Positions 1 to 64,000 of a stretch of DNA of 64,000 nucleotides are shown here, one piece after another. Within the stretch, counting starts at the first letter, position 1; the number at the start of each line of letters is the position of its first letter. The DNA comes from Nanobdellota archaeon (GTDB lineage: Archaea > Nanobdellota > Nanobdellia > Woesearchaeales > UBA11576). The translations under genes were made by a program, and so were the position numbers. The notes below the pieces were generated by a model. The model was given only the letters and a program-made list of their open reading frames with translations, was not told where the DNA came from and searched no databases. The stretch covers positions 1,786 to 65,785 of the forward strand of contig JBHPEY010000005.1 in assembly GCA_042576705.1 (NCBI GenBank), given 5' to 3'.

Positions 1-964
1 TGAGGTCTATATCCAATGGTACTGTCACACGAGGGCTGTGGAACCGCGCCCTGTCCTCACATTCAACATAGAAGGTGTGACTTGCCTTGAGCGGCACTCC
101 TGGAAAGACTATGTCATCTGAGGCGGCCTTCTCGTAGGCGTAGAAATCATCCTGATCGTAACCTGTAAAAGCGACCATATCCCAGTAGGTTGTGTTGTCC
201 GCTTCTATGTACCTGCATATCACGGGCTCGGAGGCCTTGACAGTCAATGTGGAAAATATCGCCCCTGAAAGAGGAAACTCCACCAGAGGAGACGGGTCGA
301 AAGTGGCAGACTCTATCTTTGGAGGAGTGGTGTCTGCAAATATCCTGAAGTTGTTGAAGTTCTCCCTCTCGAGATCATCCTTGCATGCAACGACCAATAT
401 CCTGAAACCCAACGGGTTGTCAGGGTCGACCTCATAATCAAATATCTTGTGGATCATCTGGAGGTCTTCAGCAGATGCATCTCCTGTCGAATCAAAATAC
501 TTCAGGCGGATATCATCAAAAGATCCCACTGAAACACCAGTATACTTGCACTCGCAGGGCCTCGATGTCTTGACTGCCACTGTAAACTCTGTCGAATTGC
601 CGACCCCGATGCTGTTCGGCTCCAGCAGCTCGATGGTTGTCGACGGGATGAACACGTCGAAGGAATAGATGTATTTGTTGGGATTCCCGACCAGGTCAGA
701 GGCGTGTATCACCAGGTCATGCCTTCCGTTGAGAAGGGCCTTTGAAGGCACGAACACAAATGTCTTATCGTCAATCTGTGAGCTCAAATCCACAGGTATG
801 ATCCTGCCAGTCTCAACCTCTTCTATGACATAGCTTATCAGCACAACCTTCTCCTGGAATGCCGCGGTTATCTGGGGCTTGACCTCATTGACAGTCTCAA
901 TAGCCAGACAGAACGAACTTAACAATATGAATGCAATTATTGGTAATGCAATTATTGACCTCAT
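1..964 (-). CDS. Secreted Ig-like-repeat surface protein, N-terminal part (gene runs off the left edge)
   Basis: Absent from the ORF track because it is truncated. My translation of the minus strand from ATG 964-962 gives MRSIIALPIIAFILLSSFCLAIETVNEV... (signal-peptide-like) and stays open to the window edge. It carries the same domain-boundary motifs as the giant gene upstream (HASDLVGNPN; ADTTPPKIES). Its start overlaps the upstream stop (ATGA at 961-964). Confidence 0.6.
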   Translation of the reverse strand, partial: MRSIIALPIIAFILLSSFCLAIETVNEVKPQITAAFQEKVVLISYVIEEVETGRIIPVDLSSQIDDKTFVFVPSKALLNGRHDLVIHASDLVGNPNKYIYSFDVFIPSTTIELLEPNSIGVGNSTEFTVAVKTSRPCECKYTGVSVGSFDDIRLKYFDSTGDASAEDLQMIHKIFDYEVDPDNPLGFRILVVACKDDLERENFNNFRIFADTTPPKIESATFDPSPLVEFPLSGAIFSTLTVKASEPVICRYIEADNTTYWDMVAFTGYDQDDFYAYEKAASDDIVFPGVPLKASHTFYVECEDRARFHSPRVTVPLDIDL

Positions 965-3900
965 TGTGTCGGGATATTCCCATTTTCTATGAGTGAGGGA
1001 GGAAGGCATTTAGTCCAGTCTTCCCCAAGACAAAACAGCGGACCTGATGGTGGCGTGATGTCGGTTATCACCTGAAGGTCCCTCCGGCTTATGTGCCCGG
1101 CAATATCGCTTGCAAAAATACTCATGTTGTTGATATGATTTATCAGCATGTGTGAATAGACAATCGGCGACAGTGCGAGACCGCCCACAGAAGGATCAGG
1201 CAGCTTCACACTCACTGTGAAGGCATCCGGCTTCCCATCTACATAGGTTATGTTCGCAAGCTTCTTATCATTAGCGACTCCTGTGGTCTCGTTGAAATCT
1301 CCAGGATACACCCAGACCCTGTCTATATCATCGTCAATCAGGGTCCCTGAAACCACAACGCTCGGATACGACGTGAACAGCTCTGTCCCTATCTCGACAG
1401 TGTTTGATATGCCGATGGTCAGGTTCGCTATCCTGGGAGCGGTCAGGTCGATATAAACAGGAATAGTCACAGATCTCTTGTTGCCTGCGAAGTCTGAAAG
1501 GGTCACCTTCATGGAGGTGTTCCCCTCATCAACCTTCTTATAGTCGGGCACGTTCCACACAAAGTAATATAATTGTTCCTGGCCTGAGGTGTAAAGCGGC
1601 TTGTAATGCTGGCCCAGCACCTCTAGATCAGCATACAATGAATGCCTCTCATTCTTCACCCATGCAAAGAGTGTCAGGTTTATGTTATCCATGAACCTCG
1701 TCTGGAACGCGAGCGTGTAGTCAGGCGCCTGGTCGTCCACCGTGAACTTGAACGGGCCATATGTGCCGGTGTTCGACTGTGTCTTGTCGTCCAGTATCTT
1801 GTATGCCTTTATGATGACCCCATAATCCATCCAGGCCATCCCGCCCGTGGTCTTTGGCGTGGCAAACTTGCAATAGAAAATGTTGTATTCAGTCTCTGTG
1901 CAGTCTGCGGCCTCACCTTCTGTAGGGGTAGACTCCATGATAATATCAACCAGAGTCACGTCATTCGGCTCTGCGCTGAAATCCACTATGAAATCAGGCG
2001 ATTTCGTGACATACCACCTATCGTCGCCAGGTGGACCTGAGAACCCACCTATCAGCTCGAAATATGGATTCGCAGGCACGTTCCTGTCTATATTAAAGGT
2101 CCAGTGGGATGATGTAGAGTCCTCATTAAATGGGTTCAATGCAAGGTCTGTCCCCTCAACCGCAATATTGTAATCACCATCATCAAGATTATCCACTGAA
2201 TGGTATATCTTATGGTACCGGGAGTTAGGATCAAGAGCTTCATACTCTCTTGCCCGTTCTATAGAGTAGGTGACGGCATGCCCGTTCATGAGGAAATCCA
2301 CTGAATTGTTGAACAGGCCGGACTCCCCTGTACCCTCCTTGACGATAACGGATATGTCAAACGTCACCTGTGAAGTCGAGCCATCCAAAGGATAATGATT
2401 CACCACCTGCGGAGAGACAGTATCGGCGAAGAATGTCAGATACGACGGAACGGTATTTATCCTCGGGTAACGCACCCTGTTCCCCACCTCATCGTAGGAC
2501 TTCATGTAGAATGTCGTGTTCTTGAACATCGCAAGCGACAGGTTAAAACCGAACCAGTATGTCGGGTTAACCGTGTCATAGAAGAATACGCTCTTGTCAT
2601 TCACACCATCTTCCAGACCAGAATCAATGGCCACAGAAGTGAACTCTTCTGCAGAGTCATACGCGAGACCCGTGACATCATAGAACATGCCATAACTGCC
2701 ATAGGTCTCCTTGGGCCCCATCGTGGTCTGTTCAGTGTTGAATCCTATGTACATGCCCGAATCCACATAGGTCTGCAGGTTGCCTATTATCCTCACCTCA
2801 TCGTCCCACTTGAGGCCTGCAAGGACCGTGTCCTCATGCTCCATCGATGTCGGTGTCTGCATGAATGTATATTCAGAGTCCTTGTCATCAATAGTGGTCA
2901 CTGCAATGACATCCAGCAATTCCTCAGTATATCCTGTCAAGAATATGCTGTCTCCACGGACATAATACGTGCCGTTATGGTAATGGACAGGGTATCCCAA
3001 CGCCTGAAACTCAGACTGCTCCTTGGACGGGTCCTCGAGGCTCGGCTCAAGCACCGGAGCTGCAGGGGGCTTGGTGTCAAGCACTATTGTCATCGATCCT
3101 GTCCCTGTAACATTATGATAATCAATCCCCTCGGCAGTGAATGTCAGCAGGCCCTCAAATCCCCTGTTGGCGTTTATGTTCTCCATAAAGAACATGCCCT
3201 CCCAGACAGACGGGTCTGTGGTCGGCAGCAATTCCACTGCATTGCTGAACTTCGAAGGAGAAGAACTGTATATCAATGAAGGCTCATCCAGGGCAGGGCT
3301 TATGAAAGGCTTATCAGATGACACCCTTACCTTGTACATGACATTCAGGACAACAAAGCCTGCTGTCGTGCTTCCATCCAACAGCTCGATGGTTATGTTA
3401 GGGGGGACCTTATCGATCTGGAAAAGCTCATTCTCGACAGGCACCTCTGCATTATCTCCAATATCCTTGGAGAAATAAGTCAGGTGCGTGGTCTCATCAA
3501 GGCCGATATAATTCCCGTATTCCTCCCATAACAGACCGCTGGAGCAATCCTCTCCCTCGCAATAATGCGATGAACTGCATCCGAAACTCCAATCCCTTCC
3601 GAGCCCCTCCAGTGCAGGGTCCCCGCAATGCAGATGCACTGCTATGTCCCTGTTGTACCAGCCATTGTATGGGCTAGCATCAACACTGTGCATGGTCACG
3701 GGCGGCTCCTGATCGATCGCAAAGATTATCTGGTCTGCGGAATTCCCCCTGATCTTTCCCGTCTCAACATCAGCAAATATTTTGCACTTCACATAATACC
3801 TGTGGAAGCCATGACCAAGGGTCACATCTGAGCTGTGATGGGTCATGGGGGCGGTCTCTGCTCCTGTCGTGCTGAACAGGGTCATGGAATCGAAGATGCC

Positions 3901-6900
3901 CGCATTGAAGGTCACGTTATCCCAGAATCTTGGATCATCTGAGGGTGAGTAGAGATATCGACACTCTCCGTTCAGACCTGTATCCACGCTGATCGTTATT
4001 GTCGATGAGTTGAACGTGTCCATCGGCTGCGGATTTGTCACAGACATGTCGCCCTCTATCTTCAGCAATATCTCTCCTTCAGCCACGTTCCCTACACTGT
4101 CTAAGCAACGATACCTGAATGAGTAGATATTGTCAGGCATGCCGGTATAATTCAGCACCCATGAGTTGTTGTACTCATTCTTCACGTCCTGTGAAGGATA
4201 TATATGAGAGTCTGCGAGATACATCTCTGCGCTGCACACTGCGTTCGGCTCATCCTCTTCATACATCTGGAATATACCCATGGTCAATGTCAGGTTGGTC
4301 CTCCACACATCCTCAGCGCGTTCATAGGATATGTTAGCGAACTCGAATGTGACATTAGGGGGGTCAGCATCCAGGTATACCCTGAAGTCCCTGACCTCCT
4401 CCAGGTTGTGGGAGACGTCCTCAGAATAGTACCGTATCCAGTGCCATCCTGACTGGGCACCTTCGCTTATGTCATAATCGACATTGAAAAATATGTTGGA
4501 GTTGTTGATCTTGTTTCCCTCACTGTGGCTGACAAAATCTGCTGTGCCATTCGGGTAGCAAGACATCCCATCCTTTGCGATACAAGCGAATGTTGTGGGG
4601 TAATAAGTCTCAGCATACTCGGTTGACCTGTCATTCACAGTAGCCATGATAGTGAAGTTAGCGGCAATCCTCTGGGGATCTGTTTCATTTGCATAATGAG
4701 AAATCAATGTCACTGGATTGGTTATGTCCTTCATGCAATCCATAGCAACCGGTATAGCTTCGCTCCACCCATTATAACAGTCTGCTGACTGTATCATGTT
4801 TACCTGTTGGTTTGCAGGTGTGTTAACCCCAACGGTCTCTATGACAGGCGCGTCATCAGAGTTCTTGAAACACCTTGCGGAAAATCCCTGTATTGTGGTG
4901 CTAGACCCCTCCTCATCAAACGTAGTGGTATGGGTCTGCGAAAGCGACCCCCACTGGCATTTGCCGAAGCCGAAGAAATCATCGCTCTCCTGCACTATGC
5001 TGTTTGTATCACCTGTCCTCATGAAAACCTCGGGGTCTGTATTCCATAAGACATCTGCTGCGAATTGCGTGCTGGTCGATCCCTCCTTGGAGAAGGGGCT
5101 GTCAGAGGCTATGCAATCCTTCTCTTCATCGTAATTCTGGCACGAGACCTCTATCTCATGGGTGCACCTGTAGAAATGAGTGTTACCCTCCTGCTGGGCC
5201 CTTTTTGGGTCTGTGATGAGCACATTGGCAAGCTCGGGAAATAGGTCAGACTCCCCTGGAAGGCTTGCCTTGTCAAAATAACACCGACCATAAAGCATGC
5301 AGCTGTTCTTGCTGCACCTGCCGAATATCTCGTTCTCGGGATCGTGGCAGCGGCCACATTCCTGCTGCTCTGTTAGGTTGGTCCTGCAGACACCTATACC
5401 TAATTCAGCGAAATCAGAATGAGGGATCCACTCGCAATGATGGTCTGTCGCATTGAACTTCCTGCATGCCTCCTGGGAATGGAAATCATAACATGTCGAT
5501 TCCTCTGACATGGTATAGAACTTGTTCACATTGGTGTATGTGTAATCCAGGTAACAGGCGGGCAGATCTGCGCAGTTGATGTAACCTTCCCTTGTCTGTT
5601 TTGCCTGATCTGATGGCGGTGCGCTAGGCGCCCTGCCGAAATCATTAAGTCCCAGAAGATTATAAGCGTCCCGGCCCCAGGCGTAGCCGTTCGTGCTCGA
5701 GGCACCGAATATCCCGAAAGGATTGTTGCAGTACTGACAGATGGACTTTGCCACGCATTGTGTCTTTCCAGCCAATGCAGCATCCCCACTTCCGTAGGGG
5801 CCTACACACATAAATTCCATATTATTATTATCAATATTGCAGTCGACCTGGAATACGCTTGTCACATCCACAACCAAGTTGTCCTCACTGCAGGTCGAAC
5901 GCACATTTCCATAGCAGAACTCCTCTGCCCAGGGATAGTGCTCATTGAAATCAAAACATCCTTCATTGCCTGCGCGTACACAATGGATGCTCGCGTCCCA
6001 ATCCTCCTGCTGAACAGTATCAGGAGGGTGTATCAACTCGCTATATATCCCTTCCACCTTATAGCAGTAGTACCTATCTGACCCGGTTGGGCTGCCCTCG
6101 AATTCAGTGTCTACAAAACTGTTGACAACACCCAGCGGCGCTGCATTCAAAGGGATATACACTGAATCTTCATCATCGGGATCGCATCCTGTGCCTTCAA
6201 TATCATCTGTAGTGCACCTCAGAACATTGTATGCCTGGGCGTTCTCATTGACGCACTCATCAGTCCAGTTTATCTCTATCTCGCGCCTGAAAGACACGCC
6301 TTTGACAGGGGCCACAACCGGTCCCGGAGGGAGTTCATTGCATGTGGTCGGGCAGGTGCACCCTACCCTGCCATCGTAGGCAATACTGTATGCTGTATCG
6401 TAAGCCGTGTAATCATTACCGTGCTCGCTACCGCCCGGGCCTATGTAGAACGGTGCACTTCCTGGCTCCAGTTTAGGGATTGCACATCTGTCTTTTGTGC
6501 AGCCGTACTTCCGGTACTTCCAGAGATCGCCCCAGTCAGCCGCGTTTGCGGTGACTATGCCGTCACAATCCTCATCCCCTTCAAGGATGTTGTTCCCGCA
6601 AATTCCTGGGCCCACAGGACAAGTGCAGTCAGGTGAGCACCCCTCACAATTGCCTGATGCTGCATCGGCTACCACCCCATCAATAAGCGCGCCTCCTGGA
6701 TCACATCCCTCGGGAGCATTGACCTGCCCATCACCGCATATCTGGGGCGGGAGACACTTGCAGGGTTTCAGATCATCAGGCTTGCCGCATTCATTGATGG
6801 AACACTCTGATGAGGGATTGAAATTCGCAGGGTCCCATATGTTCTGCACGTTCAGGAACATGCCGTCACAATCCTCCAGCGGGGCGTCAATCACACCATT

Positions 6901-8160
6901 GCCGCAGCCTGGAGTGTACTTGCAGGTGCATTCCTTGGTCTCGCCAGGCTCTATGCAATTTCCAGGACAGAGAGAATCATTGCCTATTATGTTCCCGCTC
7001 TCGTCTCTTTTCGGAAGACCTGTCTCATCATAGTAATCACACTGCTCATACACGCCTTCTGCATTCGGAAACTGTATCACTGCATCACCGCAATAGGTGT
7101 CCTGGCATGCGGGGCTGCCGGGATCTGTGATAGGGTCTGTGCCTATACACTCCACATCATTACAATCAAGAAACCCGTCACAGTCATTATCAAAATTATC
7201 AGAGCACTTGTCCAGGTCCTGGCCGGCGTCAAACTCCACAGGCCGGTAATATGTCAATGTAACTGTCTTCAGCAATCCCTGTCTTGTCGTGTAAATATGG
7301 TTGCAATCAGGGTCGCACTTGTCGGCAAGATCGCTCTCCCAGAAGAACTGATCACCATCATCATCCCTGTTATTGCCGCATATCTCAGCCCCTTCCGGCG
7401 GAGTGACAGGTATGTCGAGGATTATCACAAACTCTGTAATATCCTCCCCGTCGATTGTGTAGGAAGCTGAATTTATGATATTGTTCTTCATCACCGTGAC
7501 AGTGCCTGAAGATTGGTCAGGAAGAAGACTTATGGTGAATCTCCCCTCGCTGTCGGTGATAGCATTCTTTGGTCCAGCGCTCACATCCACTCCCTCGATG
7601 CCCCAGCCGTCAGGAGACTTGACTGTCCCATGGATGCTGAAGAAGGTCGTAGCCCTACAGCTAGGGCTGGAAGTGCAGGCGCCGAATGTGGGAAATACTG
7701 ACTGGTCCTTGGAACAGCAGTATTTTGAGGTTGATGATGTCAATGCTGAACCGCACAGGCAATTCGCGGAGTTCTCCTGCTCACAATTCACATATGGGCA
7801 GGAAGGCTTGGCACCTGCACATATCTGGTTGGCGATAGAAGCATCATCAGCAGGATTCATGTCGAATGGTTTTATGTAGATGGGTTGGATGTCGCCCTCC
7901 ATTCCAACACAGGTAATACGATAGTTGGCCTTCGGCATCTCTGGTATCTCATGACAGCAAGCGACTATATCACACGCCTGGATCTCCTCACAGGGCTTCA
8001 TCTCGAAATCCTGCAGTTCAGAACACGCGGATTCAAAAAAGACGCCGTCTGTGCAGCCGATGGAACCCACACAACAGCCTGCTGACAAGACTTCAGAAGA
8101 TAGCATTACAATAAGAATGACTAGTAAAATCGCTACCAAAAACCTCTTTTTTACCATCAA
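961..8160 (-). CDS. Giant (about 2399 aa) secreted Cys-rich / Ig-like-repeat adhesin-like protein
   Basis: Uninterrupted 7.2-kb ORF. The track start is TTG 8160; ATG at 8157 is more likely. N-terminus MVKKRFLVAILLVILIVMLSSEVLSA looks like a signal peptide. The N-terminal ~950 aa are very Cys-rich, with four CG[DN][GN]x(6-12)CD repeats (YCGDAVIQF..EQCD, GCGNGVIDAPLEDCDG, ICGDGQVNAPEGCDPG, ICGNNILEGDEDCDG) and DNDCDG motifs. The C-terminal ~1450 aa have at least 9 'D-x-x-[PA]-P' domain starts, each preceded by 'D-x-x-G-N' (LDSVGNV, SDFAGNK, SYDEVGN), as in SbsA/Big-type Ig-like domains. Confidence 0.8.
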   Translation of the reverse strand: MMVKKRFLVAILLVILIVMLSSEVLSAGCCVGSIGCTDGVFFESACSELQDFEMKPCEEIQACDIVACCHEIPEMPKANYRITCVGMEGDIQPIYIKPFDMNPADDASIANQICAGAKPSCPYVNCEQENSANCLCGSALTSSTSKYCCSKDQSVFPTFGACTSSPSCRATTFFSIHGTVKSPDGWGIEGVDVSAGPKNAITDSEGRFTISLLPDQSSGTVTVMKNNIINSASYTIDGEDITEFVIILDIPVTPPEGAEICGNNRDDDGDQFFWESDLADKCDPDCNHIYTTRQGLLKTVTLTYYRPVEFDAGQDLDKCSDNFDNDCDGFLDCNDVECIGTDPITDPGSPACQDTYCGDAVIQFPNAEGVYEQCDYYDETGLPKRDESGNIIGNDSLCPGNCIEPGETKECTCKYTPGCGNGVIDAPLEDCDGMFLNVQNIWDPANFNPSSECSINECGKPDDLKPCKCLPPQICGDGQVNAPEGCDPGGALIDGVVADAASGNCEGCSPDCTCPVGPGICGNNILEGDEDCDGIVTANAADWGDLWKYRKYGCTKDRCAIPKLEPGSAPFYIGPGGSEHGNDYTAYDTAYSIAYDGRVGCTCPTTCNELPPGPVVAPVKGVSFRREIEINWTDECVNENAQAYNVLRCTTDDIEGTGCDPDDEDSVYIPLNAAPLGVVNSFVDTEFEGSPTGSDRYYCYKVEGIYSELIHPPDTVQQEDWDASIHCVRAGNEGCFDFNEHYPWAEEFCYGNVRSTCSEDNLVVDVTSVFQVDCNIDNNNMEFMCVGPYGSGDAALAGKTQCVAKSICQYCNNPFGIFGASSTNGYAWGRDAYNLLGLNDFGRAPSAPPSDQAKQTREGYINCADLPACYLDYTYTNVNKFYTMSEESTCYDFHSQEACRKFNATDHHCEWIPHSDFAELGIGVCRTNLTEQQECGRCHDPENEIFGRCSKNSCMLYGRCYFDKASLPGESDLFPELANVLITDPKRAQQEGNTHFYRCTHEIEVSCQNYDEEKDCIASDSPFSKEGSTSTQFAADVLWNTDPEVFMRTGDTNSIVQESDDFFGFGKCQWGSLSQTHTTTFDEEGSSTTIQGFSARCFKNSDDAPVIETVGVNTPANQQVNMIQSADCYNGWSEAIPVAMDCMKDITNPVTLISHYANETDPQRIAANFTIMATVNDRSTEYAETYYPTTFACIAKDGMSCYPNGTADFVSHSEGNKINNSNIFFNVDYDISEGAQSGWHWIRYYSEDVSHNLEEVRDFRVYLDADPPNVTFEFANISYERAEDVWRTNLTLTMGIFQMYEEDEPNAVCSAEMYLADSHIYPSQDVKNEYNNSWVLNYTGMPDNIYSFRYRCLDSVGNVAEGEILLKIEGDMSVTNPQPMDTFNSSTITISVDTGLNGECRYLYSPSDDPRFWDNVTFNAGIFDSMTLFSTTGAETAPMTHHSSDVTLGHGFHRYYVKCKIFADVETGKIRGNSADQIIFAIDQEPPVTMHSVDASPYNGWYNRDIAVHLHCGDPALEGLGRDWSFGCSSSHYCEGEDCSSGLLWEEYGNYIGLDETTHLTYFSKDIGDNAEVPVENELFQIDKVPPNITIELLDGSTTAGFVVLNVMYKVRVSSDKPFISPALDEPSLIYSSSPSKFSNAVELLPTTDPSVWEGMFFMENINANRGFEGLLTFTAEGIDYHNVTGTGSMTIVLDTKPPAAPVLEPSLEDPSKEQSEFQALGYPVHYHNGTYYVRGDSIFLTGYTEELLDVIAVTTIDDKDSEYTFMQTPTSMEHEDTVLAGLKWDDEVRIIGNLQTYVDSGMYIGFNTEQTTMGPKETYGSYGMFYDVTGLAYDSAEEFTSVAIDSGLEDGVNDKSVFFYDTVNPTYWFGFNLSLAMFKNTTFYMKSYDEVGNRVRYPRINTVPSYLTFFADTVSPQVVNHYPLDGSTSQVTFDISVIVKEGTGESGLFNNSVDFLMNGHAVTYSIERAREYEALDPNSRYHKIYHSVDNLDDGDYNIAVEGTDLALNPFNEDSTSSHWTFNIDRNVPANPYFELIGGFSGPPGDDRWYVTKSPDFIVDFSAEPNDVTLVDIIMESTPTEGEAADCTETEYNIFYCKFATPKTTGGMAWMDYGVIIKAYKILDDKTQSNTGTYGPFKFTVDDQAPDYTLAFQTRFMDNINLTLFAWVKNERHSLYADLEVLGQHYKPLYTSGQEQLYYFVWNVPDYKKVDEGNTSMKVTLSDFAGNKRSVTIPVYIDLTAPRIANLTIGISNTVEIGTELFTSYPSVVVSGTLIDDDIDRVWVYPGDFNETTGVANDKKLANITYVDGKPDAFTVSVKLPDPSVGGLALSPIVYSHMLINHINNMSIFASDIAGHISRRDLQVITDITPPSGPLFCLGEDWTKCLPPSLIENGNIPTQ

Positions 8161-8331
8161 TCCACCACTCTTTCCGAAGCCTGAAATGCCGCATAAAGCA
8201 GTCTCAAGCTGTTCCTCTGCTAACTGCAGTTCAAGGAAGCTGAAGACTTTTCCATTTAAAAAGGTTTTGCTTTTTTACGGCTGAAAACAGCTGAACTCAA
8301 GCAGATAGAGCAGGAACGGCGCTGCAAAAAG

Positions 8332-8339
8332 TATATAAA
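8332..8339 (+). promoter_or_regulatory. TATA-like box (TATATAAA) upstream of the 8355/8376 gene
   Basis: TATATAAA lies 16-23 nt upstream of ATG 8355. A strong SD-like GAGGTGG (8366-8372) precedes the second ATG at 8376, which may be the true start. Confidence 0.4.
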
Positions 8340-8354
8340 CGCAATACTGCTGTT

Positions 8355-9827
8355 ATGCAACGAAAGAGGTGGAATATGAAGGACATAGTCCGAAAATTAG
8401 AGATAGGCCTTGAAGAGCTGCTGCTCGTATTTCTCATCATCATAGAGGCCATGGATTTCTTCACCATAATCCACCCGGTGCTGGAGTATGTCGAAAAGGT
8501 CCTCGCAATCATAGCCATGTGCTACCTGTTCTACAAGGCAAGCATAACAAGGATAACTTTCGGGCGGCGCGAGAAAAGCTTTGACCTGATGATCGTTGTC
8601 GCTTACTGCCTGCTCTCACTCAAGACACTGATAGGTTTTGTCATATCTGCCGCAGAAGAGAAGACTGCGATGAGCGGGTTCTACTCACTCGTACTCGATA
8701 ATGCAGGGACAATAGAAGAGGTCGGGTTCTGGATAGGGGGGCTGCTCATCATCGCACTGGCTGCGTTCCTCATACATGAGAAGATAAAGAAGCCATGCAT
8801 AATGCAGATAATACAGGAGAGCAGGAAGGCAAGGGGTGCCTGGCAGAACATCGTGCACTTCCTCAGCATATACCTTGTGCTGATGTCAATATTCGTCGTC
8901 ATATTCTCATTCGCAATAGAATGGCTTGCACTGACTGTCGATGCCCCCATCATGATGATCATCCTCTTCTTCTATCTTTTTGTGATAGTGAAACGTGGGA
9001 AAGGCATGAAGACAGAGTCATTCCTGACAAAGATCGCGGAAACCAGCGAAGGTTTCTATGAGAGATTCGTCTCGCTCTTCCATTCGCGCAGCACGATCGC
9101 CACAGCCATAACCGGCCTGCTCGTGCTGCATCTTCTCGTCGACATAGGACACTTCATCATACCATATACAACAGGGCTGATGTATCCCTGGTACTTTGCA
9201 CAGATGGGCGCAGGGCATGACCCGCTCAGTTTCCACATGCTCAATGACTTCGCGAATGCCGGGACTGTCCTTCCGCAGATAGGTGTCCTGTTCATCTACA
9301 CACTCAACATCCTTGCAATCCTTATGCTCTTCTTCGGACCAGCATATGCATGGTATTTCTTCTACAAGAAAAAAAGGGTCGACATCCCTCCTGTGCTGTG
9401 GCTCTTCTTCGGGAGCATGGCAGTCTTCATCATGGAGCCGGTGTTGCGCATGGGAAGGATGAACCAGCCCAACCTGCTCGGGGTCGACATCACCACCCAA
9501 AGCATACCTATCCTCCAGAACATACTTGGCGTGCTGCTCATCTCCGCACTCATAATGGGGATATTCTACATCCTCGGAAGAAAGAATCTCCGAAACACAA
9601 CCCGGCTCGCCTTCATCATGGTGTTCTTCTATTTCGGGATGTACCTGTACCATTTCTTCGTCGACATAATCAAGTTCTATCTCATCTTCTCTGTCACTGT
9701 GATGCTTCAGGCGCACCAATACTTCATGGCAGCGCACATCTTCATATTCTTCGTGATAAAGACAATGTTCTATGTCTGCGGGTACCTGATGTTCCTCTGG
9801 AAGGGATACTTCAAGCAGAGGATATGA
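8355..9827 (+). CDS. Polytopic integral membrane protein, unknown function (about 12 predicted TM segments)
   Basis: 490-aa ORF, almost entirely hydrophobic helices separated by short K/R-rich loops. No catalytic motif recognised. Divergent from the giant gene. ATG 8376 (MKDIVRKLE...) is preceded by GAGGTGG. Confidence 0.6.
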   Translation: MQRKRWNMKDIVRKLEIGLEELLLVFLIIIEAMDFFTIIHPVLEYVEKVLAIIAMCYLFYKASITRITFGRREKSFDLMIVVAYCLLSLKTLIGFVISAAEEKTAMSGFYSLVLDNAGTIEEVGFWIGGLLIIALAAFLIHEKIKKPCIMQIIQESRKARGAWQNIVHFLSIYLVLMSIFVVIFSFAIEWLALTVDAPIMMIILFFYLFVIVKRGKGMKTESFLTKIAETSEGFYERFVSLFHSRSTIATAITGLLVLHLLVDIGHFIIPYTTGLMYPWYFAQMGAGHDPLSFHMLNDFANAGTVLPQIGVLFIYTLNILAILMLFFGPAYAWYFFYKKKRVDIPPVLWLFFGSMAVFIMEPVLRMGRMNQPNLLGVDITTQSIPILQNILGVLLISALIMGIFYILGRKNLRNTTRLAFIMVFFYFGMYLYHFFVDIIKFYLIFSVTVMLQAHQYFMAAHIFIFFVIKTMFYVCGYLMFLWKGYFKQRI

Positions 9828-9854
9828 ACAAAGAACTTATGGTGTCAAGAAGAC

Positions 9855-11588
9855 TTACTCTGTCTTTCTCCTGTGCGCAATCTGGACGAGGATTATGAAC
9901 AAGAACCCGAGGATAGGGATGCTGATCAGAGGTATCAGGTCAAAATACCAGGGCCGCTTCCGGGGCGTGGTCTCCTCTGCGATTGTCAGCGTCGAGGTCT
10001 TCTCGTGGGCATCCTCTATCCCACCTTCAACCTCGTAATAAAGATCAGCCTTTTCCTTGAGCTCATCGAAATGCCATGCTACCAATGGATCATCCTGTAT
10101 TATCTCAGGCTGGACCGAGAACTGGATGTCTGCTGCTGACTCTGCGATGAACTTCGGGATGTACTCATAGACTGTAAATTGCTTAAGGTCCTGCGTGGGA
10201 ACTATCTCGACATGTATCCTTGTCCGGCCATCCATTATCACCGACCGCTTCTTCACGTTCACGAAGCGCTTTGTCTTCCTGTGCATGTCTAACTGCCTGT
10301 CGATGTCATACGTGCCCTTGCCCTTGTGCAGGTCTAGGAATTGCGTCAGGGCAAACTCCTCATTTGTCAGGTTCCTGGCAGGCTCTGCCCTGCAGTTCTC
10401 GTCGACATCACCGTTGCAGTTGTCATCCCTTCTGTTGCCGCACACCTCTTCTGAAGGGAGCACTGCTGTACAGCCTGTCCACTTCCCTGCGCTGCACCTC
10501 TCTGTTCCCAACACGCAGATGCCTATGTTCGAGATGCCGCACGCCCTTGTGAGGCTATCGTCCCTGATGTTGTTGCAGTCATCATCCCTGTTGTTGCACA
10601 CCTCTCTCGCGCCAGGGTTTATCGAGGCGTCGGAGTCATCGCAATCGTATGATCTCTTGCAGTACTCACCATAGCCGTCGCCATCATTGTCTATGCACTT
10701 GTTCTTATCGGTGATCGCCTTCTTCTGCGCAGCATCATCCACACTGAAGACAGGCGCGTCCTTATCATTATCCACAGTGAAAACAGGATCTTTTGGCTCG
10801 GGCTGCTGTGCCTTGTCTGACGTGGCTGTTGTGGATACAGGGCAATCCTCATCCACGTCGCCATCACAGTCATCGTCTATATTGTTGCCACATATCTCCT
10901 GCTTCGACACGATGCCATCCATGCAAGGGGACCACGCACCTTGTCCGCAGGTCCTGACACCCTTGCTGCAGGCACCCACGTCTGTCCCGCAGGGCATCTC
11001 ATCGCCCTCTGCACATTCACAGCCCTCATCCACGTTCCCGTCGCAGTCGTTGTCAATATTGTCACAGACCTCTTCCTGTGGGAATATCGCGTCGCAGCCC
11101 TGCCAGGTTCCACTCATGCATTTCTCTTCACCTTTCCGGCAGATGCCAAGATTGTTGAGACCGCAATCCTGGAACAGGTCCTCATCAATAAGATTGTCGC
11201 AATCATCATCCAGGTTGTTGCACTGCTCCTGCGCTCCGGGATGTATCTGGGAATATCCATCATCGCAATCAATGGAGTCAGGGAAGCCGTCGTTGTCAGA
11301 ATCCCTGCAGTGGGACTCTGTACTGCAGTCTGAATCGTCGCAGTCTGACAGCTGGTCGCAGTCATTGTCCTTCTGGTCGGCGCATTCTGTCTCGAACTCG
11401 TCCACAGAACACTTGTACCAGTCAGAGCAGCCACCCTCGCATAGTGTGGCGCGGGTCTTTGTGCCTCCGCAGCCGCAGGATGTTATGTTGGGCTCGCATC
11501 TCGGCAGGTGGTCGCATTGCTGGGAATAGACAGAAATAGACAGGAATGCCAGGATGAACGCTAACAGCAGGAGAGCCAGGGTTTTCAT
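9855..11588 (-). CDS. Secreted, C-terminally TM-anchored protein with duplicated Cys/Asp-rich (MopE-like putative metal/Ca-binding) modules
   Basis: Signal peptide MKTLALLLLAFILAFLSISVYS. Two copies of a module CDD..xI[HN]PGAxExCNxxDDDC[DN]xxxDE...CG..N.GxCxxGxxxCxxGxWxxC...P.EExC[DG]NxxD[DN][CN][DN]GxVDExC (aa ~95-250 and ~300-400). C-terminal TM helix and basic tail (WYFDLIPLISIPILGFLFIILVQIAHRRKTE). Confidence 0.75.
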   Translation of the reverse strand: MKTLALLLLAFILAFLSISVYSQQCDHLPRCEPNITSCGCGGTKTRATLCEGGCSDWYKCSVDEFETECADQKDNDCDQLSDCDDSDCSTESHCRDSDNDGFPDSIDCDDGYSQIHPGAQEQCNNLDDDCDNLIDEDLFQDCGLNNLGICRKGEEKCMSGTWQGCDAIFPQEEVCDNIDNDCDGNVDEGCECAEGDEMPCGTDVGACSKGVRTCGQGAWSPCMDGIVSKQEICGNNIDDDCDGDVDEDCPVSTTATSDKAQQPEPKDPVFTVDNDKDAPVFSVDDAAQKKAITDKNKCIDNDGDGYGEYCKRSYDCDDSDASINPGAREVCNNRDDDCNNIRDDSLTRACGISNIGICVLGTERCSAGKWTGCTAVLPSEEVCGNRRDDNCNGDVDENCRAEPARNLTNEEFALTQFLDLHKGKGTYDIDRQLDMHRKTKRFVNVKKRSVIMDGRTRIHVEIVPTQDLKQFTVYEYIPKFIAESAADIQFSVQPEIIQDDPLVAWHFDELKEKADLYYEVEGGIEDAHEKTSTLTIAEETTPRKRPWYFDLIPLISIPILGFLFIILVQIAHRRKTE

Positions 11589-11611
11589 ATATGTGCCTGC
11601 AGAGAATATTA

Positions 11612-11623
11612 TATATAAATGTT
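11612..11623 (-). promoter_or_regulatory. BRE/TATA-like box AACATTTATATA (minus orientation) about 27 nt upstream of ATG 11588
   Basis: Plus strand reads TATATAAATGTT. The spacing suits a leaderless or short-leader archaeal transcript. The same AACATTTAWAWA motif recurs at four other gene starts. Confidence 0.45.
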
Positions 11624-11676
11624 ATTGAGTGTGTGGTTGAGAAGTGTGTTTTGGGGGGTTTTGGGTTGGAGGGTCT

Positions 11677-14600
11677 TCAACCGGTTGCTACAGGGGATAC
11701 AGGCAACTCAAATTCCTCCTCATGCTCAAAAAAGCTGTTCCGCATCCCTACAGTTATGGTCTTTGTTATGGGCTCATCTGACGTGAAATGTGATTCATCA
11801 TAGACATGCGTAAAAATAAGATCATCAGGATTCTCAGGAGTAGAAGTCAGACCCACAAAGTCAATAGGTCTCTCTGTTATAGGCTCTTCATGATCCGGGT
11901 CAGCCCAGTCAATGATTATATCGTACGGTGTAAATCCATATGATACATCAACTGTTATCTCCAATGTCCTGGCAGGGAGCGGTTCGGACTGCACGACATC
12001 TATTACCGGGAGCAGAGCATCTACTCCTATAATCTTCTGAGCCGAAAACACCACACCATCGTGGTCTTGCACACTCACCTCGATGTTTGTCGACGCCCTA
12101 CTATGTGACCCAACAGGGCCATAGAAATGTGACTGATCATAGGTGTACTCATAATCAAAAGTGCCGTCTGCTGTTTGTGATGGTTTACTCACTGGAGACA
12201 ACGTGGCAGAATTAGGGCCGTCCCAGTCAATAGTGATACTGTACGACGGCACCCCATTGAGTATGGTCGCAGATATCCTCATCGTCCTTTCTTCAATCTG
12301 AGGCCGCTGCTCGATGGTCACCAGCGGGGATGTGCCAGCGGATATTACTACGTCATCAGCATCAGCGGAAACCTCAAAATAATCGTCCCGCACCCTCACA
12401 TTGATGTCCTTCAGTATCTCCTCTGACCCTAACTCGAAGTTGGAGTCAGCATAGGTGTGTTCATAAATAAAAGTGCCGTCCTCTGTTTCTGTCATTAGTT
12501 GTTCGTCGCCAGGTACAGGGTCAGCCCAGTCAATGTATACAGCGTAATTCCCGTCACCTTCATTCACGTTCGTACCGGCCACATCCACTGACAGCCTCAA
12601 TGTCTTGTCCTCCCACTGATCCAGCTGAGCGATCGTGACTACGGGCGGGGTGTTAGAAGCTATTGTCAGAACAGCAGTACCCTCAAACCGCGTTCCATCT
12701 GCCTCCTCCCCCCACACGCGGAATGTCTTCGTGCCAACCTCCCCGAACGGGAAGTCGCCGTAATAGTTATACGTAAAAACCTCAGGACTCAGATCATCCT
12801 CACTCAGCGGAAAGTTCTCGCCAGGTGCGGCGAATCCCCCGTAATCCGTGTAAAAACGGATAACATCATACGGTGGCACCCCATTGAGTATGGTTATAGA
12901 CATCCTCGCTATCCAGGCTGCGGTCTGGGGCAGCGGGATTATCCTCACTGTCGTCTCCTCTGAAGCTTGTATTGACATCAGATCAGCGGTCTCAAACTCA
13001 ACATGTTCGTCCTGCACGCTAACCTCTACGTTCTTTGTTATCCAAATCCATCCTTCAGGGAAACTTGAGTCATGATAGGTGTGCTCAAAAATAAAACCAT
13101 CAGCAGGACTCACAACACCATCTTCATTGACTTCTACTGTTCTTGTTGATATGCGCTCTTCATGCAGTGGGTCATTCCACTTGACAGATATATCATAAGG
13201 CGGGTACCCGCTGGCTATGTTCACGGACATCTTCAATGTCCTGTCCAACTCCTGCGTCAGCTGCTCGATGCTCACTGTCGGCGTTCCCTCAACAACAGGC
13301 GGTTCCTCTCCGACGAGGCAATTTATCTCGAAGTACTTGTTCATGACACAAAGCGTGAGCGGGCCGGTGGGCTGTTCCTCATAGATGTGCAAAAAGCCTG
13401 GAGGAGTGATGTTTTCATGATATGATGCCTTTTTACCGTCACCGAAATCCCAGGTAATCGCAATCAGGTCATCTGCAGCAGGTGCTGTCAGTTTATAATA
13501 AACCTCACCACCTTCGACGATTGTCGTAGGATCTGTGATGTATGCAGGCTCGGTAGGCACAGGTGGATTCTGATCAGGAGGAGGAGGCCGGTCCTGGGTC
13601 CTTATCTTTGCTGTTATGTCATTCCAGAAGCTGTCTGAATACTCTTTCCAGACCTTGACGTCATCGTAAGCAGGGTTAGGGGATGAGAAGGGGTTCTCCA
13701 CATATATGGAATGCATCCATTCGCCACCATCCAGTATGACCAGATTACATACCAGGTCTCTCCCATCTTCAGTTATCTGCCCCTGGATTGAGGGATTGGC
13801 TCCTATAACGCGCCCCACCAGACCACAGATATCAACAGCATAATTGGTGTACATCGCGGATATGAATGTCATGTAATCCACAACAAACCCGTCATCATCC
13901 TCTGCGACAGTCGCGCGCCTCTCGCGGATGGCACGGATCTCCCGGGCGGGTTGTGATCCGGGAAAATGGCTTATGTACAGCTTGTCGAAAGAACCTGCAT
14001 TCTCTATGAAATCAAGATTTTTCTGATGGAAATCGATAGGCTTCTCTGCAAGATAGTCTATGTTCAGCAGATCACGAATGACATTCAGCAGCCTCTCAAA
14101 GACCTCTCCTATGAAGCTCCCTGTAGCTGTATCTGCTGAAACCTGCTGTGCGAGCGGCGTGGTCTTTGAAAAAATCACATTCTTAAGCTTGGCATTGTAG
14201 ATTATGTCATCACCACTGCAGGCATGATAATCTCCGTCTGTCTCCAGTATCGCAGTCTCGCAGTAATCCATATCATTAGGGCCCTTGAGCACCTCAATGA
14301 AAGACTTATGCGCTCCGGCTATGCCTGTGCCTTCGCTGATAGCGTTATCAGCCTCTATAAGACAACCTTGATCACAAGCGTTCTCATCGATTTGGCATTG
14401 AACCCCTCCATCTACACATTCACCTTCTTCGCCGAAAACAGAGTCTATCTCTCCATTGAGCGACACCCCGGATATTATCTTGCCGTTCACCTCAAGGACG
14501 CAGAACTCATTCACACCAGCAGAGTCTAAGATTGAGGAGACATCGTCCCCTACAAAATCTATATATGTGCCCATCGTATCTATAGTCGTGCCGGATGTCG

Positions 14601-15600
14601 GCAATGCGAATTCATAACTATCACAGAAGAGGGTATATGTGTCGTCAGGAGTGGTGAAATCATGCAAGAGCTTGAAGGCAATCTCCTTTGTCCTTGTGGT
14701 CCAGTTGCCCTGATAGCAGTAGAACCATTCACTTCTCAGCGGAACGCCACCAGTATCCACCCCTGAAGACTCTTCTATATACGTGCCGTGCTCGATACAG
14801 GCATTCTCTACCAGGTGATCAGTATCGTCGCCGAAGAAGCACTGGTCATCATAGGGACAATATCCTGCTCCGTCATGCAGAGGCGTGAACTTGAGCCTTG
14901 AGAACTTCCATTCTCCGTCTATGCAGCGGAAGCCATCCGGTCCCTTAAGGTAATTCCTTGCCAGCTCTGAACCCGCTGGACTGAAGTCTGCAATCTCGTA
15001 TCCTATGGGCGGCATCGTGACACTCTTCTCATAGTAATCATCGTGGATGCATTCAGGATGCTCCTCTGTGACGCCCCCATCAGCATATTTACCAATAGCT
15101 CCTGTAAAACAGTAATCCCAGGGGCAGCAGTCTGCCTCGTACTCGTAGTCATTGAACTGGGTGAGCTTAGGGGAGGGGGTCATCTGAAGATGGTCGACGA
15201 GCAGCTCGACCGAAGCGTCGACTGCCCTGAATTTCAGCTTTACCTCATCACCCTCTAATACATCAGTTGAATTGACTGTGATGCTGAACTGCTTCCAGAT
15301 AGTCGAACTAAGACTTTTCGGTCTTGTATCGTCAGCACCAATGAAAAAATCGGCTGTGCCATCTTCCAATTTGTACATGAAAGCGACTGTGTATAGCGTG
15401 TCTGGAGTGACAGCATCTACAGTGTATGTTATGACCTGGCCTACAGCATCCATGGTGATCTCAAGGCAGTTGCAGTCATTATGTTCCACGCATCCGGGGG
15501 CAGTGTCCTCCCTTATGATCCTTGCGTCCTGCACTGCCAGGATGGGCACTGCAAGTAGAATGAATATGCAAAGCAACAAAATCCCTTTTTTTACCATCAT
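11677..15600 (-). CDS. 1307-aa secreted protein: N-terminal jelly-roll/CBM-like region, Cys-rich middle, five tandem PKD/Ig-like modules
   Basis: N-terminus MMVKKGILLLCIFILLAVPILA (signal). The C-terminal half has five ~100-aa modules sharing a core such as '...TL[RK][ML]SV[ND][IV]..G..PY[DS]I.I.W.DP': TVSIEQLTQELDRTLKMSVNIASGYPPYDISVKWNDP, VRIIPLPQTAAWIARMSITILNGVPPYDV, VVTIAQLDQWEDKTLRLSVDV, LVTIEQRPQIEERTMRISATILNGVPSYSITIDW, VIDVVQSEPLPARTLEITVDVSYGFTPYDIIIDWADP. Confidence 0.75.
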   Translation of the reverse strand: MMVKKGILLLCIFILLAVPILAVQDARIIREDTAPGCVEHNDCNCLEITMDAVGQVITYTVDAVTPDTLYTVAFMYKLEDGTADFFIGADDTRPKSLSSTIWKQFSITVNSTDVLEGDEVKLKFRAVDASVELLVDHLQMTPSPKLTQFNDYEYEADCCPWDYCFTGAIGKYADGGVTEEHPECIHDDYYEKSVTMPPIGYEIADFSPAGSELARNYLKGPDGFRCIDGEWKFSRLKFTPLHDGAGYCPYDDQCFFGDDTDHLVENACIEHGTYIEESSGVDTGGVPLRSEWFYCYQGNWTTRTKEIAFKLLHDFTTPDDTYTLFCDSYEFALPTSGTTIDTMGTYIDFVGDDVSSILDSAGVNEFCVLEVNGKIISGVSLNGEIDSVFGEEGECVDGGVQCQIDENACDQGCLIEADNAISEGTGIAGAHKSFIEVLKGPNDMDYCETAILETDGDYHACSGDDIIYNAKLKNVIFSKTTPLAQQVSADTATGSFIGEVFERLLNVIRDLLNIDYLAEKPIDFHQKNLDFIENAGSFDKLYISHFPGSQPAREIRAIRERRATVAEDDDGFVVDYMTFISAMYTNYAVDICGLVGRVIGANPSIQGQITEDGRDLVCNLVILDGGEWMHSIYVENPFSSPNPAYDDVKVWKEYSDSFWNDITAKIRTQDRPPPPDQNPPVPTEPAYITDPTTIVEGGEVYYKLTAPAADDLIAITWDFGDGKKASYHENITPPGFLHIYEEQPTGPLTLCVMNKYFEINCLVGEEPPVVEGTPTVSIEQLTQELDRTLKMSVNIASGYPPYDISVKWNDPLHEERISTRTVEVNEDGVVSPADGFIFEHTYHDSSFPEGWIWITKNVEVSVQDEHVEFETADLMSIQASEETTVRIIPLPQTAAWIARMSITILNGVPPYDVIRFYTDYGGFAAPGENFPLSEDDLSPEVFTYNYYGDFPFGEVGTKTFRVWGEEADGTRFEGTAVLTIASNTPPVVTIAQLDQWEDKTLRLSVDVAGTNVNEGDGNYAVYIDWADPVPGDEQLMTETEDGTFIYEHTYADSNFELGSEEILKDINVRVRDDYFEVSADADDVVISAGTSPLVTIEQRPQIEERTMRISATILNGVPSYSITIDWDGPNSATLSPVSKPSQTADGTFDYEYTYDQSHFYGPVGSHSRASTNIEVSVQDHDGVVFSAQKIIGVDALLPVIDVVQSEPLPARTLEITVDVSYGFTPYDIIIDWADPDHEEPITERPIDFVGLTSTPENPDDLIFTHVYDESHFTSDEPITKTITVGMRNSFFEHEEEFELPVSPVATG
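11730..13320 (-). repeat. Five tandem ~300-nt coding repeats (PKD/Ig-like modules) inside the 1307-aa gene
   Basis: Protein-level periodicity listed for the parent CDS. Boundaries are approximate, converted from aa positions ~760-1290. Confidence 0.55.
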
Positions 15601-15682
15601 ACAAGCTCCAGCCGGTCTTTAAATATAAAGATTATGGATAAATCCTTTAAAAAGGTATTTATTCGGGTGTTGAAAATTGTCA

Positions 15683-17287
15683 TTAAACACTCCCTGTGCT
15701 CCATTCCCTGTGAAGGGTCTCTTTTGATATCGAAAACAAGCAGCCATTGGGAGCTGTCGGGCCTGTAGAGTCGTCCTGATCAGGGCAGTCATCGAGTGTG
15801 AATTCAGTGAAGGTGTCAGGAGGGCCCTCTATATCAAATGTCTCAGGCACGCCATCACCGTTCTCGTCTATCTCATCTACCACTCCATTGCAATTGTCAT
15901 CCAGGTCGTTATCAATCTCTGTCACGCTGGGATTTATTGCTGCGCCGCCATTAAGACAGTCAGTGCAGTCAGAACAATCAGTGCAGTCTGGGCATCCGAA
16001 ATCCTCGTTCTTGAATCCATCGCCATCAAGATCCCAATCATAGCAGCCCTGTACAGTGCCTGAATAGACGCAGTGGTGTCCTTCCAGCTCATTGATAAAA
16101 ACAGGATCCTGACCTATCTCTGCGGTCCAAGCACCGCATTCATCTGCCAGTCCATCGCAATCATTGTCTTTCAGGTCACAAAAGTCATATCCTCCTTCAA
16201 ACAACCCAGGGAAAACTCCATCATCTGCGTCATCGCAGTCACTAAAGTCATCCAGCTCTTCCCAGCCCGGTGTCAACATTATGTTCCCTATTATCCACAC
16301 AAGCTTATCTGAGAAATCTGCCTTGTACTTCAAATCCATCAACTGCTCGTCGGCCGTGAATCCCATCTGGTCAAATACCTCCTGCTCGTCAGCATCCAGA
16401 CCTGCCAGGTCTATTACTGCACCCCCTTCCGCATGGTATGTGCGTTTAAGACGAACAGAATCTTCACGACAGAAACCATCCTCATCATCATCTATACAGA
16501 TATCATTACAATCGTAGGTATCAGTATCCCTGAAAGCAGTAGCTGTGGCAGTCCCCTCATCAGAATTCACGCATGTGTCTGTGCAGATATTCGAATCGTC
16601 ATTGCAATCGAACATATAGTTGCAGTACCTGCCAGGCATGTCTTCGTGGCACAGACCATCATCGTCTAGATCTATAACACAATAGCCGTTCATACAACGC
16701 TCTCCGGCACCGCTGAAATGACCTGCACAATCATCTTGCACTGTACATGGCTGTATCCTGCAGTGGCCTTCCAGACAATACCCCTCGCCGCACTGAGCGT
16801 TGCTGGAGCACGGCGTTATGATGCATTTATTGATATCGGTGTCGCAATAACCCGCATAGTTCGTGCAATCCATATCTGTCTCACAATAAGGCCCGTCATC
16901 ACATCCCCCGTCGAACTTCACGTACCTGTCCGGGTAACATGTGACTGACGAGTCAGGAAAAGGGGATGTTGTCATATCAGTTAAACTGGTGAACGTATAA
17001 AGCTCTCCAGGATGATTTGTGAAATCTATATTGCAGCAGTAGTTAAATTGCCTGGAGTCGTATGGCTTACAACGCCAGTCATAAATGGAAGTCCTATGGC
17101 ATATGCTGGTCGGGCGATAACCTCCCTCCATCCTGCTTGAGTAATCCGGCTGGGGGCTTTCGGAAGTGAGGCAAAAGTAAGGCGGGTCGTTGTAGACCAG
17201 ATCCCAAGGCCAACAGGGCGCGTACACCTGTGCGGGAAACAAAAGGATAAGGATACATAGAATCAGAAGGGGGATTTTGGGTCTCAT
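15683..17287 (-). CDS. Secreted Cys/Asp-rich protein, paralog 1 of a tandem three-gene family
   Basis: Signal peptide MRPKIPLLILCILILLFPAQVYA. Motifs shared with the 17284 and 18764 genes: DCNDICIDDDEDGFC, CYDWDLDGDGFKNEDFGCPDCTDC, DNDLDDNCNGVVDEIDENGDGVPE, GPTAPNGC.FSI.K.TL. Start overlaps the upstream stop (ATGA 17284-17287). Confidence 0.75.
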   Translation of the reverse strand: MRPKIPLLILCILILLFPAQVYAPCWPWDLVYNDPPYFCLTSESPQPDYSSRMEGGYRPTSICHRTSIYDWRCKPYDSRQFNYCCNIDFTNHPGELYTFTSLTDMTTSPFPDSSVTCYPDRYVKFDGGCDDGPYCETDMDCTNYAGYCDTDINKCIITPCSSNAQCGEGYCLEGHCRIQPCTVQDDCAGHFSGAGERCMNGYCVIDLDDDGLCHEDMPGRYCNYMFDCNDDSNICTDTCVNSDEGTATATAFRDTDTYDCNDICIDDDEDGFCREDSVRLKRTYHAEGGAVIDLAGLDADEQEVFDQMGFTADEQLMDLKYKADFSDKLVWIIGNIMLTPGWEELDDFSDCDDADDGVFPGLFEGGYDFCDLKDNDCDGLADECGAWTAEIGQDPVFINELEGHHCVYSGTVQGCYDWDLDGDGFKNEDFGCPDCTDCSDCTDCLNGGAAINPSVTEIDNDLDDNCNGVVDEIDENGDGVPETFDIEGPPDTFTEFTLDDCPDQDDSTGPTAPNGCLFSISKETLHREWSTGSV

Positions 17288-18666
17288 GAAGTGCCCCCTA
17301 TGCGCCAGTCAGGGAGGGTGTCCTTTAATATCGAAAACCAGCAGCCGTTGGGGGCTGTCGGGCCTTCGGATTCGTCCTGGTCATCGCATTCATCGAGCGT
17401 AATCGTCACGCCATTCAAGATGAACTCCTCAGGCACACCATCACCGTTCGCGTCAACCTCATCTATCAAGCCATTGCAATTATCATCCTCACCATTATTT
17501 CCAGTATATCCACCATCTCCATCATCTTCATCAAGGCTCTCAACCACACTGGGATTTATAGCAGGATCATCATCAGCACAATCAGTGCAGTCTGGACAGC
17601 TGAAATCCTCGTTATTGAACTCATCACCATCAGCATCCCAGTCATAACACTCACCGTACTCTTCAAGATAGACACATTGCTCGTCGGGTCCTGTACATTC
17701 ATCAAGGCTATCATCACAGTCATCATTTATCAGATTGCAATGATAGGTATATTCGCCTTCAGGCACAAAAGGATTGATATCCGCATTGTAATCATCACAG
17801 TCAATGAACTCGTACGGCTCTGTGGCCTGATAGAGACCAGCAAGGTTCCCCACATCATCGTCGGGACCATCGTCAAAATTTTCCTCGTACCCCGTATCTA
17901 TTATCGTTCCCGAAAATTCCCTGAAACCAGCTTCGGTCAAATCTGTCTGGCTAGGCCCATACGGTTTTGACAGAAGGTTTGAATCGTACCAAAGGGCAGA
18001 ATTTGCTGCGCAGAAAGCATCACCGTCAGCGTCTATACATATATCCCTGCAGTCCAGCATCCATAGGTCTCTCTCTCCCAGGTTATTATTGTTACAATCA
18101 CCCAGGTCATGCGCATAACAGTTATCACTCCCATCAGAATTAAAACACAACGGGTCTGATGCCCACCCGCAAAGATTTGAATCATCATCACAGTCCTTAA
18201 CAGCCTCGGGAACAAAAGTGTCAGGCACTGTGCTGCGATAAAAGGAATCTTCATCTTGATCGGTCAGGCAATGTCCTGCAACACAGTCATCATCCGGATC
18301 GGTACAATCTACGCTGCTTTGGCAAGATGTGACCCTGTGGCAGTAATGGGCATCAGGGGTGGACTCTATTTCAATGCTAAAATCACAAAACCCTGGTTCG
18401 CAGCTGGCATCCCAATCCCCTGCTGCACTATCATACTCGCATTCCCTTAGCTGGCAAAGCCCACCATCCAGCATTTGCGAATCGTCACAATACATATAGT
18501 AATTTCTAGTGTGCCAATCACAACCCGCATGAGAATCGCAGTTTGAGGAAATCATACCTGAGACACTAATAGGAGCTGCCAAAAGAAGCAACACTATTCC
18601 TGTGTACAACAGCACAGCCTGCATTGTTTCCCTGTTACTCGTTTTAACCTCAAATATTTTCGGCAT
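17284..18666 (-). CDS. Secreted Cys/Asp-rich protein, paralog 2
   Basis: Hydrophobic N-terminus (MQAVLLYTGIVLLLLAAPISVSG, from the internal ATG at 18624). Family motifs DCRDICIDADGDAFC, CYDWDADGDEFNNEDFSCPDCTDC, EDDNCNGLIDEVDANGDGVPE, EGPTAPNGCWFSILKDTLPDW. Confidence 0.75.
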   Translation of the reverse strand: MPKIFEVKTSNRETMQAVLLYTGIVLLLLAAPISVSGMISSNCDSHAGCDWHTRNYYMYCDDSQMLDGGLCQLRECEYDSAAGDWDASCEPGFCDFSIEIESTPDAHYCHRVTSCQSSVDCTDPDDDCVAGHCLTDQDEDSFYRSTVPDTFVPEAVKDCDDDSNLCGWASDPLCFNSDGSDNCYAHDLGDCNNNNLGERDLWMLDCRDICIDADGDAFCAANSALWYDSNLLSKPYGPSQTDLTEAGFREFSGTIIDTGYEENFDDGPDDDVGNLAGLYQATEPYEFIDCDDYNADINPFVPEGEYTYHCNLINDDCDDSLDECTGPDEQCVYLEEYGECYDWDADGDEFNNEDFSCPDCTDCADDDPAINPSVVESLDEDDGDGGYTGNNGEDDNCNGLIDEVDANGDGVPEEFILNGVTITLDECDDQDESEGPTAPNGCWFSILKDTLPDWRIGGTS

Positions 18667-18763
18667 CCTCTTTCCTAACTACACAATCATGGCTCTTGTC
18701 ATTTTCGGAACTTATCTAGTGTAACATATTGTATCCCCTATGTTTATAGGATTATCATGCATC

Positions 18764-20359
18764 TCATGAAGCGCTCCCATCGCTCCAGTCGGGGAGGGTG
18801 TCCTTTAATATCGAAAACCAGCAGCCGTTGGGGGCTGTCGGGCCTTCGGATTCGTCCTGATCAGGGCATTCATCGAGCGTGAATTCAGTGAAGGTGAAAG
18901 GCGGGCCCTCTATCTCAAAGGTCTCAGGTACGCCATCGCCGTTCTCATCAATCTCATCCACCACACCATTGCAGTTGTCATCCAGGTCGTTATCGATCTC
19001 TGTAGCTTCGGGATTGGTCTCTGGTCCAACCCTCCCATCATGACACTCAGCAGGGCAGTCTGCACAGTCGGTGCAATCAGGACAGCCGAAGTGCTCACCC
19101 TTGAAGGTATCACCATCAAAATCCAAATCATAACATCCCGGAATACCGCTTGAATAGACACACTGCTTTTCAGGCTCTGCACATTCATCAAGGGTGCCAT
19201 CACAGTCATTATTGACAAGATCACACTGGTCGTCTTCAAAGAGTCCCGGGTTCAAGGAAACATCCTCATCATCGCAATCATAAAACGTATTCTGTCCTTC
19301 ATTCCAATCACCCAGCAGGGAAGATATGATCTCCTTAAAATCGAGCTTGTATTGCTCATCATATATCGCTGTGTCCACTCTCTCAACACCCAATGAGGTC
19401 AGATCGCTTTCTGCAAACCCCTGTGAGACCAGCTCACTCACCATCTCCTGATCGATCTTTTTTGCAGATAGGGATGAGCACCACCCATCACCATCATAAT
19501 CTATGCAGAAATCGTTACAATCGTACCCGTCCTGATTCCTCTTGCCTGTCTGCCAGAAACCAGAGTCAGATGCCTGCGGGTGTGTACCCTCCAGCTTTGA
19601 ACAATCATCCTGACAAAGGCTTGATCCATCATGGCAGTCGATCTTTCCTCCGCAGAACTCTGGAGGGATATCAGGATGACAGAAACCATCCCCGTCCACA
19701 TCCTTTGCGCAGTTTCCCTCTATACAGCGTTCATCTGCCCCTTCGCAATCGTTGTCAGACTGGCATTCTATTATACGGTAGCAACCCCCTGTTGCAGGAT
19801 CACTACCTATCGACGTGTCGCAGTATCCTGGGAAACACGCAGCGTCATTCCCTGCAGAACAGGATTTTTGCTCACACTTCTCTGAAACGCAGTAATAGTA
19901 AGCAGACTCGCAATGATTATGCTCGCGACAGGGTGGCTGGAACTCACAGCTTCCGTCGGCATGGACATACTGGTCATTGTCGCAGGCCCAATCTGTCCCT
20001 CCAGGCACGGTAAAAGTGACAAAGTCTTGATTCCTGTCTTCTTCAGGCCTCCAAGCCAGATCCGTGCTTACATACGTTGTCGTACCGCCCCATCCAAGTG
20101 CCGTACAGCAAAATGTCTCTTGCTGTGTCCGGATATCCTTACATTCTGCAACCTCATTCTTCTCTATACAGATCTTATTTCCCATATCGGTCATACTAAA
20201 CCCTGTACCTGTCGGCTCTGTGGCAGAATTTACACAGCTGGTGAAACTACCTAACGCGTATTCCCAGCAGGTAGAAAAAACAGGCGTGCTTACCAGACAT
20301 AACACCACAATGCACGTCAGCAGCATGCGCAAGCATCTATTCTTAAGCAGGTCAGACAT
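18764..20359 (-). CDS. Secreted Cys/Asp-rich protein, paralog 3
   Basis: The track start 20371 is GTG; the first ATG is at 20359 (MSDLLKNRCLRMLLTCIVVLCLVSTPVFS). It overlaps the stop of the 1153-aa gene by 8 nt (ATGTCTGA). The C-terminus EGPTAPNGCWFSILKDTLPDW is identical to paralog 2; the ~60 aa before it are nearly identical to paralog 1. Confidence 0.75.
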   Translation of the reverse strand: MSDLLKNRCLRMLLTCIVVLCLVSTPVFSTCWEYALGSFTSCVNSATEPTGTGFSMTDMGNKICIEKNEVAECKDIRTQQETFCCTALGWGGTTTYVSTDLAWRPEEDRNQDFVTFTVPGGTDWACDNDQYVHADGSCEFQPPCREHNHCESAYYYCVSEKCEQKSCSAGNDAACFPGYCDTSIGSDPATGGCYRIIECQSDNDCEGADERCIEGNCAKDVDGDGFCHPDIPPEFCGGKIDCHDGSSLCQDDCSKLEGTHPQASDSGFWQTGKRNQDGYDCNDFCIDYDGDGWCSSLSAKKIDQEMVSELVSQGFAESDLTSLGVERVDTAIYDEQYKLDFKEIISSLLGDWNEGQNTFYDCDDEDVSLNPGLFEDDQCDLVNNDCDGTLDECAEPEKQCVYSSGIPGCYDLDFDGDTFKGEHFGCPDCTDCADCPAECHDGRVGPETNPEATEIDNDLDDNCNGVVDEIDENGDGVPETFEIEGPPFTFTEFTLDECPDQDESEGPTAPNGCWFSILKDTLPDWSDGSAS

Positions 20360-28960: not shown

Positions 28961-30322
28961 TCAATATTTGTGCCTAAAACAACCCCCTGTGCATTTGACT
29001 ATAGCATATCTGCAATCAATACACTCAGGATGGCTCAGGTTAGATACTAGTTTTTCCATGTTGGCCTTGAACAAGAGAGTGTTCAGCCTGTTGAATGAAA
29101 TAATAGGGGAATCATCCTCATCTGACTTAAATATCCTTGCAATCTTAATCGGATGCTGGTTACAGTGCAATAACTCAAAATCAGAATTAATAAGGCCATA
29201 GTCCCCGGGGCGGCAAGTCGAGTTGAAATAATCTATCAAGTTTGATCTTTTGATAAAATCAATAGAATCTCTTGTCCAAAAACACAGAGGAATCTTGTGA
29301 TCGAAGCTCAAAAAATCAGTTTTTGCCCTAATAATATGATCTACAACAGCCACCCATCTCTTATTCAATAAATCCTTGTTTTCAAAAATATTCTCAACAC
29401 AATTCAGCGTCACATTAAATTTCATCCTATCGACACACTTTTCTCTGCACGCGTCAATGACAGCATCAATCTTCGAGAAAAGACCGTCTATGTCTGTTTT
29501 CGCTCCCACCATCGTCTCAAAAGTGCGGTTAAACTGCAGCTTTGGCAGGACCTTATCATAATCAAAGCCTCTATTTATAAGGCCAAGGTTATAAGTGATA
29601 GAATCGGTCTCTCTTGGTTTTACATTCAGAATCTCTTCATTGACTGCGTTCGTGAACAGGCCCACCCGGCTGAATCTTTTCTGGGCATATTCATATAGCA
29701 TTCTAAAATCAGGATGTACTGTAGGTTCACCACCCATTATCTTCAGCTCACTGGTGTGCTTTGACAGGTAATCAAAAAGTGCCATTGCACGTCTTGATTC
29801 CATATGCTTTTTTGTCCTAATATCCTTGTTGAAACAGTGCGGACAATTAGAATTACAGTTCTCTGTCAGCAAAACACGTATCCGCTGAATATATTCTGGA
29901 ACTGAACTCTTGTTGATATCAGGAAATGATTCCATCCGCAGAGCCAGAATCTGCGGAGGGATGTTCAGCGTGCGACAAGCAAGAAGCCGCGTGTTACCTG
30001 CAACAACGCAAGGCCGGTAACCATTGCGAAAAAGTACGGACGGTGCGGGAACAGACCCTCCTGTATGCATGGCTTCCTGTATCAGACCAAATTCTCTTTT
30101 GTGTTTCGTCTGTTCCTGTCGTTCTTCTGTCGGTGCGCCGCCATCGATGGACTCGCAGTTCTCAAGAATGGACCAATCAGCAGCATCTAATGACTCCAGA
30201 TGAGACTCACGGAACAATCTTATCAGAAGAGAAGCATCTAAATCAAGGAAATGTGCTGTGCGTTTTATCTCCCCCAGTTCCCTCTCAACCGCGGGTTTTA
30301 CCCAAATAGGCTGTGTGGCCAT
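28961..30322 (-). CDS. Radical SAM enzyme with a ~140-aa N-terminal ParB/Srx-like domain
   Basis: NCNSNCPHC (Cx3Cx2C) at about aa 157. C-terminal CIDCRYAIVKCTGGC suggests an auxiliary cluster. The N-terminal PAPSVLFRNGYRPCVVAGNTRLLACRTLNIPPQILALRM resembles the ParB-like core (P.lv...g.y.v.dG.hRl.Aa..lg...ip). That domain call is weak. Confidence 0.65.
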   Translation of the reverse strand: MATQPIWVKPAVERELGEIKRTAHFLDLDASLLIRLFRESHLESLDAADWSILENCESIDGGAPTEERQEQTKHKREFGLIQEAMHTGGSVPAPSVLFRNGYRPCVVAGNTRLLACRTLNIPPQILALRMESFPDINKSSVPEYIQRIRVLLTENCNSNCPHCFNKDIRTKKHMESRRAMALFDYLSKHTSELKIMGGEPTVHPDFRMLYEYAQKRFSRVGLFTNAVNEEILNVKPRETDSITYNLGLINRGFDYDKVLPKLQFNRTFETMVGAKTDIDGLFSKIDAVIDACREKCVDRMKFNVTLNCVENIFENKDLLNKRWVAVVDHIIRAKTDFLSFDHKIPLCFWTRDSIDFIKRSNLIDYFNSTCRPGDYGLINSDFELLHCNQHPIKIARIFKSDEDDSPIISFNRLNTLLFKANMEKLVSNLSHPECIDCRYAIVKCTGGCFRHKY

Positions 30323-30498
30323 GATCGTGAGAAATTATCAAAACTCTCTGCTTTAACCATCTCTAACAAAGCAAACCTGTTTTTCATCTTCTACTCGGGT
30401 TCAGGTTTTTTTAAATATCTTTCTGTTTTATGAAACACAGCAATATTGAAAATTTATAAACATAAGAGATTCTATTATAAATGCTATGCAGCATATTT

Positions 30499-31425
30499 TT
30501 ACCCAAACATGATTACAAAACCTCCCCCATCAAAGGTTGTTTTGCCTATAGTGAATTTGCTGAAAGAATCACACACAATGCTCGTGTTTGACCTTAGTTC
30601 ATCAAAAAATCTCCCTTTGCTCACAGACCCTTTGATATTCCGGTAGTTAATACGTCCGCTTTTGAATTCGTAATCAGATGTGAAAAATATCCCTTCCTCT
30701 TCAGTATACAATACAAAAGATTTCAATACTCTCTCGTAATTCTCCTTTAATTCAGGTGCGTACGCACCCAGTACTTTCAAGAAGCGTTCTCCAAGCGTTC
30801 TTGACCTCTCACAATCAAAACTACAGGGAAAGTGTGATAAAATGCTGATTCCAAAATACCTTAAACAAAAGTTGTTTACAAATGGAAATATAGCAAGATC
30901 CTTGATTGCTGAAACTATAAGATCCCCTTGATGTCTTGCAGCAGTCTTGATGTTCTTCAGGTAATACTCAACACAGCACTTAGGGTATCCCAGCATAATC
31001 CCAAAATCAGGGTGGTTTATCTTCTCATATTCTTTTGCCTGCAACGCATCCTCCCGCGACATTGAAATATACACCAAATACTTTCCATCATTATTGTTGA
31101 GGGCAACCATATCTGACCGGTTTGCCAATGCCCCGCCTTTACCTTTGTCAAACCTTTCTACAATCTTGAAGTCCTGCACAGCCATAAACAACCGGTTCTT
31201 TTCACATAAAGTTGATATGGACCTCAACTCATCTTCTGATACAACTAAACGACAGGCCCTTTTGTGAGAGTGATATGTCAAAAGTACCTCTAAAATGTCC
31301 TGATAAGAAGAAAAAATCTTCTTCAGACCTGAATGCAGTTCTAGATTGGTTTCCATGTTTTCCATATTTACCTGCAGCACGCCCTTTATTTTAATACTTC
31401 CTTTCTTAAAAGCCATCTTTACCAT
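30499..31425 (-). CDS. Hypothetical protein with GYPKCC ... HFPCSFDC cysteine motifs (possibly DUF483-like)
   Basis: 308-aa ORF. MLGYPKCCVEYY and SHFPCSFDCERS give four Cys in two pairs, a possible metal site. Start uncertain (ATGs at 31425, 31416, 31365). Family assignment is from memory only. Confidence 0.45.
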   Translation of the reverse strand: MVKMAFKKGSIKIKGVLQVNMENMETNLELHSGLKKIFSSYQDILEVLLTYHSHKRACRLVVSEDELRSISTLCEKNRLFMAVQDFKIVERFDKGKGGALANRSDMVALNNNDGKYLVYISMSREDALQAKEYEKINHPDFGIMLGYPKCCVEYYLKNIKTAARHQGDLIVSAIKDLAIFPFVNNFCLRYFGISILSHFPCSFDCERSRTLGERFLKVLGAYAPELKENYERVLKSFVLYTEEEGIFFTSDYEFKSGRINYRNIKGSVSKGRFFDELRSNTSIVCDSFSKFTIGKTTFDGGGFVIMFG

Positions 31426-31441
31426 AACATTTAAATGTTAT
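31424..31441. promoter_or_regulatory. Perfect 18-nt palindrome ATAACATTTAAATGTTAT (bidirectional BRE/TATA candidate)
   Basis: Sits between the divergent genes 30499-31425 and 31454/31496-32353. It contains the recurrent AACATTTAAA motif in both orientations. Confidence 0.4.
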
Positions 31442-31453
31442 TCTTAATACTGT

Positions 31454-32353
31454 TTGGCTAAACACCATAAATATCCTACCCTTATAAACCGTAGAATGAG
31501 AACAGAAATCAAGCTAGGAACTGTATGCAATAACAACTGCGTGTTCTGCCTGAACGAAAAACACGGCGTTACAAATGACTCTGAAACAATCATGCAGAGA
31601 ATAATTCACGCCAAAGAAAAAGGGGTTGACAGAATCCAATTCACGGGCGGGGAACCAACCATATCAAAAGATTTCTTCAAATTTGTCGGGCTTGCCAATA
31701 ACCTTGGTCTAGGCATAAGTGTCCAAACCAATGGACGAACATGCTCATATGAAAAATTCGCTTTGAGGACAATGTTATCTGGTGCGAGCGGTTTTTTGGT
31801 AAGTCTCCACGCGCACAATGAAGAACTTAACCGCAAGATAACGCAGGTTCCAGGAGGATTTGAACAAACAAAAAAGGGAATAAAAAACATAATCAAACAC
31901 AGTGGAAGGGTCACAATAAATTGTGTTGTGAACAGCTTAAATGTCACACATCTTCCTGAAATAGCAGCACACCATGCAAAACTTGGTGCCGATTTGGTTC
32001 AATTAAGCTGGTGCAGACCTCAAGGAAAAGTAAAGGTTAAAGTGGGTGACCTGATACCTGCATACACTAATCACGTCAGCTTTCTTGAGCAGGCGTTAGA
32101 TATACTGAAGAAAGAGGGTGTCAGAGCGCATTTTTACGGAGTTCCGCTCTGTCTTATCAATCATAGATATGTCCCGTTTTTTGGTGACCCCTACGCCAGT
32201 ACTGTTGTTCTGAGCCAGGAAATGCAGGATGCCAGGAAATGGATTGCGAATGAAAGGGAGTGTTATGTAGACAAATGTCAGGGTTGTCAATATAAAGACA
32301 AAGAATGCACGGGTTTCTTCAAGAAATATGTCGAACATTATGGACCTATATGA
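31454..32353 (+). CDS. Radical SAM enzyme (MoaA/PqqE-like core, Cys-rich C-terminus)
   Basis: CNNNCVFC (Cx3Cx2C), FTGGEPT, and C-terminal CQGCQYKDKEC. The track start is TTG 31454; ATG 31496 (MRTEIKLGTVCNNNC...) is the more likely start. Confidence 0.75.
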   Translation: MAKHHKYPTLINRRMRTEIKLGTVCNNNCVFCLNEKHGVTNDSETIMQRIIHAKEKGVDRIQFTGGEPTISKDFFKFVGLANNLGLGISVQTNGRTCSYEKFALRTMLSGASGFLVSLHAHNEELNRKITQVPGGFEQTKKGIKNIIKHSGRVTINCVVNSLNVTHLPEIAAHHAKLGADLVQLSWCRPQGKVKVKVGDLIPAYTNHVSFLEQALDILKKEGVRAHFYGVPLCLINHRYVPFFGDPYASTVVLSQEMQDARKWIANERECYVDKCQGCQYKDKECTGFFKKYVEHYGPI

Positions 32354-32378
32354 ATACCTACAACGATTCCCTTCTGCT

Positions 32379-32723
32379 TTAGGGTGTATATCTACTACAC
32401 TCTGTGGTTATATTCATGTCGGCGTCGCCGTCCAGCATATCAAGATCAATAGATATATTTTTTAAATTCCCTGGTTCAATAAGTCCCACCTTAGCTTTCT
32501 TCAATTCTTCTTCGTTACCATGATAGAATCCTAATATAATATCACAATCCAGCTTCATTTTATCATCATTTCTAATCAGAAATGATATGACATCGGTACT
32601 TTGATTCGTCTCCCAATCGTACACGGCTGTTTGAGAAAAATTCAACAAAGAAACATCAAAACTCGCTTTTGGTGCACAACCTATCAGGAGAAATAACAAT
32701 ATCACCCAAGCTACTCTATTCAT
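32379..32723 (-). CDS. Small lipoprotein-like secreted protein
   Basis: From ATG 32723: MNRVAWVILLFLLIGCAPK, a lipobox-like LIGC. The longer track ORF (to 32774) would overlap the p30 gene by 59 nt, so I trimmed it. Confidence 0.5.
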   Translation of the reverse strand: MNRVAWVILLFLLIGCAPKASFDVSLLNFSQTAVYDWETNQSTDVISFLIRNDDKMKLDCDIILGFYHGNEEELKKAKVGLIEPGNLKNISIDLDMLDGDADMNITTECSRYTP

Positions 32724-33324
32724 ATTCAAAGTTCTCACCATATTTATTCTTTTTAGGATTAAACAGCCCAACACATCGCAGGAAAGAATCTATATCTTCT
32801 TTTGCTCGCAAGTTCATGCTATTATCTGTAAAAGATGCACAAACCACATCAAATTTGAACTTTCTGGCAAATTGTATGTTCTGTGTAATCCTGCCTAAAT
32901 AAACGGCTCTTTCCTCCCTTCTTGCTCCAATCACTCTTGAAAAATCTATGCCAATCTTTACTCCTTTTTGCCTCGCCAGAGTCGCCAATACGTGATTCAG
33001 CCCAGACGCTCGGTGGTGTATGAAATCATTCTTCCTGCTGAACTCCAGATCAAACAGGATATCAGGTTTTGCCTTCTCTATGATACTGCGGATTCTTGAC
33101 TGATCCTCTGGTGCACGCATCAGGGTCAAATATTTACCCGTGTATCTTTTCACATCCTCTGGCTTGCAAAGGACTCCCACAGAAAGCTTGAGTTTTGTTC
33201 CTTTTTGAAAGGATGATATGTCTTTTGGCGTGTCATATACGAAACACAATCCATCAAGATTAAGCTTTTCAGCTATCCTGATGAACTCTTTCTCATTGTC
33301 CTTTGGAAATACTATGTCAATCAT
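32716..33324 (-). CDS. rnp3: RNase P protein component 3 (Rpp30/p30 family)
   Basis: 202 aa. MIDIVFPKDNEKEFIRIAEKLNLDGLCFVY and ASGLNHVLATLARQKGVKIGIDFSRVI match the TIM-barrel/PHP-like archaeal p30 pattern as I remember it. Confidence 0.55.
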   Translation of the reverse strand: MIDIVFPKDNEKEFIRIAEKLNLDGLCFVYDTPKDISSFQKGTKLKLSVGVLCKPEDVKRYTGKYLTLMRAPEDQSRIRSIIEKAKPDILFDLEFSRKNDFIHHRASGLNHVLATLARQKGVKIGIDFSRVIGARREERAVYLGRITQNIQFARKFKFDVVCASFTDNSMNLRAKEDIDSFLRCVGLFNPKKNKYGENFEYE

Positions 33325-33327
33325 CTT

Positions 33328-33816
33328 TCAACTCCTGAACAGCTCAAACTTAACCAACAGCAACAACTCCTTTATCTTATAATACACAGCCTCTATAGGA
33401 TCGAAAGGATCCTGCGCTCCCTCGAACTTGAGTGATGTGTTCATGTGACCATAAAGCTTCCTGAAGACGTGCCTGGCTCTGTAGACGTGGTGCTGTGAGG
33501 TCACCACTGTTATCTTCTTCGGCTTCCTGTCCTTTATGATCTCCCAGGTGAAGACTGCGTTCTGGATCGTCGTCTTTGATTTGCGCTCTGTTATGATCTT
33601 GCTGTCTGGGATGAACTTCAGCATCATGATGCGCATGACCTCTGACTCCGGGACCGCGATCGTGGTCGGGCCGCCGGTGATGATTACCTTTGAATAATTG
33701 TTCTTCCTGTAGAGCTGGATGGCCTTGCGGACCCTTGCTATCATGAAATTACTTGGCCTGCCATCTTTCTTGGGCCCTGCGCCGAGCACTATGAGGATGT
33801 TCTTGTAGGAACTCAT
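33328..33816 (-). CDS. DUF218 / YdcF-ElyC-like protein
   Basis: ILIVLGAGPKKDGRPS, VIITGGPT, ESEVM, VVTSQHHVYRARHVF: the typical DUF218 motif order. ATGA overlap with the upstream gene (33813-33816). Confidence 0.65.
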   Translation of the reverse strand: MSSYKNILIVLGAGPKKDGRPSNFMIARVRKAIQLYRKNNYSKVIITGGPTTIAVPESEVMRIMMLKFIPDSKIITERKSKTTIQNAVFTWEIIKDRKPKKITVVTSQHHVYRARHVFRKLYGHMNTSLKFEGAQDPFDPIEAVYYKIKELLLLVKFELFRS

Positions 33817-34685
33817 CTTATCTTCTCCAGTAAGCTGTTGATCTGGCTTTTGTCATAACCAATCAAGGGAGTTAGGACTGTCATGCCGGTCTCCCTGAAC
33901 CTGTCAGGGTCAAAACCGTCGAGGTCTGCTCCGCTGACAACTGCCTGGCATCTTTTATCTGCGGCGAAGCCGCTTATTCCTGATATATCAGTTATTCTGC
34001 TTAATTTCAGGTCAATGCCGTATGAAAACCTGTTGAGTGTTGATATATCCATTTCGCTGAAGGATACAGGGAATATATCACACCCCCTGCGCATCATGAG
34101 CCATGCTGCTGCTATGTCCTGTTCATTTTCAATCATACATACCACGTTTCCGCTTATCCCTAATGGTAAACCACCGAAGCAGTCTATCTTTTCGTGGAAT
34201 ATGAATGTCTTTTTGTGTATCTCTACGCCTATGTTCAGGTCTGGATGTTTCATCCTGGCCTTAAGTTGATATGTATCGCCAACAATATCACCAAGAATAA
34301 TATCCATCTCGTGGGATGACTTTGTAAATTTCTTGTCTACGCGGTTGGTGGTTATCCTGAATGTCTTTATGGCCTGATTGTTGGTTTGGGCGGCATCAAG
34401 AGCTTGCTTTGCATATGCAATTGTCTTGGTCTTGATGTCTTCTATGTCTGACTCTGCTATGATTGCATGGCTCAGGGAGACAAGGCCGAATACGTTCTTC
34501 AGCGCATCTGCTGCGCTTTCATCTTTCGTGAAGACGAATATCCTGCCCCTTATCTTCTCTACATCTGCATCTATGCTGTTCTTCTCCAGGCATATCCTGA
34601 TGTTGTTGACCAGGCGGTTCTCAAAGAGGTTCCTGTTCTTGCCTTTCAGGGCCAACTCTCCATAGCGGCATATTATGCAATCCAT
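33813..34685 (-). CDS. ThiI-like THUMP-domain protein with degenerate, truncated PP-loop domain
   Basis: The N-terminus CIICRYGELALKGKNRNLFENRLVNNI is the ThiI NFLD signature. Where ThiI has SGGxDS, this protein has CMIENEQDIAAAWLMMRRGCDIFPV. The tail TPLIGYDKSQINSLL matches ThiI RPLIGxDKxEI. Only 290 aa. Confidence 0.6.
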   Translation of the reverse strand: MDCIICRYGELALKGKNRNLFENRLVNNIRICLEKNSIDADVEKIRGRIFVFTKDESAADALKNVFGLVSLSHAIIAESDIEDIKTKTIAYAKQALDAAQTNNQAIKTFRITTNRVDKKFTKSSHEMDIILGDIVGDTYQLKARMKHPDLNIGVEIHKKTFIFHEKIDCFGGLPLGISGNVVCMIENEQDIAAAWLMMRRGCDIFPVSFSEMDISTLNRFSYGIDLKLSRITDISGISGFAADKRCQAVVSGADLDGFDPDRFRETGMTVLTPLIGYDKSQINSLLEKIR

Positions 34686-34738
34686 GAGAGAAAGGGTTGA
34701 AAGAGGAAATATAAAGGTTTAGATTGGTTTTATTAGGC

Positions 34739-35113
34739 TTATTGGGATTCCTCGTAGTTCTTTATGGCTGCCAGAAGGGCGTCTACGCCTAGAATAGAGC
34801 AGTGTATCTTAAGCTGAGGGAGGGTGCCCAGATAGTCGATTATGTCCTGTTTGGTGAGCTTTTTGGCATCTTCCAGGGTCTTACCCCTTACCAGGTCGCA
34901 GACAGCATCTGAGGCTGCTATCGCTGCGCAGCAGCCGAAGGTCTTGAACCTGGCATCCTTTATTATGCCATCCTCTACCTTGATCTGGACCTGCATTACA
35001 TCACCGCAGGCAGGGTTGCCTACCTCACCTACTGCGTCAGGCTTGTCCATGTCGCCTGCGTGCTTCGGGTTCTTGAAATGATCCATAACCTTTTCAGAGT
35101 ACATCATGATCAC
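34739..35113 (-). CDS. iscU: Fe-S cluster scaffold IscU/NifU-like
   Basis: GNPACGDVM, FKTFGCCAAIAASD and LKIHCSILG supply the three conserved Cys of IscU. Confidence 0.9.
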   Translation of the reverse strand: MIMMYSEKVMDHFKNPKHAGDMDKPDAVGEVGNPACGDVMQVQIKVEDGIIKDARFKTFGCCAAIAASDAVCDLVRGKTLEDAKKLTKQDIIDYLGTLPQLKIHCSILGVDALLAAIKNYEESQ

Positions 35114-35119
35114 CTGTCC

Positions 35120-36298
35120 TTATGATATCTTATTCAGGACCCTCTTCAGAGGGCTTATCTTCCTCAGCTTTTCTACAAATTTCTTCATGTTCTTGATCGT
35201 GTAATCTATATCCTTCTCTGTCGTAAATCTGCTTAATGTCATCCTCATCGTGCCGTTGGCAAGCTCCTTGTCAAGGCCTATTGCCAGGAGGACATGGCTG
35301 GGTTCGAGACTGTGGGATGAACAGGCACTGCCGGTGCTTGTGCAGATGCCATTAACATCAAGGTATGAACCCAGTGATTCACCTTCTACCCTTGCGAAGG
35401 ATATATTGACATTGTTGCACAGACGGTCATCACCTTCCGGGCCGTTCAGTCTTGTGTCTTCAATCTCTTCCTGAATGCCTTTTATCATCATGTCGCGCAG
35501 TCTTGCGATCTTTTTGCAATCGCTGTCTGAAGTGAGTTTTACTGCTTTTGCAAATCCTACAATGCCTGGCACGTTCTCTGTTCCGGCGCGGAGCTTGAAC
35601 TCGTGACTTCCGCCGTGGGAGACTGCCTGGATGTTCGTGCCTTTTCTCACGTAGAGTGCGCCCACTCCTTTCGGGCCGTGTATCTTGTGGGATGACATGG
35701 AAATCAGGTCGACGTTCTGCTTTTTTGTGTTGATTGGGACTTTTGTGAAGCTCTGCACAGCGTCGGTGTGGAAGATTATCCCTTTCTTCTTGCAGAGTTC
35801 TCCTATTGATTCGATGTCCTGTATGGTCCCTACTTCGTTGTTGCCGTGGATTATTGATACAATGATTGTCTTGTCTGTGATTGCGTCTTCCAGCTGTTTC
35901 AGGTCTATGAAACCTTGCTCGTCTACTTCCAGGTATGTTGTGGTGAAGCCTTCTTTTTCCAGTTCCTTGCAGGTGTTGTTGATTGCAGGATGTTCTATCG
36001 TTGTCGTGATTATGTGGTTGCCTTTTTCCTTGTTGGCTCTTGCTGTTCCTTTTATCGCTAGGTTGTCTGACTCTGTGCCGCCGGATGTGAATATAATCTC
36101 ATCATAATTCGCGTTGAGTTTCTTTGCTATCGCTTCCCTGGCCTCATCCATGTAGCGCTTTGCTTCCTGGCCTGCCTGGTGGATGCTTGATGCGTTGCCG
36201 TATATCTCTGTGAAGAAGGGCTGCATCTCTTTTGCTACAGCAGGGTCAACCATTGTTGTCGCTCCGTTGTCAAGGTAGACTTTCATTTTGCACCTCAT
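35120..36298 (-). CDS. iscS: Cysteine desulfurase (IscS/NifS family, PLP-dependent)
   Basis: SSHKIHGPKGVGALYVR (PLP-Lys), TSTGSACSS (active-site Cys loop), FTSGGTESDN. ATG 36298 overlaps the regulator stop (ATGA); an alternative ATG at 36286 gives MKVYLDNGATT. Confidence 0.9.
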   Translation of the reverse strand: MRCKMKVYLDNGATTMVDPAVAKEMQPFFTEIYGNASSIHQAGQEAKRYMDEAREAIAKKLNANYDEIIFTSGGTESDNLAIKGTARANKEKGNHIITTTIEHPAINNTCKELEKEGFTTTYLEVDEQGFIDLKQLEDAITDKTIIVSIIHGNNEVGTIQDIESIGELCKKKGIIFHTDAVQSFTKVPINTKKQNVDLISMSSHKIHGPKGVGALYVRKGTNIQAVSHGGSHEFKLRAGTENVPGIVGFAKAVKLTSDSDCKKIARLRDMMIKGIQEEIEDTRLNGPEGDDRLCNNVNISFARVEGESLGSYLDVNGICTSTGSACSSHSLEPSHVLLAIGLDKELANGTMRMTLSRFTTEKDIDYTIKNMKKFVEKLRKISPLKRVLNKIS

Positions 36299-36669
36299 TC
36301 ATAGCATATATCACATTTGCTTAGTTTTGGGTTCTGTTTCCTATGGATGTCGCAGATTATCTTTTTCTCCTTGATTATCTTGCATAATCTTGTTATCTCT
36401 TTCATTGCCACAGCAGGATCTGGTCTTGATTGGGAGGATATTGTCTTTGCTGATCTTTCTATTTCGGATTTTAGGGGGTCCTGTTCGAATGCCTTGTAGC
36501 AGTATGAGGCTCGCTTGTCTTTCATGTATTGGGAGATTGCTGATTCTGTTATCCCTAGTAGTGGGGCTATGTCCTTTTGTTTTAGGTCTTGTTTCTTTAG
36601 TTCTGTGACTAATGCCTTGCGGATTGTCGGAATCACGTACCAGAGCTCTACTTCTTGTGGGAGTTCCAT
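36295..36669 (-). CDS. HTH transcriptional regulator with C-terminal Cys pair (COG2522-like)
   Basis: LWYVIPTIRKALVTELKKQDLKQKDIAPLLGITESAISQYMKDKR is an HTH. The C-terminus has CDIHR...CDICYE. First gene of the regulator-iscS-iscU string. Confidence 0.65.
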   Translation of the reverse strand: MELPQEVELWYVIPTIRKALVTELKKQDLKQKDIAPLLGITESAISQYMKDKRASYCYKAFEQDPLKSEIERSAKTISSQSRPDPAVAMKEITRLCKIIKEKKIICDIHRKQNPKLSKCDICYE

Positions 36670-36679
36670 TTTGGGTTTA

Positions 36680-36697
36680 AATTAACTATGGTTAATT
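36680..36697. promoter_or_regulatory. 18-nt palindrome AATTAAC-TATG-GTTAATT, candidate operator
   Basis: Lies between the minus-oriented BRE/TATA (36711-36725) and ATG 36669, about where the transcription start is expected. Confidence 0.4.
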
Positions 36698-36710
36698 AAC
36701 GATAGTGAAT

Positions 36711-36725
36711 TATTATTTAAATGTT
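36711..36725 (-). promoter_or_regulatory. BRE/TATA-like box AACATTTAAATAATA (minus orientation) for the regulator-iscS-iscU operon
   Basis: Plus strand TATTATTTAAATGTT, about 50 nt upstream of ATG 36669. Confidence 0.45.
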
Positions 36726-36776
36726 GTGGTTTTTGTCAGATAAAACCCTGATTTTCCTGCTCAACAAAACCAGATG

Positions 36777-36786
36777 TTTAAATATA
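36777..36786 (+). promoter_or_regulatory. TATA-like box TTTAAATATA for the HemN-like gene
   Basis: 23-32 nt upstream of ATG 36809, a leaderless-type spacing. Confidence 0.45.
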
Positions 36787-36787
36787 A

Positions 36788-37879
36788 TTGTGCAAAGCAG
36801 GATATCATATGCCAAACATAGATCTGGAAACCCTAAAGAAGGTGTGGAAATACAAGCTCACAAGAAATTTCAATGAAGACGAGGTCTTCAACGTCTATGT
36901 CGACAGCCCTTTCTGTTTCCTTCCGAAGTGCACTTTCTGCATATACAAACCGACAATGATAGAGAATAAGGAAGGCATGCTGCTCAAGGACAAGTACTAT
37001 GACAAGATACTGATAGAAAACATCGCTGATTTCGGGGATGTACTGCGGCTGAGAAGACCTGATGCAGTATACTTCGGTGGAGGAACCAGCTCATTGATGA
37101 CTATCAAGCAGATGGAGAAGATATTTGAAAAGTTCCAGGAGTATTTTGATTTCAGGAGCGTCCGATACAAGCATTTTGAACTCAATCCGTTGAGCGCTAC
37201 TGACGAGAAGATAGATCTCCTTCTCAAGTGGAATTTCACTCGCATGAGCTTCGGGTTCCAGACATTCAACCAGGAAGTGCTTAAATTCAACCATCGCGTC
37301 AATGTATCCATAGACAGGATGAAGGCAATATTCGATAAGCTCGAAAAAGCAGATGTCGCCTACAATATTGACATCATGGTATTCATATACAATGACTCCC
37401 TTGAAGAAGACTTGGCCCTATTAAAAAATGATCTTGAGACTGTCGCAAGGGAACTGAGACCCCGCAGGATAACAGTATTTCCCAACTACAAGAAATTTTC
37501 CAATACCTTCTCTGTGGAGAACAGGGCAAAGAACATACAAAAGATAAGATCGTTCAGGGAGATTGTCAATAAATTCACAGAAAACAGCAAATATACAAAT
37601 ATCCACAAGACATCTGAAAGAACAGGTGATGAAGATATACTAAGACGCCCTTTGGCAAATCCAAAACTTATCAGAGAGGATGTCCTGCACAAAAGCTGGA
37701 CCAGTTATATCAGCACATCCCCACCAAACAATCCCCCCAAGAACCAAAGTGTCCTTGCAATAGGGGGCTTTGGAATAAGAGAGCCATACTCCTACATCCC
37801 TGGCAAACTACACTATATCACACATATCACAGAATCTGACAGGCGGTTTGAACTCAGATTTGCTGATGTAAGGTATTAG
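36788..37879 (+). CDS. HemN/HemW-like radical SAM protein with non-canonical Cx4Cx2C motif
   Basis: VYVDSPFCFLPKCTFCIY (codons checked: TGT TTC CTT CCG AAG TGC ACT TTC TGC), VYFGGGTSSL, ELNPLSAT, RMSFGFQTFN. The track start is TTG 36788; the likely start is ATG 36809. Confidence 0.75.
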   Translation: MCKAGYHMPNIDLETLKKVWKYKLTRNFNEDEVFNVYVDSPFCFLPKCTFCIYKPTMIENKEGMLLKDKYYDKILIENIADFGDVLRLRRPDAVYFGGGTSSLMTIKQMEKIFEKFQEYFDFRSVRYKHFELNPLSATDEKIDLLLKWNFTRMSFGFQTFNQEVLKFNHRVNVSIDRMKAIFDKLEKADVAYNIDIMVFIYNDSLEEDLALLKNDLETVARELRPRRITVFPNYKKFSNTFSVENRAKNIQKIRSFREIVNKFTENSKYTNIHKTSERTGDEDILRRPLANPKLIREDVLHKSWTSYISTSPPNNPPKNQSVLAIGGFGIREPYSYIPGKLHYITHITESDRRFELRFADVRY

Positions 37880-37963
37880 AGCCTCCAAGGCTGAAAAACA
37901 GGTATTTCTGTGGGTCAATCATATGATAATCAGATATCTCTGGGCAGCCCTGGCCGATAAATA

Positions 37964-37977
37964 GAAACATTTATATA
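37964..37977 (+). promoter_or_regulatory. BRE/TATA-like box GAAACATTTATATA
   Basis: About 42 nt upstream of ATG 38016. Same motif family as 11612, 23897, 28863 and 36711. Confidence 0.45.
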
Positions 37978-38015
37978 GTCAATTGCTATTGCGTAGTAAC
38001 AACTTAGGGGTATTA

Positions 38016-41000
38016 ATGATGAGTAGTAAATCCACAATAAATCACATCGTCTTTCTTATAGCAGTCCTTGTGCTGATTTCCAGCTCTGTAGGGGCTATAA
38101 CGGAGGATTTCAGCGCTTTCGGCTCCCGAGAGACCATCGATGTCTGTGCCTGTGATTTTACGACACAGAAGGTTTCCCTGCACAATACAGGGGATGTAAC
38201 CAGCACATACATGGTCTATATGTCTGGCGAGGCTGCATCATGGACAAATATCGCGCCACAGACTTTCGCCCTTGAGGGTGGAGAGCTCAAGACGCTTGAG
38301 CAGTTCATAAAAGTGCCCTGCAGCGCGCGTGGAGCCTACGAACTCAATACCTCTATCCGGACGCTGTTCGACACAGAGAAGGTGATCAGGCAGGCAGTCA
38401 ATGTACAGAACTGCGAGAATGTCCAGATCATACCCAAGTCGTCAGATTCTCAGGAAGTATGTCCCTGCACACCTGTGCAGTACAGCTTTGAGGTCGTCAA
38501 CACAGGCAAACACGTGGAGATCTACCAGATAAGTGTTGAACCTTTCTCAGATGCAATATCACTCAGTACAGATATCCTTATCCTTGAACCTGGAGAGAAA
38601 CAACAGGTCACTGTCTTCATCAACCTTGAATGCGGAAGGTATGGAGAGCAGTTATTCACATTCAATGCATTCGCAGAAGGCACAAAGATGCTCGGCCAGG
38701 CAGAGTTCGGCATGGACATCAAGAAGTGCTATGATTATTCCCTTGTCATAGATGATGAGTATGAGGTATGCCAGGGCGTGCCTAATGTCATACCATTCAA
38801 GATAGTCAACAACGCAAGCATCGCAAACACATACTCCCTGTTCGTTGATGGGGATGCGACTGAGTGGGTCTATACAGAGAACTCAACTGTAGATGTGTTC
38901 GGCGGAGAGACAAAGGAAGCAGACATCATCCTGTTCCCACCTAATGAGCAGGAGAGCGAATACGAGATAACACTTACAACCCTGTCTGCACGAGGCCAGG
39001 AGCAGCGGTCAAAGAACATCAAGCTCGAGACAAACATGTGCCATGATTATCAGCTTGTGCAGTCAGAAGACGCGCTGAAGGCCACAGAGTGCAAACAGAA
39101 AGAACATGTCTTCAACCTGAAGAACATCGGCTCCAGGGACACCACATACTATGTTGATGTCGCAGGATTCGATTGGCTGACTACATCAAGCGATCCTATA
39201 TTCCTGCTTGCAGGAGAGGAAGCGCAGGTCGTGCTCAGCGGACAGACGCCATGCAACCTTTCAGGAGAGTTCAAGGAAGACCTCTATGTCACAATCAAAG
39301 AGACAAACCAGACATTCCTTGAAGAGAAGACACTCACGATATACACCAAAGAAGATTCTTACATGCCTGACATAAAGATAACAGACCTTGAGATCGACTA
39401 TGAGGGCGGCGAGACAGCAGTCGAGATACTGAACACAGGATTCGAGCCTGTGAGCTATGACCTCTTCCTGATCGCAAGCGACTGGATAACAATCGACACG
39501 TCAAGCGTCACACTCGCTGCAGAAGACAACGCTACTGTCCTGCTCCAGGCATATCCTGCTAACGACACTGTTGAGGATACATACATGGGAGAGCTCGTGC
39601 TCGCTGTGAGCGGAGAGAATATCGAATACTCCACAGAGTTCTTCGTGGACCTCAAAGAGCAGAGAGGGCTTCCTCTTTGGCTTTGGGCAGCAATAAGCGG
39701 TATCGGTCTCCTGTTGATAGTCGTCATAATCGTGCTTATAGTCGTGCTGACCGGCAGGAAGAAAAAGAAAAAGCTGATCTCAGATGAGCCGGTCGACAAG
39801 GACGCGAAAAAGGATTTCATGTCAATCGACAAGAGGGAATACAGGAAGAGTGCCAAGGAAGAGAAGAAGGTCAAGATATGGACCATCCTTGTCGCAATCG
39901 CCCTGCTCGCACTCATTGTCGGTGCTGGTTATTATGCATACTCAACAGGTGTGTTTGACAGGCTGCAGAATGATACTGCTAGCAATGAGACAGTGCCTGA
40001 TATCGAGACAGAGGATGTCACTGTGCCTGTAACAACAGTCCCGGAAACACCTGAACCAGAAGAGACTGCTACTGGAGTGCTCACTAATGAGGACATCCAG
40101 GAATCATTGATCACAATAGACAGAAGCGGCGTTCCAGGCGAAGGAAATACTCTTGAGCTGACCAACGAGACTTCAGTCAACCTGCAGATGTCGATAACAA
40201 ACCCGACAGACAGGAAAGCAAAGTTTGAGGTCGCAACAGATGATGACAGCTGGGTAGAGTTTGACCAGAGCGTCGTGTCTGTGATGCCTGATGCTACAAA
40301 GACAATCAGCGTCCGGATAACTCCAGACCTTGAACAGCTTGAACAGAATGATTACTCAATCAAGATAAAGACCACGCTTGAAGGAAAGAAGATCCAGTAT
40401 GAGGAAGAGCTTGACCTGGTACTTACCAAGAAAAAGCCGTTCTTCAGCAGATACTGGCCATGGATGATCGCTGGTCTTGTGGCTCTTGTTGCGCTGCTCC
40501 TGATAATATGGCTCAGCGGCAGGGAGAAGACAGAGAAAGTTCCCCCTATCAAGAAGAGCAAGGAAGAGAAGAAAGCTGCTAAGGCTGAGAAAAAGGCCGC
40601 ACGTAAGGATAAAAAGGAAGAGAAGAAGAGCGGAATCTGGTTGCCTATTGCAATCGGTGTCGTCGTGCTGCTCATCCTTGCTGCGTTTGGTTTCTGGGCT
40701 TACAACACATTCAAGGATGCTGGAGATGATGTCTCTGAAGAAGATGTTGCTGCAGAAGAATCTGTAGAGGCTGCTGTTGAGACAGCAGCAGAACCAGCCA
40801 AGCTGACTGAAGATGATGTTGAGGAGCCGCTTATCAAGATCGATCGGACAGGAATACCTGGAGAGGGTGATGTGTTCAAGCTTGAACAGGACTCATATGA
40901 GATTCCTATGTCAATATACAACCCTACAGACAGGAAAGCAAGATTTACAGTCAATACAACCAATGAGAGCTGGGTCTCATTCCAGCAGTACATCATATTG

Positions 41001-41399
41001 GTGGGTCCTAATTCAGTGAAGAACATAAACATGACTCTTGAGCCTGACATGGACGCGCTGAAGAAGAATGATTACAAGGTTTCAATCAACACAAAGCTTG
41101 AAGGGGCTAAAATAGATTATGAGGAGACTCTCGAGTTTGTGCTCAAGAAGAAAAGACCTTTTGAGCTGGGATGGCTTTGGTATATACTTGGCGCGCTCGT
41201 TGTTGTCGGGCTTGTAATCCTGATTATTGAGGTTGTGAAAAGGCGAGAGAAGAAACCTAAGAGCATGGCTGCAGCAGCTGGTAAGAAGAAGGCTGTAAAG
41301 AAAAAGCCTGTTGAGAAAGGTAAGAGTGTCGCTGCAATCAACAAGGATCTTGCCAAGCTCCGTAAGAAGACTGTGTTGAAGGTCAAGGGTTCTAAATAA
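38016..41399 (+). CDS. Modular surface protein: signal peptide, ~540-aa CARDB/NEW3-like beta-domains, then two repeated [Lys-rich loop-TM-ectodomain-TM] modules and a Lys-rich tail
   Basis: From ATG 38016: MMSSKSTINHIVFLIAVLVLISSSVGA. Repeated units of the type 'C.DY.L....C.G......V.N.G.....Y.L' occur in the N-terminal part. Five TM helices, with loops such as GRKKKKKLISDEP...EEKKVKIW and EKVPPIKKSKEEKKAAKAEKKAARKDKKEEKKSGIW. The track start TTG 37983 was trimmed. Confidence 0.7.
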   Translation: MMSSKSTINHIVFLIAVLVLISSSVGAITEDFSAFGSRETIDVCACDFTTQKVSLHNTGDVTSTYMVYMSGEAASWTNIAPQTFALEGGELKTLEQFIKVPCSARGAYELNTSIRTLFDTEKVIRQAVNVQNCENVQIIPKSSDSQEVCPCTPVQYSFEVVNTGKHVEIYQISVEPFSDAISLSTDILILEPGEKQQVTVFINLECGRYGEQLFTFNAFAEGTKMLGQAEFGMDIKKCYDYSLVIDDEYEVCQGVPNVIPFKIVNNASIANTYSLFVDGDATEWVYTENSTVDVFGGETKEADIILFPPNEQESEYEITLTTLSARGQEQRSKNIKLETNMCHDYQLVQSEDALKATECKQKEHVFNLKNIGSRDTTYYVDVAGFDWLTTSSDPIFLLAGEEAQVVLSGQTPCNLSGEFKEDLYVTIKETNQTFLEEKTLTIYTKEDSYMPDIKITDLEIDYEGGETAVEILNTGFEPVSYDLFLIASDWITIDTSSVTLAAEDNATVLLQAYPANDTVEDTYMGELVLAVSGENIEYSTEFFVDLKEQRGLPLWLWAAISGIGLLLIVVIIVLIVVLTGRKKKKKLISDEPVDKDAKKDFMSIDKREYRKSAKEEKKVKIWTILVAIALLALIVGAGYYAYSTGVFDRLQNDTASNETVPDIETEDVTVPVTTVPETPEPEETATGVLTNEDIQESLITIDRSGVPGEGNTLELTNETSVNLQMSITNPTDRKAKFEVATDDDSWVEFDQSVVSVMPDATKTISVRITPDLEQLEQNDYSIKIKTTLEGKKIQYEEELDLVLTKKKPFFSRYWPWMIAGLVALVALLLIIWLSGREKTEKVPPIKKSKEEKKAAKAEKKAARKDKKEEKKSGIWLPIAIGVVVLLILAAFGFWAYNTFKDAGDDVSEEDVAAEESVEAAVETAAEPAKLTEDDVEEPLIKIDRTGIPGEGDVFKLEQDSYEIPMSIYNPTDRKARFTVNTTNESWVSFQQYIILVGPNSVKNINMTLEPDMDALKKNDYKVSINTKLEGAKIDYEETLEFVLKKKRPFELGWLWYILGALVVVGLVILIIEVVKRREKKPKSMAAAAGKKKAVKKKPVEKGKSVAAINKDLAKLRKKTVLKVKGSK
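39752..41237 (+). repeat. Two tandem ~240-aa coding modules (period about 723-760 nt)
   Basis: ESLITIDRSGVPGEGNTLEL...ITNPTDRKAKFEVATDD.SWVEF...NDYSIKIKTTLEGKKIQYEEELDLVLTKKKPF aligns with EPLIKIDRTGIPGEGDVFKL...IYNPTDRKARFTVNTTNESWVSF...NDYKVSINTKLEGAKIDYEETLEFVLKKKRPF. Each is preceded by a Lys-rich loop plus TM and followed by a TM. Confidence 0.7.
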
Positions 41400-41424
41400 T
41401 CTTTATTTTTCTGGATTAACCAAA

Positions 41425-41787
41425 ATGGTAGAGACAAAATATACTCAAATCGTGAAAAAAGAAATTCCAACTGCGGATGGTCCTAAAAATCTGGTTCTGT
41501 TGTGTGCTGTTGCGGGTGAACAGGCAGACCATTATGATAAAAACCCCTGTGATCCTATTTATGCTTTGGTTGTGTTAGAAAATAATAAAATGCAAATAAA
41601 TCCTTCAAAAGCTGTTGATGCTTATGATATATCATACAATCCTGGTCCAAAAACAAAAAGAATGACTATTACTCCACATTGTATGGGAAGTTTGGGTTTA
41701 GATGCTCTTTTAGCTATTCATTCCAAAATAGACTCTGTTGATGATTTTTTCTATGTAGAGCGATTTATTATACGTTATGTCGGATAA
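41425..41787 (+). CDS. Hypothetical 120-aa protein
   Basis: ORF only, AT-rich, no recognisable motif. Lies between the large membrane-protein gene and the tRNA. Confidence 0.35.
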   Translation: MVETKYTQIVKKEIPTADGPKNLVLLCAVAGEQADHYDKNPCDPIYALVVLENNKMQINPSKAVDAYDISYNPGPKTKRMTITPHCMGSLGLDALLAIHSKIDSVDDFFYVERFIIRYVG

Positions 41788-41853
41788 TAATTGATATTTT
41801 TACAATAATTTTAAAAAGGAATTAATTCTCCAAGCGTATCAACTATAGCTTAT

Positions 41854-42028
41854 GGGGCTGTAGTATAACCTGGCTAGAATAGCTGGCTCCAGTCTTGGAG
41901 CGATGAGGCAATTGCCTGTGATTAGTTATCTGGTATGTCAAAACATTGCTTTTGAGGAAGATACCAGCGGATCAGGGTTCAAATGGCGTTGAGCGATTAA
42001 GCTGCGCTTGAAATTCCCTGCAGCCCCA
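41854..42028 (+). tRNA. tRNA-Trp: tRNA-Trp (anticodon CCA) with two introns: canonical 37/38 (41893-41962, 70 nt) and 59/60 in the T-loop (41984-42014, 31 nt)
   Basis: Acceptor stem GGGGCUG/CAGCCCC is perfect, with discriminator A (42028). U8 and A9 are present; the D-loop has GG. Anticodon stem GCUGG (41882-86) / CCAGC (41964-68), with loop C-U-CCA-G. T-arm CAGGG-UUCAAA|U-CCCUG. The mature length is 74 nt and CCA is not encoded. The T-loop intron forms a textbook hBHBh' (details in findings). The D-stem is weak (one A-A mismatch). Confidence 0.75.
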
Positions 42029-42030
42029 TC

Positions 42031-42037
42031 TTTTTTT
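42031..42037 (+). terminator. T7 run immediately after the tRNA (archaeal oligo-T terminator)
   Basis: The sequence after the discriminator reads tc-ttttttt-atc. Confidence 0.5.
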
Positions 42038-42044
42038 ATCTCTG

Positions 42045-42066
42045 TCCCCTTGATTTCTTATGGAGA
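42045..42066 (-). promoter_or_regulatory. ORB-like origin recognition box (minus orientation)
   Basis: The reverse complement reads TCTCCATAAGAAATCAAGGGGA: a dyad-like TCCATAAGAAA followed by a G-string. It resembles the box at 42289-42311 in inverted orientation, on the other side of the A/T-only stretch. Confidence 0.5.
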
Positions 42067-42124
42067 TTATATTTAAGAAAAAGTGGTCTTTTGATGTTTT
42101 CTGCTGTTTCGGCCTTTCTATATC

Positions 42125-42183
42125 TATATTATATATATTATTATATTATATATTATATTATATATATTATAATATATTATTTA
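42125..42183. repeat. 59-nt stretch of only A and T (TATAT/TATTA microsatellite-like), candidate duplex unwinding element
   Basis: tatattatatatattattatattatatattatattatatatattataatatattattta has no G or C between c42124 and c42184. Confidence 0.6.
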
Positions 42184-42288
42184 CTATATTGAAAATAATG
42201 AATAACGCGAGTGAGAAAAAATGTTCCAAGAGAAATTGGTTTATATAATAAAATAATAATAGAAGAAGAGTTCTTTTATTATTATAGG

Positions 42289-42311
42289 TATTTCCATAGG
42301 AAATAGGGGGG
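42289..42311 (+). promoter_or_regulatory. ORB-like origin recognition box with dyad and G-string
   Basis: TATTTCCATAGGAAATAGGGGGG has a perfect dyad TATTTCC/GGAAATA followed by G6, matching the general archaeal ORB architecture (TTCCA..GGAAA plus G-string). Confidence 0.55.
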
Positions 42312-42399
42312 TTAGGGTTATAATTTATTCATTCTAACCATTATAATCGTTAATATCACGATTTTTTATAATATGGGGCTTCTAAAGCATATATTATGA

Positions 42400-42415
42400 C
42401 CTCTATTTCCTGTGC
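42400..42415 (-). promoter_or_regulatory. mini-ORB-like half site
   Basis: The reverse complement GCACAGGAAATAGAGG resembles the right half (ATAGGAAATAGGGG) of the 42289 box. Confidence 0.35.
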
Positions 42416-42474
42416 GACCTTTTAAAATGATCATGTATATGACATCATAAGACCTTCCTTTCGTTTGGAGAAAA

Positions 42475-42483
42475 TTTTAAATA
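42475..42483 (+). promoter_or_regulatory. TATA-like box TTTTAAATA for orc1/cdc6
   Basis: Centre about 28 nt upstream of ATG 42507, a leaderless-type spacing. Confidence 0.45.
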
Positions 42484-42506
42484 CATCTAATTATTTAGGT
42501 CAGATC

Positions 42507-43712
42507 ATGACAGAAAAGGGGTTAGGTAACTTTTTTGAAGAGTACATGAGTAAGGAATCGCTCTTTCTAAACAAAGGAGTATTACAGTCAGCATACACAC
42601 CAGATGTGATGCCTCACAGGGAAGATCAGATCAAGCAGATAGCAAACATGCTCGCGCCGGCAATACGCATGGAGCGGCCTTCAAACATGTTCATATATGG
42701 CAAGCCAGGAACAGGGAAGACAGTGTGTGCGCAGCATACAGCAAAAAACCTTGAAACTGTAGCAAAGAAAAACAATGTGAATGTAGATGTTGTTTATCTC
42801 AATTGCAAGCTCGGAAAGGTAGCTGATACTGAGTATAGGTTGATAGCGCAGCTTGCGAGAGAGTTCGGAAAAGAGATACCTTCTACAGGTCTTCCTACAG
42901 GAGAGGTATACAATATATTCCATAAGGCGATAGATAATGAAAAAAGGATATTGATACTTATACTTGATGAGGTTGATCAGCTGGTGAAGAAGACCAGTGA
43001 TGAGATATTATATAATTTAACAAGGATAAATTCTGAACTCCAGAATGCACAGATAGCTCTGGTGGGAATATCAAACGATCTCATGTTCATAGACCATGTG
43101 GACCCGCGGGTTAAATCTTCTCTTAGTGAAGAAGAACTTGTGTTTCCACCCTATAATGCAATACAATTACAGGACATCCTGCGCTGCAGGATAAAAGAGG
43201 CATTCAAAGAAGGAGTGGTACAACCAGGAGCAGTAGAAAAATGTTCAGCATATGCTGCAAAGGATCACGGAGATGCGAGGCGAGCGCTGGAACTGATGAG
43301 GGTTTCAGGAGAGCTTGCAGAAAGAAACGGAGAGACAGAAGTATCCATAAAGCATCTTGACCTTGCTGAGGACAAGATAGAGAAGGACAGGATAGTCGAT
43401 ATCATAACAACACAGCCGCATCAGTTCAAGGCAACGCTTTATGCTGCACTAACCATAGCAAAGGGATCACAAGGCATATTCACAGGAGATATCTACGACG
43501 TATACCAGAAGATCTGCGCAAAAGTCGGACTCAGACCACTCACCCAAAGGAGGATTTCTGATGTCATAGCAGAATTTGATCTTCTTGGCATAATAAACGC
43601 CAAAGTGATATCAAAAGGAAGGTATGGACGGACTCGAGAGATCAGTCTCGCTATACCTCAGGCAGTCGAGCCGAAGATAAAAGAGATAATAGAAAAGGAT
43701 CTCGGACTGTAA
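42507..43712 (+). CDS. cdc6: Orc1/Cdc6 replication initiator (AAA+ with C-terminal winged helix)
   Basis: Walker A GKPGTGKT, Walker B LILDEVD, LVGISND, GDARRALELMR (sensor 2). The track start is TTG 42465; ATG 42507 gives the usual N-terminus (...VLQSAYTPDVMPHREDQIKQI). Confidence 0.9.
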   Translation: MTEKGLGNFFEEYMSKESLFLNKGVLQSAYTPDVMPHREDQIKQIANMLAPAIRMERPSNMFIYGKPGTGKTVCAQHTAKNLETVAKKNNVNVDVVYLNCKLGKVADTEYRLIAQLAREFGKEIPSTGLPTGEVYNIFHKAIDNEKRILILILDEVDQLVKKTSDEILYNLTRINSELQNAQIALVGISNDLMFIDHVDPRVKSSLSEEELVFPPYNAIQLQDILRCRIKEAFKEGVVQPGAVEKCSAYAAKDHGDARRALELMRVSGELAERNGETEVSIKHLDLAEDKIEKDRIVDIITTQPHQFKATLYAALTIAKGSQGIFTGDIYDVYQKICAKVGLRPLTQRRISDVIAEFDLLGIINAKVISKGRYGRTREISLAIPQAVEPKIKEIIEKDLGL

Positions 43713-43772
43713 AATTATTCTTTCACACGACAATTCCGTAGGGGGAATTGTGAGGTTAATAATCACTAGTGG

Positions 43773-45344
43773 TTGTTAACTCCAAAAGGGGGAATTGTTT
43801 TGGAGATTGAACATAAGAAACAAATAGTAGCACTATTGATGAAAAAAGGCATTCTCATAGATTCAACTACGCTCAGTCACATCGATACCATACAAAATCC
43901 TGTTTCTTTCACATCTTTTTTACAGGAGGGGTTGGGCAGTTCTGAATCCCTGAACAATTTAAATGAAATATTATCAAGATATAACCAATCTGCAGCTGCG
44001 AGCAGGATAGAACCAGAAGAATCCAAGATACAGACCGAAGAAAAAACAGACAAGTCGGAATCTGGCGTCAAGGTCGTATTCTCTTATGAGGGTGAACCCA
44101 AGAAAAGGGAAGTCAAGGATTTTACAGCTCTGTTCACAGTCAGGTACAACGCACTGAAATCAATACTACAAAACAGGAAAGAGCTGCAGAACCTCACGTC
44201 GATAAACCGGCTTGCGCAGAAAAGGGAACGCGAACAGGTCGCATTGATAGGACTGGTCACAAACAAGGCAGTAACAAAGACTGAGAAGATAATCATGACA
44301 ATAGAGGATCCTACAGGAGAGATCAAGGTCATGTTTGTCCCTGATAATGATGCGTATGATATGGCAAAAGAGACTGTGATGGATGAGGTCGTCGGTGTAA
44401 CCGGATCCAGCATGGGGCAGCAGATTATATTCGGAAACAGCCTGATCATTCCAGACATGCCTGCTTATCGCGAGCTCAAGAAAAGCCCGGACGAAGCGTA
44501 TGCACTTTTCATGGGCGATTTTCATTTCGGGTCCAATGTGTTCATCACAGAAGCTTTTGAGAAATTCATATCGTGGATAAGAGGTGAGCAGGGCAATGAA
44601 AAACAGAAAGAGGTGGCAAGAAAAGTCAAATACCTGTTCATGGTAGGAGATCTGGTTGAGGGGGTGGGAATATACCCTAACCAAGAAGACGATCTTGTAA
44701 TAAAGGACATATATGAACAATATGCTGAGTTTGCGAAACACATCAAGAGGATACCTGATCATATACAGATAATAATCTGCCCAGGAAACCACGATGCGAT
44801 GAGGATAGCAGAGCCGCAACCACCACTCTACAAGGATTTTGCTGCACCTGTCTGGGAACTGCCTAACGTCACCATGGTGAGCAGCCCTTCTTACGTGAAC
44901 ATCCACTCAAGCGACGCGTTTCCAGGATTCGACGTTCTCATGTACCATGGATTCAGCTTCCCGTATTATGCGGATGTTGTTGAATCCATACGAAGCCAGG
45001 GAGGACAGGAAAGAGTGGATCTTATAATGAAATTTCTTCTTCAGAGAAGACATCTTGCGCCAGCACACAAGTCCACGCTATACCTTCCTGACGCAGATAA
45101 AGACAGTCTTGTGATAGACAAGATACCTGATTTCTTTGCGACAGGGCATATACACAGGGTCGAGGCATCCAGCTACAGGAACATAACCCTGTTGAGCTGT
45201 TCATGCTGGCTCTCTACAACAGAATTCCAGGAAAAGATGGGACTGCATCCACAGCCAGGGAGAGCCATACTGGCCAACCTACAGACAAGAAAGGTCAAGA
45301 TACTCAAGTTCTACGACGAGAAGGAGGAGCAAAAAGATGAGTGA
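43773..45344 (+). CDS. dp1: DNA polymerase II (PolD) small subunit DP1
   Basis: Calcineurin-like phosphoesterase motifs GDFHFGS, MVGDLVEGVG, CPGNHD, GHIH, plus an OB-fold region. The start is uncertain (TTG 43773 or TTG 43800, the latter preceded by GGGGG). Confidence 0.9.
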   Translation: MLTPKGGIVLEIEHKKQIVALLMKKGILIDSTTLSHIDTIQNPVSFTSFLQEGLGSSESLNNLNEILSRYNQSAAASRIEPEESKIQTEEKTDKSESGVKVVFSYEGEPKKREVKDFTALFTVRYNALKSILQNRKELQNLTSINRLAQKREREQVALIGLVTNKAVTKTEKIIMTIEDPTGEIKVMFVPDNDAYDMAKETVMDEVVGVTGSSMGQQIIFGNSLIIPDMPAYRELKKSPDEAYALFMGDFHFGSNVFITEAFEKFISWIRGEQGNEKQKEVARKVKYLFMVGDLVEGVGIYPNQEDDLVIKDIYEQYAEFAKHIKRIPDHIQIIICPGNHDAMRIAEPQPPLYKDFAAPVWELPNVTMVSSPSYVNIHSSDAFPGFDVLMYHGFSFPYYADVVESIRSQGGQERVDLIMKFLLQRRHLAPAHKSTLYLPDADKDSLVIDKIPDFFATGHIHRVEASSYRNITLLSCSCWLSTTEFQEKMGLHPQPGRAILANLQTRKVKILKFYDEKEEQKDE

Positions 45345-46077
45345 GAGACGTTTATACAACAGGGCGACAGGAGAAAGAATAGAATTTGCAGGATTTGATG
45401 GAGACCGGACACTTGTGACATATGATGGGAGCGAGTTCGGGTCCAGCTGGGACTTTGTCGGACATACATACTATCCGATAGATGAATGGCAGGGAATCGC
45501 GAGAAGATTCCACAAGAAGATCAGTGTTGCACAGACACAGGAAGAAAAAGACAAGCTGTTCATGGAATGGGTCGATACAGACATAGCAGCATTGAAGGGG
45601 AAGGATGTACACAGGGTGTATGAACAGACAGTGCCTTATACAAAAGGCGCAGAGGAGTATCTGAGAAACATACGCGCGAATAACGCAGCAGTCTATCTCG
45701 CAATAATAAGCGCGGGATTGGGGGTCGTGTTTGACAGGATAGCTGATGAACTTGATTTTGATAGCTGTCTGACAAACAGACCTGGTGTAGATGAGACCGG
45801 GATGTTCGACGGGACAATAGACATCCAGGTCACGCTCCATGACAAGAAAGCCAGCCTTGAATCCCTTCTTTCATGGATAGGTGGTGTTGAACTCAGGAAT
45901 GTGATGTTTGTAGGTGATGATTATAATGATGTTGAATGCCTCCAGGCAGTCAAGGAAGCAGGAGGACTGGCACTTGCAGTGAACCCCCTTCCCGAGGTCG
46001 AAGATATGGTGTCGCGGGCAGCAAACGCAGTCATACAGGACTTCACAGAACTTGAACAGTATACTGAAATAAGGTGA
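45337..46077 (+). CDS. HAD-superfamily phosphatase (SerB-like subfamily IB)
   Basis: Motif I FDGDRTL (DxDxT) and motif IV VGDDYNDVECL. SD-like AAGGAGGAG lies 8-16 nt upstream. 8-nt overlap with DP1 (ATGAGTGA). Confidence 0.75.
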   Translation: MSERRLYNRATGERIEFAGFDGDRTLVTYDGSEFGSSWDFVGHTYYPIDEWQGIARRFHKKISVAQTQEEKDKLFMEWVDTDIAALKGKDVHRVYEQTVPYTKGAEEYLRNIRANNAAVYLAIISAGLGVVFDRIADELDFDSCLTNRPGVDETGMFDGTIDIQVTLHDKKASLESLLSWIGGVELRNVMFVGDDYNDVECLQAVKEAGGLALAVNPLPEVEDMVSRAANAVIQDFTELEQYTEIR

Positions 46078-46087
46078 AAAAGGAAAT

Positions 46088-49000
46088 ATGGTAGTCGCAA
46101 GCCCGGAGATGCAGAAGTATTTTGAGGAACTCACCCGTAAATGTAGCGAAGCGTACGAGATAGCCAACAAGGCGCGCGCCAAAGGATATGATCCTGCTGA
46201 CAAGGTAGAGGTGCAGTTGGCATCTAACATGGCAGAGAGAGTTGTAGGGTTGATATCTGTGGTGGCGCCGCAGATAGTCGGAAGTGGAGTCGTCGAAAGG
46301 ATAATCGATCTCGAGAAAAAATATGGCGCGCTTGACTGGAGAGTTGCCCTGCAGATATCTATTGAGGTCGCTGAAGAGAGGTTCTGCAAGTTCAAGGACA
46401 AGAACGAGGCCATCGAGGTCGGGGTCAGGGTAGGGTTTGCGTATGGTACCGTCGGTGTGGTCAGCAGCCCGCTCGAAGGGCTGATAACAATAGACATCAA
46501 GAAACGCAGGGATGGGAAAGGAGAATACTTCTGCCTCAATTATGGGGGGCCTGTAAGAAATGCAGGAGGAACTGCAGCAGCATGGTCTGTGATAATCTCA
46601 GACTTTGTACGGAAGAAGATGGGATACGCAGAGTACGACCCCGATGAGAACGAGATCAAGCGCTGTCCGACAGAGCTTGAGGATTATCATGAGCGCGTCA
46701 CAAACCTGCAGTATTTTCCCTCAAAGAAAGAAAGCGATTTCATGCTGCGGAACCTCCCTGTTGAGATATCCGGGGACGCATCAGAGGACAAGGAGGTATC
46801 CAATTACAAGGATCTTCCACGGGTACCTACCAATAAGATAAGAAGCGGGTTCTGTCTCATACACTCCAGCTGCATACCACTCAAGGCAGAGAAACTCTGG
46901 AAGCAACTATCCAAATGGGGAAAGGATTTTGACATGGACCAATGGAATTTCCTCGAGGAGTTCATCAAGATAAAGAAGGAAGTGCATGCAAAAGGGAAAG
47001 GCGCGGAGAAATCAGGAGAGTCAAATCAAGAAAAACCAAAGGTGACTCCAGACTTCACGTTCATAAAGGACCTTGTCGCAGGACGGCCAGTCATAGGACA
47101 TCCCATGAGGATAGGTGGGTTTAGGCTGAGATATGGCCGTAGCAGGACGTCAGGATACAGCGCGCAGTCGATAAACCCCTGCACGATGCATGTCCTGAAT
47201 GACTTCATAGCGACAGGGACACAGCTGAAAGTGGAGAGGCCTGGAAAAGGTGCGGCATTCACGCCGTGTGATACTATTGAAGGGCCGATAGTCAAGATAA
47301 AGGACGGCAGCGTCATCAGGATCGAGACAGAGCAGAAGGCAAAAGAGATCAAAAAACAGATTGTGGAGGTGCTGTTTCTTGGTGATGCTCTCATCAATTA
47401 CGGGGATTTCCTCAACAGAGGACATTCACTCGTCCCACCAGGATACTGTGAAGAGTGGTGGGTGCAGGAACTGGAGAAAGAGATAGTAAACATCTTTGGA
47501 AATCTTGACAACTACAAGCTCGCAGAGATAGCAGACACCAAACCTGAAGAGCTGGAGAAGGTTCTAAAGAAACCGTTGAAGTACAAGCCAAGGGCAAAAA
47601 CCGCGATAAAGATAGCAAAGGCAACCAAGACATATCTACATCCATATCATTCATATTTCTGGAATTCAATAGACAAGAAAGAACTTCCTAAATTGTTTGC
47701 CTGGCTTCATAGGATGAAGGTAGAAAGTGATGATGATGGAGCAGTCAAAGCGGTGCTCGCGATAGATGCTGAGCAGAAAAGAAACATAGAGCTTGTCGGC
47801 ATACCCCACATTGTCGCGACAAATGAGTTTGTCGTCTTTGGGAGGGAGGATACAGAGGTCCTCAAGGAACTTCTCAAGATAGGGGTGGAGGATGTTGAGA
47901 GCGCGGTGCAGAAGATATCTGAGATAATATCTGACGATACTGTCAAGGATGTCGTCAGCGCATTGAACAAGTATTCTGATATCAAACAGCGCGATAAAGG
48001 GGGGATATTCATAGGATCCCGCATGGGCCGACCTGAAAAAGCAAAGATGCGGAAACTGACAGGAAGTCCGCACACCTTGTTTCCTGTCGGGGAAGAAGGT
48101 GGAAGGATGCGAAGCTTCCAATCTGCTCTGGAGAAAGGAAAGATACGTGCTGAATTTGCCGTGTTCAAATGCCCCTCATGTGAAGAGCAGGCCCCGTTCG
48201 GGGTCTGTCCAAGCTGTGATGTCAAGACAAAAAGAATCTACTCCTGCAAGATGTGTGGAGAGATTGAGGAAGCAGAATGTCCCAAGCACGGAACAGCAGC
48301 ACCTGCAATGATGCACGAGGTGAACATACATGATTATTTCTACAAGATACTCAAGAAGCTCGGCACACGAACATATCCTGACCTGATCAAGGGAGTGCGA
48401 GGGACAAGCAACAGGGAGCACATACCTGAACATTTCATAAAAGGGATACTGCGCGCGAAATACGATGTGCACGTGAACAAGGAAGGGACTGTAAGGTATG
48501 ATGCATCAGAACTTCCGATAACACACTTCAAACCAAAAGAGATATTCGTGAGCGTCGAGAAACTGAAATCATTAGGTTATACAAAGGACATCCGCGGCAG
48601 ACCACTTGAGAATGAAAATCAGATACTTGAGATCAAGCCACAGGACATTGTCGTGCCGTGCTGCCCCGACTCGCCGGATGAGCCGGCAGATGCCATACTC
48701 ACGAGGACGGCGCAGTTTATCGACGAGGAACTTGTCAAGCTATACGGACTCAAACCGTTCTACAACATCCAGACAAGAGAGGACATCGTAGGACACCTTG
48801 CGATAGGTCTTGCACCGCATACCTCCGCAGGGACAATATGCCGGATAGTTGGGTTCTCAAAGACGCAGGGATTCTTTGCGCATCCCCTGACGCACGCTGC
48901 CATGCGTCGTGATTGTGATGGTGATGAAGGGTGCTTCCTGTTGCTCATGGATACGTTCCTCAACTTTTCCAGAAAGTATCTTCCGGATTCAAGGGGAAGC

Positions 49001-49255
49001 ACAATGGATGCTGCGCTTGTGCTTACGACCATATTGACCCCTGCAGAAGTCGATGACATGGCGTTTGATGTTGACCGGGTGTGGACGTATCCTCTGGAGT
49101 TCTATGAGGCGTGCCTTGAATACAAGAAACCCTGGGATGTCAAGATAGAGACTATACAATCAGTCCTGGACAAGGAAGGGCAGTATGAAGGTATGGGATT
49201 CACTCATGACACTGAAGACATAAATGCAGGAGTTCAGATGCGTTGTGTGCAATGA
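46088..49255 (+). CDS. dp2: DNA polymerase II (PolD) large subunit DP2, main body (1055 aa)
   Basis: GSRMGRPEKAKMR, Zn-finger cysteines CPSCEEQAPFGVCPSCD and CKMCGE..ECPKHG, and AMRRDCDGDEGCFLLLMD (the catalytic CDGDE region of DP2). It ends FTHDTEDINAGVQMRCVQ*, so the last 6-7 aa look out of frame. Confidence 0.9.
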   Translation: MVVASPEMQKYFEELTRKCSEAYEIANKARAKGYDPADKVEVQLASNMAERVVGLISVVAPQIVGSGVVERIIDLEKKYGALDWRVALQISIEVAEERFCKFKDKNEAIEVGVRVGFAYGTVGVVSSPLEGLITIDIKKRRDGKGEYFCLNYGGPVRNAGGTAAAWSVIISDFVRKKMGYAEYDPDENEIKRCPTELEDYHERVTNLQYFPSKKESDFMLRNLPVEISGDASEDKEVSNYKDLPRVPTNKIRSGFCLIHSSCIPLKAEKLWKQLSKWGKDFDMDQWNFLEEFIKIKKEVHAKGKGAEKSGESNQEKPKVTPDFTFIKDLVAGRPVIGHPMRIGGFRLRYGRSRTSGYSAQSINPCTMHVLNDFIATGTQLKVERPGKGAAFTPCDTIEGPIVKIKDGSVIRIETEQKAKEIKKQIVEVLFLGDALINYGDFLNRGHSLVPPGYCEEWWVQELEKEIVNIFGNLDNYKLAEIADTKPEELEKVLKKPLKYKPRAKTAIKIAKATKTYLHPYHSYFWNSIDKKELPKLFAWLHRMKVESDDDGAVKAVLAIDAEQKRNIELVGIPHIVATNEFVVFGREDTEVLKELLKIGVEDVESAVQKISEIISDDTVKDVVSALNKYSDIKQRDKGGIFIGSRMGRPEKAKMRKLTGSPHTLFPVGEEGGRMRSFQSALEKGKIRAEFAVFKCPSCEEQAPFGVCPSCDVKTKRIYSCKMCGEIEEAECPKHGTAAPAMMHEVNIHDYFYKILKKLGTRTYPDLIKGVRGTSNREHIPEHFIKGILRAKYDVHVNKEGTVRYDASELPITHFKPKEIFVSVEKLKSLGYTKDIRGRPLENENQILEIKPQDIVVPCCPDSPDEPADAILTRTAQFIDEELVKLYGLKPFYNIQTREDIVGHLAIGLAPHTSAGTICRIVGFSKTQGFFAHPLTHAAMRRDCDGDEGCFLLLMDTFLNFSRKYLPDSRGSTMDAALVLTTILTPAEVDDMAFDVDRVWTYPLEFYEACLEYKKPWDVKIETIQSVLDKEGQYEGMGFTHDTEDINAGVQMRCVQ

Positions 49256-49490
49256 GAAATTCAGGCGGCCTCCACTGCTGGGCAAGTGCACCAAATGCGG
49301 AGGAAAGATACTTTTCACCATATCTGAAGGCAGCATAGTCAAGTATCTGGAGCCCAGCATAAGCCTGGCAGAGAAATATGACCTTCCGACCTATTTAAAG
49401 CAGAGCCTTGAATTGACTAAAAGGCGCGTAGAGGGTATATTCGGCAAGGAGAAGGAGAAACAGGTCGGGCTTGGCGCCTGGTTTGGCTAG
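49224..49490 (+). CDS. dp2: PolD DP2 C-terminal Zn-finger segment, encoded in the +1 frame relative to the main body
   Basis: MQEFRCVVCNEKFRRPPLLGKCTKCGGKILFTISEGSIVKYLE... is the conserved terminal DP2 motif (QEFRCxxCxxKxRRxPLxGKCxxCGG). It overlaps the main ORF by 32 nt, and an in-frame TAA sits directly before its ATG. Confidence 0.8.
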   Translation: MQEFRCVVCNEKFRRPPLLGKCTKCGGKILFTISEGSIVKYLEPSISLAEKYDLPTYLKQSLELTKRRVEGIFGKEKEKQVGLGAWFG

Positions 49491-49638
49491 ATTTTGCATC
49501 CTTCTCATATTACCTGCTTCTTTTCAGTTTATTGTAAAAAAATGTTCTAATAGTCTTATAATTGTTGGCATCTTCTCTATGTATGCGAGGCTTCTACTAA
49601 AAAGGGGAGACAGTTTTTAGCAAACCCGGTGGTTTCCG

Positions 49639-52600
49639 ATGGAGAACAGAAGTAACCAAGAACTAAAATTACTTGTAGATGTCTTTTCAGGCAGGACTAG
49701 TTCTAACAGGTTCGGATGGATGTCAGCATTATGCGCAAAGAAACAGCCTAATGCGATAACCAAGGAAGAGGCACTGGAGCTTTATCTTTCTAACAATGAG
49801 GTAGGGGATGTCGCGCAGACAACACAAGAAGCGCTTCTTACCTATGTGTCAGGCGAGACTGCCGCAATAGGCCAGGAATTAATCGATCTGAAGGCAATAC
49901 TCACAACCAACAAGAGATGGAAGATCAAACACAAGCAAGTGGAGAAGATATTGTCCCAGATACAGCCAGAGTCATTGAGCGCTCTTGAGAGAGCCTATCT
50001 GACAGACCTGAACAGGTATGTTTCAGAGAACAGGGCATTGAAGGCTGGAAGAAACATAAAGATAAGGAACGGCATTGAACAATCAATCTCACAGCTTATG
50101 CCGGAGCGACCTCATACTTCTGAAACAGACACCGATTATGATATCCTTTTTGCAGATGCACTCAGGCAGGCGTCGTCCAGCACAAGCAACAGGTTCGAGA
50201 TACTTACCGAAGCATATACAGCATTGAATGGAGAATCTGCACTTGGCAGAAAACTTCTCAGGTTTGGAAAACATCTTACATCATCTTCGGGTTGGGAAGA
50301 ACGGTTGCAGAATGCCGGGACTATCCTGCAGCAGAACATCTCTCTTGATCTTTCTGAAGATGATGAGAACTATCTCCGGAATGCGCTTACCTATATCGAG
50401 AATGCAGGGGTGAATCATGTCGCGCCTGCAGTGACAGGGCTTGCGACTGACCTGACTGAAAAGATACATGACCTGCTTCTGGGAGATCTTTTCACAGAAG
50501 AGGAGATGGTGGAAACTGATGATGAAGAGATAATCCTCCTGGATGATAAAGATATCATCTATGCGCCTGAATCTGCGGCGTTGCCTGAGGAGACTGTGCC
50601 CATAAAGATGGCACGTGTCGACGGGCTCAGAGACCCTGTTGCAGAGATGCTTGGTGCAGGGAGCAAACCATCTGACCCACATGTTATTGAGGATACTCCC
50701 GTGGCCGGAATCACATTCTTTGGAGAGCCTGTAGGATACACCCCTGGACAGGCCAATGTAGGGTCCTTGTTTGCCGATGATCCTGTTGATGGCGGGTCAC
50801 TTTTTCCTTTAAAGAATATTGCGTGCAGGGAGTATGGAAACAGGATTGTGAAAGAAGATCCTGTGGATTATACTGCGGATGATTCGCTCTCGGACTCTTC
50901 TGTCGAGCTGGTGTCTCCCGAAGATCCCAAACATCCTGATTTACACAAGTACCTGAACAGAAGGGTGGTAGCTGGTCTAGGTGCAGGTGCAGCGCTTCTT
51001 ACTGTGGTCGGTACACTGGTAGCTCTTGCGAGCACAAGCAAAAGCAATGTAGACGAATCCCTTACCATGGTGTCGACAAATCCTCCTGTGGTCTATGTTG
51101 ACGCCCCTAAAAAAGAGCCAGCTCCAAAACACGCGCTAAAGGCTGTCCAAGAGCAAAGTGACTGGGACTACTGCTTTGACAATCTTTTTGATGATTCTAC
51201 TGCGCTCAGAAAAGGCTCAAGTATACACACGTTGAGCAAAAAAGACCTGGCAGAGGTAACCCAAAGATGCTTCCTGGATCAGGCAAGAAGAATAGATCCT
51301 GACCTTCTCAAGAACGTCAAGATAAGCTCATCTAAGTATATGCAGTTCCCTGCGTCTGCAGACCATGTCCTGGTCCGCACAGTGATGATCCCTGTCGAGA
51401 CAGAGGGGGGGAGGGAAGAGGTCCCATTGTCCTATTTGGATCCTATGATCGACTCCAGCGTAATGAGTCCGTTCGGGGCGCGAAGAAGGATATCATCGCC
51501 AACACGGAACAGCGATGGAATCTACTCCTGCCCTGAAGGGCAATTCAGGATGGCAAGAAAACCTCGGGCTGTGCCTGAAGATGATCCTGTAGGGTCAAAG
51601 ATGACTTATGTTGACGCAACGCACATACAACCTTTAGGAAGCATAGATGGTCTGGTATCTGAGAAGGTTCCAGAATCAGTACCAATCACTACCTCAGATA
51701 CGCCTGATATATCGGATTCAGTGGCAGACAAACCCAATACAAAATCAAGTGATAAAGCAAAACCTACTGTGGCAAATACACCCTCAGATGATTATTCAGA
51801 CATTGCCTCTTCAACAGCGAAGGCAAGGCCAAGAAAAAGAGCAACCAAAGCAAGAGGCCCGAACTTCGCATGCTATAAGAAACACATGGGACTGGACCTC
51901 AAACCGACGGCCGCTGGCTGGAAGACACTCAGAAGATACAGGACACCAATGTATCCTGTCCTACCTGGACGTGTCAAAAAGCTGGTAAAAGGGGGAATTC
52001 GTGCAGGGGACTATGTTGTAGTAGAGCATGAGAATGGGATAACCAGTGAATACATGCACATGGACAGGTTCACACCAAGGCTTGACTGCTTTTTCCCAGA
52101 GCAAAGAAGACACGCAAAAAACAGGGAGGCGGCCAAGGACTGCAAGGCAGATGAAAGCATTGTTAAATCACGGACAGGCAGCCGGATAGAGTTCAAGGAT
52201 GGACAAGGACCTGTGGTCCTGCCACATGTGTTCGAGGAACTGACTTTCGAGACTGATCCTGAAAGCGATGAAGTCAGGAATCCACTGCGCGAATACCTGG
52301 GAGGTGAATTCTTTGTCGGTTTCATGGGCCATACAGGAAACGCAGACGTTGCGTATCCGCACCTCCATCTTTATGTCAAGCATGATGGCAAATACGTCGA
52401 TCCTGAGAGATTACTGCCGGTGAACAAGCACGGCATTGACGTCATATTTAATGAATCCCACGAGGCTTACCTTGCTGATGTATCGAAGAGAGTGGGAGTA
52501 CTTCCTTATGTTGTCCGCAATATGCGTGGAATAGAGACCGGACATAAAGGTGCAAACATGCGCGCTAAATCCCGTAAGGGTGCTGTAGGGTTCATGCAGG

Positions 52601-53274
52601 TCATGCACTGCGCAGTGAGCATGGCACGGGCCCAATGCCGGAAGGAACTGAATTATTTTGTCCACCAGAAAAAATCCCTGGAAGGCGTGGTGGATGAAAC
52701 TAGCAGGGATAAATCAGAGAAGATCCAGGACAACATAGATATGTTCTCATACTACTGCGACATGCTGTCCAGCGACATGAGTTGGCATTTTGTAAAGACA
52801 GACCCTCTTGTGAACATGTTCGCAGGCGTCATGGTATTCAAAAGGAATCTCGACAGGTTCGGAGGGGACTATCTCAAGGCCATCGCAGGTTACAACGCAG
52901 GACCCGGAGCTGTCGAGAAGGCGATGGCGAGAGCCAGCAGGATAGACCAGTCCCTTGACAAGAGGATACACAAATCAGAGATAAGCGGCAATGTGCAGGG
53001 GCTCATACAATTGCGCCAGCAGAAGAAAAAGAACAGCTGGATAAATTTCATATACAGCGGCACACGCCACTATGTGCATAGGGCAATGAAGAATATCGAA
53101 GAGGATGATGCGCTGTATGGTCCTGTAGAATCCCCTAATGAACAAAAACCTGCAAAGTATATCCCTCCCAAGCCTGCGGCTCCAAGCAGGACCGGACCGG
53201 CCCCCAGCAAGTCGGCAATGCGTGGAGGAAACCATCACCCTGCCAGACGGGATTATCACAGAAGAAGGACCTGA
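49639..53274 (+). CDS. 1211-aa bitopic protein with extracytoplasmic M23 (LytM) metallopeptidase and SLT lytic transglycosylase domains
   Basis: A single TM (VVAGLGAGAALLTVVGTLVALAS, about nt 50965-51035). M23 motifs HMGLD (HxxxD, 51883-) and PHLHLYV (HxH, 52359-), with GHTGNADV..HLH..DGKYVDP. SLT motifs GIETGH (catalytic Glu, ~52534), GAVGFMQVM and AGYNAGPGAV (~52888). The N-terminal ~450 aa are cytoplasmic and uncharacterised. Confidence 0.8.
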   Translation: MENRSNQELKLLVDVFSGRTSSNRFGWMSALCAKKQPNAITKEEALELYLSNNEVGDVAQTTQEALLTYVSGETAAIGQELIDLKAILTTNKRWKIKHKQVEKILSQIQPESLSALERAYLTDLNRYVSENRALKAGRNIKIRNGIEQSISQLMPERPHTSETDTDYDILFADALRQASSSTSNRFEILTEAYTALNGESALGRKLLRFGKHLTSSSGWEERLQNAGTILQQNISLDLSEDDENYLRNALTYIENAGVNHVAPAVTGLATDLTEKIHDLLLGDLFTEEEMVETDDEEIILLDDKDIIYAPESAALPEETVPIKMARVDGLRDPVAEMLGAGSKPSDPHVIEDTPVAGITFFGEPVGYTPGQANVGSLFADDPVDGGSLFPLKNIACREYGNRIVKEDPVDYTADDSLSDSSVELVSPEDPKHPDLHKYLNRRVVAGLGAGAALLTVVGTLVALASTSKSNVDESLTMVSTNPPVVYVDAPKKEPAPKHALKAVQEQSDWDYCFDNLFDDSTALRKGSSIHTLSKKDLAEVTQRCFLDQARRIDPDLLKNVKISSSKYMQFPASADHVLVRTVMIPVETEGGREEVPLSYLDPMIDSSVMSPFGARRRISSPTRNSDGIYSCPEGQFRMARKPRAVPEDDPVGSKMTYVDATHIQPLGSIDGLVSEKVPESVPITTSDTPDISDSVADKPNTKSSDKAKPTVANTPSDDYSDIASSTAKARPRKRATKARGPNFACYKKHMGLDLKPTAAGWKTLRRYRTPMYPVLPGRVKKLVKGGIRAGDYVVVEHENGITSEYMHMDRFTPRLDCFFPEQRRHAKNREAAKDCKADESIVKSRTGSRIEFKDGQGPVVLPHVFEELTFETDPESDEVRNPLREYLGGEFFVGFMGHTGNADVAYPHLHLYVKHDGKYVDPERLLPVNKHGIDVIFNESHEAYLADVSKRVGVLPYVVRNMRGIETGHKGANMRAKSRKGAVGFMQVMHCAVSMARAQCRKELNYFVHQKKSLEGVVDETSRDKSEKIQDNIDMFSYYCDMLSSDMSWHFVKTDPLVNMFAGVMVFKRNLDRFGGDYLKAIAGYNAGPGAVEKAMARASRIDQSLDKRIHKSEISGNVQGLIQLRQQKKKNSWINFIYSGTRHYVHRAMKNIEEDDALYGPVESPNEQKPAKYIPPKPAAPSRTGPAPSKSAMRGGNHHPARRDYHRRRT

Positions 53275-53568
53275 TCAATGCTCGATAACACATTGGGTGT
53301 GAGGTATCCCTGAGATTTCCATGATATTTTCTTCTTTTATCATGTCTTCTTTAAGGAGAAAACCAGTCGATTCTTTACCTACCGCGTTGATTACGTAACA
53401 GGTTTTTATTATCTCTTTGAGCTTATCCTCAGGCATCTCTTCCCCTTTGTAGAACTGGGAATCAAGATTCAGCTGTTTGTCATCTTCTTCAAAGACCTTG
53501 CCTAGAAGTTCAGAGTCGCAGATAGCAAGCATGCGGCCGTTCGGTGTGGGATGGATCTTTACAATCAT
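53275..53568 (-). CDS. DUF424-family protein
   Basis: From the internal ATG 53568: MIVKIHPTPNGRMLAICDSELLGKVFEEDDKQLNL..FYKGEE...NAVGKES...GIPH, the pattern I associate with archaeal DUF424. The longer track ORF overlaps aIF2-beta and was trimmed. Confidence 0.55.
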   Translation of the reverse strand: MIVKIHPTPNGRMLAICDSELLGKVFEEDDKQLNLDSQFYKGEEMPEDKLKEIIKTCYVINAVGKESTGFLLKEDMIKEENIMEISGIPHTQCVIEH

Positions 53569-53576
53569 TCTCTTTT

Positions 53577-53996
53577 TCAGTTTGTCTTTGCTTTGAGAGA
53601 CTTCACCTGATGCTTTGAACCGCAGGCCTGGCACTTCATGAATGAGAGTTCCCCTTCTGACAGGATCTTTGTGTCTGGCTTGCCGCAGTCAGGGCAGAGG
53701 ACATATTCAGAGGCGTATTTCCTAATCTTCTCGTTTATCCTTGAAGCAGGAACCTTTGCGCCCAGCATCAATGCGCTCCTGGTAAGGTTACCGGGCGTTG
53801 CCAACTCCTTTAGGATGTATTTCAGGACATGCTCAGGAGGTCTTCTCAATGCGTCGGTTATAATGAAGAAATTGCTGATCACTGTCTTGTTGCCCTGTAT
53901 GTGTCCCTTGACTTTAGGTATCTCAAAGCGCTCGCTTTCGAAGACAGATTCAGGCATCTCGCTTCTCGCTTTCTTGAGCATTTTTGAATAATCCAT
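53577..53996 (-). CDS. eif2b: Translation initiation factor aIF2 beta subunit
   Basis: RFEIPKVKGHIQGNKTVISNF, RPPEHVLKYILKELAT, and the C4 Zn ribbon YVLCPDCGKPDT...CQACG. Confidence 0.9.
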   Translation of the reverse strand: MDYSKMLKKARSEMPESVFESERFEIPKVKGHIQGNKTVISNFFIITDALRRPPEHVLKYILKELATPGNLTRSALMLGAKVPASRINEKIRKYASEYVLCPDCGKPDTKILSEGELSFMKCQACGSKHQVKSLKAKTN

Positions 53997-54084
53997 GTTC
54001 CAAAGGAAAAGAAGCCCCTATTTAAATCATGCGCTTCAAAACGTCGAAGAAAGATTTAAATAGTTTATAAACCGGGATGGATGC

Positions 54085-54945
54085 ATGGTTCTTGAGTCAA
54101 TGATAAGGCCGATAAAGGCTGTGAAAAAACCCTGGGAACTTTTCTTTTACGGTATACTTATAGCATCAGTCGGCGTCTTCCTCGGCTATTGGATATTCCG
54201 GGACAAAGCAGATCTTGTCATGATATTCCTGACAACATTCGCATGCGTGCCGCTCATGTTCCATACCATACGAAGGGAAGAAAGAGAGGATATCCGACTT
54301 GACAAAGAGACGAGCATGCTCAAAAGACACAGCAGGGTACTGCTGTTCTATACCTTCCTGTTCCTTGGGATGATGGTGGCATACGTGCTCTGGTATGTGG
54401 TGCTTCCAACAGAGATGTCACAGACAATATTCAGGCAGCAGATAACAACAATAGCCCAGATAAACTCACCTGTCTCAGGGCATATTGTCGGTAATGCAAC
54501 AACAACGTCATTGTTCAACAGAATATTCTTCAATAACATCAAGGTGATGATATTCTGCGTGCTGTTCTCGTTTTTCTACGGAGCTGGAGCGATATTCATC
54601 CTGGCATGGAATGCTTCTGTTGTAGCGGCTGCGACAGGGAACCTGATAAAACTGGGACTCGCAAAGTACGCTGCAGCAGGCGGCCTTACCAAGATGGCTG
54701 CGGTCACGCAGACTGTCGCTTATTCATTCTCGCGATACATGTTCCACGGCCTGGCAGAGATGGCGGCTTACATGGTCGCTGGTCTAGCAGGTGGGATAAT
54801 ATCGGTGGCAGTGATAAACCATGATTTCAAGACAGATAATTTCCAGAAGATAATACTCGACGCGTCAACACTGATGATAATAGCGATGACAATACTATTT
54901 GCAGCAGCCCTAATCGAGTCTTATGTCACGCCTGTCTTTTTCTGA
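54085..54945 (+). CDS. SpoIIM/DUF95-like integral membrane protein
   Basis: FFNNIKVMIFCVLFSFFYGAGAIFILAWNASVVAAA and FHGLAEMAAYMVAGLAGG fit the stage-II-sporulation-M-like family pattern. About 6 TM helices. Confidence 0.55.
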   Translation: MVLESMIRPIKAVKKPWELFFYGILIASVGVFLGYWIFRDKADLVMIFLTTFACVPLMFHTIRREEREDIRLDKETSMLKRHSRVLLFYTFLFLGMMVAYVLWYVVLPTEMSQTIFRQQITTIAQINSPVSGHIVGNATTTSLFNRIFFNNIKVMIFCVLFSFFYGAGAIFILAWNASVVAAATGNLIKLGLAKYAAAGGLTKMAAVTQTVAYSFSRYMFHGLAEMAAYMVAGLAGGIISVAVINHDFKTDNFQKIILDASTLMIIAMTILFAAALIESYVTPVFF

Positions 54946-54998
54946 TACTCGGAGAATTCCATACTACGATCTTGAGGTCGGGGAGTAGGTCATACTGC

Positions 54999-55667
54999 TC
55001 ATTCCAGGACCTTGTATCTTCCAGGCTTTACCTCGAAGATGTCTCCCTGTTCAAGAAGCCGCTTGACGTGTTCTTCAGGGTCTGTACTTCCGAATTTCAC
55101 AGAGATATCCTCGAAGCCTGCGCCAGAGCCGTCATCCAGGTCCTTGATTATGTTGATCAGCCTTGATGTTGGGTTTGATTCTTCAGCCAAGTCTTCTGTC
55201 TCGACAGACAGCTCTTCAGTCTTAGGGCTTTTGTCTTCTGCTGGTTCCTGATGTCTTTGCTGAGCGAGTTCCAGGCGTCTCAATTCAACCCATTTAGGGT
55301 CAGTCACATTTTTCATGACTTCGGGGACCACATACCGTTCAGCACCGAATTCTCTTGGTCTTCCTATGACCAAGACGATATTCCCGACTTCAATACCTTT
55401 TCCATGCTCAAAGAATCTTAATGATATCCTGCCGGTATTGTCATCCAGCACAAAATTCTGCGATGATGTATTCCCTTCCTGCAGGTCCTTCGAGACAATC
55501 ACCCCGATGATGTTGGCCCTTGAGACCTTCCTTTCGCCAACAGCGATGTAGTTAGGCAGCCAGCCATCTTCCTTGACATACCGGTTGTTGAGAATATCTG
55601 CTACCCTGACCTTATGCGCCACTTGTCTTTTGGACTGTTCTGGTTCTGCCATGTACGGTGGATACAT
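54999..55667 (-). CDS. RPA32/RPA2-like ssDNA-binding protein (OB fold plus C-terminal winged helix)
   Basis: VRVADILNNRYVKEDGWLPNYIAVGERKVSRANIIGVIVSKD...FVLDDNTGRISLRFFE (OB fold), an acidic linker, and a C-terminal wH-like LINIIKDLDDGSGAGFEDI...LLEQGDIFEVKPGRYKVL. Confidence 0.55.
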   Translation of the reverse strand: MYPPYMAEPEQSKRQVAHKVRVADILNNRYVKEDGWLPNYIAVGERKVSRANIIGVIVSKDLQEGNTSSQNFVLDDNTGRISLRFFEHGKGIEVGNIVLVIGRPREFGAERYVVPEVMKNVTDPKWVELRRLELAQQRHQEPAEDKSPKTEELSVETEDLAEESNPTSRLINIIKDLDDGSGAGFEDISVKFGSTDPEEHVKRLLEQGDIFEVKPGRYKVLE

Positions 55668-55717
55668 CGGCCGTATTATTAAATCTTATCGAAATGGCCC
55701 TTTCTTGAGGGGTAATC

Positions 55718-55726
55718 TTTAAATAA
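55718..55726 (+). promoter_or_regulatory. TATA-like box TTTAAATAA
   Basis: Centre about 26 nt upstream of ATG 55748, a leaderless-type spacing. Confidence 0.45.
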
Positions 55727-55747
55727 GCAAAAACCTTCGTCACCAAC

Positions 55748-57049
55748 ATGGTACAGCAGAACCTTGTTGCGTATATCATGTCGCAGCTGCGGCAGGGCAA
55801 GAAGCTTGAGGATGTAAACAGATTCCTTCTTGAAGCAGGGTATGACAAGTCAGCGGTAGAGGGTTCTGTACAGTATGTCATCAACCTGCAGACAAACCCC
55901 GAGATTGCAGAGGAGCAGAGGATACAGCAGCTTTCAGATTACATAAACAAACAGATGCAGGCAGGGTATGGACAGCAGGCAATCGCGAATTTCCTGATAT
56001 CACGAGGTTATCCATATTATGAGGTCAATGTTGCATTGCAGCAGGCAACCCTACCAAAGAAAGAGGTCAAGGTCGAGCATAAGCTGGCTGTCTTTGCAGT
56101 GATTGTCATATTGGTAATGGCGTTGGCAGTGACTGCTATGTATTTCAAGCTCTATACCCTGTTCGGGCAAGCGTTTCCAGAACAGCTGCTGGATGTTGAG
56201 ACAGAAAAGCTCACTACCATAGTGCAACAGGGGGGAGAGCTGTCTTTTCAAGTGAAACTATTGAGCTTCGGATACAACAAACGCTTTGATGTTGAGCTGG
56301 AGTACAAGATAGTTGACAGGGACACTCAAGCAGTGGTGCTTGAGAAAGGGGAGACACTGGCGCTTTCAACTACACTGGAGAATATAGTCACTTTTGATAT
56401 TCCTGATACGATGAAGACCGGGAAGTATGTGCTGAGGGTTGATGCAACATACCAGGAATTTACAGCAACATCAGGATTCATATTTGATGTGTTGTCTGCG
56501 GATATTGCAGAAGAGACACTCAAGGAGATACGCGAGCAGATACCTGTCGAGGAGGAATTGACAGATATACCTGAGCTCGAAGAGAATGTCACAGAACCTG
56601 TCGAGCCTGTAGGGCCACAGGTCGTGCCTGAGCCTATACCCCCTGCACCAAGACCGGGGGTGCCGAAGTTCTTTGAAGGCATGACCAAGAAGCAGGCGTT
56701 CGAGATGGTAAAGGCAGCATCTGTCAGGGAGCCTAACAAGGCTGTGGCCATGTGCAACGAGTTCGAGCTGCCCGGTAATCTCCAGGGCTGTTTCATGACG
56801 CTAGCAAGCTTCAAGAAGGATGCGAATTTCTGCAGGGATATCGAGGAAGAAAGGGCCAGAGATTCCTGTTACATGCAGGCAATATTAGAGACAAAGCAAT
56901 TTGACCTGTGCGACAAGATAACAAACCAGCATGTCAAGCAATCCTGCGAGGTAGTGTCCGCCACAGAAGAAGCGCAGAAGGCAGCCGACGCAGGTAATAT
57001 GGAGGATGCGCAGTTCATATTACAGACAATCCCCTTAACTGGTGGCTGA
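55748..57049 (+). CDS. Single-pass membrane protein: two copies of a small cytoplasmic N-terminal motif, TM, beta-rich and Cys-repeat ectodomain
   Basis: LVAYIMSQLRQGKKLEDVNRFLLEAGYDKSAVEGSVQYV and LSDYINKQMQAGYGQQAIANFLISRGYPYYEVNVALQQ (duplicated motif). TM: LAVFAVIVILVMALAVTAMYF. The C-terminus has MCNEFELPGNLQGC, FCRDIEEERARDSC and LCDKITNQHVKQSC. Confidence 0.6.
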   Translation: MVQQNLVAYIMSQLRQGKKLEDVNRFLLEAGYDKSAVEGSVQYVINLQTNPEIAEEQRIQQLSDYINKQMQAGYGQQAIANFLISRGYPYYEVNVALQQATLPKKEVKVEHKLAVFAVIVILVMALAVTAMYFKLYTLFGQAFPEQLLDVETEKLTTIVQQGGELSFQVKLLSFGYNKRFDVELEYKIVDRDTQAVVLEKGETLALSTTLENIVTFDIPDTMKTGKYVLRVDATYQEFTATSGFIFDVLSADIAEETLKEIREQIPVEEELTDIPELEENVTEPVEPVGPQVVPEPIPPAPRPGVPKFFEGMTKKQAFEMVKAASVREPNKAVAMCNEFELPGNLQGCFMTLASFKKDANFCRDIEEERARDSCYMQAILETKQFDLCDKITNQHVKQSCEVVSATEEAQKAADAGNMEDAQFILQTIPLTGG

Positions 57050-59485
57050 ATCGATGAATCTCGGATTCAGTTGGGCCCTGTGGGATTCATAGAATACCTG
57101 CATCTCTTCTGTCTCGTTCATATCATTGAAACATCTTGGCATGGGCGTACTCAAAACATAGAACTCAACTGTGTCACCGCCCGCAAGATCCTCTTTTGAC
57201 ACGACCCAGGGGAAGCTTTCATTTATCTCTATTCCCCCAAGATTGACAGGTTTCATGGTTATGTTCTCCTCTGGAATGAATACATCCACGTCGCAACTCC
57301 CGCAGGTATGACATGACCAGATTCCTGCAGTCAAGACCCCTGTCAGAGCCGAGTATTCAGAGCATCTATCCTCATAGTCATAGGGGTACCATCTACACAT
57401 CTTTTCACAGTTGTCTGTCGTGCATTCCTCACATATGTGTGAACAGTTCTCTGGAAAAACCGTGCCATCTGTATCCAGATACTGCGCCTTGATAGTATAT
57501 ATCCCAGGCACCAGATCTACTGTCAGGAAATACGGGTCTGTCAAGGACGCGTTGCCATAGATGACCAATGTTTTTGTAAATGGCTGCACATAAGAGGGGT
57601 CGTCAATCTTCCTTATGTTCATTATGATCTGATCTGACCCGTTGAATTCTAAAAGCGTGCTGTTCCACACCAGCCATTTGTCTATTTCAGACCTCTCTAT
57701 CTCTTCATTCTCCAGGATTACTGTCCTGTTGAGGCGGAATTTCTTCAGTGATATGCTCTTTGTCACCAATGGTTCCAGCATCACGTCAAATTCAAGCTCT
57801 GTATCGACCTCTGTCGTCAGCTTTGCTATCACTTTTTCCCTGAATCCGTCTTTGGACAGCTTGAGGTATCCCCCGCCGACACAAATCGGCAGTTGAGTCA
57901 CCAGCTCACTTGTGTCTGAATCAAGGTCGTATGTGGTCTCTCCTATCGAGCAGGCCCTGTGAGACCCGCAGCCAAACCTGACCTGCACACCATCCAGGGG
58001 ATTTTCTGCTGTGCTGTTGAATGACCTTATGGTTACGTTACCGCTCACCCTCTGTTTCGGCCTGCAGAAAAGGCTTTTTGTTATGTTTCCGCTTACGTGG
58101 GGTATATTGGCTGCTTCCTCATTCATCATCGCCTCGGCTTTTGTATTTAGGAGCATCTTGGACCTGTCAAAAGGCCCCATGGTGCCATTGCCTGCCATCC
58201 ATTTCTTTATTGCCCTGTTGTCCCTGATGTTCGCCTCCAATGCAAAGTAGAATGAGTATGGTCTTCCAAAAAGCACATCCTCTTTCCTGAGCTCAACAAT
58301 GATAGGCACAGACACATCATAGAAGTATTCGTATATATTCTCCTCTGTGGGATTGCCGAACGAAAGACCCATCATGCTTATCTCTCTCACTTTCACTTCA
58401 GTAGGCCCTGTCGACTCACCGTCAGGGTTCATGTGCAGGTAGATGGGCTGGCCGAAGTAGAGGAAGGTCACGGTGTAATTATCATAGCCTGTCTCCAGGA
58501 CATCCTTATAGAACAGGGAATAATAGGCCTGTTTTGCCGGATCTTCTTCTATCGTGTATTGTTGTCTGCCGTTCTTGGTGTTCTTCAGCTGTATAAGCGG
58601 GGTGTAGACTCCAATAATGTCCATGATATTCTGCTTTACAATGGATCTGATCCAGACCTTCTTGGATGCTCCGAATTCCCGCGCAAAGAAAGGGGGGAGT
58701 CTGTTTGAGTCTGATGAGGAGTAGCTGCTCAGAAGATATATGATGATCTCTTCCAGGAAATTCTCTTCCACTTCAGCAGCGGTTATCGCTCTTGCGAGCT
58801 CGTAGAACTCTATAAACTTGAGAGGGATCTTTACGTAGAACCTGTCCAGTTCTGTTGTCCTGCTGTCCATAGTTATATTGACAGGGTAATTAGCGAATAT
58901 CGAGATGTCCTCTTTCGCAATCTTGACATCAACCTTGGGCTCTGCCTTCTCTTCAACTTCAAATCCCTGCTTTTCAAATCCCCTGAAATCATCAAGGCAT
59001 CTTTCCAACTCCCTGCTGATATACCTTTCCATCTGCAGCTCTATATTCTCAAGAGAGGGAGAGTTCTGGTCGCTCAACAGGCAGTTCCAGCAGTTGTTCT
59101 TCGTCGCCATATGCCACCAATAAGCCACATGCGTCGACTCATCCATCAGGAAGGTGACACCATCTGCCTCTGTAGGGTCAAACAGGTCTATGTTGAACTC
59201 CCTTCCGGAGATATCCTCGTCAAGCATGTCTATGTACCCGCCGTGCTGCCCTGCCTTGTATATCCCTTCTTCAGCAACCTGGGTTATACACGACCTTATG
59301 AACGTGTCTATAGGCTTGACTTCTGCAGGAGCCTCTTCAATCGCTTCACCTATCTCCTGCGATAGGACATCCTCCTTGTCAAAATAGATGAAGTACAATG
59401 TAACCAGTGCTGTTCCAAGTATGACTATACCTAATATTATGAAAATCGTGAGCTGTGCTTTTTTCCCAGTATGTATTGCATTCAT
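57035..59485 (-). CDS. 816-aa extracytoplasmic protein with N-terminal anchor / possible class III (prepilin-like) signal peptide
   Basis: The true start is probably ATG 59485 (MNAIHTGKKAQLTIFIILGIVILGTALV...), overlapping the upstream stop as ATGA (59482-59485). The 135 codons upstream in the track ORF overlap the 263-aa gene and look non-coding. The C-terminal region is Cys-rich (CSHICEECTTDNCEKMC, CHTCGSCD). Confidence 0.7.
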   Translation of the reverse strand: MNAIHTGKKAQLTIFIILGIVILGTALVTLYFIYFDKEDVLSQEIGEAIEEAPAEVKPIDTFIRSCITQVAEEGIYKAGQHGGYIDMLDEDISGREFNIDLFDPTEADGVTFLMDESTHVAYWWHMATKNNCWNCLLSDQNSPSLENIELQMERYISRELERCLDDFRGFEKQGFEVEEKAEPKVDVKIAKEDISIFANYPVNITMDSRTTELDRFYVKIPLKFIEFYELARAITAAEVEENFLEEIIIYLLSSYSSSDSNRLPPFFAREFGASKKVWIRSIVKQNIMDIIGVYTPLIQLKNTKNGRQQYTIEEDPAKQAYYSLFYKDVLETGYDNYTVTFLYFGQPIYLHMNPDGESTGPTEVKVREISMMGLSFGNPTEENIYEYFYDVSVPIIVELRKEDVLFGRPYSFYFALEANIRDNRAIKKWMAGNGTMGPFDRSKMLLNTKAEAMMNEEAANIPHVSGNITKSLFCRPKQRVSGNVTIRSFNSTAENPLDGVQVRFGCGSHRACSIGETTYDLDSDTSELVTQLPICVGGGYLKLSKDGFREKVIAKLTTEVDTELEFDVMLEPLVTKSISLKKFRLNRTVILENEEIERSEIDKWLVWNSTLLEFNGSDQIIMNIRKIDDPSYVQPFTKTLVIYGNASLTDPYFLTVDLVPGIYTIKAQYLDTDGTVFPENCSHICEECTTDNCEKMCRWYPYDYEDRCSEYSALTGVLTAGIWSCHTCGSCDVDVFIPEENITMKPVNLGGIEINESFPWVVSKEDLAGGDTVEFYVLSTPMPRCFNDMNETEEMQVFYESHRAQLNPRFIDSATS

Positions 59486-60273
59486 TTTGTTCTCAATGAT
59501 ATGTAAAAATATATCCTGGATGCGTGGATGCCTGCCAAAAAGACCAAGAGCGACGGGATGAACATGATGACTGCGCTGACAGCGATGCCGAGCAACACGA
59601 TGTTGCAGAGCAGTACCAGCCAGACAAGAACCAGCAGGTAGTTGAGGAGGCTTCTCAGCGAAAAGACTTCCCTGACTGAACGCATGTTGACCCATAATGT
59701 CTTGTCTGGGTCGAAAAAGACATACGCGACCATCAGGACAAAGTGGATTAGGGCAAGCTCTATCACGAGCAGATACGCGTTGATCGGCGTCTTGGTCAAT
59801 ACTACAGTCAGTATCATCACGACGATGCAGGCACACAACAGACAGATTGTCAATGCTGCAAACTTCCAGACATATTGCCAGCTGAAACACTTCCTGCTTA
59901 TCCTGCTCCAGATGAAACCCTTGAACACTGACGCAATCGATGCTGTGAGAAGGAAAATGAATATTGCGTAGGAAGATATGCTTATTTTCATGTCCTCCAA
60001 TTGCCTGCTGATGCCCTCAACCTCTGCCCGCACGTTTGCGGACAGCTCATTGCCCAGGACCTGCTGCTTGATTTCCAGCAGACGAGGGGCGATGTCGACA
60101 AAGCCCTCAAGCATCTTTCCCACAACAGCAATGCTGATGAGGATGATCATAGCCAGGATAAAGAGCAATGCAATATCTGTAAGGATGCAATAGAGGGAAT
60201 CTTTCTTCCAGAAGGCCGAAGATACCCTGCCCATACGCTCCTTTATCCTGCCCTTGCTTTTTTTTTTCTTCAT
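59482..60273 (-). CDS. Polytopic membrane protein (263 aa), unknown function
   Basis: Lys-rich N-terminus MKKKKSKGRIKER, about 6 TM helices, and a coiled segment between TM1 and TM2. ATGA overlaps at both ends (60270-60273 and 59482-59485). Confidence 0.65.
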   Translation of the reverse strand: MKKKKSKGRIKERMGRVSSAFWKKDSLYCILTDIALLFILAMIILISIAVVGKMLEGFVDIAPRLLEIKQQVLGNELSANVRAEVEGISRQLEDMKISISSYAIFIFLLTASIASVFKGFIWSRISRKCFSWQYVWKFAALTICLLCACIVVMILTVVLTKTPINAYLLVIELALIHFVLMVAYVFFDPDKTLWVNMRSVREVFSLRSLLNYLLVLVWLVLLCNIVLLGIAVSAVIMFIPSLLVFLAGIHASRIYFYISLRTK

Positions 60274-60803
60274 TCTACGAATATGGCCTCCAATACAAGG
60301 CTCTTTGCACTGACTGACATGACTGCTTTAGTCATGGTCTCGTTGGATTCAACAGCAGCATAGCCATCGTAGCCTGTGAAAGGTGTGGCAGAGGCTGACT
60401 CCACAAGCCAGGTTGTCCCATCATCATAGTAAGCTATGATCTCGTACTGCAGTGATTCAGCAACCGGCTGGAGATACCAGGAGATAGCGTATACTTTCGT
60501 GTCTGCCGGGAGGATGTCCTCGCCTTCTTCAAGGATTATCACCTCTGCCTGCAGTGTGGCGGTATAGTCCAGTGAGGTGATATCATGCATTGCTGTCGAG
60601 GAGGTCTCTCCACCCATAGACTGTTGTTCATCCCTGGTTCCACCCCAGCTGCTGCAGAAATCAATCTCCCAGTCTGACACATCATACCAGCCAAGGTCGA
60701 CGTCAATGACGCCCGGATCATTGCTGGCAATGACAAGCCCTGCAAGTACAAGGATGCCTGCCAGGCCACACCATGATATCTTTTTACCTATCATATTCAT
60801 CAC
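60270..60803 (-). CDS. Small secreted beta-rich protein (177 aa)
   Basis: Signal-like N-terminus MNMIGKKISWCGLAGILVLAGLVIAS. The start overlaps the upstream stop (GTGATG context at 60798-60803). Confidence 0.6.
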   Translation of the reverse strand: MMNMIGKKISWCGLAGILVLAGLVIASNDPGVIDVDLGWYDVSDWEIDFCSSWGGTRDEQQSMGGETSSTAMHDITSLDYTATLQAEVIILEEGEDILPADTKVYAISWYLQPVAESLQYEIIAYYDDGTTWLVESASATPFTGYDGYAAVESNETMTKAVMSVSAKSLVLEAIFVE

Positions 60804-63800
60804 TCAGTACTGCAAAAATCAGGATCCTCCAGATCCCTTGAATACCTGTTGAGATCCAAAGGGTCGAGCATCAAATCTGCCATCTTACCCATCTCAAGCC
60901 AGATACCTGCGCTAAGGATACCTCCGCAGGCGACACCCATTGGCTGAGCGCCTGGATAACAACGTGCGCTTATAGGATCTAACACAGGCAAAAAAAGGTA
61001 AGGACACCCTAGTATAACAAGTGATGCTAGTGAGCCGAATTCCACGGCGCTGCGAAAGAACAATTCACTCAGCGCCTGGATCCACAAGAAGTATTTTCCC
61101 CAGCCTATTGCCTTTATCGGCGCACTTTCTATGTATATGCACTCCCTTATCTTGTGCAGCTCATCGCAGACATCTGTTGAGAATCCTGCAGCCGCCCTGT
61201 CGAGAATGCACTTCCTGTAGAGGCATTTCAGCTGCCTAGACTTCTTGTAGTTGTAAAGGATGCCGGGTATGCATACAAAGGCCCATGCAACATCCACTGA
61301 CCTGTAGGGGTCGTAGTTGAATTCTGAAAATGCACTGGCAAAAGGAATGTGCACGGCAGCATTGCGCTCTGGCTCAATATTCTCATCATCAAAATTATAC
61401 CTGTATGAGTTGCCCCTGGCAGCGCCTGTATATGTTATGGATTCTATGAAGTTCGCGCTGTCTATCAATTCACAGGTGTAATACGCGCAAAACAGCCTTA
61501 TGTAGATCCCGGATGCGGCATAGGATGCGGGGATAGTGATCGCTAATATGAATGGATTGTAAGCCCACAGCATCGCTGAATTGGATGCCTGATCCAGACC
61601 CATGCAAATTGCCTGATATGCGCTTGGCCACCACCAGGCCAGCAAGCCTGCTGCAACAGCCTTGATGACCTGCATAGCTATGACCAGCATCTCGATAATC
61701 TGTCCCAATGTGCAGAACGTGCCGAATATCTTGTTGACTATATCCAGAGCATCAATGGTGCTTTCCAGTCCGTCAATCTCTTCATCTATGTCTTCTATCT
61801 TGTCAAATATTGCCTGATCGACGTAACCCAGCGGGAAGTTGTAGAGAGGGATGCCGAACGTGACTGTATCCTCTTCTGGAAGCTCATAGACCTTTGTGCC
61901 TGAGCGGATTATGAAACTGAAGTCGCAGGTCACCACAAGCTCATTCACTGTCAGCGCGTCTTCAATCCCTGCCAGCTGGATCTTTGTACCGATGAGCGCA
62001 GAGGTGAAAGGGACAAGGGAAACTATATCTGTCCCTATTATCGAAGCGTTCTCTGCTGTACAGCTGCCCATTTTCATATCCTGGATCTGCCCTGCAGAGG
62101 TCAAAAAAACCGCGGTGTAAAAGAACGGGTGAGGAAACCCTGAAGCGATCTTCCTGTCAAGCCCATTGCTCGGAAGCTGTGCTGATGTCATCACACTCAC
62201 CACATTTGGCGGTGTCCCTGGAGTGGATTCGCACACTTCCTGGGTGACGCTTGTGGTGTCCCTGTTGCCTGCCCTGTCTATCACTGTGATGTTTATGACA
62301 TCATCTGTGTATATCGTGACAAGATTGTCAATCTCAAAATCGCATAACCACACACCAGACACGTCAGACTCTTCGCAGTCGAACTCCATGGGAAAATTGT
62401 TCGTGCTCAGTCTCGAAGCAGACACCTCTACCTTAACCCCGCCGGAGAGGTGCTCTGACACGTTCATAGCTATCGATATCTCGTCAAGAGCAGTAGGGCA
62501 GATGCTTGAGTTCACGACTGAAATGATCTCTGGCGGTTCAGGATCATAGTAGAAACCCGCAGAGGTAACTCCCCTTATCATGTTCCTTGCGTTATCTGTC
62601 GATCCTGCAGTCACGAATAGCGAGAGGATATCCCCTACAGTCTTGGTCGGGTCAACAACTATGTTGTTGAAATTACACATCCAACCCTCTGTGCAGTTGT
62701 TCGGAAAGAGATTTGTATGGCCTTCAGCGTATGTCTGTTCCCCGAAGCTGCTGAAATCCAGGAACAGTTTCCTGTCGCTGAAACCAGATTCATTCTCTAT
62801 TATATCCACGTAGATTGAGTTGTTGCCTGCCCCTACCCAATATCTTGCGTTATCATCAGCAATACCTGAGCGTATAGAGACGATCTCTGGCTGGGTGTCG
62901 TCATATATCACCGGCAGGATCACCGAACTGTTCATCTTGTTCCCGTTGATGTCCTCTGCGATGATCCTTACTTCTGGAATGAAATCATCAGGAATGATTG
63001 CCAGAATACCTGTCCAGTTGCAGCCGTATAGTCCTGTTGATATGTTATGGCAGCCTCCCTGGAATATGGGATCCGACATCTGCACGTTCTTGTACGCGTC
63101 TGCAAATTCGGGCCTGTAGTTGAGACCTGAGAAGTCTGCTACAATGGTGCTTATGTTCAATCCTTCATCCTCAGAGATGTTCACCTGGATCCTGACATTA
63201 CTTATCGGGTCACCCTGGCTATACTTCAACAGTCGGTTCCCGACCCAGACGCTCGCGCCCAGCAGTGTCGGAAGAGAGAAATCCATTGTCACGTTCTTGC
63301 ACTCCTGCGTTCTCTGTCCAAGCCTGTCAAATATTTCCATGCAGACATTGCGCTCCTGTGTTGTTCCAGGGGCCTGCGGGACATCCAATGTTGTCCAGTT
63401 CTCAACCAGGAGACATTCTGTGCCTTCGGGCAACACTTCACCAACTGTAACATAATCAATAAGGAACGCAACCCGGGAGATTCCTGCACAAGTGTCTTGT
63501 GCGCAGGAACTGCACGCGGTATCTGACGCGCTGTATGTTACGGATATGTTTGATTCGTTCCGCGTCACATAGAATGAATGGATATTTGGAGTATCCCCAT
63601 CAACCATTATCGGAACCACCAGCTGGGGCCCTTCAGGAGAACCGTCCTGCCTGTAGAGCTGCAGGCCATATTGCCGAGGGCCTGGAGGAATATCGCCTGC
63701 TATATTTGTAGTGCAAAAAACAGTTTCGCTGATATTGCCTTGTGAACATTGAAACACCCTTGAAGGGTCACCTATCAATCTGATCTGCAGCGGGGTCACT

Positions 63801-63991
63801 TCTTCACCTGCAATGCTTGCTGAAACATTCAGAATAGTGACATCGTTAGTGCTTCTCCTGAAGCTCGGTATATTGTCCATGCCGTAGGCGTTCGCATTCA
63901 TATCTGCGAAAACCCCTGCAGAATGCAGGACAGGCATGATCAAGAGATAAATCAAGAACATACAGATGTAGTGTGAACCTCTTTTTAGCAT
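60800..63991 (-). CDS. 1063-aa protein: signal peptide, Ig-like repeat ectodomain, and a ~330-aa C-terminal polytopic Cys-containing membrane domain
   Basis: MLKRGSHYICMFLIYLLIMPVLHSAGVFA. Ig-like boundaries DGDTPNIHSF, DDTQPEIVSI, DPEPPEIISV, with VIDRAGNRD. The C-terminus has several hydrophobic helices (IIEMLVIAMQVIKAVAAGLLAWWW, NPFILAITIPASYAASGIYIRLF, VAWAFVCIPGILY, LASLVILGCPYLFLPVL, VACGGILSAGIWL). Confidence 0.7.
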   Translation of the reverse strand: MLKRGSHYICMFLIYLLIMPVLHSAGVFADMNANAYGMDNIPSFRRSTNDVTILNVSASIAGEEVTPLQIRLIGDPSRVFQCSQGNISETVFCTTNIAGDIPPGPRQYGLQLYRQDGSPEGPQLVVPIMVDGDTPNIHSFYVTRNESNISVTYSASDTACSSCAQDTCAGISRVAFLIDYVTVGEVLPEGTECLLVENWTTLDVPQAPGTTQERNVCMEIFDRLGQRTQECKNVTMDFSLPTLLGASVWVGNRLLKYSQGDPISNVRIQVNISEDEGLNISTIVADFSGLNYRPEFADAYKNVQMSDPIFQGGCHNISTGLYGCNWTGILAIIPDDFIPEVRIIAEDINGNKMNSSVILPVIYDDTQPEIVSIRSGIADDNARYWVGAGNNSIYVDIIENESGFSDRKLFLDFSSFGEQTYAEGHTNLFPNNCTEGWMCNFNNIVVDPTKTVGDILSLFVTAGSTDNARNMIRGVTSAGFYYDPEPPEIISVVNSSICPTALDEISIAMNVSEHLSGGVKVEVSASRLSTNNFPMEFDCEESDVSGVWLCDFEIDNLVTIYTDDVINITVIDRAGNRDTTSVTQEVCESTPGTPPNVVSVMTSAQLPSNGLDRKIASGFPHPFFYTAVFLTSAGQIQDMKMGSCTAENASIIGTDIVSLVPFTSALIGTKIQLAGIEDALTVNELVVTCDFSFIIRSGTKVYELPEEDTVTFGIPLYNFPLGYVDQAIFDKIEDIDEEIDGLESTIDALDIVNKIFGTFCTLGQIIEMLVIAMQVIKAVAAGLLAWWWPSAYQAICMGLDQASNSAMLWAYNPFILAITIPASYAASGIYIRLFCAYYTCELIDSANFIESITYTGAARGNSYRYNFDDENIEPERNAAVHIPFASAFSEFNYDPYRSVDVAWAFVCIPGILYNYKKSRQLKCLYRKCILDRAAAGFSTDVCDELHKIRECIYIESAPIKAIGWGKYFLWIQALSELFFRSAVEFGSLASLVILGCPYLFLPVLDPISARCYPGAQPMGVACGGILSAGIWLEMGKMADLMLDPLDLNRYSRDLEDPDFCSTE

Positions 63992-64000
63992 GGTCTCATG

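What the first reader, a model, noticed from the sequence alone, without database searches (positions are those of the whole stretch)
49639..53274. Peptidoglycan-hydrolase fusion (M23 endopeptidase + SLT lytic transglycosylase) in an archaeal genome
Seen in sequence: one 1211-aa ORF carries the M23 zinc-site motifs (HMGLD; HLH, in the context GHTGNADVAYPHLHLYVKHDGKYVDP). About 60 aa later come the family-1 lytic transglycosylase motifs (GIE-T, GFMQVM, GYNAGPGAV). All lie C-terminal to a single TM helix, so they are exposed outside the cell. A ~450-aa cytoplasmic domain of unknown function precedes the TM. Established knowledge: both domains cleave bacterial murein (peptide cross-links and glycan strands), which archaea lack. 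LytM+SLT combinations are typical of bacterial conjugation/T4SS and phage cell-wall-breaching proteins. Inference: this enzyme acts on the wall of a bacterial partner or prey, or was acquired from one. That would fit an episymbiotic lifestyle together with the adhesin-like arsenal in this window.
Basis: partly seen in the sequence, partly recalled or inferred. Interest (0 to 1): 0.78.

Follow-up and report, generated by a model that had tools for sequence, protein, structure and literature searches.

The report
Archaeal membrane-anchored peptidoglycan hydrolase
A small Woesearchaeota archaeon carries a real, fast-evolving membrane-anchored protein with two apparently intact bacterial cell-wall-cutting domains on its outer face, which fits the already published idea that such archaea attack or feed on bacteria.

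Summary
Window 49639-53274 (+) is one 1211-aa ORF. It has a single TM helix (443-466), an M23 zinc-endopeptidase domain and a family-1 SLT lytic-transglycosylase domain. Both pass Pfam's curated cut-offs, and all catalytic motifs align in profile and fold searches.

The contig is archaeal (Woesearchaeota) and not chimeric. GC and codon usage match the neighbours. Orthologues sit at the same site (Cdc6-PolD DP1-DP2-[gene]-aIF2beta-SpoIIM) in eight other independently assembled genomes.

The family is tiny: about 10 clusters among 1.84 billion representative proteins. It is confined to one tight Woesearchaeal clade and is missing from four members of that clade. It shares only 25-34% identity where flanking genes share 74-92%. 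The SLT module is lost or interrupted in some orthologues.

The N-terminal 282 aa form a confidently predicted all-helical cytoplasmic domain with no Pfam or fold match.

Most likely function: a surface-tethered hydrolase that cuts bacterial murein on contact. That step is inferred, not shown. Recent acquisition from bacteria, phages or plasmids is not supported.

Murein hydrolases in DPANN archaea have been reported repeatedly (2013-2025). This is therefore a new variant of a known kind, of moderate interest.

The parts
49639..53274 (+). Whole gene: 1211-aa type-II (N-in/C-out) membrane protein carrying M23 and SLT domains
   Evidence: ORF list and translation. Pfam hits above the curated cut-offs. 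NCBI names the identical protein 'transglycosylase SLT domain-containing protein [Nanoarchaeota archaeon]'.
49491..49638 (+). 148-bp AT-rich intergenic spacer between the DP2 C-terminus and the gene; probable own promoter (inference)
   Evidence: Sequence read directly. It contains TTATAA-type and A-rich stretches. The archaeal promoter itself was not tested. A terminator-like hairpin lies at 49461-49485.
49639..50484 (+). Residues 1-282: cytoplasmic all-alpha-helical domain, family-specific, no known relatives
   Evidence: AF2 pLDDT is about 85-93 over residues 20-280, with 15 helices. No PDB or viral fold match (best E 0.066 and 0.02). No Pfam family. Conserved in P0002-P0007, P0011 and P0085; absent from P0008 and P0009.
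50485..50958 (+). Residues 283-440: acidic, Pro-rich disordered linker
   Evidence: pLDDT 25-46. 18-23% identity between orthologues, and variable in length.
50965..51036 (+). Residues 443-466: the single transmembrane helix, preceded by KYLNRR
   Evidence: Hydropathy scan. The K/R bias before the helix is seen across the family.
51151..51429 (+). Residues 505-597: extracellular juxtamembrane domain with conserved C512 and C544 (D-x-x-[YF]-C ... R-C-F)
   Evidence: Nearly invariant C512, E539 and C544. AF2 gives helices plus a beta-hairpin at pLDDT 55-72. No Pfam hit.
51430..51543 (+). Residues 598-635: N-terminal strand region of the M23 domain (DPM...SPFGARRR...C631)
   Evidence: In orthologues without the insertion, this segment runs straight into the HxxxD motif ('SP[FL]G...ISGF...R...C...C..H.G.D'). 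P602 is nearly invariant and C631 is invariant.
51544..51858 (+). Residues 636-740: low-complexity S/D/P/T/K-rich insertion inside the M23 domain
   Evidence: Present only in P0001, P0002, P0003 and P0010/P0085; absent from P0004-P0009 and P0011. 23-25% identity.
51859..52428 (+). Residues 741-930: M23 catalytic core (C745, H749-x3-D753, Y772, H807, H908-L-H910), including a family-specific insertion at 812-890 (window 52072-52308)
   Evidence: Invariant C745, H749, D753, Y772, H807, P862 and H910 in 11 sequences. Aligned to Pgp3, ShyA and LytM motifs. Foldseek top hits are M23 structures. Pgp3 has about 12 aa where this protein has about 80.
52456..53088 (+). Residues 940-1150: family-1 SLT (GH23) domain with E966-T, G984-FMQ, Y1085-NAGPG and T1142-RHYV, plus helical insertions at about 990-1050 and 1095-1135
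   Evidence: Pfam SLT 39.1 bits. The profile aligns the catalytic Glu and all four motifs to P. aeruginosa Slt and E. coli Slt70. Foldseek hits to MltD, Slt70 and LtgA. pLDDT 87-96.
53131..53271 (+). Residues 1165-1211: Pro/Arg/Lys-rich C-terminal tail
   Evidence: Composition. pLDDT below 50 at the end of the model. Poorly conserved.
46088..49490 (+). Upstream syntenic anchor: PolD large subunit DP2, here split by an out-of-frame deletion
   Evidence: Pfam. Every family member with recoverable context lies directly downstream of DP2.
53577..53996 (-). Downstream syntenic anchor: eIF-5/eIF-2B-type (aIF2beta) gene. The DUF424 gene at 53275-53568 (-) lies between it and the hydrolase gene.
   Evidence: 75-92% identical to the gene in the same position in relatives. 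Pfam labels on L081-L086. DUF424.

Best explanation
The gene encodes a surface-tethered, bifunctional cell-wall hydrolase of a Woesearchaeota (DPANN) archaeon. The polypeptide inserts with its N-terminus inside the cell. It then has a 282-aa helical cytoplasmic domain, a disordered linker and one TM helix. The remaining ~745 aa lie outside the cell. They comprise a Cys-containing juxtamembrane domain, an M23 zinc endopeptidase that would cut peptide cross-links, and a family-1 SLT/GH23 domain that would cut MurNAc-GlcNAc bonds.

This lineage is not known to make murein, so the most likely substrate is the peptidoglycan of a bacterium the archaeon touches. Because the enzyme stays anchored, the cut would be local and contact-dependent. 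It would open the wall of a host or prey cell, or release muropeptides next to the archaeal surface. The cytoplasmic domain probably positions or regulates the enzyme through protein-protein contacts.

Shown here: domain identities, conserved catalytic residues, single-TM architecture, archaeal and syntenic context, and rapid divergence. Inferred: topology (positive-inside rule plus conserved extracellular cysteines), enzymatic activity, the bacterial substrate, and the role of the cytoplasmic domain.
For: 1. Both catalytic domains pass Pfam's curated cut-offs.
2. H749, D753, H807 and H910 are invariant in 11 family sequences that are otherwise 20-31% identical. The catalytic Glu is kept in every member that has the SLT domain.
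3. Profile alignment places these residues on the catalytic residues of Pgp3, ShyA, LytM and Slt.
4. The AF2 model (pLDDT 80.5) matches M23 structures and then MltD and Slt70.
5. All members have one TM helix, with K/R enriched on its N-terminal side (42 before against 18 after). Four conserved cysteines lie C-terminal to the helix.
6. The genome is Woesearchaeota.
7. The gene is native. GC is 0.485 and its codon-usage distance is 0.059, against 0.053 for DP2.
8. Orthologues occupy the identical DP2/aIF2beta site in 8 other assemblies.
9. The gene is 25-34% identical between genomes whose Cdc6, DP2, aIF2beta and SpoIIM are 74-92% identical. It is missing from 4 of 13 members of the clade. This pattern of fast divergence and patchy presence is commonly seen in genes for interaction or antagonism (inference).
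10. Published genomics reaches the same inference for SLT and M23 proteins of DPANN (PMC8204110, PMC9723730, PMC8561730). An archaeal M23 hydrolase has been shown to kill bacteria (PMC12352652).
Against: - No enzymatic, localisation or co-occurrence data exist for this protein.
- The M23 Pfam score is only just above its cut-off (30.6 against 28.7).
- No recognised cell-wall-binding domain (LysM, SH3, PG_binding) is present.
- In the closest architectural analogue, PrgK, the LytM domain is inactive and the 'SLT' domain is a muramidase (PMC11323569). Domain labels therefore do not guarantee chemistry.
- Only 64 kb of the genome is visible, so genes for an own murein-like or pseudomurein wall cannot be excluded.
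- M23 and GH23 folds can act on non-murein substrates, such as Gly-rich proteins and chitin (background knowledge).
- An anchored enzyme must reach past the archaeon's own surface layer to touch another cell. This was not assessed.
Confidence: 0.5

Rival explanations
1. Scavenging rather than attack. The enzyme has the same chemistry on bacterial murein, but it acts on wall debris or dead cells. It would release amino sugars and peptides next to the archaeal membrane for uptake (the 'DPANN shunt' idea).
For: The intact catalytic sites and surface tethering are equally compatible with this. Vigneron et al. propose recycling of cell material by Woesearchaeota (PMC9723730). No pore-forming toxin or secretion machinery lies next to the gene.
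Against: A purely nutritional enzyme would not be expected to diverge to 25-34% identity while its flanks stay at 74-92%. Nor would it be expected to be lost in a third of close relatives. No sugar or peptide transporter is adjacent.
Confidence: 0.2
2. The substrate is not bacterial murein. The protein would remodel the archaeon's own envelope or that of an archaeal host, for example pseudomurein, glycoprotein glycans or Gly-rich surface proteins. It might act in division or in assembling surface structures.
For: The gene sits in a core replication/translation block near the probable origin, directly after PolD. The M23 and SLT domains carry large family-specific insertions that could change specificity. 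There is no murein-binding module.
Against: The gene is dispensable in four close relatives, which argues against a core envelope role. The SLT motifs are canonical family 1, including the ES/T, GxMQ and YNAG motifs that fit MurNAc chemistry. Known pseudomurein hydrolases belong to a different fold (background knowledge).
Confidence: 0.13
3. Released weapon. The ectodomain is cut off in one of its disordered, low-complexity stretches and diffuses as a bacteriolysin, like zoocin A or the haloarchaeal M23 hydrolase.
For: The long disordered stretches (467-504 and 636-740) are plausible cleavage sites. Secreted archaeal M23 hydrolases that kill bacteria exist (PMC12352652).
Against: The 636-740 stretch lies inside the M23 domain, so cutting there would split it. 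A conserved 282-aa cytoplasmic domain and a TM anchor are hard to explain for a diffusible toxin. No cell-wall-targeting domain is present.
Confidence: 0.1
4. Non-catalytic scaffold. One or both domains have lost activity and serve only to bind murein or regulate a partner, like EnvC, NlpD or the LytM domain of PrgK.
For: PrgK's LytM domain is degenerate (PMC11323569). Two family members (P0008, P0009) have NLH instead of HLH, and P0004/P0075 has a stop codon inside its SLT domain.
Against: In this protein every zinc ligand, both catalytic His residues and the SLT Glu are present. They are the most conserved positions of a fast-evolving family.
Confidence: 0.05
5. Artefact. A bacterial or phage gene was joined to an archaeal contig by misassembly or binning.
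For: A 166-nt out-of-frame deletion in DP2 lies about 400 nt upstream of the gene. It shows that the assembly or the strain is imperfect at that point.
Against: Sequence on both sides of the deletion, and on both sides of the gene, is Woesearchaeal and collinear with relatives. Orthologues lie at the same site in 8 independent assemblies from NCBI, JGI and ENA. There is no GC or codon-usage break. No phage, plasmid or viral-contig relatives were found.
Confidence: 0.01

Closest known systems
PrgK of Enterococcus faecalis plasmid pCF10 (class DELTA T4SS cell-wall hydrolase)
   Same: The order of parts is the same: intracellular N-terminal domain, one TM helix, then extracellular LytM (M23) followed by SLT (PMC11323569, Introduction). 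It is membrane-tethered so that lesions stay local.
   Different: PrgK has a third (CHAP) domain. Its LytM site is degenerate and its SLT domain is a muramidase. It is encoded in a T4SS operon and binds PrgL. The archaeal protein has intact M23 motifs and no CHAP domain. It has no T4SS neighbours and no detectable similarity to plasmid proteins beyond one generic M23 hit.
[quoted passage not shown] 2021, PMC8204110; GH23 genes in Vigneron et al. 2022, PMC9723730; AR20, Castelle 2015)
   Same: The same phylum-level host group, an SLT/GH23 domain, a predicted extracellular location, and the same proposed role on bacterial walls.
   Different: Those reports describe proteins up to 3000 aa that are defined by the SLT domain. 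Here the constant module is M23 and the SLT domain is optional. The family has about 10 clusters and is limited to one clade and one chromosomal site. Whether it belongs to fam00969 could not be tested.
Archaeal modular peptidoglycan hydrolases, e.g. the M23 protein 'Woldo' of Halogranum salarium (Strock et al. 2025, PMC12352652)
   Same: An archaeal M23 domain with bacterial murein as target. The paper lists M23 homologues in four Nanoarchaeia genomes.
   Different: Woldo is secreted and carries two PG_binding_1 domains. It groups with Bacillota M23 domains. The protein here is membrane-anchored, has no binding module, adds an SLT domain and a cytoplasmic domain, and has no close bacterial relatives.
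Bacterial M23 endopeptidases Pgp3 (C. jejuni), ShyA (V. cholerae), NMB0315, Csd1-3 and LytM
   Same: Best sequence and fold matches for residues 741-930, with the same HxxxD, YxH and HxH residues.
   Different: Identity is 14-22%. An insertion of about 80 aa lies between the YxH and HxH motifs, and one of about 105 aa lies before HxxxD.
Family-1 lytic transglycosylases Slt70 (E. coli), Slt (P. aeruginosa), LtgA and MltD
   Same: The catalytic Glu and the GxMQ, YNAG and TRxYV motifs all align. The fold is lysozyme-like and helical.
   Different: E-T replaces E-S. Two helical insertions of about 40-60 aa are present. There is no superhelical U/L domain and no LysM repeats.

Membership tests
Peptidase family M23 (Pfam PF01551, LytM fold) | Profile match at or above the curated cut-off | tested here: met
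   30.6 bits against a cut-off of 28.7. Orthologues score up to 42.3 bits.
Peptidase family M23 (Pfam PF01551, LytM fold) | Zinc ligands HxxxD plus the second His of HxH; catalytic His of YxH and the first His of HxH | tested here: met
   H749, D753, H807, H908 and H910 are present. H749, D753, H807 and H910 are invariant in the family. They align to the Pgp3, ShyA and LytM motifs.
Peptidase family M23 (Pfam PF01551, LytM fold) | LytM beta-sheet fold | tested here: met
   The 31 best Foldseek hits are all M23/LytM-fold proteins, including inactive LytM factors (EnvC, DipM, SpoIIQ). E 1e-4 to 6e-3, probability 1.00, TM on target 0.16-0.62.
Peptidase family M23 (Pfam PF01551, LytM fold) | Zinc-dependent cleavage of murein peptide bridges | not testable with these tools
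   Needs recombinant protein and sacculi.
SLT / GH23 family-1 lytic transglycosylase (Pfam PF01464) | Profile match at or above the curated cut-off | tested here: met
   39.1 bits against a cut-off of 21.3.
SLT / GH23 family-1 lytic transglycosylase (Pfam PF01464) | Catalytic Glu in the E-S motif, plus the GLMQ, AYNAG and C-terminal Y motifs | tested here: met
   E966-T, GFMQ 984-987, YNAG 1085-1088 and TRHYV 1142-1146 align to Slt of P. aeruginosa and Slt70.
SLT / GH23 family-1 lytic transglycosylase (Pfam PF01464) | Lysozyme-like fold | tested here: met
   Foldseek hits to MltD, Slt70 and LtgA at E 6e-3 to 4e-2, probability 1.00. pLDDT 87-96 over the domain.
SLT / GH23 family-1 lytic transglycosylase (Pfam PF01464) | Forms 1,6-anhydro-MurNAc products (transglycosylase rather than muramidase) | not testable with these tools
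   PrgK's 'SLT' domain proved to be a muramidase (PMC11323569), so the chemistry must be measured.
T4SS-associated cell-wall hydrolases, class DELTA (PrgK-like) | N-terminal cytoplasmic domain, TM helix, then LytM, SLT and CHAP | tested here: not met
   The order cytoplasmic domain, TM, M23, SLT is present. No CHAP domain is present.
T4SS-associated cell-wall hydrolases, class DELTA (PrgK-like) | Encoded within a conjugation/T4SS gene cluster | tested here: not met
   The neighbours are Cdc6, PolD DP1 and DP2, HAD, DUF424, aIF2beta and SpoIIM. No VirB4, VirD4 or relaxase hits in the window.
T4SS-associated cell-wall hydrolases, class DELTA (PrgK-like) | Sequence relatives on plasmids | tested here: not met
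   tblastn against 72,556 plasmids gave one generic M23 hit on a Thermomicrobium megaplasmid at 27% identity.
DPANN large extracellular SLT-domain proteins (fam00969 of PMC8204110) | Woesearchaeota or Pacearchaeota host, SLT domain, extracellular | tested here: met
DPANN large extracellular SLT-domain proteins (fam00969 of PMC8204110) | Membership of the same sequence cluster | not testable with these tools
   The fam00969 sequences are not at hand. The exhaustive HMMER search found only about 10 full-length-related clusters, so any relation is at the level of the SLT domain.
Modular archaeal peptidoglycan hydrolases (catalytic plus cell-wall-binding domain; PMC12352652) | A recognised cell-wall-binding domain (PG_binding_1, LysM, SH3 and the like) | tested here: not met
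   Only M23 and SLT are found at E <= 1. The juxtamembrane domain has no Pfam match.
Phage virion-associated or tail lysins carrying M23 or SLT | Phage gene context or phage relatives | tested here: not met
   The only phage hit is a 45-aa SLT motif in Delftia phage RG-2014. No IMG/VR relatives. No phage genes in the flanks.

The most novel reading that the evidence does not exclude
The protein is the wall-breaching element of a cross-domain attachment or feeding apparatus. The anchored M23 and SLT ectodomain would open the sacculus of a living bacterial host at the contact site. The novel cytoplasmic helical domain would couple this to intracellular partners. The extreme divergence, the module loss and the repeated gene loss at one fixed site beside PolD would then record an arms race with, or switching between, bacterial hosts. 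If so, this Woesearchaeal clade would be episymbionts or predators of bacteria rather than of archaea, and a specific, testable molecule would be in hand.
Probability: 0.2. Interest if true: 0.8.

Novelty: new variant of a known kind. Interest (0 to 1): 0.42.

Why it matters
The partners of Woesearchaeota and most other DPANN archaea are unknown, and none of this clade is cultured. A defined, apparently catalytically intact, surface-anchored murein hydrolase gives a concrete handle.

- Its ectodomain can be expressed and tested on sacculi of candidate hosts.
- Its specificity could point to the host's wall type.
- Its patchy presence at a fixed chromosomal site allows comparison of otherwise near-identical genomes with and without it.
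- It adds a membrane-tethered, PrgK-like architecture and a new cytoplasmic domain to the list of archaeal peptidoglycan hydrolases, which so far is dominated by secreted modular enzymes.

The general claim that DPANN archaea carry murein hydrolases, probably aimed at bacteria, is already in the literature. The gain is in detail and testability, not in concept.

Tried and rejected
1. Word-indexed homology searches returned only the query itself or nothing. The queries were the full protein, the ectodomain and the family alignment. The exhaustive HMMER search was needed to find the family.
2. The search for related loci failed with the 11-sequence alignment because it was too divergent. With the 3-sequence alignment it found nothing in genome, metagenome or viral collections. 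Context came instead from a PolD DP2 scan and from exact-protein look-ups.
3. An exact look-up of the window protein found no contig on record.
4. The cytoplasmic domain could not be assigned. It has no Pfam family, no PDB fold match and no viral fold match.
5. The bacterial-versus-archaeal origin of each domain could not be resolved. Outside the family, the best hits are 40-70-aa motif matches at E 1e-6 to 1e-3. Their cluster names are uninformative. The two that were looked up sit on phage-like contigs, which is too weak a basis for a donor.
6. A phage or plasmid origin is rejected.
7. A chimera is rejected.
8. Zinc-site geometry in the AF2 model could not be measured, because model coordinates are not exposed to the script tool.
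9. Rfam and tRNA scans of the window found nothing.

Full report
**The observation.** The window holds one uninterrupted ORF at 49639-53274 (+) of 1211 aa. HMGLD is at 749-753, YMHMD at 805-809 and HLH at 908-910. GIET is at 964-967, GFMQVM at 984-989 and GYNAGPGAV at 1084-1092. The only strongly hydrophobic segment is at 443-466. Pfam scores SLT at 39.1 bits (curated cut-off 21.3) and Peptidase_M23 at 30.6 bits (cut-off 28.7). NCBIfam gives only weak sub-threshold matches to murein hydrolases.

A profile built from the family's ectodomains aligns the relevant motifs onto solved enzymes. On the M23 side, 'HggvDL', 'ylHl' and 'hlHlev' align onto the HxxxD, YxH and HxH motifs of Pgp3, ShyA and LytM. 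On the SLT side, 'rarEakkm...gAvGfmQvm', 'YNaGrG' and 'trayvqgv' align onto the catalytic-Glu, GLMQ, AYNAG and Y motifs of P. aeruginosa Slt and E. coli Slt70. An AlphaFold2 model of residues 735-1165 (10-sequence alignment, mean pLDDT 80.5) matches M23 structures first. These include Pgp3, NMB0315, Csd1/2, EnpA and zoocin A, at E about 1e-4 and probability 1.0. It then matches MltD, Slt70 and LtgA. The protein passes it.

**Whose genome it is, and whether the contig is sound.** The flanking genes are archaeal hallmarks. Upstream are Cdc6/Orc1, PolD small and large subunits and a HAD hydrolase. Downstream are DUF424, an eIF-5/eIF-2B-type factor, SpoIIM and an OB-fold protein. RNase P p30 lies further away. 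NCBI holds the identical protein under 'Nanoarchaeota archaeon'. PolD DP2 is 73-78% identical to DP2 of Woesearchaeota MAGs.

GC is flat at 0.46-0.48 from 44 to 64 kb. The gene's GC (0.485), GC3 (0.490) and codon-usage distance (0.059) match DP2 (0.486, 0.547, 0.053) and other long genes. The block Cdc6-DP1-DP2 ... aIF2beta(-)-SpoIIM-OB(-) is collinear in dozens of Woesearchaeota loci. The gene is therefore an insertion into a conserved archaeal core block, not a joined fragment.

**The family.** An exhaustive HMMER pass over 1.84 billion representative proteins found 73 hits at E <= 1e-3. Apart from the query, only nine had E <= 1e-10 (P0002-P0010), and P0011 followed at 2.3e-10. The rest are 40-70-aa matches to the generic SLT or M23 core. 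The sources that name these proteins call them Woesearchaeota or Nanoarchaeota proteins.

The 11-sequence alignment has a mean column identity of 24%. C631, C745, H749, D753, Y772, H807, P862 and H910 are nevertheless invariant, and C512, E539 and C544 are nearly so. The shared architecture runs as follows:
- an N-terminal helical domain of about 280 aa;
- a disordered linker of variable length;
- one TM helix;
- a juxtamembrane domain with two conserved cysteines;
- the M23 domain;
- optionally, the SLT domain.

In the shorter members the segment 'SP[FL]G...ISGF..R' runs directly into 'C..H.G.D'. This shows that the M23 domain of the window protein really begins near residue 598. It is interrupted by a low-complexity insertion (636-740) and by a family-specific structured insertion (812-890). 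Pgp3 has about 12 residues where this protein has about 80. Across 11 distinct members, the 15 residues before the TM helix carry 42 K/R and the 15 after it carry 18. Together with the conserved cysteines on the C-terminal side, this supports an N-in/C-out topology by inference.

**One site, one clade, fast change.** Every family member whose context could be recovered lies between PolD DP2 and the aIF2beta gene:
- the window;
- L001 (JAFGJH01, P0006);
- L002 (CAYOQS01, P0005);
- L007 (CAZNGE01, P0011-like);
- L081 (GCA_019323395.1, P0003);
- L082 (JGI 3300037851, P0002);
- L083/L084 (JGI, P0075);
- L085 (ENA, P0084);
- L086 (JGI, P0085).

A family HMM found nothing in the other 77 DP2 loci. 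In a DP2 neighbour-joining tree all nine carriers fall in one tight clade. Within that clade L003-L006 lack the gene, and DP2 is followed directly by aIF2beta. Their scattered positions in this poorly resolved neighbour-joining tree suggest repeated loss.

The closest relative is L086. Against it, Cdc6 is 83% identical, DP2 78%, aIF2beta 92% and SpoIIM 86%, but the hydrolase orthologue is only about 26% identical. Among the three full-length orthologues the M23 core (41-52%) and SLT (32-46%) are the best-kept parts. The linkers are at 18-25%.

Module content varies. The L001, L002 and L007 orthologues end after M23. The L083 orthologue has an in-frame stop inside SLT in three samples, and its YNAG motif has changed to YAAG. 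P0008 and P0009 lack the helical N-domain and have NLH instead of HLH. The constant element is therefore the membrane-anchored M23 peptidase, and SLT is an accessory.

**The cytoplasmic part.** AlphaFold2 predicts residues 1-282 as 15 helices at pLDDT about 85-93. Residues 283-440 are predicted disordered. The domain has no match in Pfam, in the PDB (best E 0.066, generic helical repeats) or in BFVD. Its function is unknown. Because it is conserved in most members yet absent from P0008 and P0009, I infer a role in localisation, oligomerisation or regulation rather than in catalysis.

**Most likely mechanism.** The best-supported reading is a type-II membrane protein that displays a zinc endopeptidase and a glycan-strand-cleaving enzyme on the outside of the archaeal membrane. 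This lineage is not known to make murein. The gene is dispensable among close relatives. Its active-site residues are held constant while the rest diverges very fast. I therefore consider bacterial peptidoglycan, met on contact, the most likely substrate (confidence about 0.5 for contact-dependent wall breaching). The main alternative uses the same chemistry for scavenging wall debris (about 0.2).

Less likely are a non-murein or own-envelope substrate (0.13), a proteolytically released bacteriolysin (0.10), a non-catalytic scaffold (0.05) and an artefact (0.01). The best M23 matches are endopeptidases of Gram-negative bacteria (Pgp3, ShyA, NMB0315, Csd). This is a weak hint about wall type and nothing more.

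**Comparison with what is known.** The closest architecture is PrgK of pCF10. It has an intracellular N-domain, a TM helix, then LytM, SLT and CHAP, and it is tethered so that lesions stay local (PMC11323569). The archaeal protein works like that on paper, but it is not a member. It has no CHAP domain, no T4SS neighbours and no plasmid relatives. PrgK's LytM domain is also degenerate, whereas this one is intact.

Murein hydrolases in DPANN are an established observation:
- large extracellular SLT proteins in Pacearchaeota and Woesearchaeota, proposed to bind and degrade bacterial walls (PMC8204110, which cites Rinke 2013 and Castelle 2015);
- GH23 genes in 'vampiristic' Woesearchaeota (PMC9723730);
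- an M23B peptidase in a Micrarchaeota-related lineage (PMC8561730);
- the survey showing peptidoglycan hydrolases in about 5% of archaeal genomes, prominently in Nanoarchaeota, with bactericidal activity demonstrated for a haloarchaeal M23 enzyme (PMC12352652).

Four things are new here. The first is the defined family with a PrgK-like tethered layout. The second is the unassigned cytoplasmic domain. The third is the split M23 domain. The fourth is the finding that the gene is a hypervariable, frequently lost occupant of a single site beside PolD in one Woesearchaeal clade.

**Verdict.** The identity, topology and archaeal setting are shown, the bacterial target is inferred, and a recent foreign origin is not supported. 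I rate it a new variant of a known kind, with interest 0.42. The most novel reading still open is that this is the wall-breaching component of a cross-domain attachment or feeding apparatus shaped by an arms race with bacterial hosts (probability about 0.2, interest if true about 0.8).

Noticed in passing
window 49195-49275 (DP2 ORFs 46088-49255 and 49224-49490): The PolD DP2 gene is split by an out-of-frame deletion of about 166 nt. A 55-aa segment conserved in all relatives ('LCSSYKTLPSMQDKL...RKFS') is missing between 'INAGV' and 'QEFRCV'. The junction lies in ATGCAGGAGTT, which reads NAGV in one frame and MQEF in the other. Some relatives (L086 exactly, L082 nearly) carry the short direct repeat ATGCAGG at both sites. 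This is either a real slippage deletion in an essential gene or an assembly error about 400 nt upstream of the finding.
   Followed up: partly
window 41400-42464: A probable replication origin. It is a 1-kb AT-rich spacer upstream of cdc6, with AT palindromes at 42125-42260 and an inverted pair CATAGGAAATAGGGG / CCTCTATTTCCTGTG at 42295-42309 and 42400-42414. The cumulative GC skew reaches its minimum near 34-38 kb.
   Followed up: partly
window 57035-63991 (-): Four ORFs lie on the minus strand (951, 263, 177 and 1063 aa; the 951- and 263-aa ORFs overlap as listed). They have no Pfam or PDB match. Genes of matching size, order and strand occur in L083 and L085, and the 951-aa protein has homologues in L004, L083 and L085. 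That protein is itself fast-evolving, at 31-37% identity where the flanks are above 70%.
   Followed up: partly
L083 10380-10800 (orthologue P0075/P0004): This orthologue has an in-frame stop codon inside its SLT domain in three JGI samples, followed by a 73-aa ORF in which YNAG has become YAAG. An IS200-type Y1 transposase gene lies between DP2 and the hydrolase gene. The SLT module appears to be decaying.
   Followed up: partly
L001 6712-8940, L002 9687-12002, L007 11176-14259: The orthologues at the same site in these three GTDB genomes carry the N-domain, TM helix and M23 domain but no SLT domain. The L007 version has an enlarged, repetitive helical N-terminal region.
   Followed up: partly
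window 961-23813 (-) and 37983-41399 (+): A run of very large ORFs (2399, 577, 1307, 534, 460, 535 and 1153 aa) carries MopE-type metal-binding motifs and weak PKD, Big_13 and CarboxypepD_reg hits. A 1138-aa multi-TM protein with FixG_C/Ig-like repeats is conserved upstream of cdc6 in L081 and L082. A weak, sub-cut-off match to type IV prepilin peptidase lies at 23959-24972.
   Followed up: no
window 24000-33000: A block of lower GC (0.40-0.43, against 0.46-0.51 elsewhere) contains three radical-SAM genes (25593-27044, 28961-30322, 31454-32353) and several ORFs without matches. It may be an acquired island.
   Followed up: no
L087 and the P0016 contig (no DNA held): The weak non-family hits that were looked up, P0016 (SLT) and P0028 (M23), sit on phage-like contigs. 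One contig carries an integrase and a P22-type gene. The other is 120 kb long and carries ThyA, DHFR, many small ORFs and a second SLT gene. This is too distant to indicate a donor.
   Followed up: partly
window 45337-46077 and 53275-53568: Small genes come and go inside the conserved replication block. A HAD hydrolase lies between DP1 and DP2 in the window, L005 and L083 only. DUF424 lies after the hydrolase gene in the window, L081 and L086 only. The stop codon of the hydrolase gene abuts the stop codon of the convergent DUF424 gene with no spacer.
   Followed up: no

What the first reader, a model, noticed from the sequence alone, without database searches (positions are those of the whole stretch)
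57035..64000. Four-gene translationally coupled envelope operon of unknown function (may continue beyond the right edge)
Seen in sequence: four minus-strand genes are chained by stop/start overlaps (60798-60803, 60270-60273, 59482-85, the last two being ATGA). First is a 1063-aa protein whose Ig-like ectodomain is fused to a ~330-aa polytopic, Cys-containing membrane domain, an odd pairing of adhesin and multi-pass anchor. The others are a 177-aa secreted protein, a 263-aa polytopic membrane protein with a Lys-rich N-terminus, and an 816-aa extracytoplasmic protein. A TGA sits 5 nt upstream of the first ATG (63996-63998), so another gene may precede it. No component has a motif I can assign. 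The strict coupling implies stoichiometric assembly of a membrane-embedded surface complex.
Basis: partly seen in the sequence, partly recalled or inferred. Interest (0 to 1): 0.62.

Follow-up and report, generated by a model that had tools for sequence, protein, structure and literature searches.

The report
Conserved DPANN archaeal surface-protein operon
The four coupled genes are real and are one copy of a five-family gene module, found across a whole phylum of tiny, probably symbiotic archaea, that matches no characterised family and most likely builds a membrane-anchored cell-surface structure whose function is untested.

Summary
The four minus-strand genes and their start/stop overlaps are real. 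The operon does not continue to the right. An MCM helicase gene ends 57 nt upstream, and a conserved archaeal BRE/TATA box lies in between.

The host is a Woesearchaeota-type DPANN archaeon (1.7 Mb). None of the four proteins matches Pfam, NCBIfam, PHROGs or PDB sequences.

AlphaFold2 models:
- **g1:** a signal peptide, about seven Ig-like domains and a Cys-rich all-helical C-terminal domain. That domain is only marginally hydrophobic, so it is not a convincing polytopic anchor.
- **g4:** a class-III-like N-terminal anchor (K-K-A-Q plus a hydrophobic helix), a 380-aa α/β domain with no fold match, and β-sandwich domains.

Conservation:
- g4 relatives occur in 274 of 301 genomes of the phylum. 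g1 relatives occur in 135 of 201 genomes of the order.
- The best g1 and g4 hits lie within 6 kb on one strand in 35 of 38 genomes.
- The order g1-g2-g3-g4 recurs in many families, usually with a fifth gene (g5; convergent here).
- Three separate g3::g4 gene fusions link the 6-TM protein to the anchor protein.

My best reading is a glycosylated envelope or cell-contact complex. An S-layer role and a type-IV-filament link are not excluded. Function is untested.

The parts
60800..63991 (-). g1, 1063 aa. Secreted rod protein of family F1.
   Evidence: ORF. AF2 model has pLDDT 81. Relatives in 135 of 201 genomes of the order. Named relatives are 'hypothetical protein, Candidatus Woesearchaeota archaeon'.
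63905..63991 (-). g1 Sec-type signal peptide (residues 1-29).
   Evidence: Hydrophobic helix at residues 4-26. The h-region and an A-x-V-x-A end are conserved in the family alignment.
61841..63904 (-). g1 ectodomain of about seven beta-sandwich (Ig-like) domains (residues 30-717).
   Evidence: AF2 secondary structure. Foldseek hits to tandem-Ig proteins: GhpA, EA1, SbsB, cadherins. Recurrent 'D..P.I' domain borders and paired Cys. 18 N-x-S/T sequons in the whole protein, the 92nd percentile of the genome.
60803..61816 (-). g1 C-terminal all-helical, Cys-rich domain (residues 726-1063). It starts with a 62-residue helix that is acidic and then hydrophobic.
   Evidence: AF2. Eleven conserved Cys. 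Only marginal hydrophobicity.
61139..61273 (-). Most conserved g1 motif, C-x-P-G-I-x-Y-N-x-x-K-x-R-Q-I-x-C-x-Y-x-x-C ... C ... C (residues 907-951).
   Evidence: Invariant or nearly invariant columns. This is the only part of g1 detected in other orders, where it sits inside 1785-2185-aa ORFs about 5 kb downstream of a g4 homologue.
60270..60803 (-). g2, 177 aa. Small exported protein of family F2. The start may be GTG 60803, ATG 60800 or ATG 60794.
   Evidence: Family alignment shows invariant W38, Y39, E45, C49 and Y109 (motif NWY.VEDWEIE.CS). It lies next to g1 in L002, L003, L005, L006, L008-L011, L013, L017-L022, L025 and L032.
59482..60273 (-). g3, 263 aa. Lys-rich N-terminus followed by 6 predicted TM helices, family F3.
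   Evidence: Family alignment. Fused in frame to g4 in L016, P0085 and P0128.
57035..59485 (-). g4, 816 aa. N-terminally anchored ectoprotein of family F4.
   Evidence: ORF. 3409 cluster representatives at E<=1e-3. Relatives in 274 of 301 genomes of the phylum. AF2 model has pLDDT 85.
59384..59485 (-). g4 class-III-like signal/anchor, MNAIHTGKKA|QLTIFIILGIVILGTALVTLYFIY (residues 1-34).
   Evidence: Family consensus is M..KK.QIT.FII.GI.LL, with Q11 and T13 at least 90% conserved. Hessa dG is -3.5. Cleavage was not tested.
58181..59326 (-). g4 conserved membrane-proximal alpha/beta domain (residues 54-435). This is the core of family F4.
   Evidence: pLDDT is mostly above 90. No fold match in PDB or BFVD. 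In most paralogues and in other orders only this part aligns.
57038..58048 (-). g4 distal, variable part (residues 480-816): beta-sandwich domains and a Cys-rich C-terminal alpha/beta domain.
   Evidence: AF2. Foldseek hits to CnaB, transthyretin-like and cohesin-like domains and to SlaB, all with low TM-scores.
55748..57049 (+). g5, 433 aa. Cytoplasmic helical repeats, one TM helix and an ectodomain with a Cys-rich end, family F5. Convergent here; its 3' end overlaps g4 by 15 nt.
   Evidence: A homologue lies directly beside g4 in L002, L003, L016-L019, L021, L022 and L025. It is co-directional, 1 nt after the g3::g4 fusion, in L032. No Pfam hit.
63992..64000 (-). Start of the 57-nt MCM-g1 intergenic region. 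The BRE/TATA-like box AAAATTTATATAC lies just beyond the window edge (about 64015-64027 in window numbering).
   Evidence: Sequence from the whole contig. The same box is upstream of the orthologue in L002, and a near-identical one in L032.

Best explanation
The locus is one promoter-driven operon (g1-g2-g3-g4) plus a convergent partner gene (g5). Together they are one copy of a gene module conserved across Woesearchaeales and, in core form, across the DPANN phylum Nanoarchaeota/Nanobdellota. I read it as the gene set for a membrane-anchored, N-glycosylated cell-surface complex.

Proposed working, with what is shown and what is inferred:
1. **Membrane base (g3 + g4).** g3 is a 6-TM protein with both ends in the cytoplasm. 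It pairs in the membrane with the N-terminal hydrophobic helix of g4. The association is shown by recurrent g3::g4 fusions. The topology is inferred from those fusions.
2. **g4 ectodomain.** g4 holds a conserved alpha/beta domain close to the membrane and a variable beta-sandwich part further out. This comes from the AF2 model and from which parts align across the family. Its K-K-A|Q motif may be cut by one of the genome's two A24 prepilin-type peptidases (inferred, untested).
3. **g1 rod.** g1 is exported by Sec as a rod of about seven Ig-like domains. Its Cys-rich helical C-terminal domain docks on the base or sits at the membrane surface (inferred).
4. **Accessory subunits.** g2 is a small exported accessory subunit. 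g5 is a single-pass partner with a cytoplasmic domain (inferred from linkage only).

Likely role: an envelope structure used for contact with partner cells. These are small-genome, probably symbiotic archaea; the module has multiple diverged paralogous copies per genome; and it combines conserved membrane-proximal parts with variable distal parts.
For: - **Operon anatomy.** Overlapping stops and starts. A conserved BRE/TATA-like box upstream of g1 in three loci. MCM upstream is separated by 57 nt.
- **Exported or membrane character.** Signal and anchor helices. Sequon density of g1 and g4 is in the 92nd-93rd percentile of 615 ORFs of this genome. Both are Cys-rich.
- **Structure.** Ig-like rod plus helical domain in g1. 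Anchor, unmatched alpha/beta domain and beta-sandwiches in g4.
- **Conservation.** The g4 family has 3409 representatives and occurs in 274 of 301 phylum genomes and 14 of 14 genomes of other orders. g1 occurs in 135 of 201 order genomes.
- **Linkage.** Gene order g1-g2-g3-g4(-g5) recurs in L002, L003, L016-L022, L025 and L032, in different genomic contexts. The best g1 and g4 hits are under 6 kb apart on one strand in 35 of 38 genomes where both coordinates were printed.
- **Fusions.** g3::g4 fusions in L016, P0085 and P0128 all keep the K/R-K-G-Q motif.
- **Processing enzymes exist.** Two A24 peptidases are present in the genome.
Against: - There is no expression, localisation or interaction data.
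- No structure of the complex could be predicted.
- Nothing ties the module specifically to host contact rather than to general envelope architecture.
- g1 has no clear membrane anchor, so how it is retained at the surface is unknown.
- No invariant acidic, His or Ser residues point to catalysis in g4, but an enzymatic role of its conserved domain is not excluded.
- Conserved synteny in compact genomes can persist without a physical complex.
Confidence: 0.6

Rival explanations
1. The module encodes the S-layer and its anchor. g1 and/or the distal part of g4 would form the lattice, and g3/g4/g5 would tether it to the membrane. This would be analogous to the SlaA/SlaB canopy-and-stalk arrangement.
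For: - g1 is about 1000 aa with many Ig-like folds and many sequons. That matches the proposed DPANN S-layer candidates MJ1_0160 and NEQ300 as described in bioRxiv 10.1101/2023.10.27.564410.
- Foldseek lists S-layer proteins among the top hits: SlaB 8qox_B for g4; EA1 and SbsB for g1.
- g4 is nearly universal in the phylum, which fits a basic envelope role.
Against: - The fold hits are generic beta-sandwich matches (TM-score 0.1-0.2).
- The conserved parts are the membrane-proximal ones, and there are 1-6 diverged g4 copies per genome, which is unusual for a lattice protein.
- Archaeal S-layer genes are usually single, strongly expressed genes, and their sequences are rarely conserved across a phylum.
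- The same window holds another S-layer-like candidate (37983-41399, FixG_C-type Ig folds with TM hairpins).
- Expression level could not be checked.
Confidence: 0.2
2. g4 is a type-IV-filament substrate. It would be cut by a class III signal peptidase and assembled by the genome's distant ATPase/platform genes, as a minor pilin or tip adhesin, or held in a bindosome-like surface assembly. g1-g3 would be accessory factors.
For: - A short basic leader ends in K-K-A, followed by Q and a 20-residue hydrophobic helix. Q(+1) and T(+3) are at least 90% conserved in 61 sequences.
- Two A24 peptidases and two T2SSE ATPases are in the genome.
- DPANN T4F genes are known to be scattered rather than clustered (PMC13705601).
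Against: - There is no ATPase, platform or peptidase gene in or next to any of the roughly 20 loci examined.
- In the AF2 model the helix is followed by a low-confidence acidic linker and a 380-aa domain, not a pilin head packed on alpha-1.
- In-frame fusion behind a 6-TM protein is not known for pilins.
- No match to the class III signal-peptide Pfam family at E<=1.
Confidence: 0.12
3. The genes are merely neighbouring, independently acting surface and membrane proteins, with no complex and no joint function. They would be kept together by genome compaction.
For: No interaction data exist. Gene overlaps are common in small archaeal genomes.
Against: - The gene order is kept across about 30 families at 20-30% protein identity and in unrelated genomic contexts.
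- There are three g3::g4 fusions.
- The whole module, rather than single genes, is duplicated.
Confidence: 0.06

Closest known systems
Archaeal class III signal-peptide surface proteins (type IV pilins cut by PibD, FlaK or EppA; Sulfolobus bindosome sugar-binding proteins)
   Same: The g4 family starts with a short basic leader, then G/A/S, then Q and a hydrophobic helix. Q at +1 is also found in EppA substrates (own knowledge of Szabo et al. 2007). Like the bindosome proteins, g4 is a large ectoprotein rather than a small pilin.
   Different: The locus has no assembly ATPase or platform gene. The model shows no pilin head fold. The partner is a 6-TM protein that is sometimes fused in front of the signal. 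There is no substrate-binding-protein fold or Pfam hit.
SlaA/SlaB two-component S-layer of Sulfolobales (PDB 8qox), and the proposed DPANN S-layer proteins NEQ300 and MJ1_0160
   Same: Large, sequon-rich, multi-Ig-fold exoproteins paired with membrane-anchored partners. SlaB is the top Foldseek hit of g4 (E 4e-6).
   Different: The TM-score is only 0.11-0.19. SlaB is anchored by its C-terminus and g4 by its N-terminus. There are five families rather than two, and several paralogous sets per genome. No sequence relationship was detected.
Long tandem-Ig surface rods (GhpA grappling hook of Aureispira, PrgB, cadherins, Bacillus EA1/SbsB)
   Same: The g1 ectodomain is a chain of about seven beta-sandwich domains, and Foldseek aligns it to these (E 1e-11 to 1e-8).
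   Different: The resemblance is generic at domain level (TMq <= 0.17). None of these proteins has the Cys-rich helical C-terminal domain of g1 or its operon partners.

Membership tests
Type IV filament (T4F) system | Substrate with a class III signal peptide ([KR][GAS], then a hydrophobic helix) | tested here: met
   MNAIHTGKKA|QLTIFIILG. The motif is conserved in 61 family members and kept in the g3::g4 fusions. Cleavage itself was not tested.
Type IV filament (T4F) system | Pilin fold: a long alpha-1 helix packed against a small globular head | tested here: not met
   In the AF2 model the anchor helix is followed by a low-confidence acidic linker (pLDDT 60-68) and a separate 380-aa alpha/beta domain.
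Type IV filament (T4F) system | Assembly ATPase and polytopic platform protein | tested here: inconclusive
   The locus holds no T2SSE-type ATPase gene. The only two PF00437 matches in the genome are on contigs C6 and C8. None was seen in related loci. Because DPANN T4F genes are often scattered (PMC13705601), absence from the locus does not exclude use of the distant machinery.
Type IV filament (T4F) system | Class III signal peptidase (Peptidase_A24) in the genome | tested here: met
   Two matches above the cut-off: C26:3255-3572 and C5:25777-26106. Both are unlinked to the operon.
SlaA/SlaB-type S-layer | Sequence or fold homology to SlaA or SlaB | tested here: not met
   No PDB sequence hits. 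The Foldseek SlaB hit covers 211 columns at TM 0.11/0.19 and rmsd 17 A.
SlaA/SlaB-type S-layer | Among the most highly expressed genes of the cell | not testable with these tools
   The best 19-mers score +2.7 to +3.4 kcal/mol. 21 of 31 family members have no C-terminal segment below 1 kcal/mol.
Any curated protein family (Pfam, NCBIfam, PHROGs) | Match above the curated or significant threshold | tested here: not met
   No hit better than E=0.06 for g1-g4. There were no Pfam hits at E<=0.01 for g5. Hits were stray singletons only among 61 g4 relatives. There were none in nine longer g4 relatives.

The most novel reading that the evidence does not exclude
The module is an undescribed kind of archaeal envelope machine, specific to and nearly universal in Nanoarchaeota-type DPANN archaea. 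It would be the apparatus by which these episymbionts hold on to, and perhaps open a connection with, partner cells. The g3-g4 pair would be a membrane base of a new fold. The g1 rod, with its Cys-rich, amphipathic helical domain, would be the contact element.
Probability: 0.2. Interest if true: 0.9.

Novelty: new variant of a known kind. Interest (0 to 1): 0.65.

Why it matters
DPANN archaea make up a large share of archaeal diversity and are thought to live attached to other cells. The molecules that build their envelope and contact sites are essentially unknown, and Woesearchaeota have no cultivated member.

This is a five-family module that is nearly universal in the phylum, always clustered, present in several diverged copies per genome, and made only of exported or membrane proteins with unmatched domains. 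That makes it a concrete, testable candidate for this missing machinery.

The g3::g4 fusions give a specific pair to test for interaction. The conserved K-K-G/A-Q motif gives a specific processing site to test.

I found no description of the module in the held literature.

Tried and rejected
- **Family and sequence searches gave nothing usable.** This covers Pfam and NCBIfam on g1-g4, PHROGs on g1-g5, and PDB sequence or profile searches on g1-g4.
- **Pfam on relatives.** Sixty-one g4 relatives and nine longer g4 relatives were scanned to look for informative fused domains. None was found, so a cell-wall hydrolase fusion reported in earlier scan notes was not seen in this sample.
- **Foldseek.** g4 against PDB and BFVD, and g1 against PDB, gave only generic beta-sandwich matches.
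- **g3 as a divergent prepilin peptidase (6 TM, about 260 aa).** Rejected. An acidic residue at the start of TM1 is conserved, but there is no second conserved Asp or GxGD motif.
- **g5 related to the g1 Cys-rich domain.** No similarity.
- **Mobile-element or viral origin.** Rejected. There are no PHROG hits, the flanks are housekeeping genes (MCM, RPA-like OB-fold protein, SpoIIM-family protein, aIF2-beta), and the module is nearly universal in the phylum.
- **Word-based searches failed.** The word-based homologue search for g1 found few relatives. The search for related loci in genome contigs found none. Whole-genome searches were needed.
- **Model coordinates.** They were not available, so disulfide geometry and domain-wise fold searches could not be done.


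Full report
**What is in the sequence**

The window is bases 1786-65785 of a 67.4-kb contig (C5). The assembly is 1.70 Mb in 77 contigs, 89% complete, 48% G+C. The window carries orc1/cdc6, both PolD subunits and aIF2-beta, and MCM lies just past its right edge on the same contig. The organism is therefore an archaeon. Named relatives of the proteins studied here come from 'Candidatus Woesearchaeota archaeon', 'DPANN group archaeon' and 'Nanoarchaeota archaeon'.

- g1, 60800-63991, 1063 aa
- g2, 60270-60803, 177 aa
- g3, 59482-60273, 263 aa
- g4, 57035-59485, 816 aa

The g4 frame is open for 951 codons, but 60 homologues start at the same M..KKxQ position. The junctions are:
- g1/g2: GAGTGATGAATATG. 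That gives GTGA or TGATG overlap, or a 5-nt gap if the third start is used.
- g2/g3: ATGA.
- g3/g4: ATGA.

**The right edge**

The contig continues 1.6 kb past the window. The next gene on the same strand is MCM. It ends 57 nt before the g1 ATG. The spacer holds AAAATTTATATAC about 25-35 nt before the ATG. The same box precedes the orthologue in L002, whose g1 protein is 49% identical. A near-identical box (AAACTTTATATAC) precedes the L032 module, which sits behind unrelated genes. I read this as the BRE/TATA promoter of the operon; this is inference from the known archaeal promoter consensus.

At the other end, g4 converges on a 433-aa gene (g5, 55748-57049, + strand). Their 3' ends overlap by 15 nt.

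**The proteins**

None of g1-g4 has a usable hit in Pfam, NCBIfam, PHROGs or PDB sequences, alone or as family profiles. g5 has no hit in Pfam or PHROGs.

g1 (AF2 with a 31-sequence alignment, pLDDT 81):
- It has a signal helix and about seven beta-sandwich domains (residues 30-717).
- Residues 726-1042 form an all-helical domain. It begins with a 62-residue helix whose first half is acidic and second half hydrophobic.
- Foldseek finds only tandem-Ig proteins.
- The helical domain has 14 Cys, of which 11 are conserved. The family's strongest motif is C-x-P-G-I-x-Y-N-x-x-K-x-R-Q-I-x-C-x-Y-x-x-C.
- It is not a convincing polytopic domain. Its best 19-mers score +2.7 to +3.4 kcal/mol on the Hessa scale, against -5 to 0 for the g3 helices and -3.5 for the g4 anchor. 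21 of 31 family members have no segment below 1 kcal/mol there.

g2 has a signal-like helix and a conserved NWY.VEDWEIE.CS motif.

g3 has a Lys-rich N-terminus and six hydrophobic helices. The last two form a 43-residue hairpin stretch. It has almost no invariant polar residues.

g4 (AF2 with 61 sequences, pLDDT 85):
- The N-terminal helix is followed by a low-confidence acidic linker.
- A 380-aa alpha/beta domain (residues 54-435) is mostly above pLDDT 90.
- A disordered stretch (438-470) follows, then beta-sandwich domains and a Cys-rich C-terminal part.
- Foldseek against PDB and BFVD matches only the beta-sandwiches, at TM-scores of 0.1-0.2.

The g4 N-terminus, MNAIHTGKKA|QLTIFIILG, fits the archaeal class III signal-peptide pattern. 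Q(+1) and T(+3) are at least 90% conserved in the family. g1 and g4 carry 1.7 N-x-S/T sequons per 100 aa, the 92nd-93rd percentile of 615 long ORFs of this genome.

**Conservation and linkage**

- The g4 family is large: 3409 cluster representatives at E<=1e-3 among 1.8 billion.
- Whole-genome searches find g4 in 274 of 301 genomes of the phylum, 1-6 copies each, and in 14 of 14 genomes of other orders of the class.
- g1 is found in 135 of 201 genomes of the order.
- In other orders only g1's Cys motif is detectable. In 3 of 14 genomes it lies inside 1785-2185-aa ORFs about 5 kb downstream of g4 on the same strand.
- Both searches printed coordinates for 38 genomes. In 35 of them, from about 30 families, the best g1 and g4 hits lie under 6 kb apart on one strand. 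In the other three the hits sit on different contigs, in two of the three at a contig end.
- The order g1-g2-g3-g4 is seen in L002, L003, L017-L019, L021, L022 and L025. L020 has the same order but lacks g3. Tight junctions, often overlapping, are seen in most of these loci.
- A g5 homologue lies beside g4 in most of these loci.
- A second arrangement is g4'-g1'-g2'-g3'-g4''. It occurs in L023, L026, L029-L031 and L021. It also occurs in this genome at C1:100343-111427, where the products are 333, 736, 1149, 485, 290 and 711 aa.
- The window's cluster is therefore the single-module form of a module that is often duplicated.

**Fusions**

In L016 (60% G+C), and in the representatives P0085 and P0128, g3 and g4 are one reading frame of 1007-1117 aa. 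The junction keeps the motif (..GRKGQLSVFIILG....NKKGQVTIFIIVG....DKKGQISIFVIFG..). On its contig, P0085 sits exactly where g3 and g4 would be. It follows a 1095-aa g1 and a 194-aa g2, and is followed 1 nt later by a co-directional g5 homologue. RIO1 and KH-domain genes lie upstream, which is a different genomic context. The fusions require the g3 C-terminus to be cytoplasmic. They are the strongest evidence that g3 and g4 act together.

**Interpretation**

- Shown: a promoter-proximal, tightly packed operon of exported or membrane glycoprotein-like products. Five linked families are conserved as a block over a very wide range of DPANN genomes, and g3 and g4 are repeatedly fused.
- Inferred: the products form one membrane-anchored surface complex. 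g3 and the g4 anchor would be the base. The conserved g4 domain would sit near the membrane, with variable parts distal. g1 would be a rod that docks through its Cys-rich helical domain.
- A role in cell-cell contact fits the presumed symbiotic lifestyle, the multiple diverged paralogous sets, and the conserved-base, variable-tip pattern. It is not demonstrated.

**Rivals**

- An S-layer reading is the main rival. It rests on the size, Ig folds and sequons, which are the features of proposed DPANN S-layer proteins in bioRxiv 10.1101/2023.10.27.564410, and on S-layer proteins among the generic fold hits.
- A type-IV-filament link is possible for g4. The genome has two A24 peptidases and two T2SSE ATPases elsewhere, and DPANN T4F genes are often scattered (PMC13705601). 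However, the model lacks a pilin head, no locus contains assembly genes, and a pilin fused behind a 6-TM protein has no precedent that I know of.

**Comparison with known systems and novelty**

The module fails the membership tests for T4F loci, SlaA/SlaB S-layers and every curated family tested. It shares with them only general features: a class III-like signal, Ig-rich glycoproteins and a membrane partner. I found no description of it in the papers searched.

Earlier unchecked notes of this scan report the same kind of operon, mostly in its two-module form, in at least seven other Woesearchaeota genomes. That agrees with what I found independently, but it is not independent experimental support.

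I file it as a new variant of a known general kind, namely archaeal surface assemblies built from exported glycoproteins and class-III-signal proteins. I give a 20% chance that it is a truly new kind of contact machine.

**Limits**

No multimer prediction was possible and no model coordinates were available. The TM calls come from simple hydrophobicity scales.

Noticed in passing
G000 contig C1:100343-111427 (outside the window): A second, two-module copy of the system in the same genome, all on one strand. In order, its products are:
- a 333-aa Lys-rich TM protein with a Cys-rich end
- g4' (736 aa)
- g1' (1149 aa)
- a g2-like protein (485 aa)
- a g3-like protein (290 aa)
- g4'' (711 aa)
   Followed up: partly
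L016:9608-12631 (-); P0085; P0128; L032:8001-11183: In-frame g3::g4 fusions (1007-1117 aa) that keep the K/R-K-G-Q motif at the junction. If a class III peptidase cuts there, the 'leader' would be a 250-aa, 6-TM protein, which would be unprecedented.
   Followed up: partly
Genomes of other orders of the class, e.g. G261:C1:34032-34613, G328:C1:226310-226873: Several short ORFs (about 235-310 aa) per genome match only the first ~240 positions of the g4 profile (anchor plus first subdomain). They look like a mini-paralogue family.
   Followed up: no
G360:C1:166649-166816, G208:C1:15148-15324, G203:C36:10752-10928: The g1 Cys motif occurs inside giant ORFs (1785-2185 aa) about 5 kb downstream of a g4 homologue. 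Outside Woesearchaeales the g1 role may be taken by much larger proteins.
   Followed up: no
window 49639-53274 (+): A 1211-aa membrane protein with Peptidase_M23 and SLT lytic transglycosylase domains, i.e. bacterial cell-wall hydrolase domains in an archaeon (Pfam). It lies 2.5 kb from g5, and a homologue occupies the same position in L002.
   Followed up: partly
window 37983-41399 (+): A 1138-aa protein with FixG_C-type Ig folds alternating with TM hairpins. It is an alternative S-layer-like candidate in the same window.
   Followed up: no
window 27756-28817 (-) and 55748-57049 (+): By eye, the 353-aa protein and g5 share an N-terminal cytoplasmic helical repeat (..Y[IV]...[LI]..G....[IV]...L...G[YH]..) followed by one TM helix and a Cys-rich ectodomain. 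BLAST did not link them.
   Followed up: no
window 961-23813 (-): A run of very large, Cys-rich secreted proteins (2399, 577, 1307, 534, 460, 535 and 1153 aa), interrupted only by a plus-strand multi-TM gene (8355-9827). Several carry repeated D-x-D-G-D-G-Y/F-G and C-D-D motifs, and they have few or no Pfam hits.
   Followed up: no
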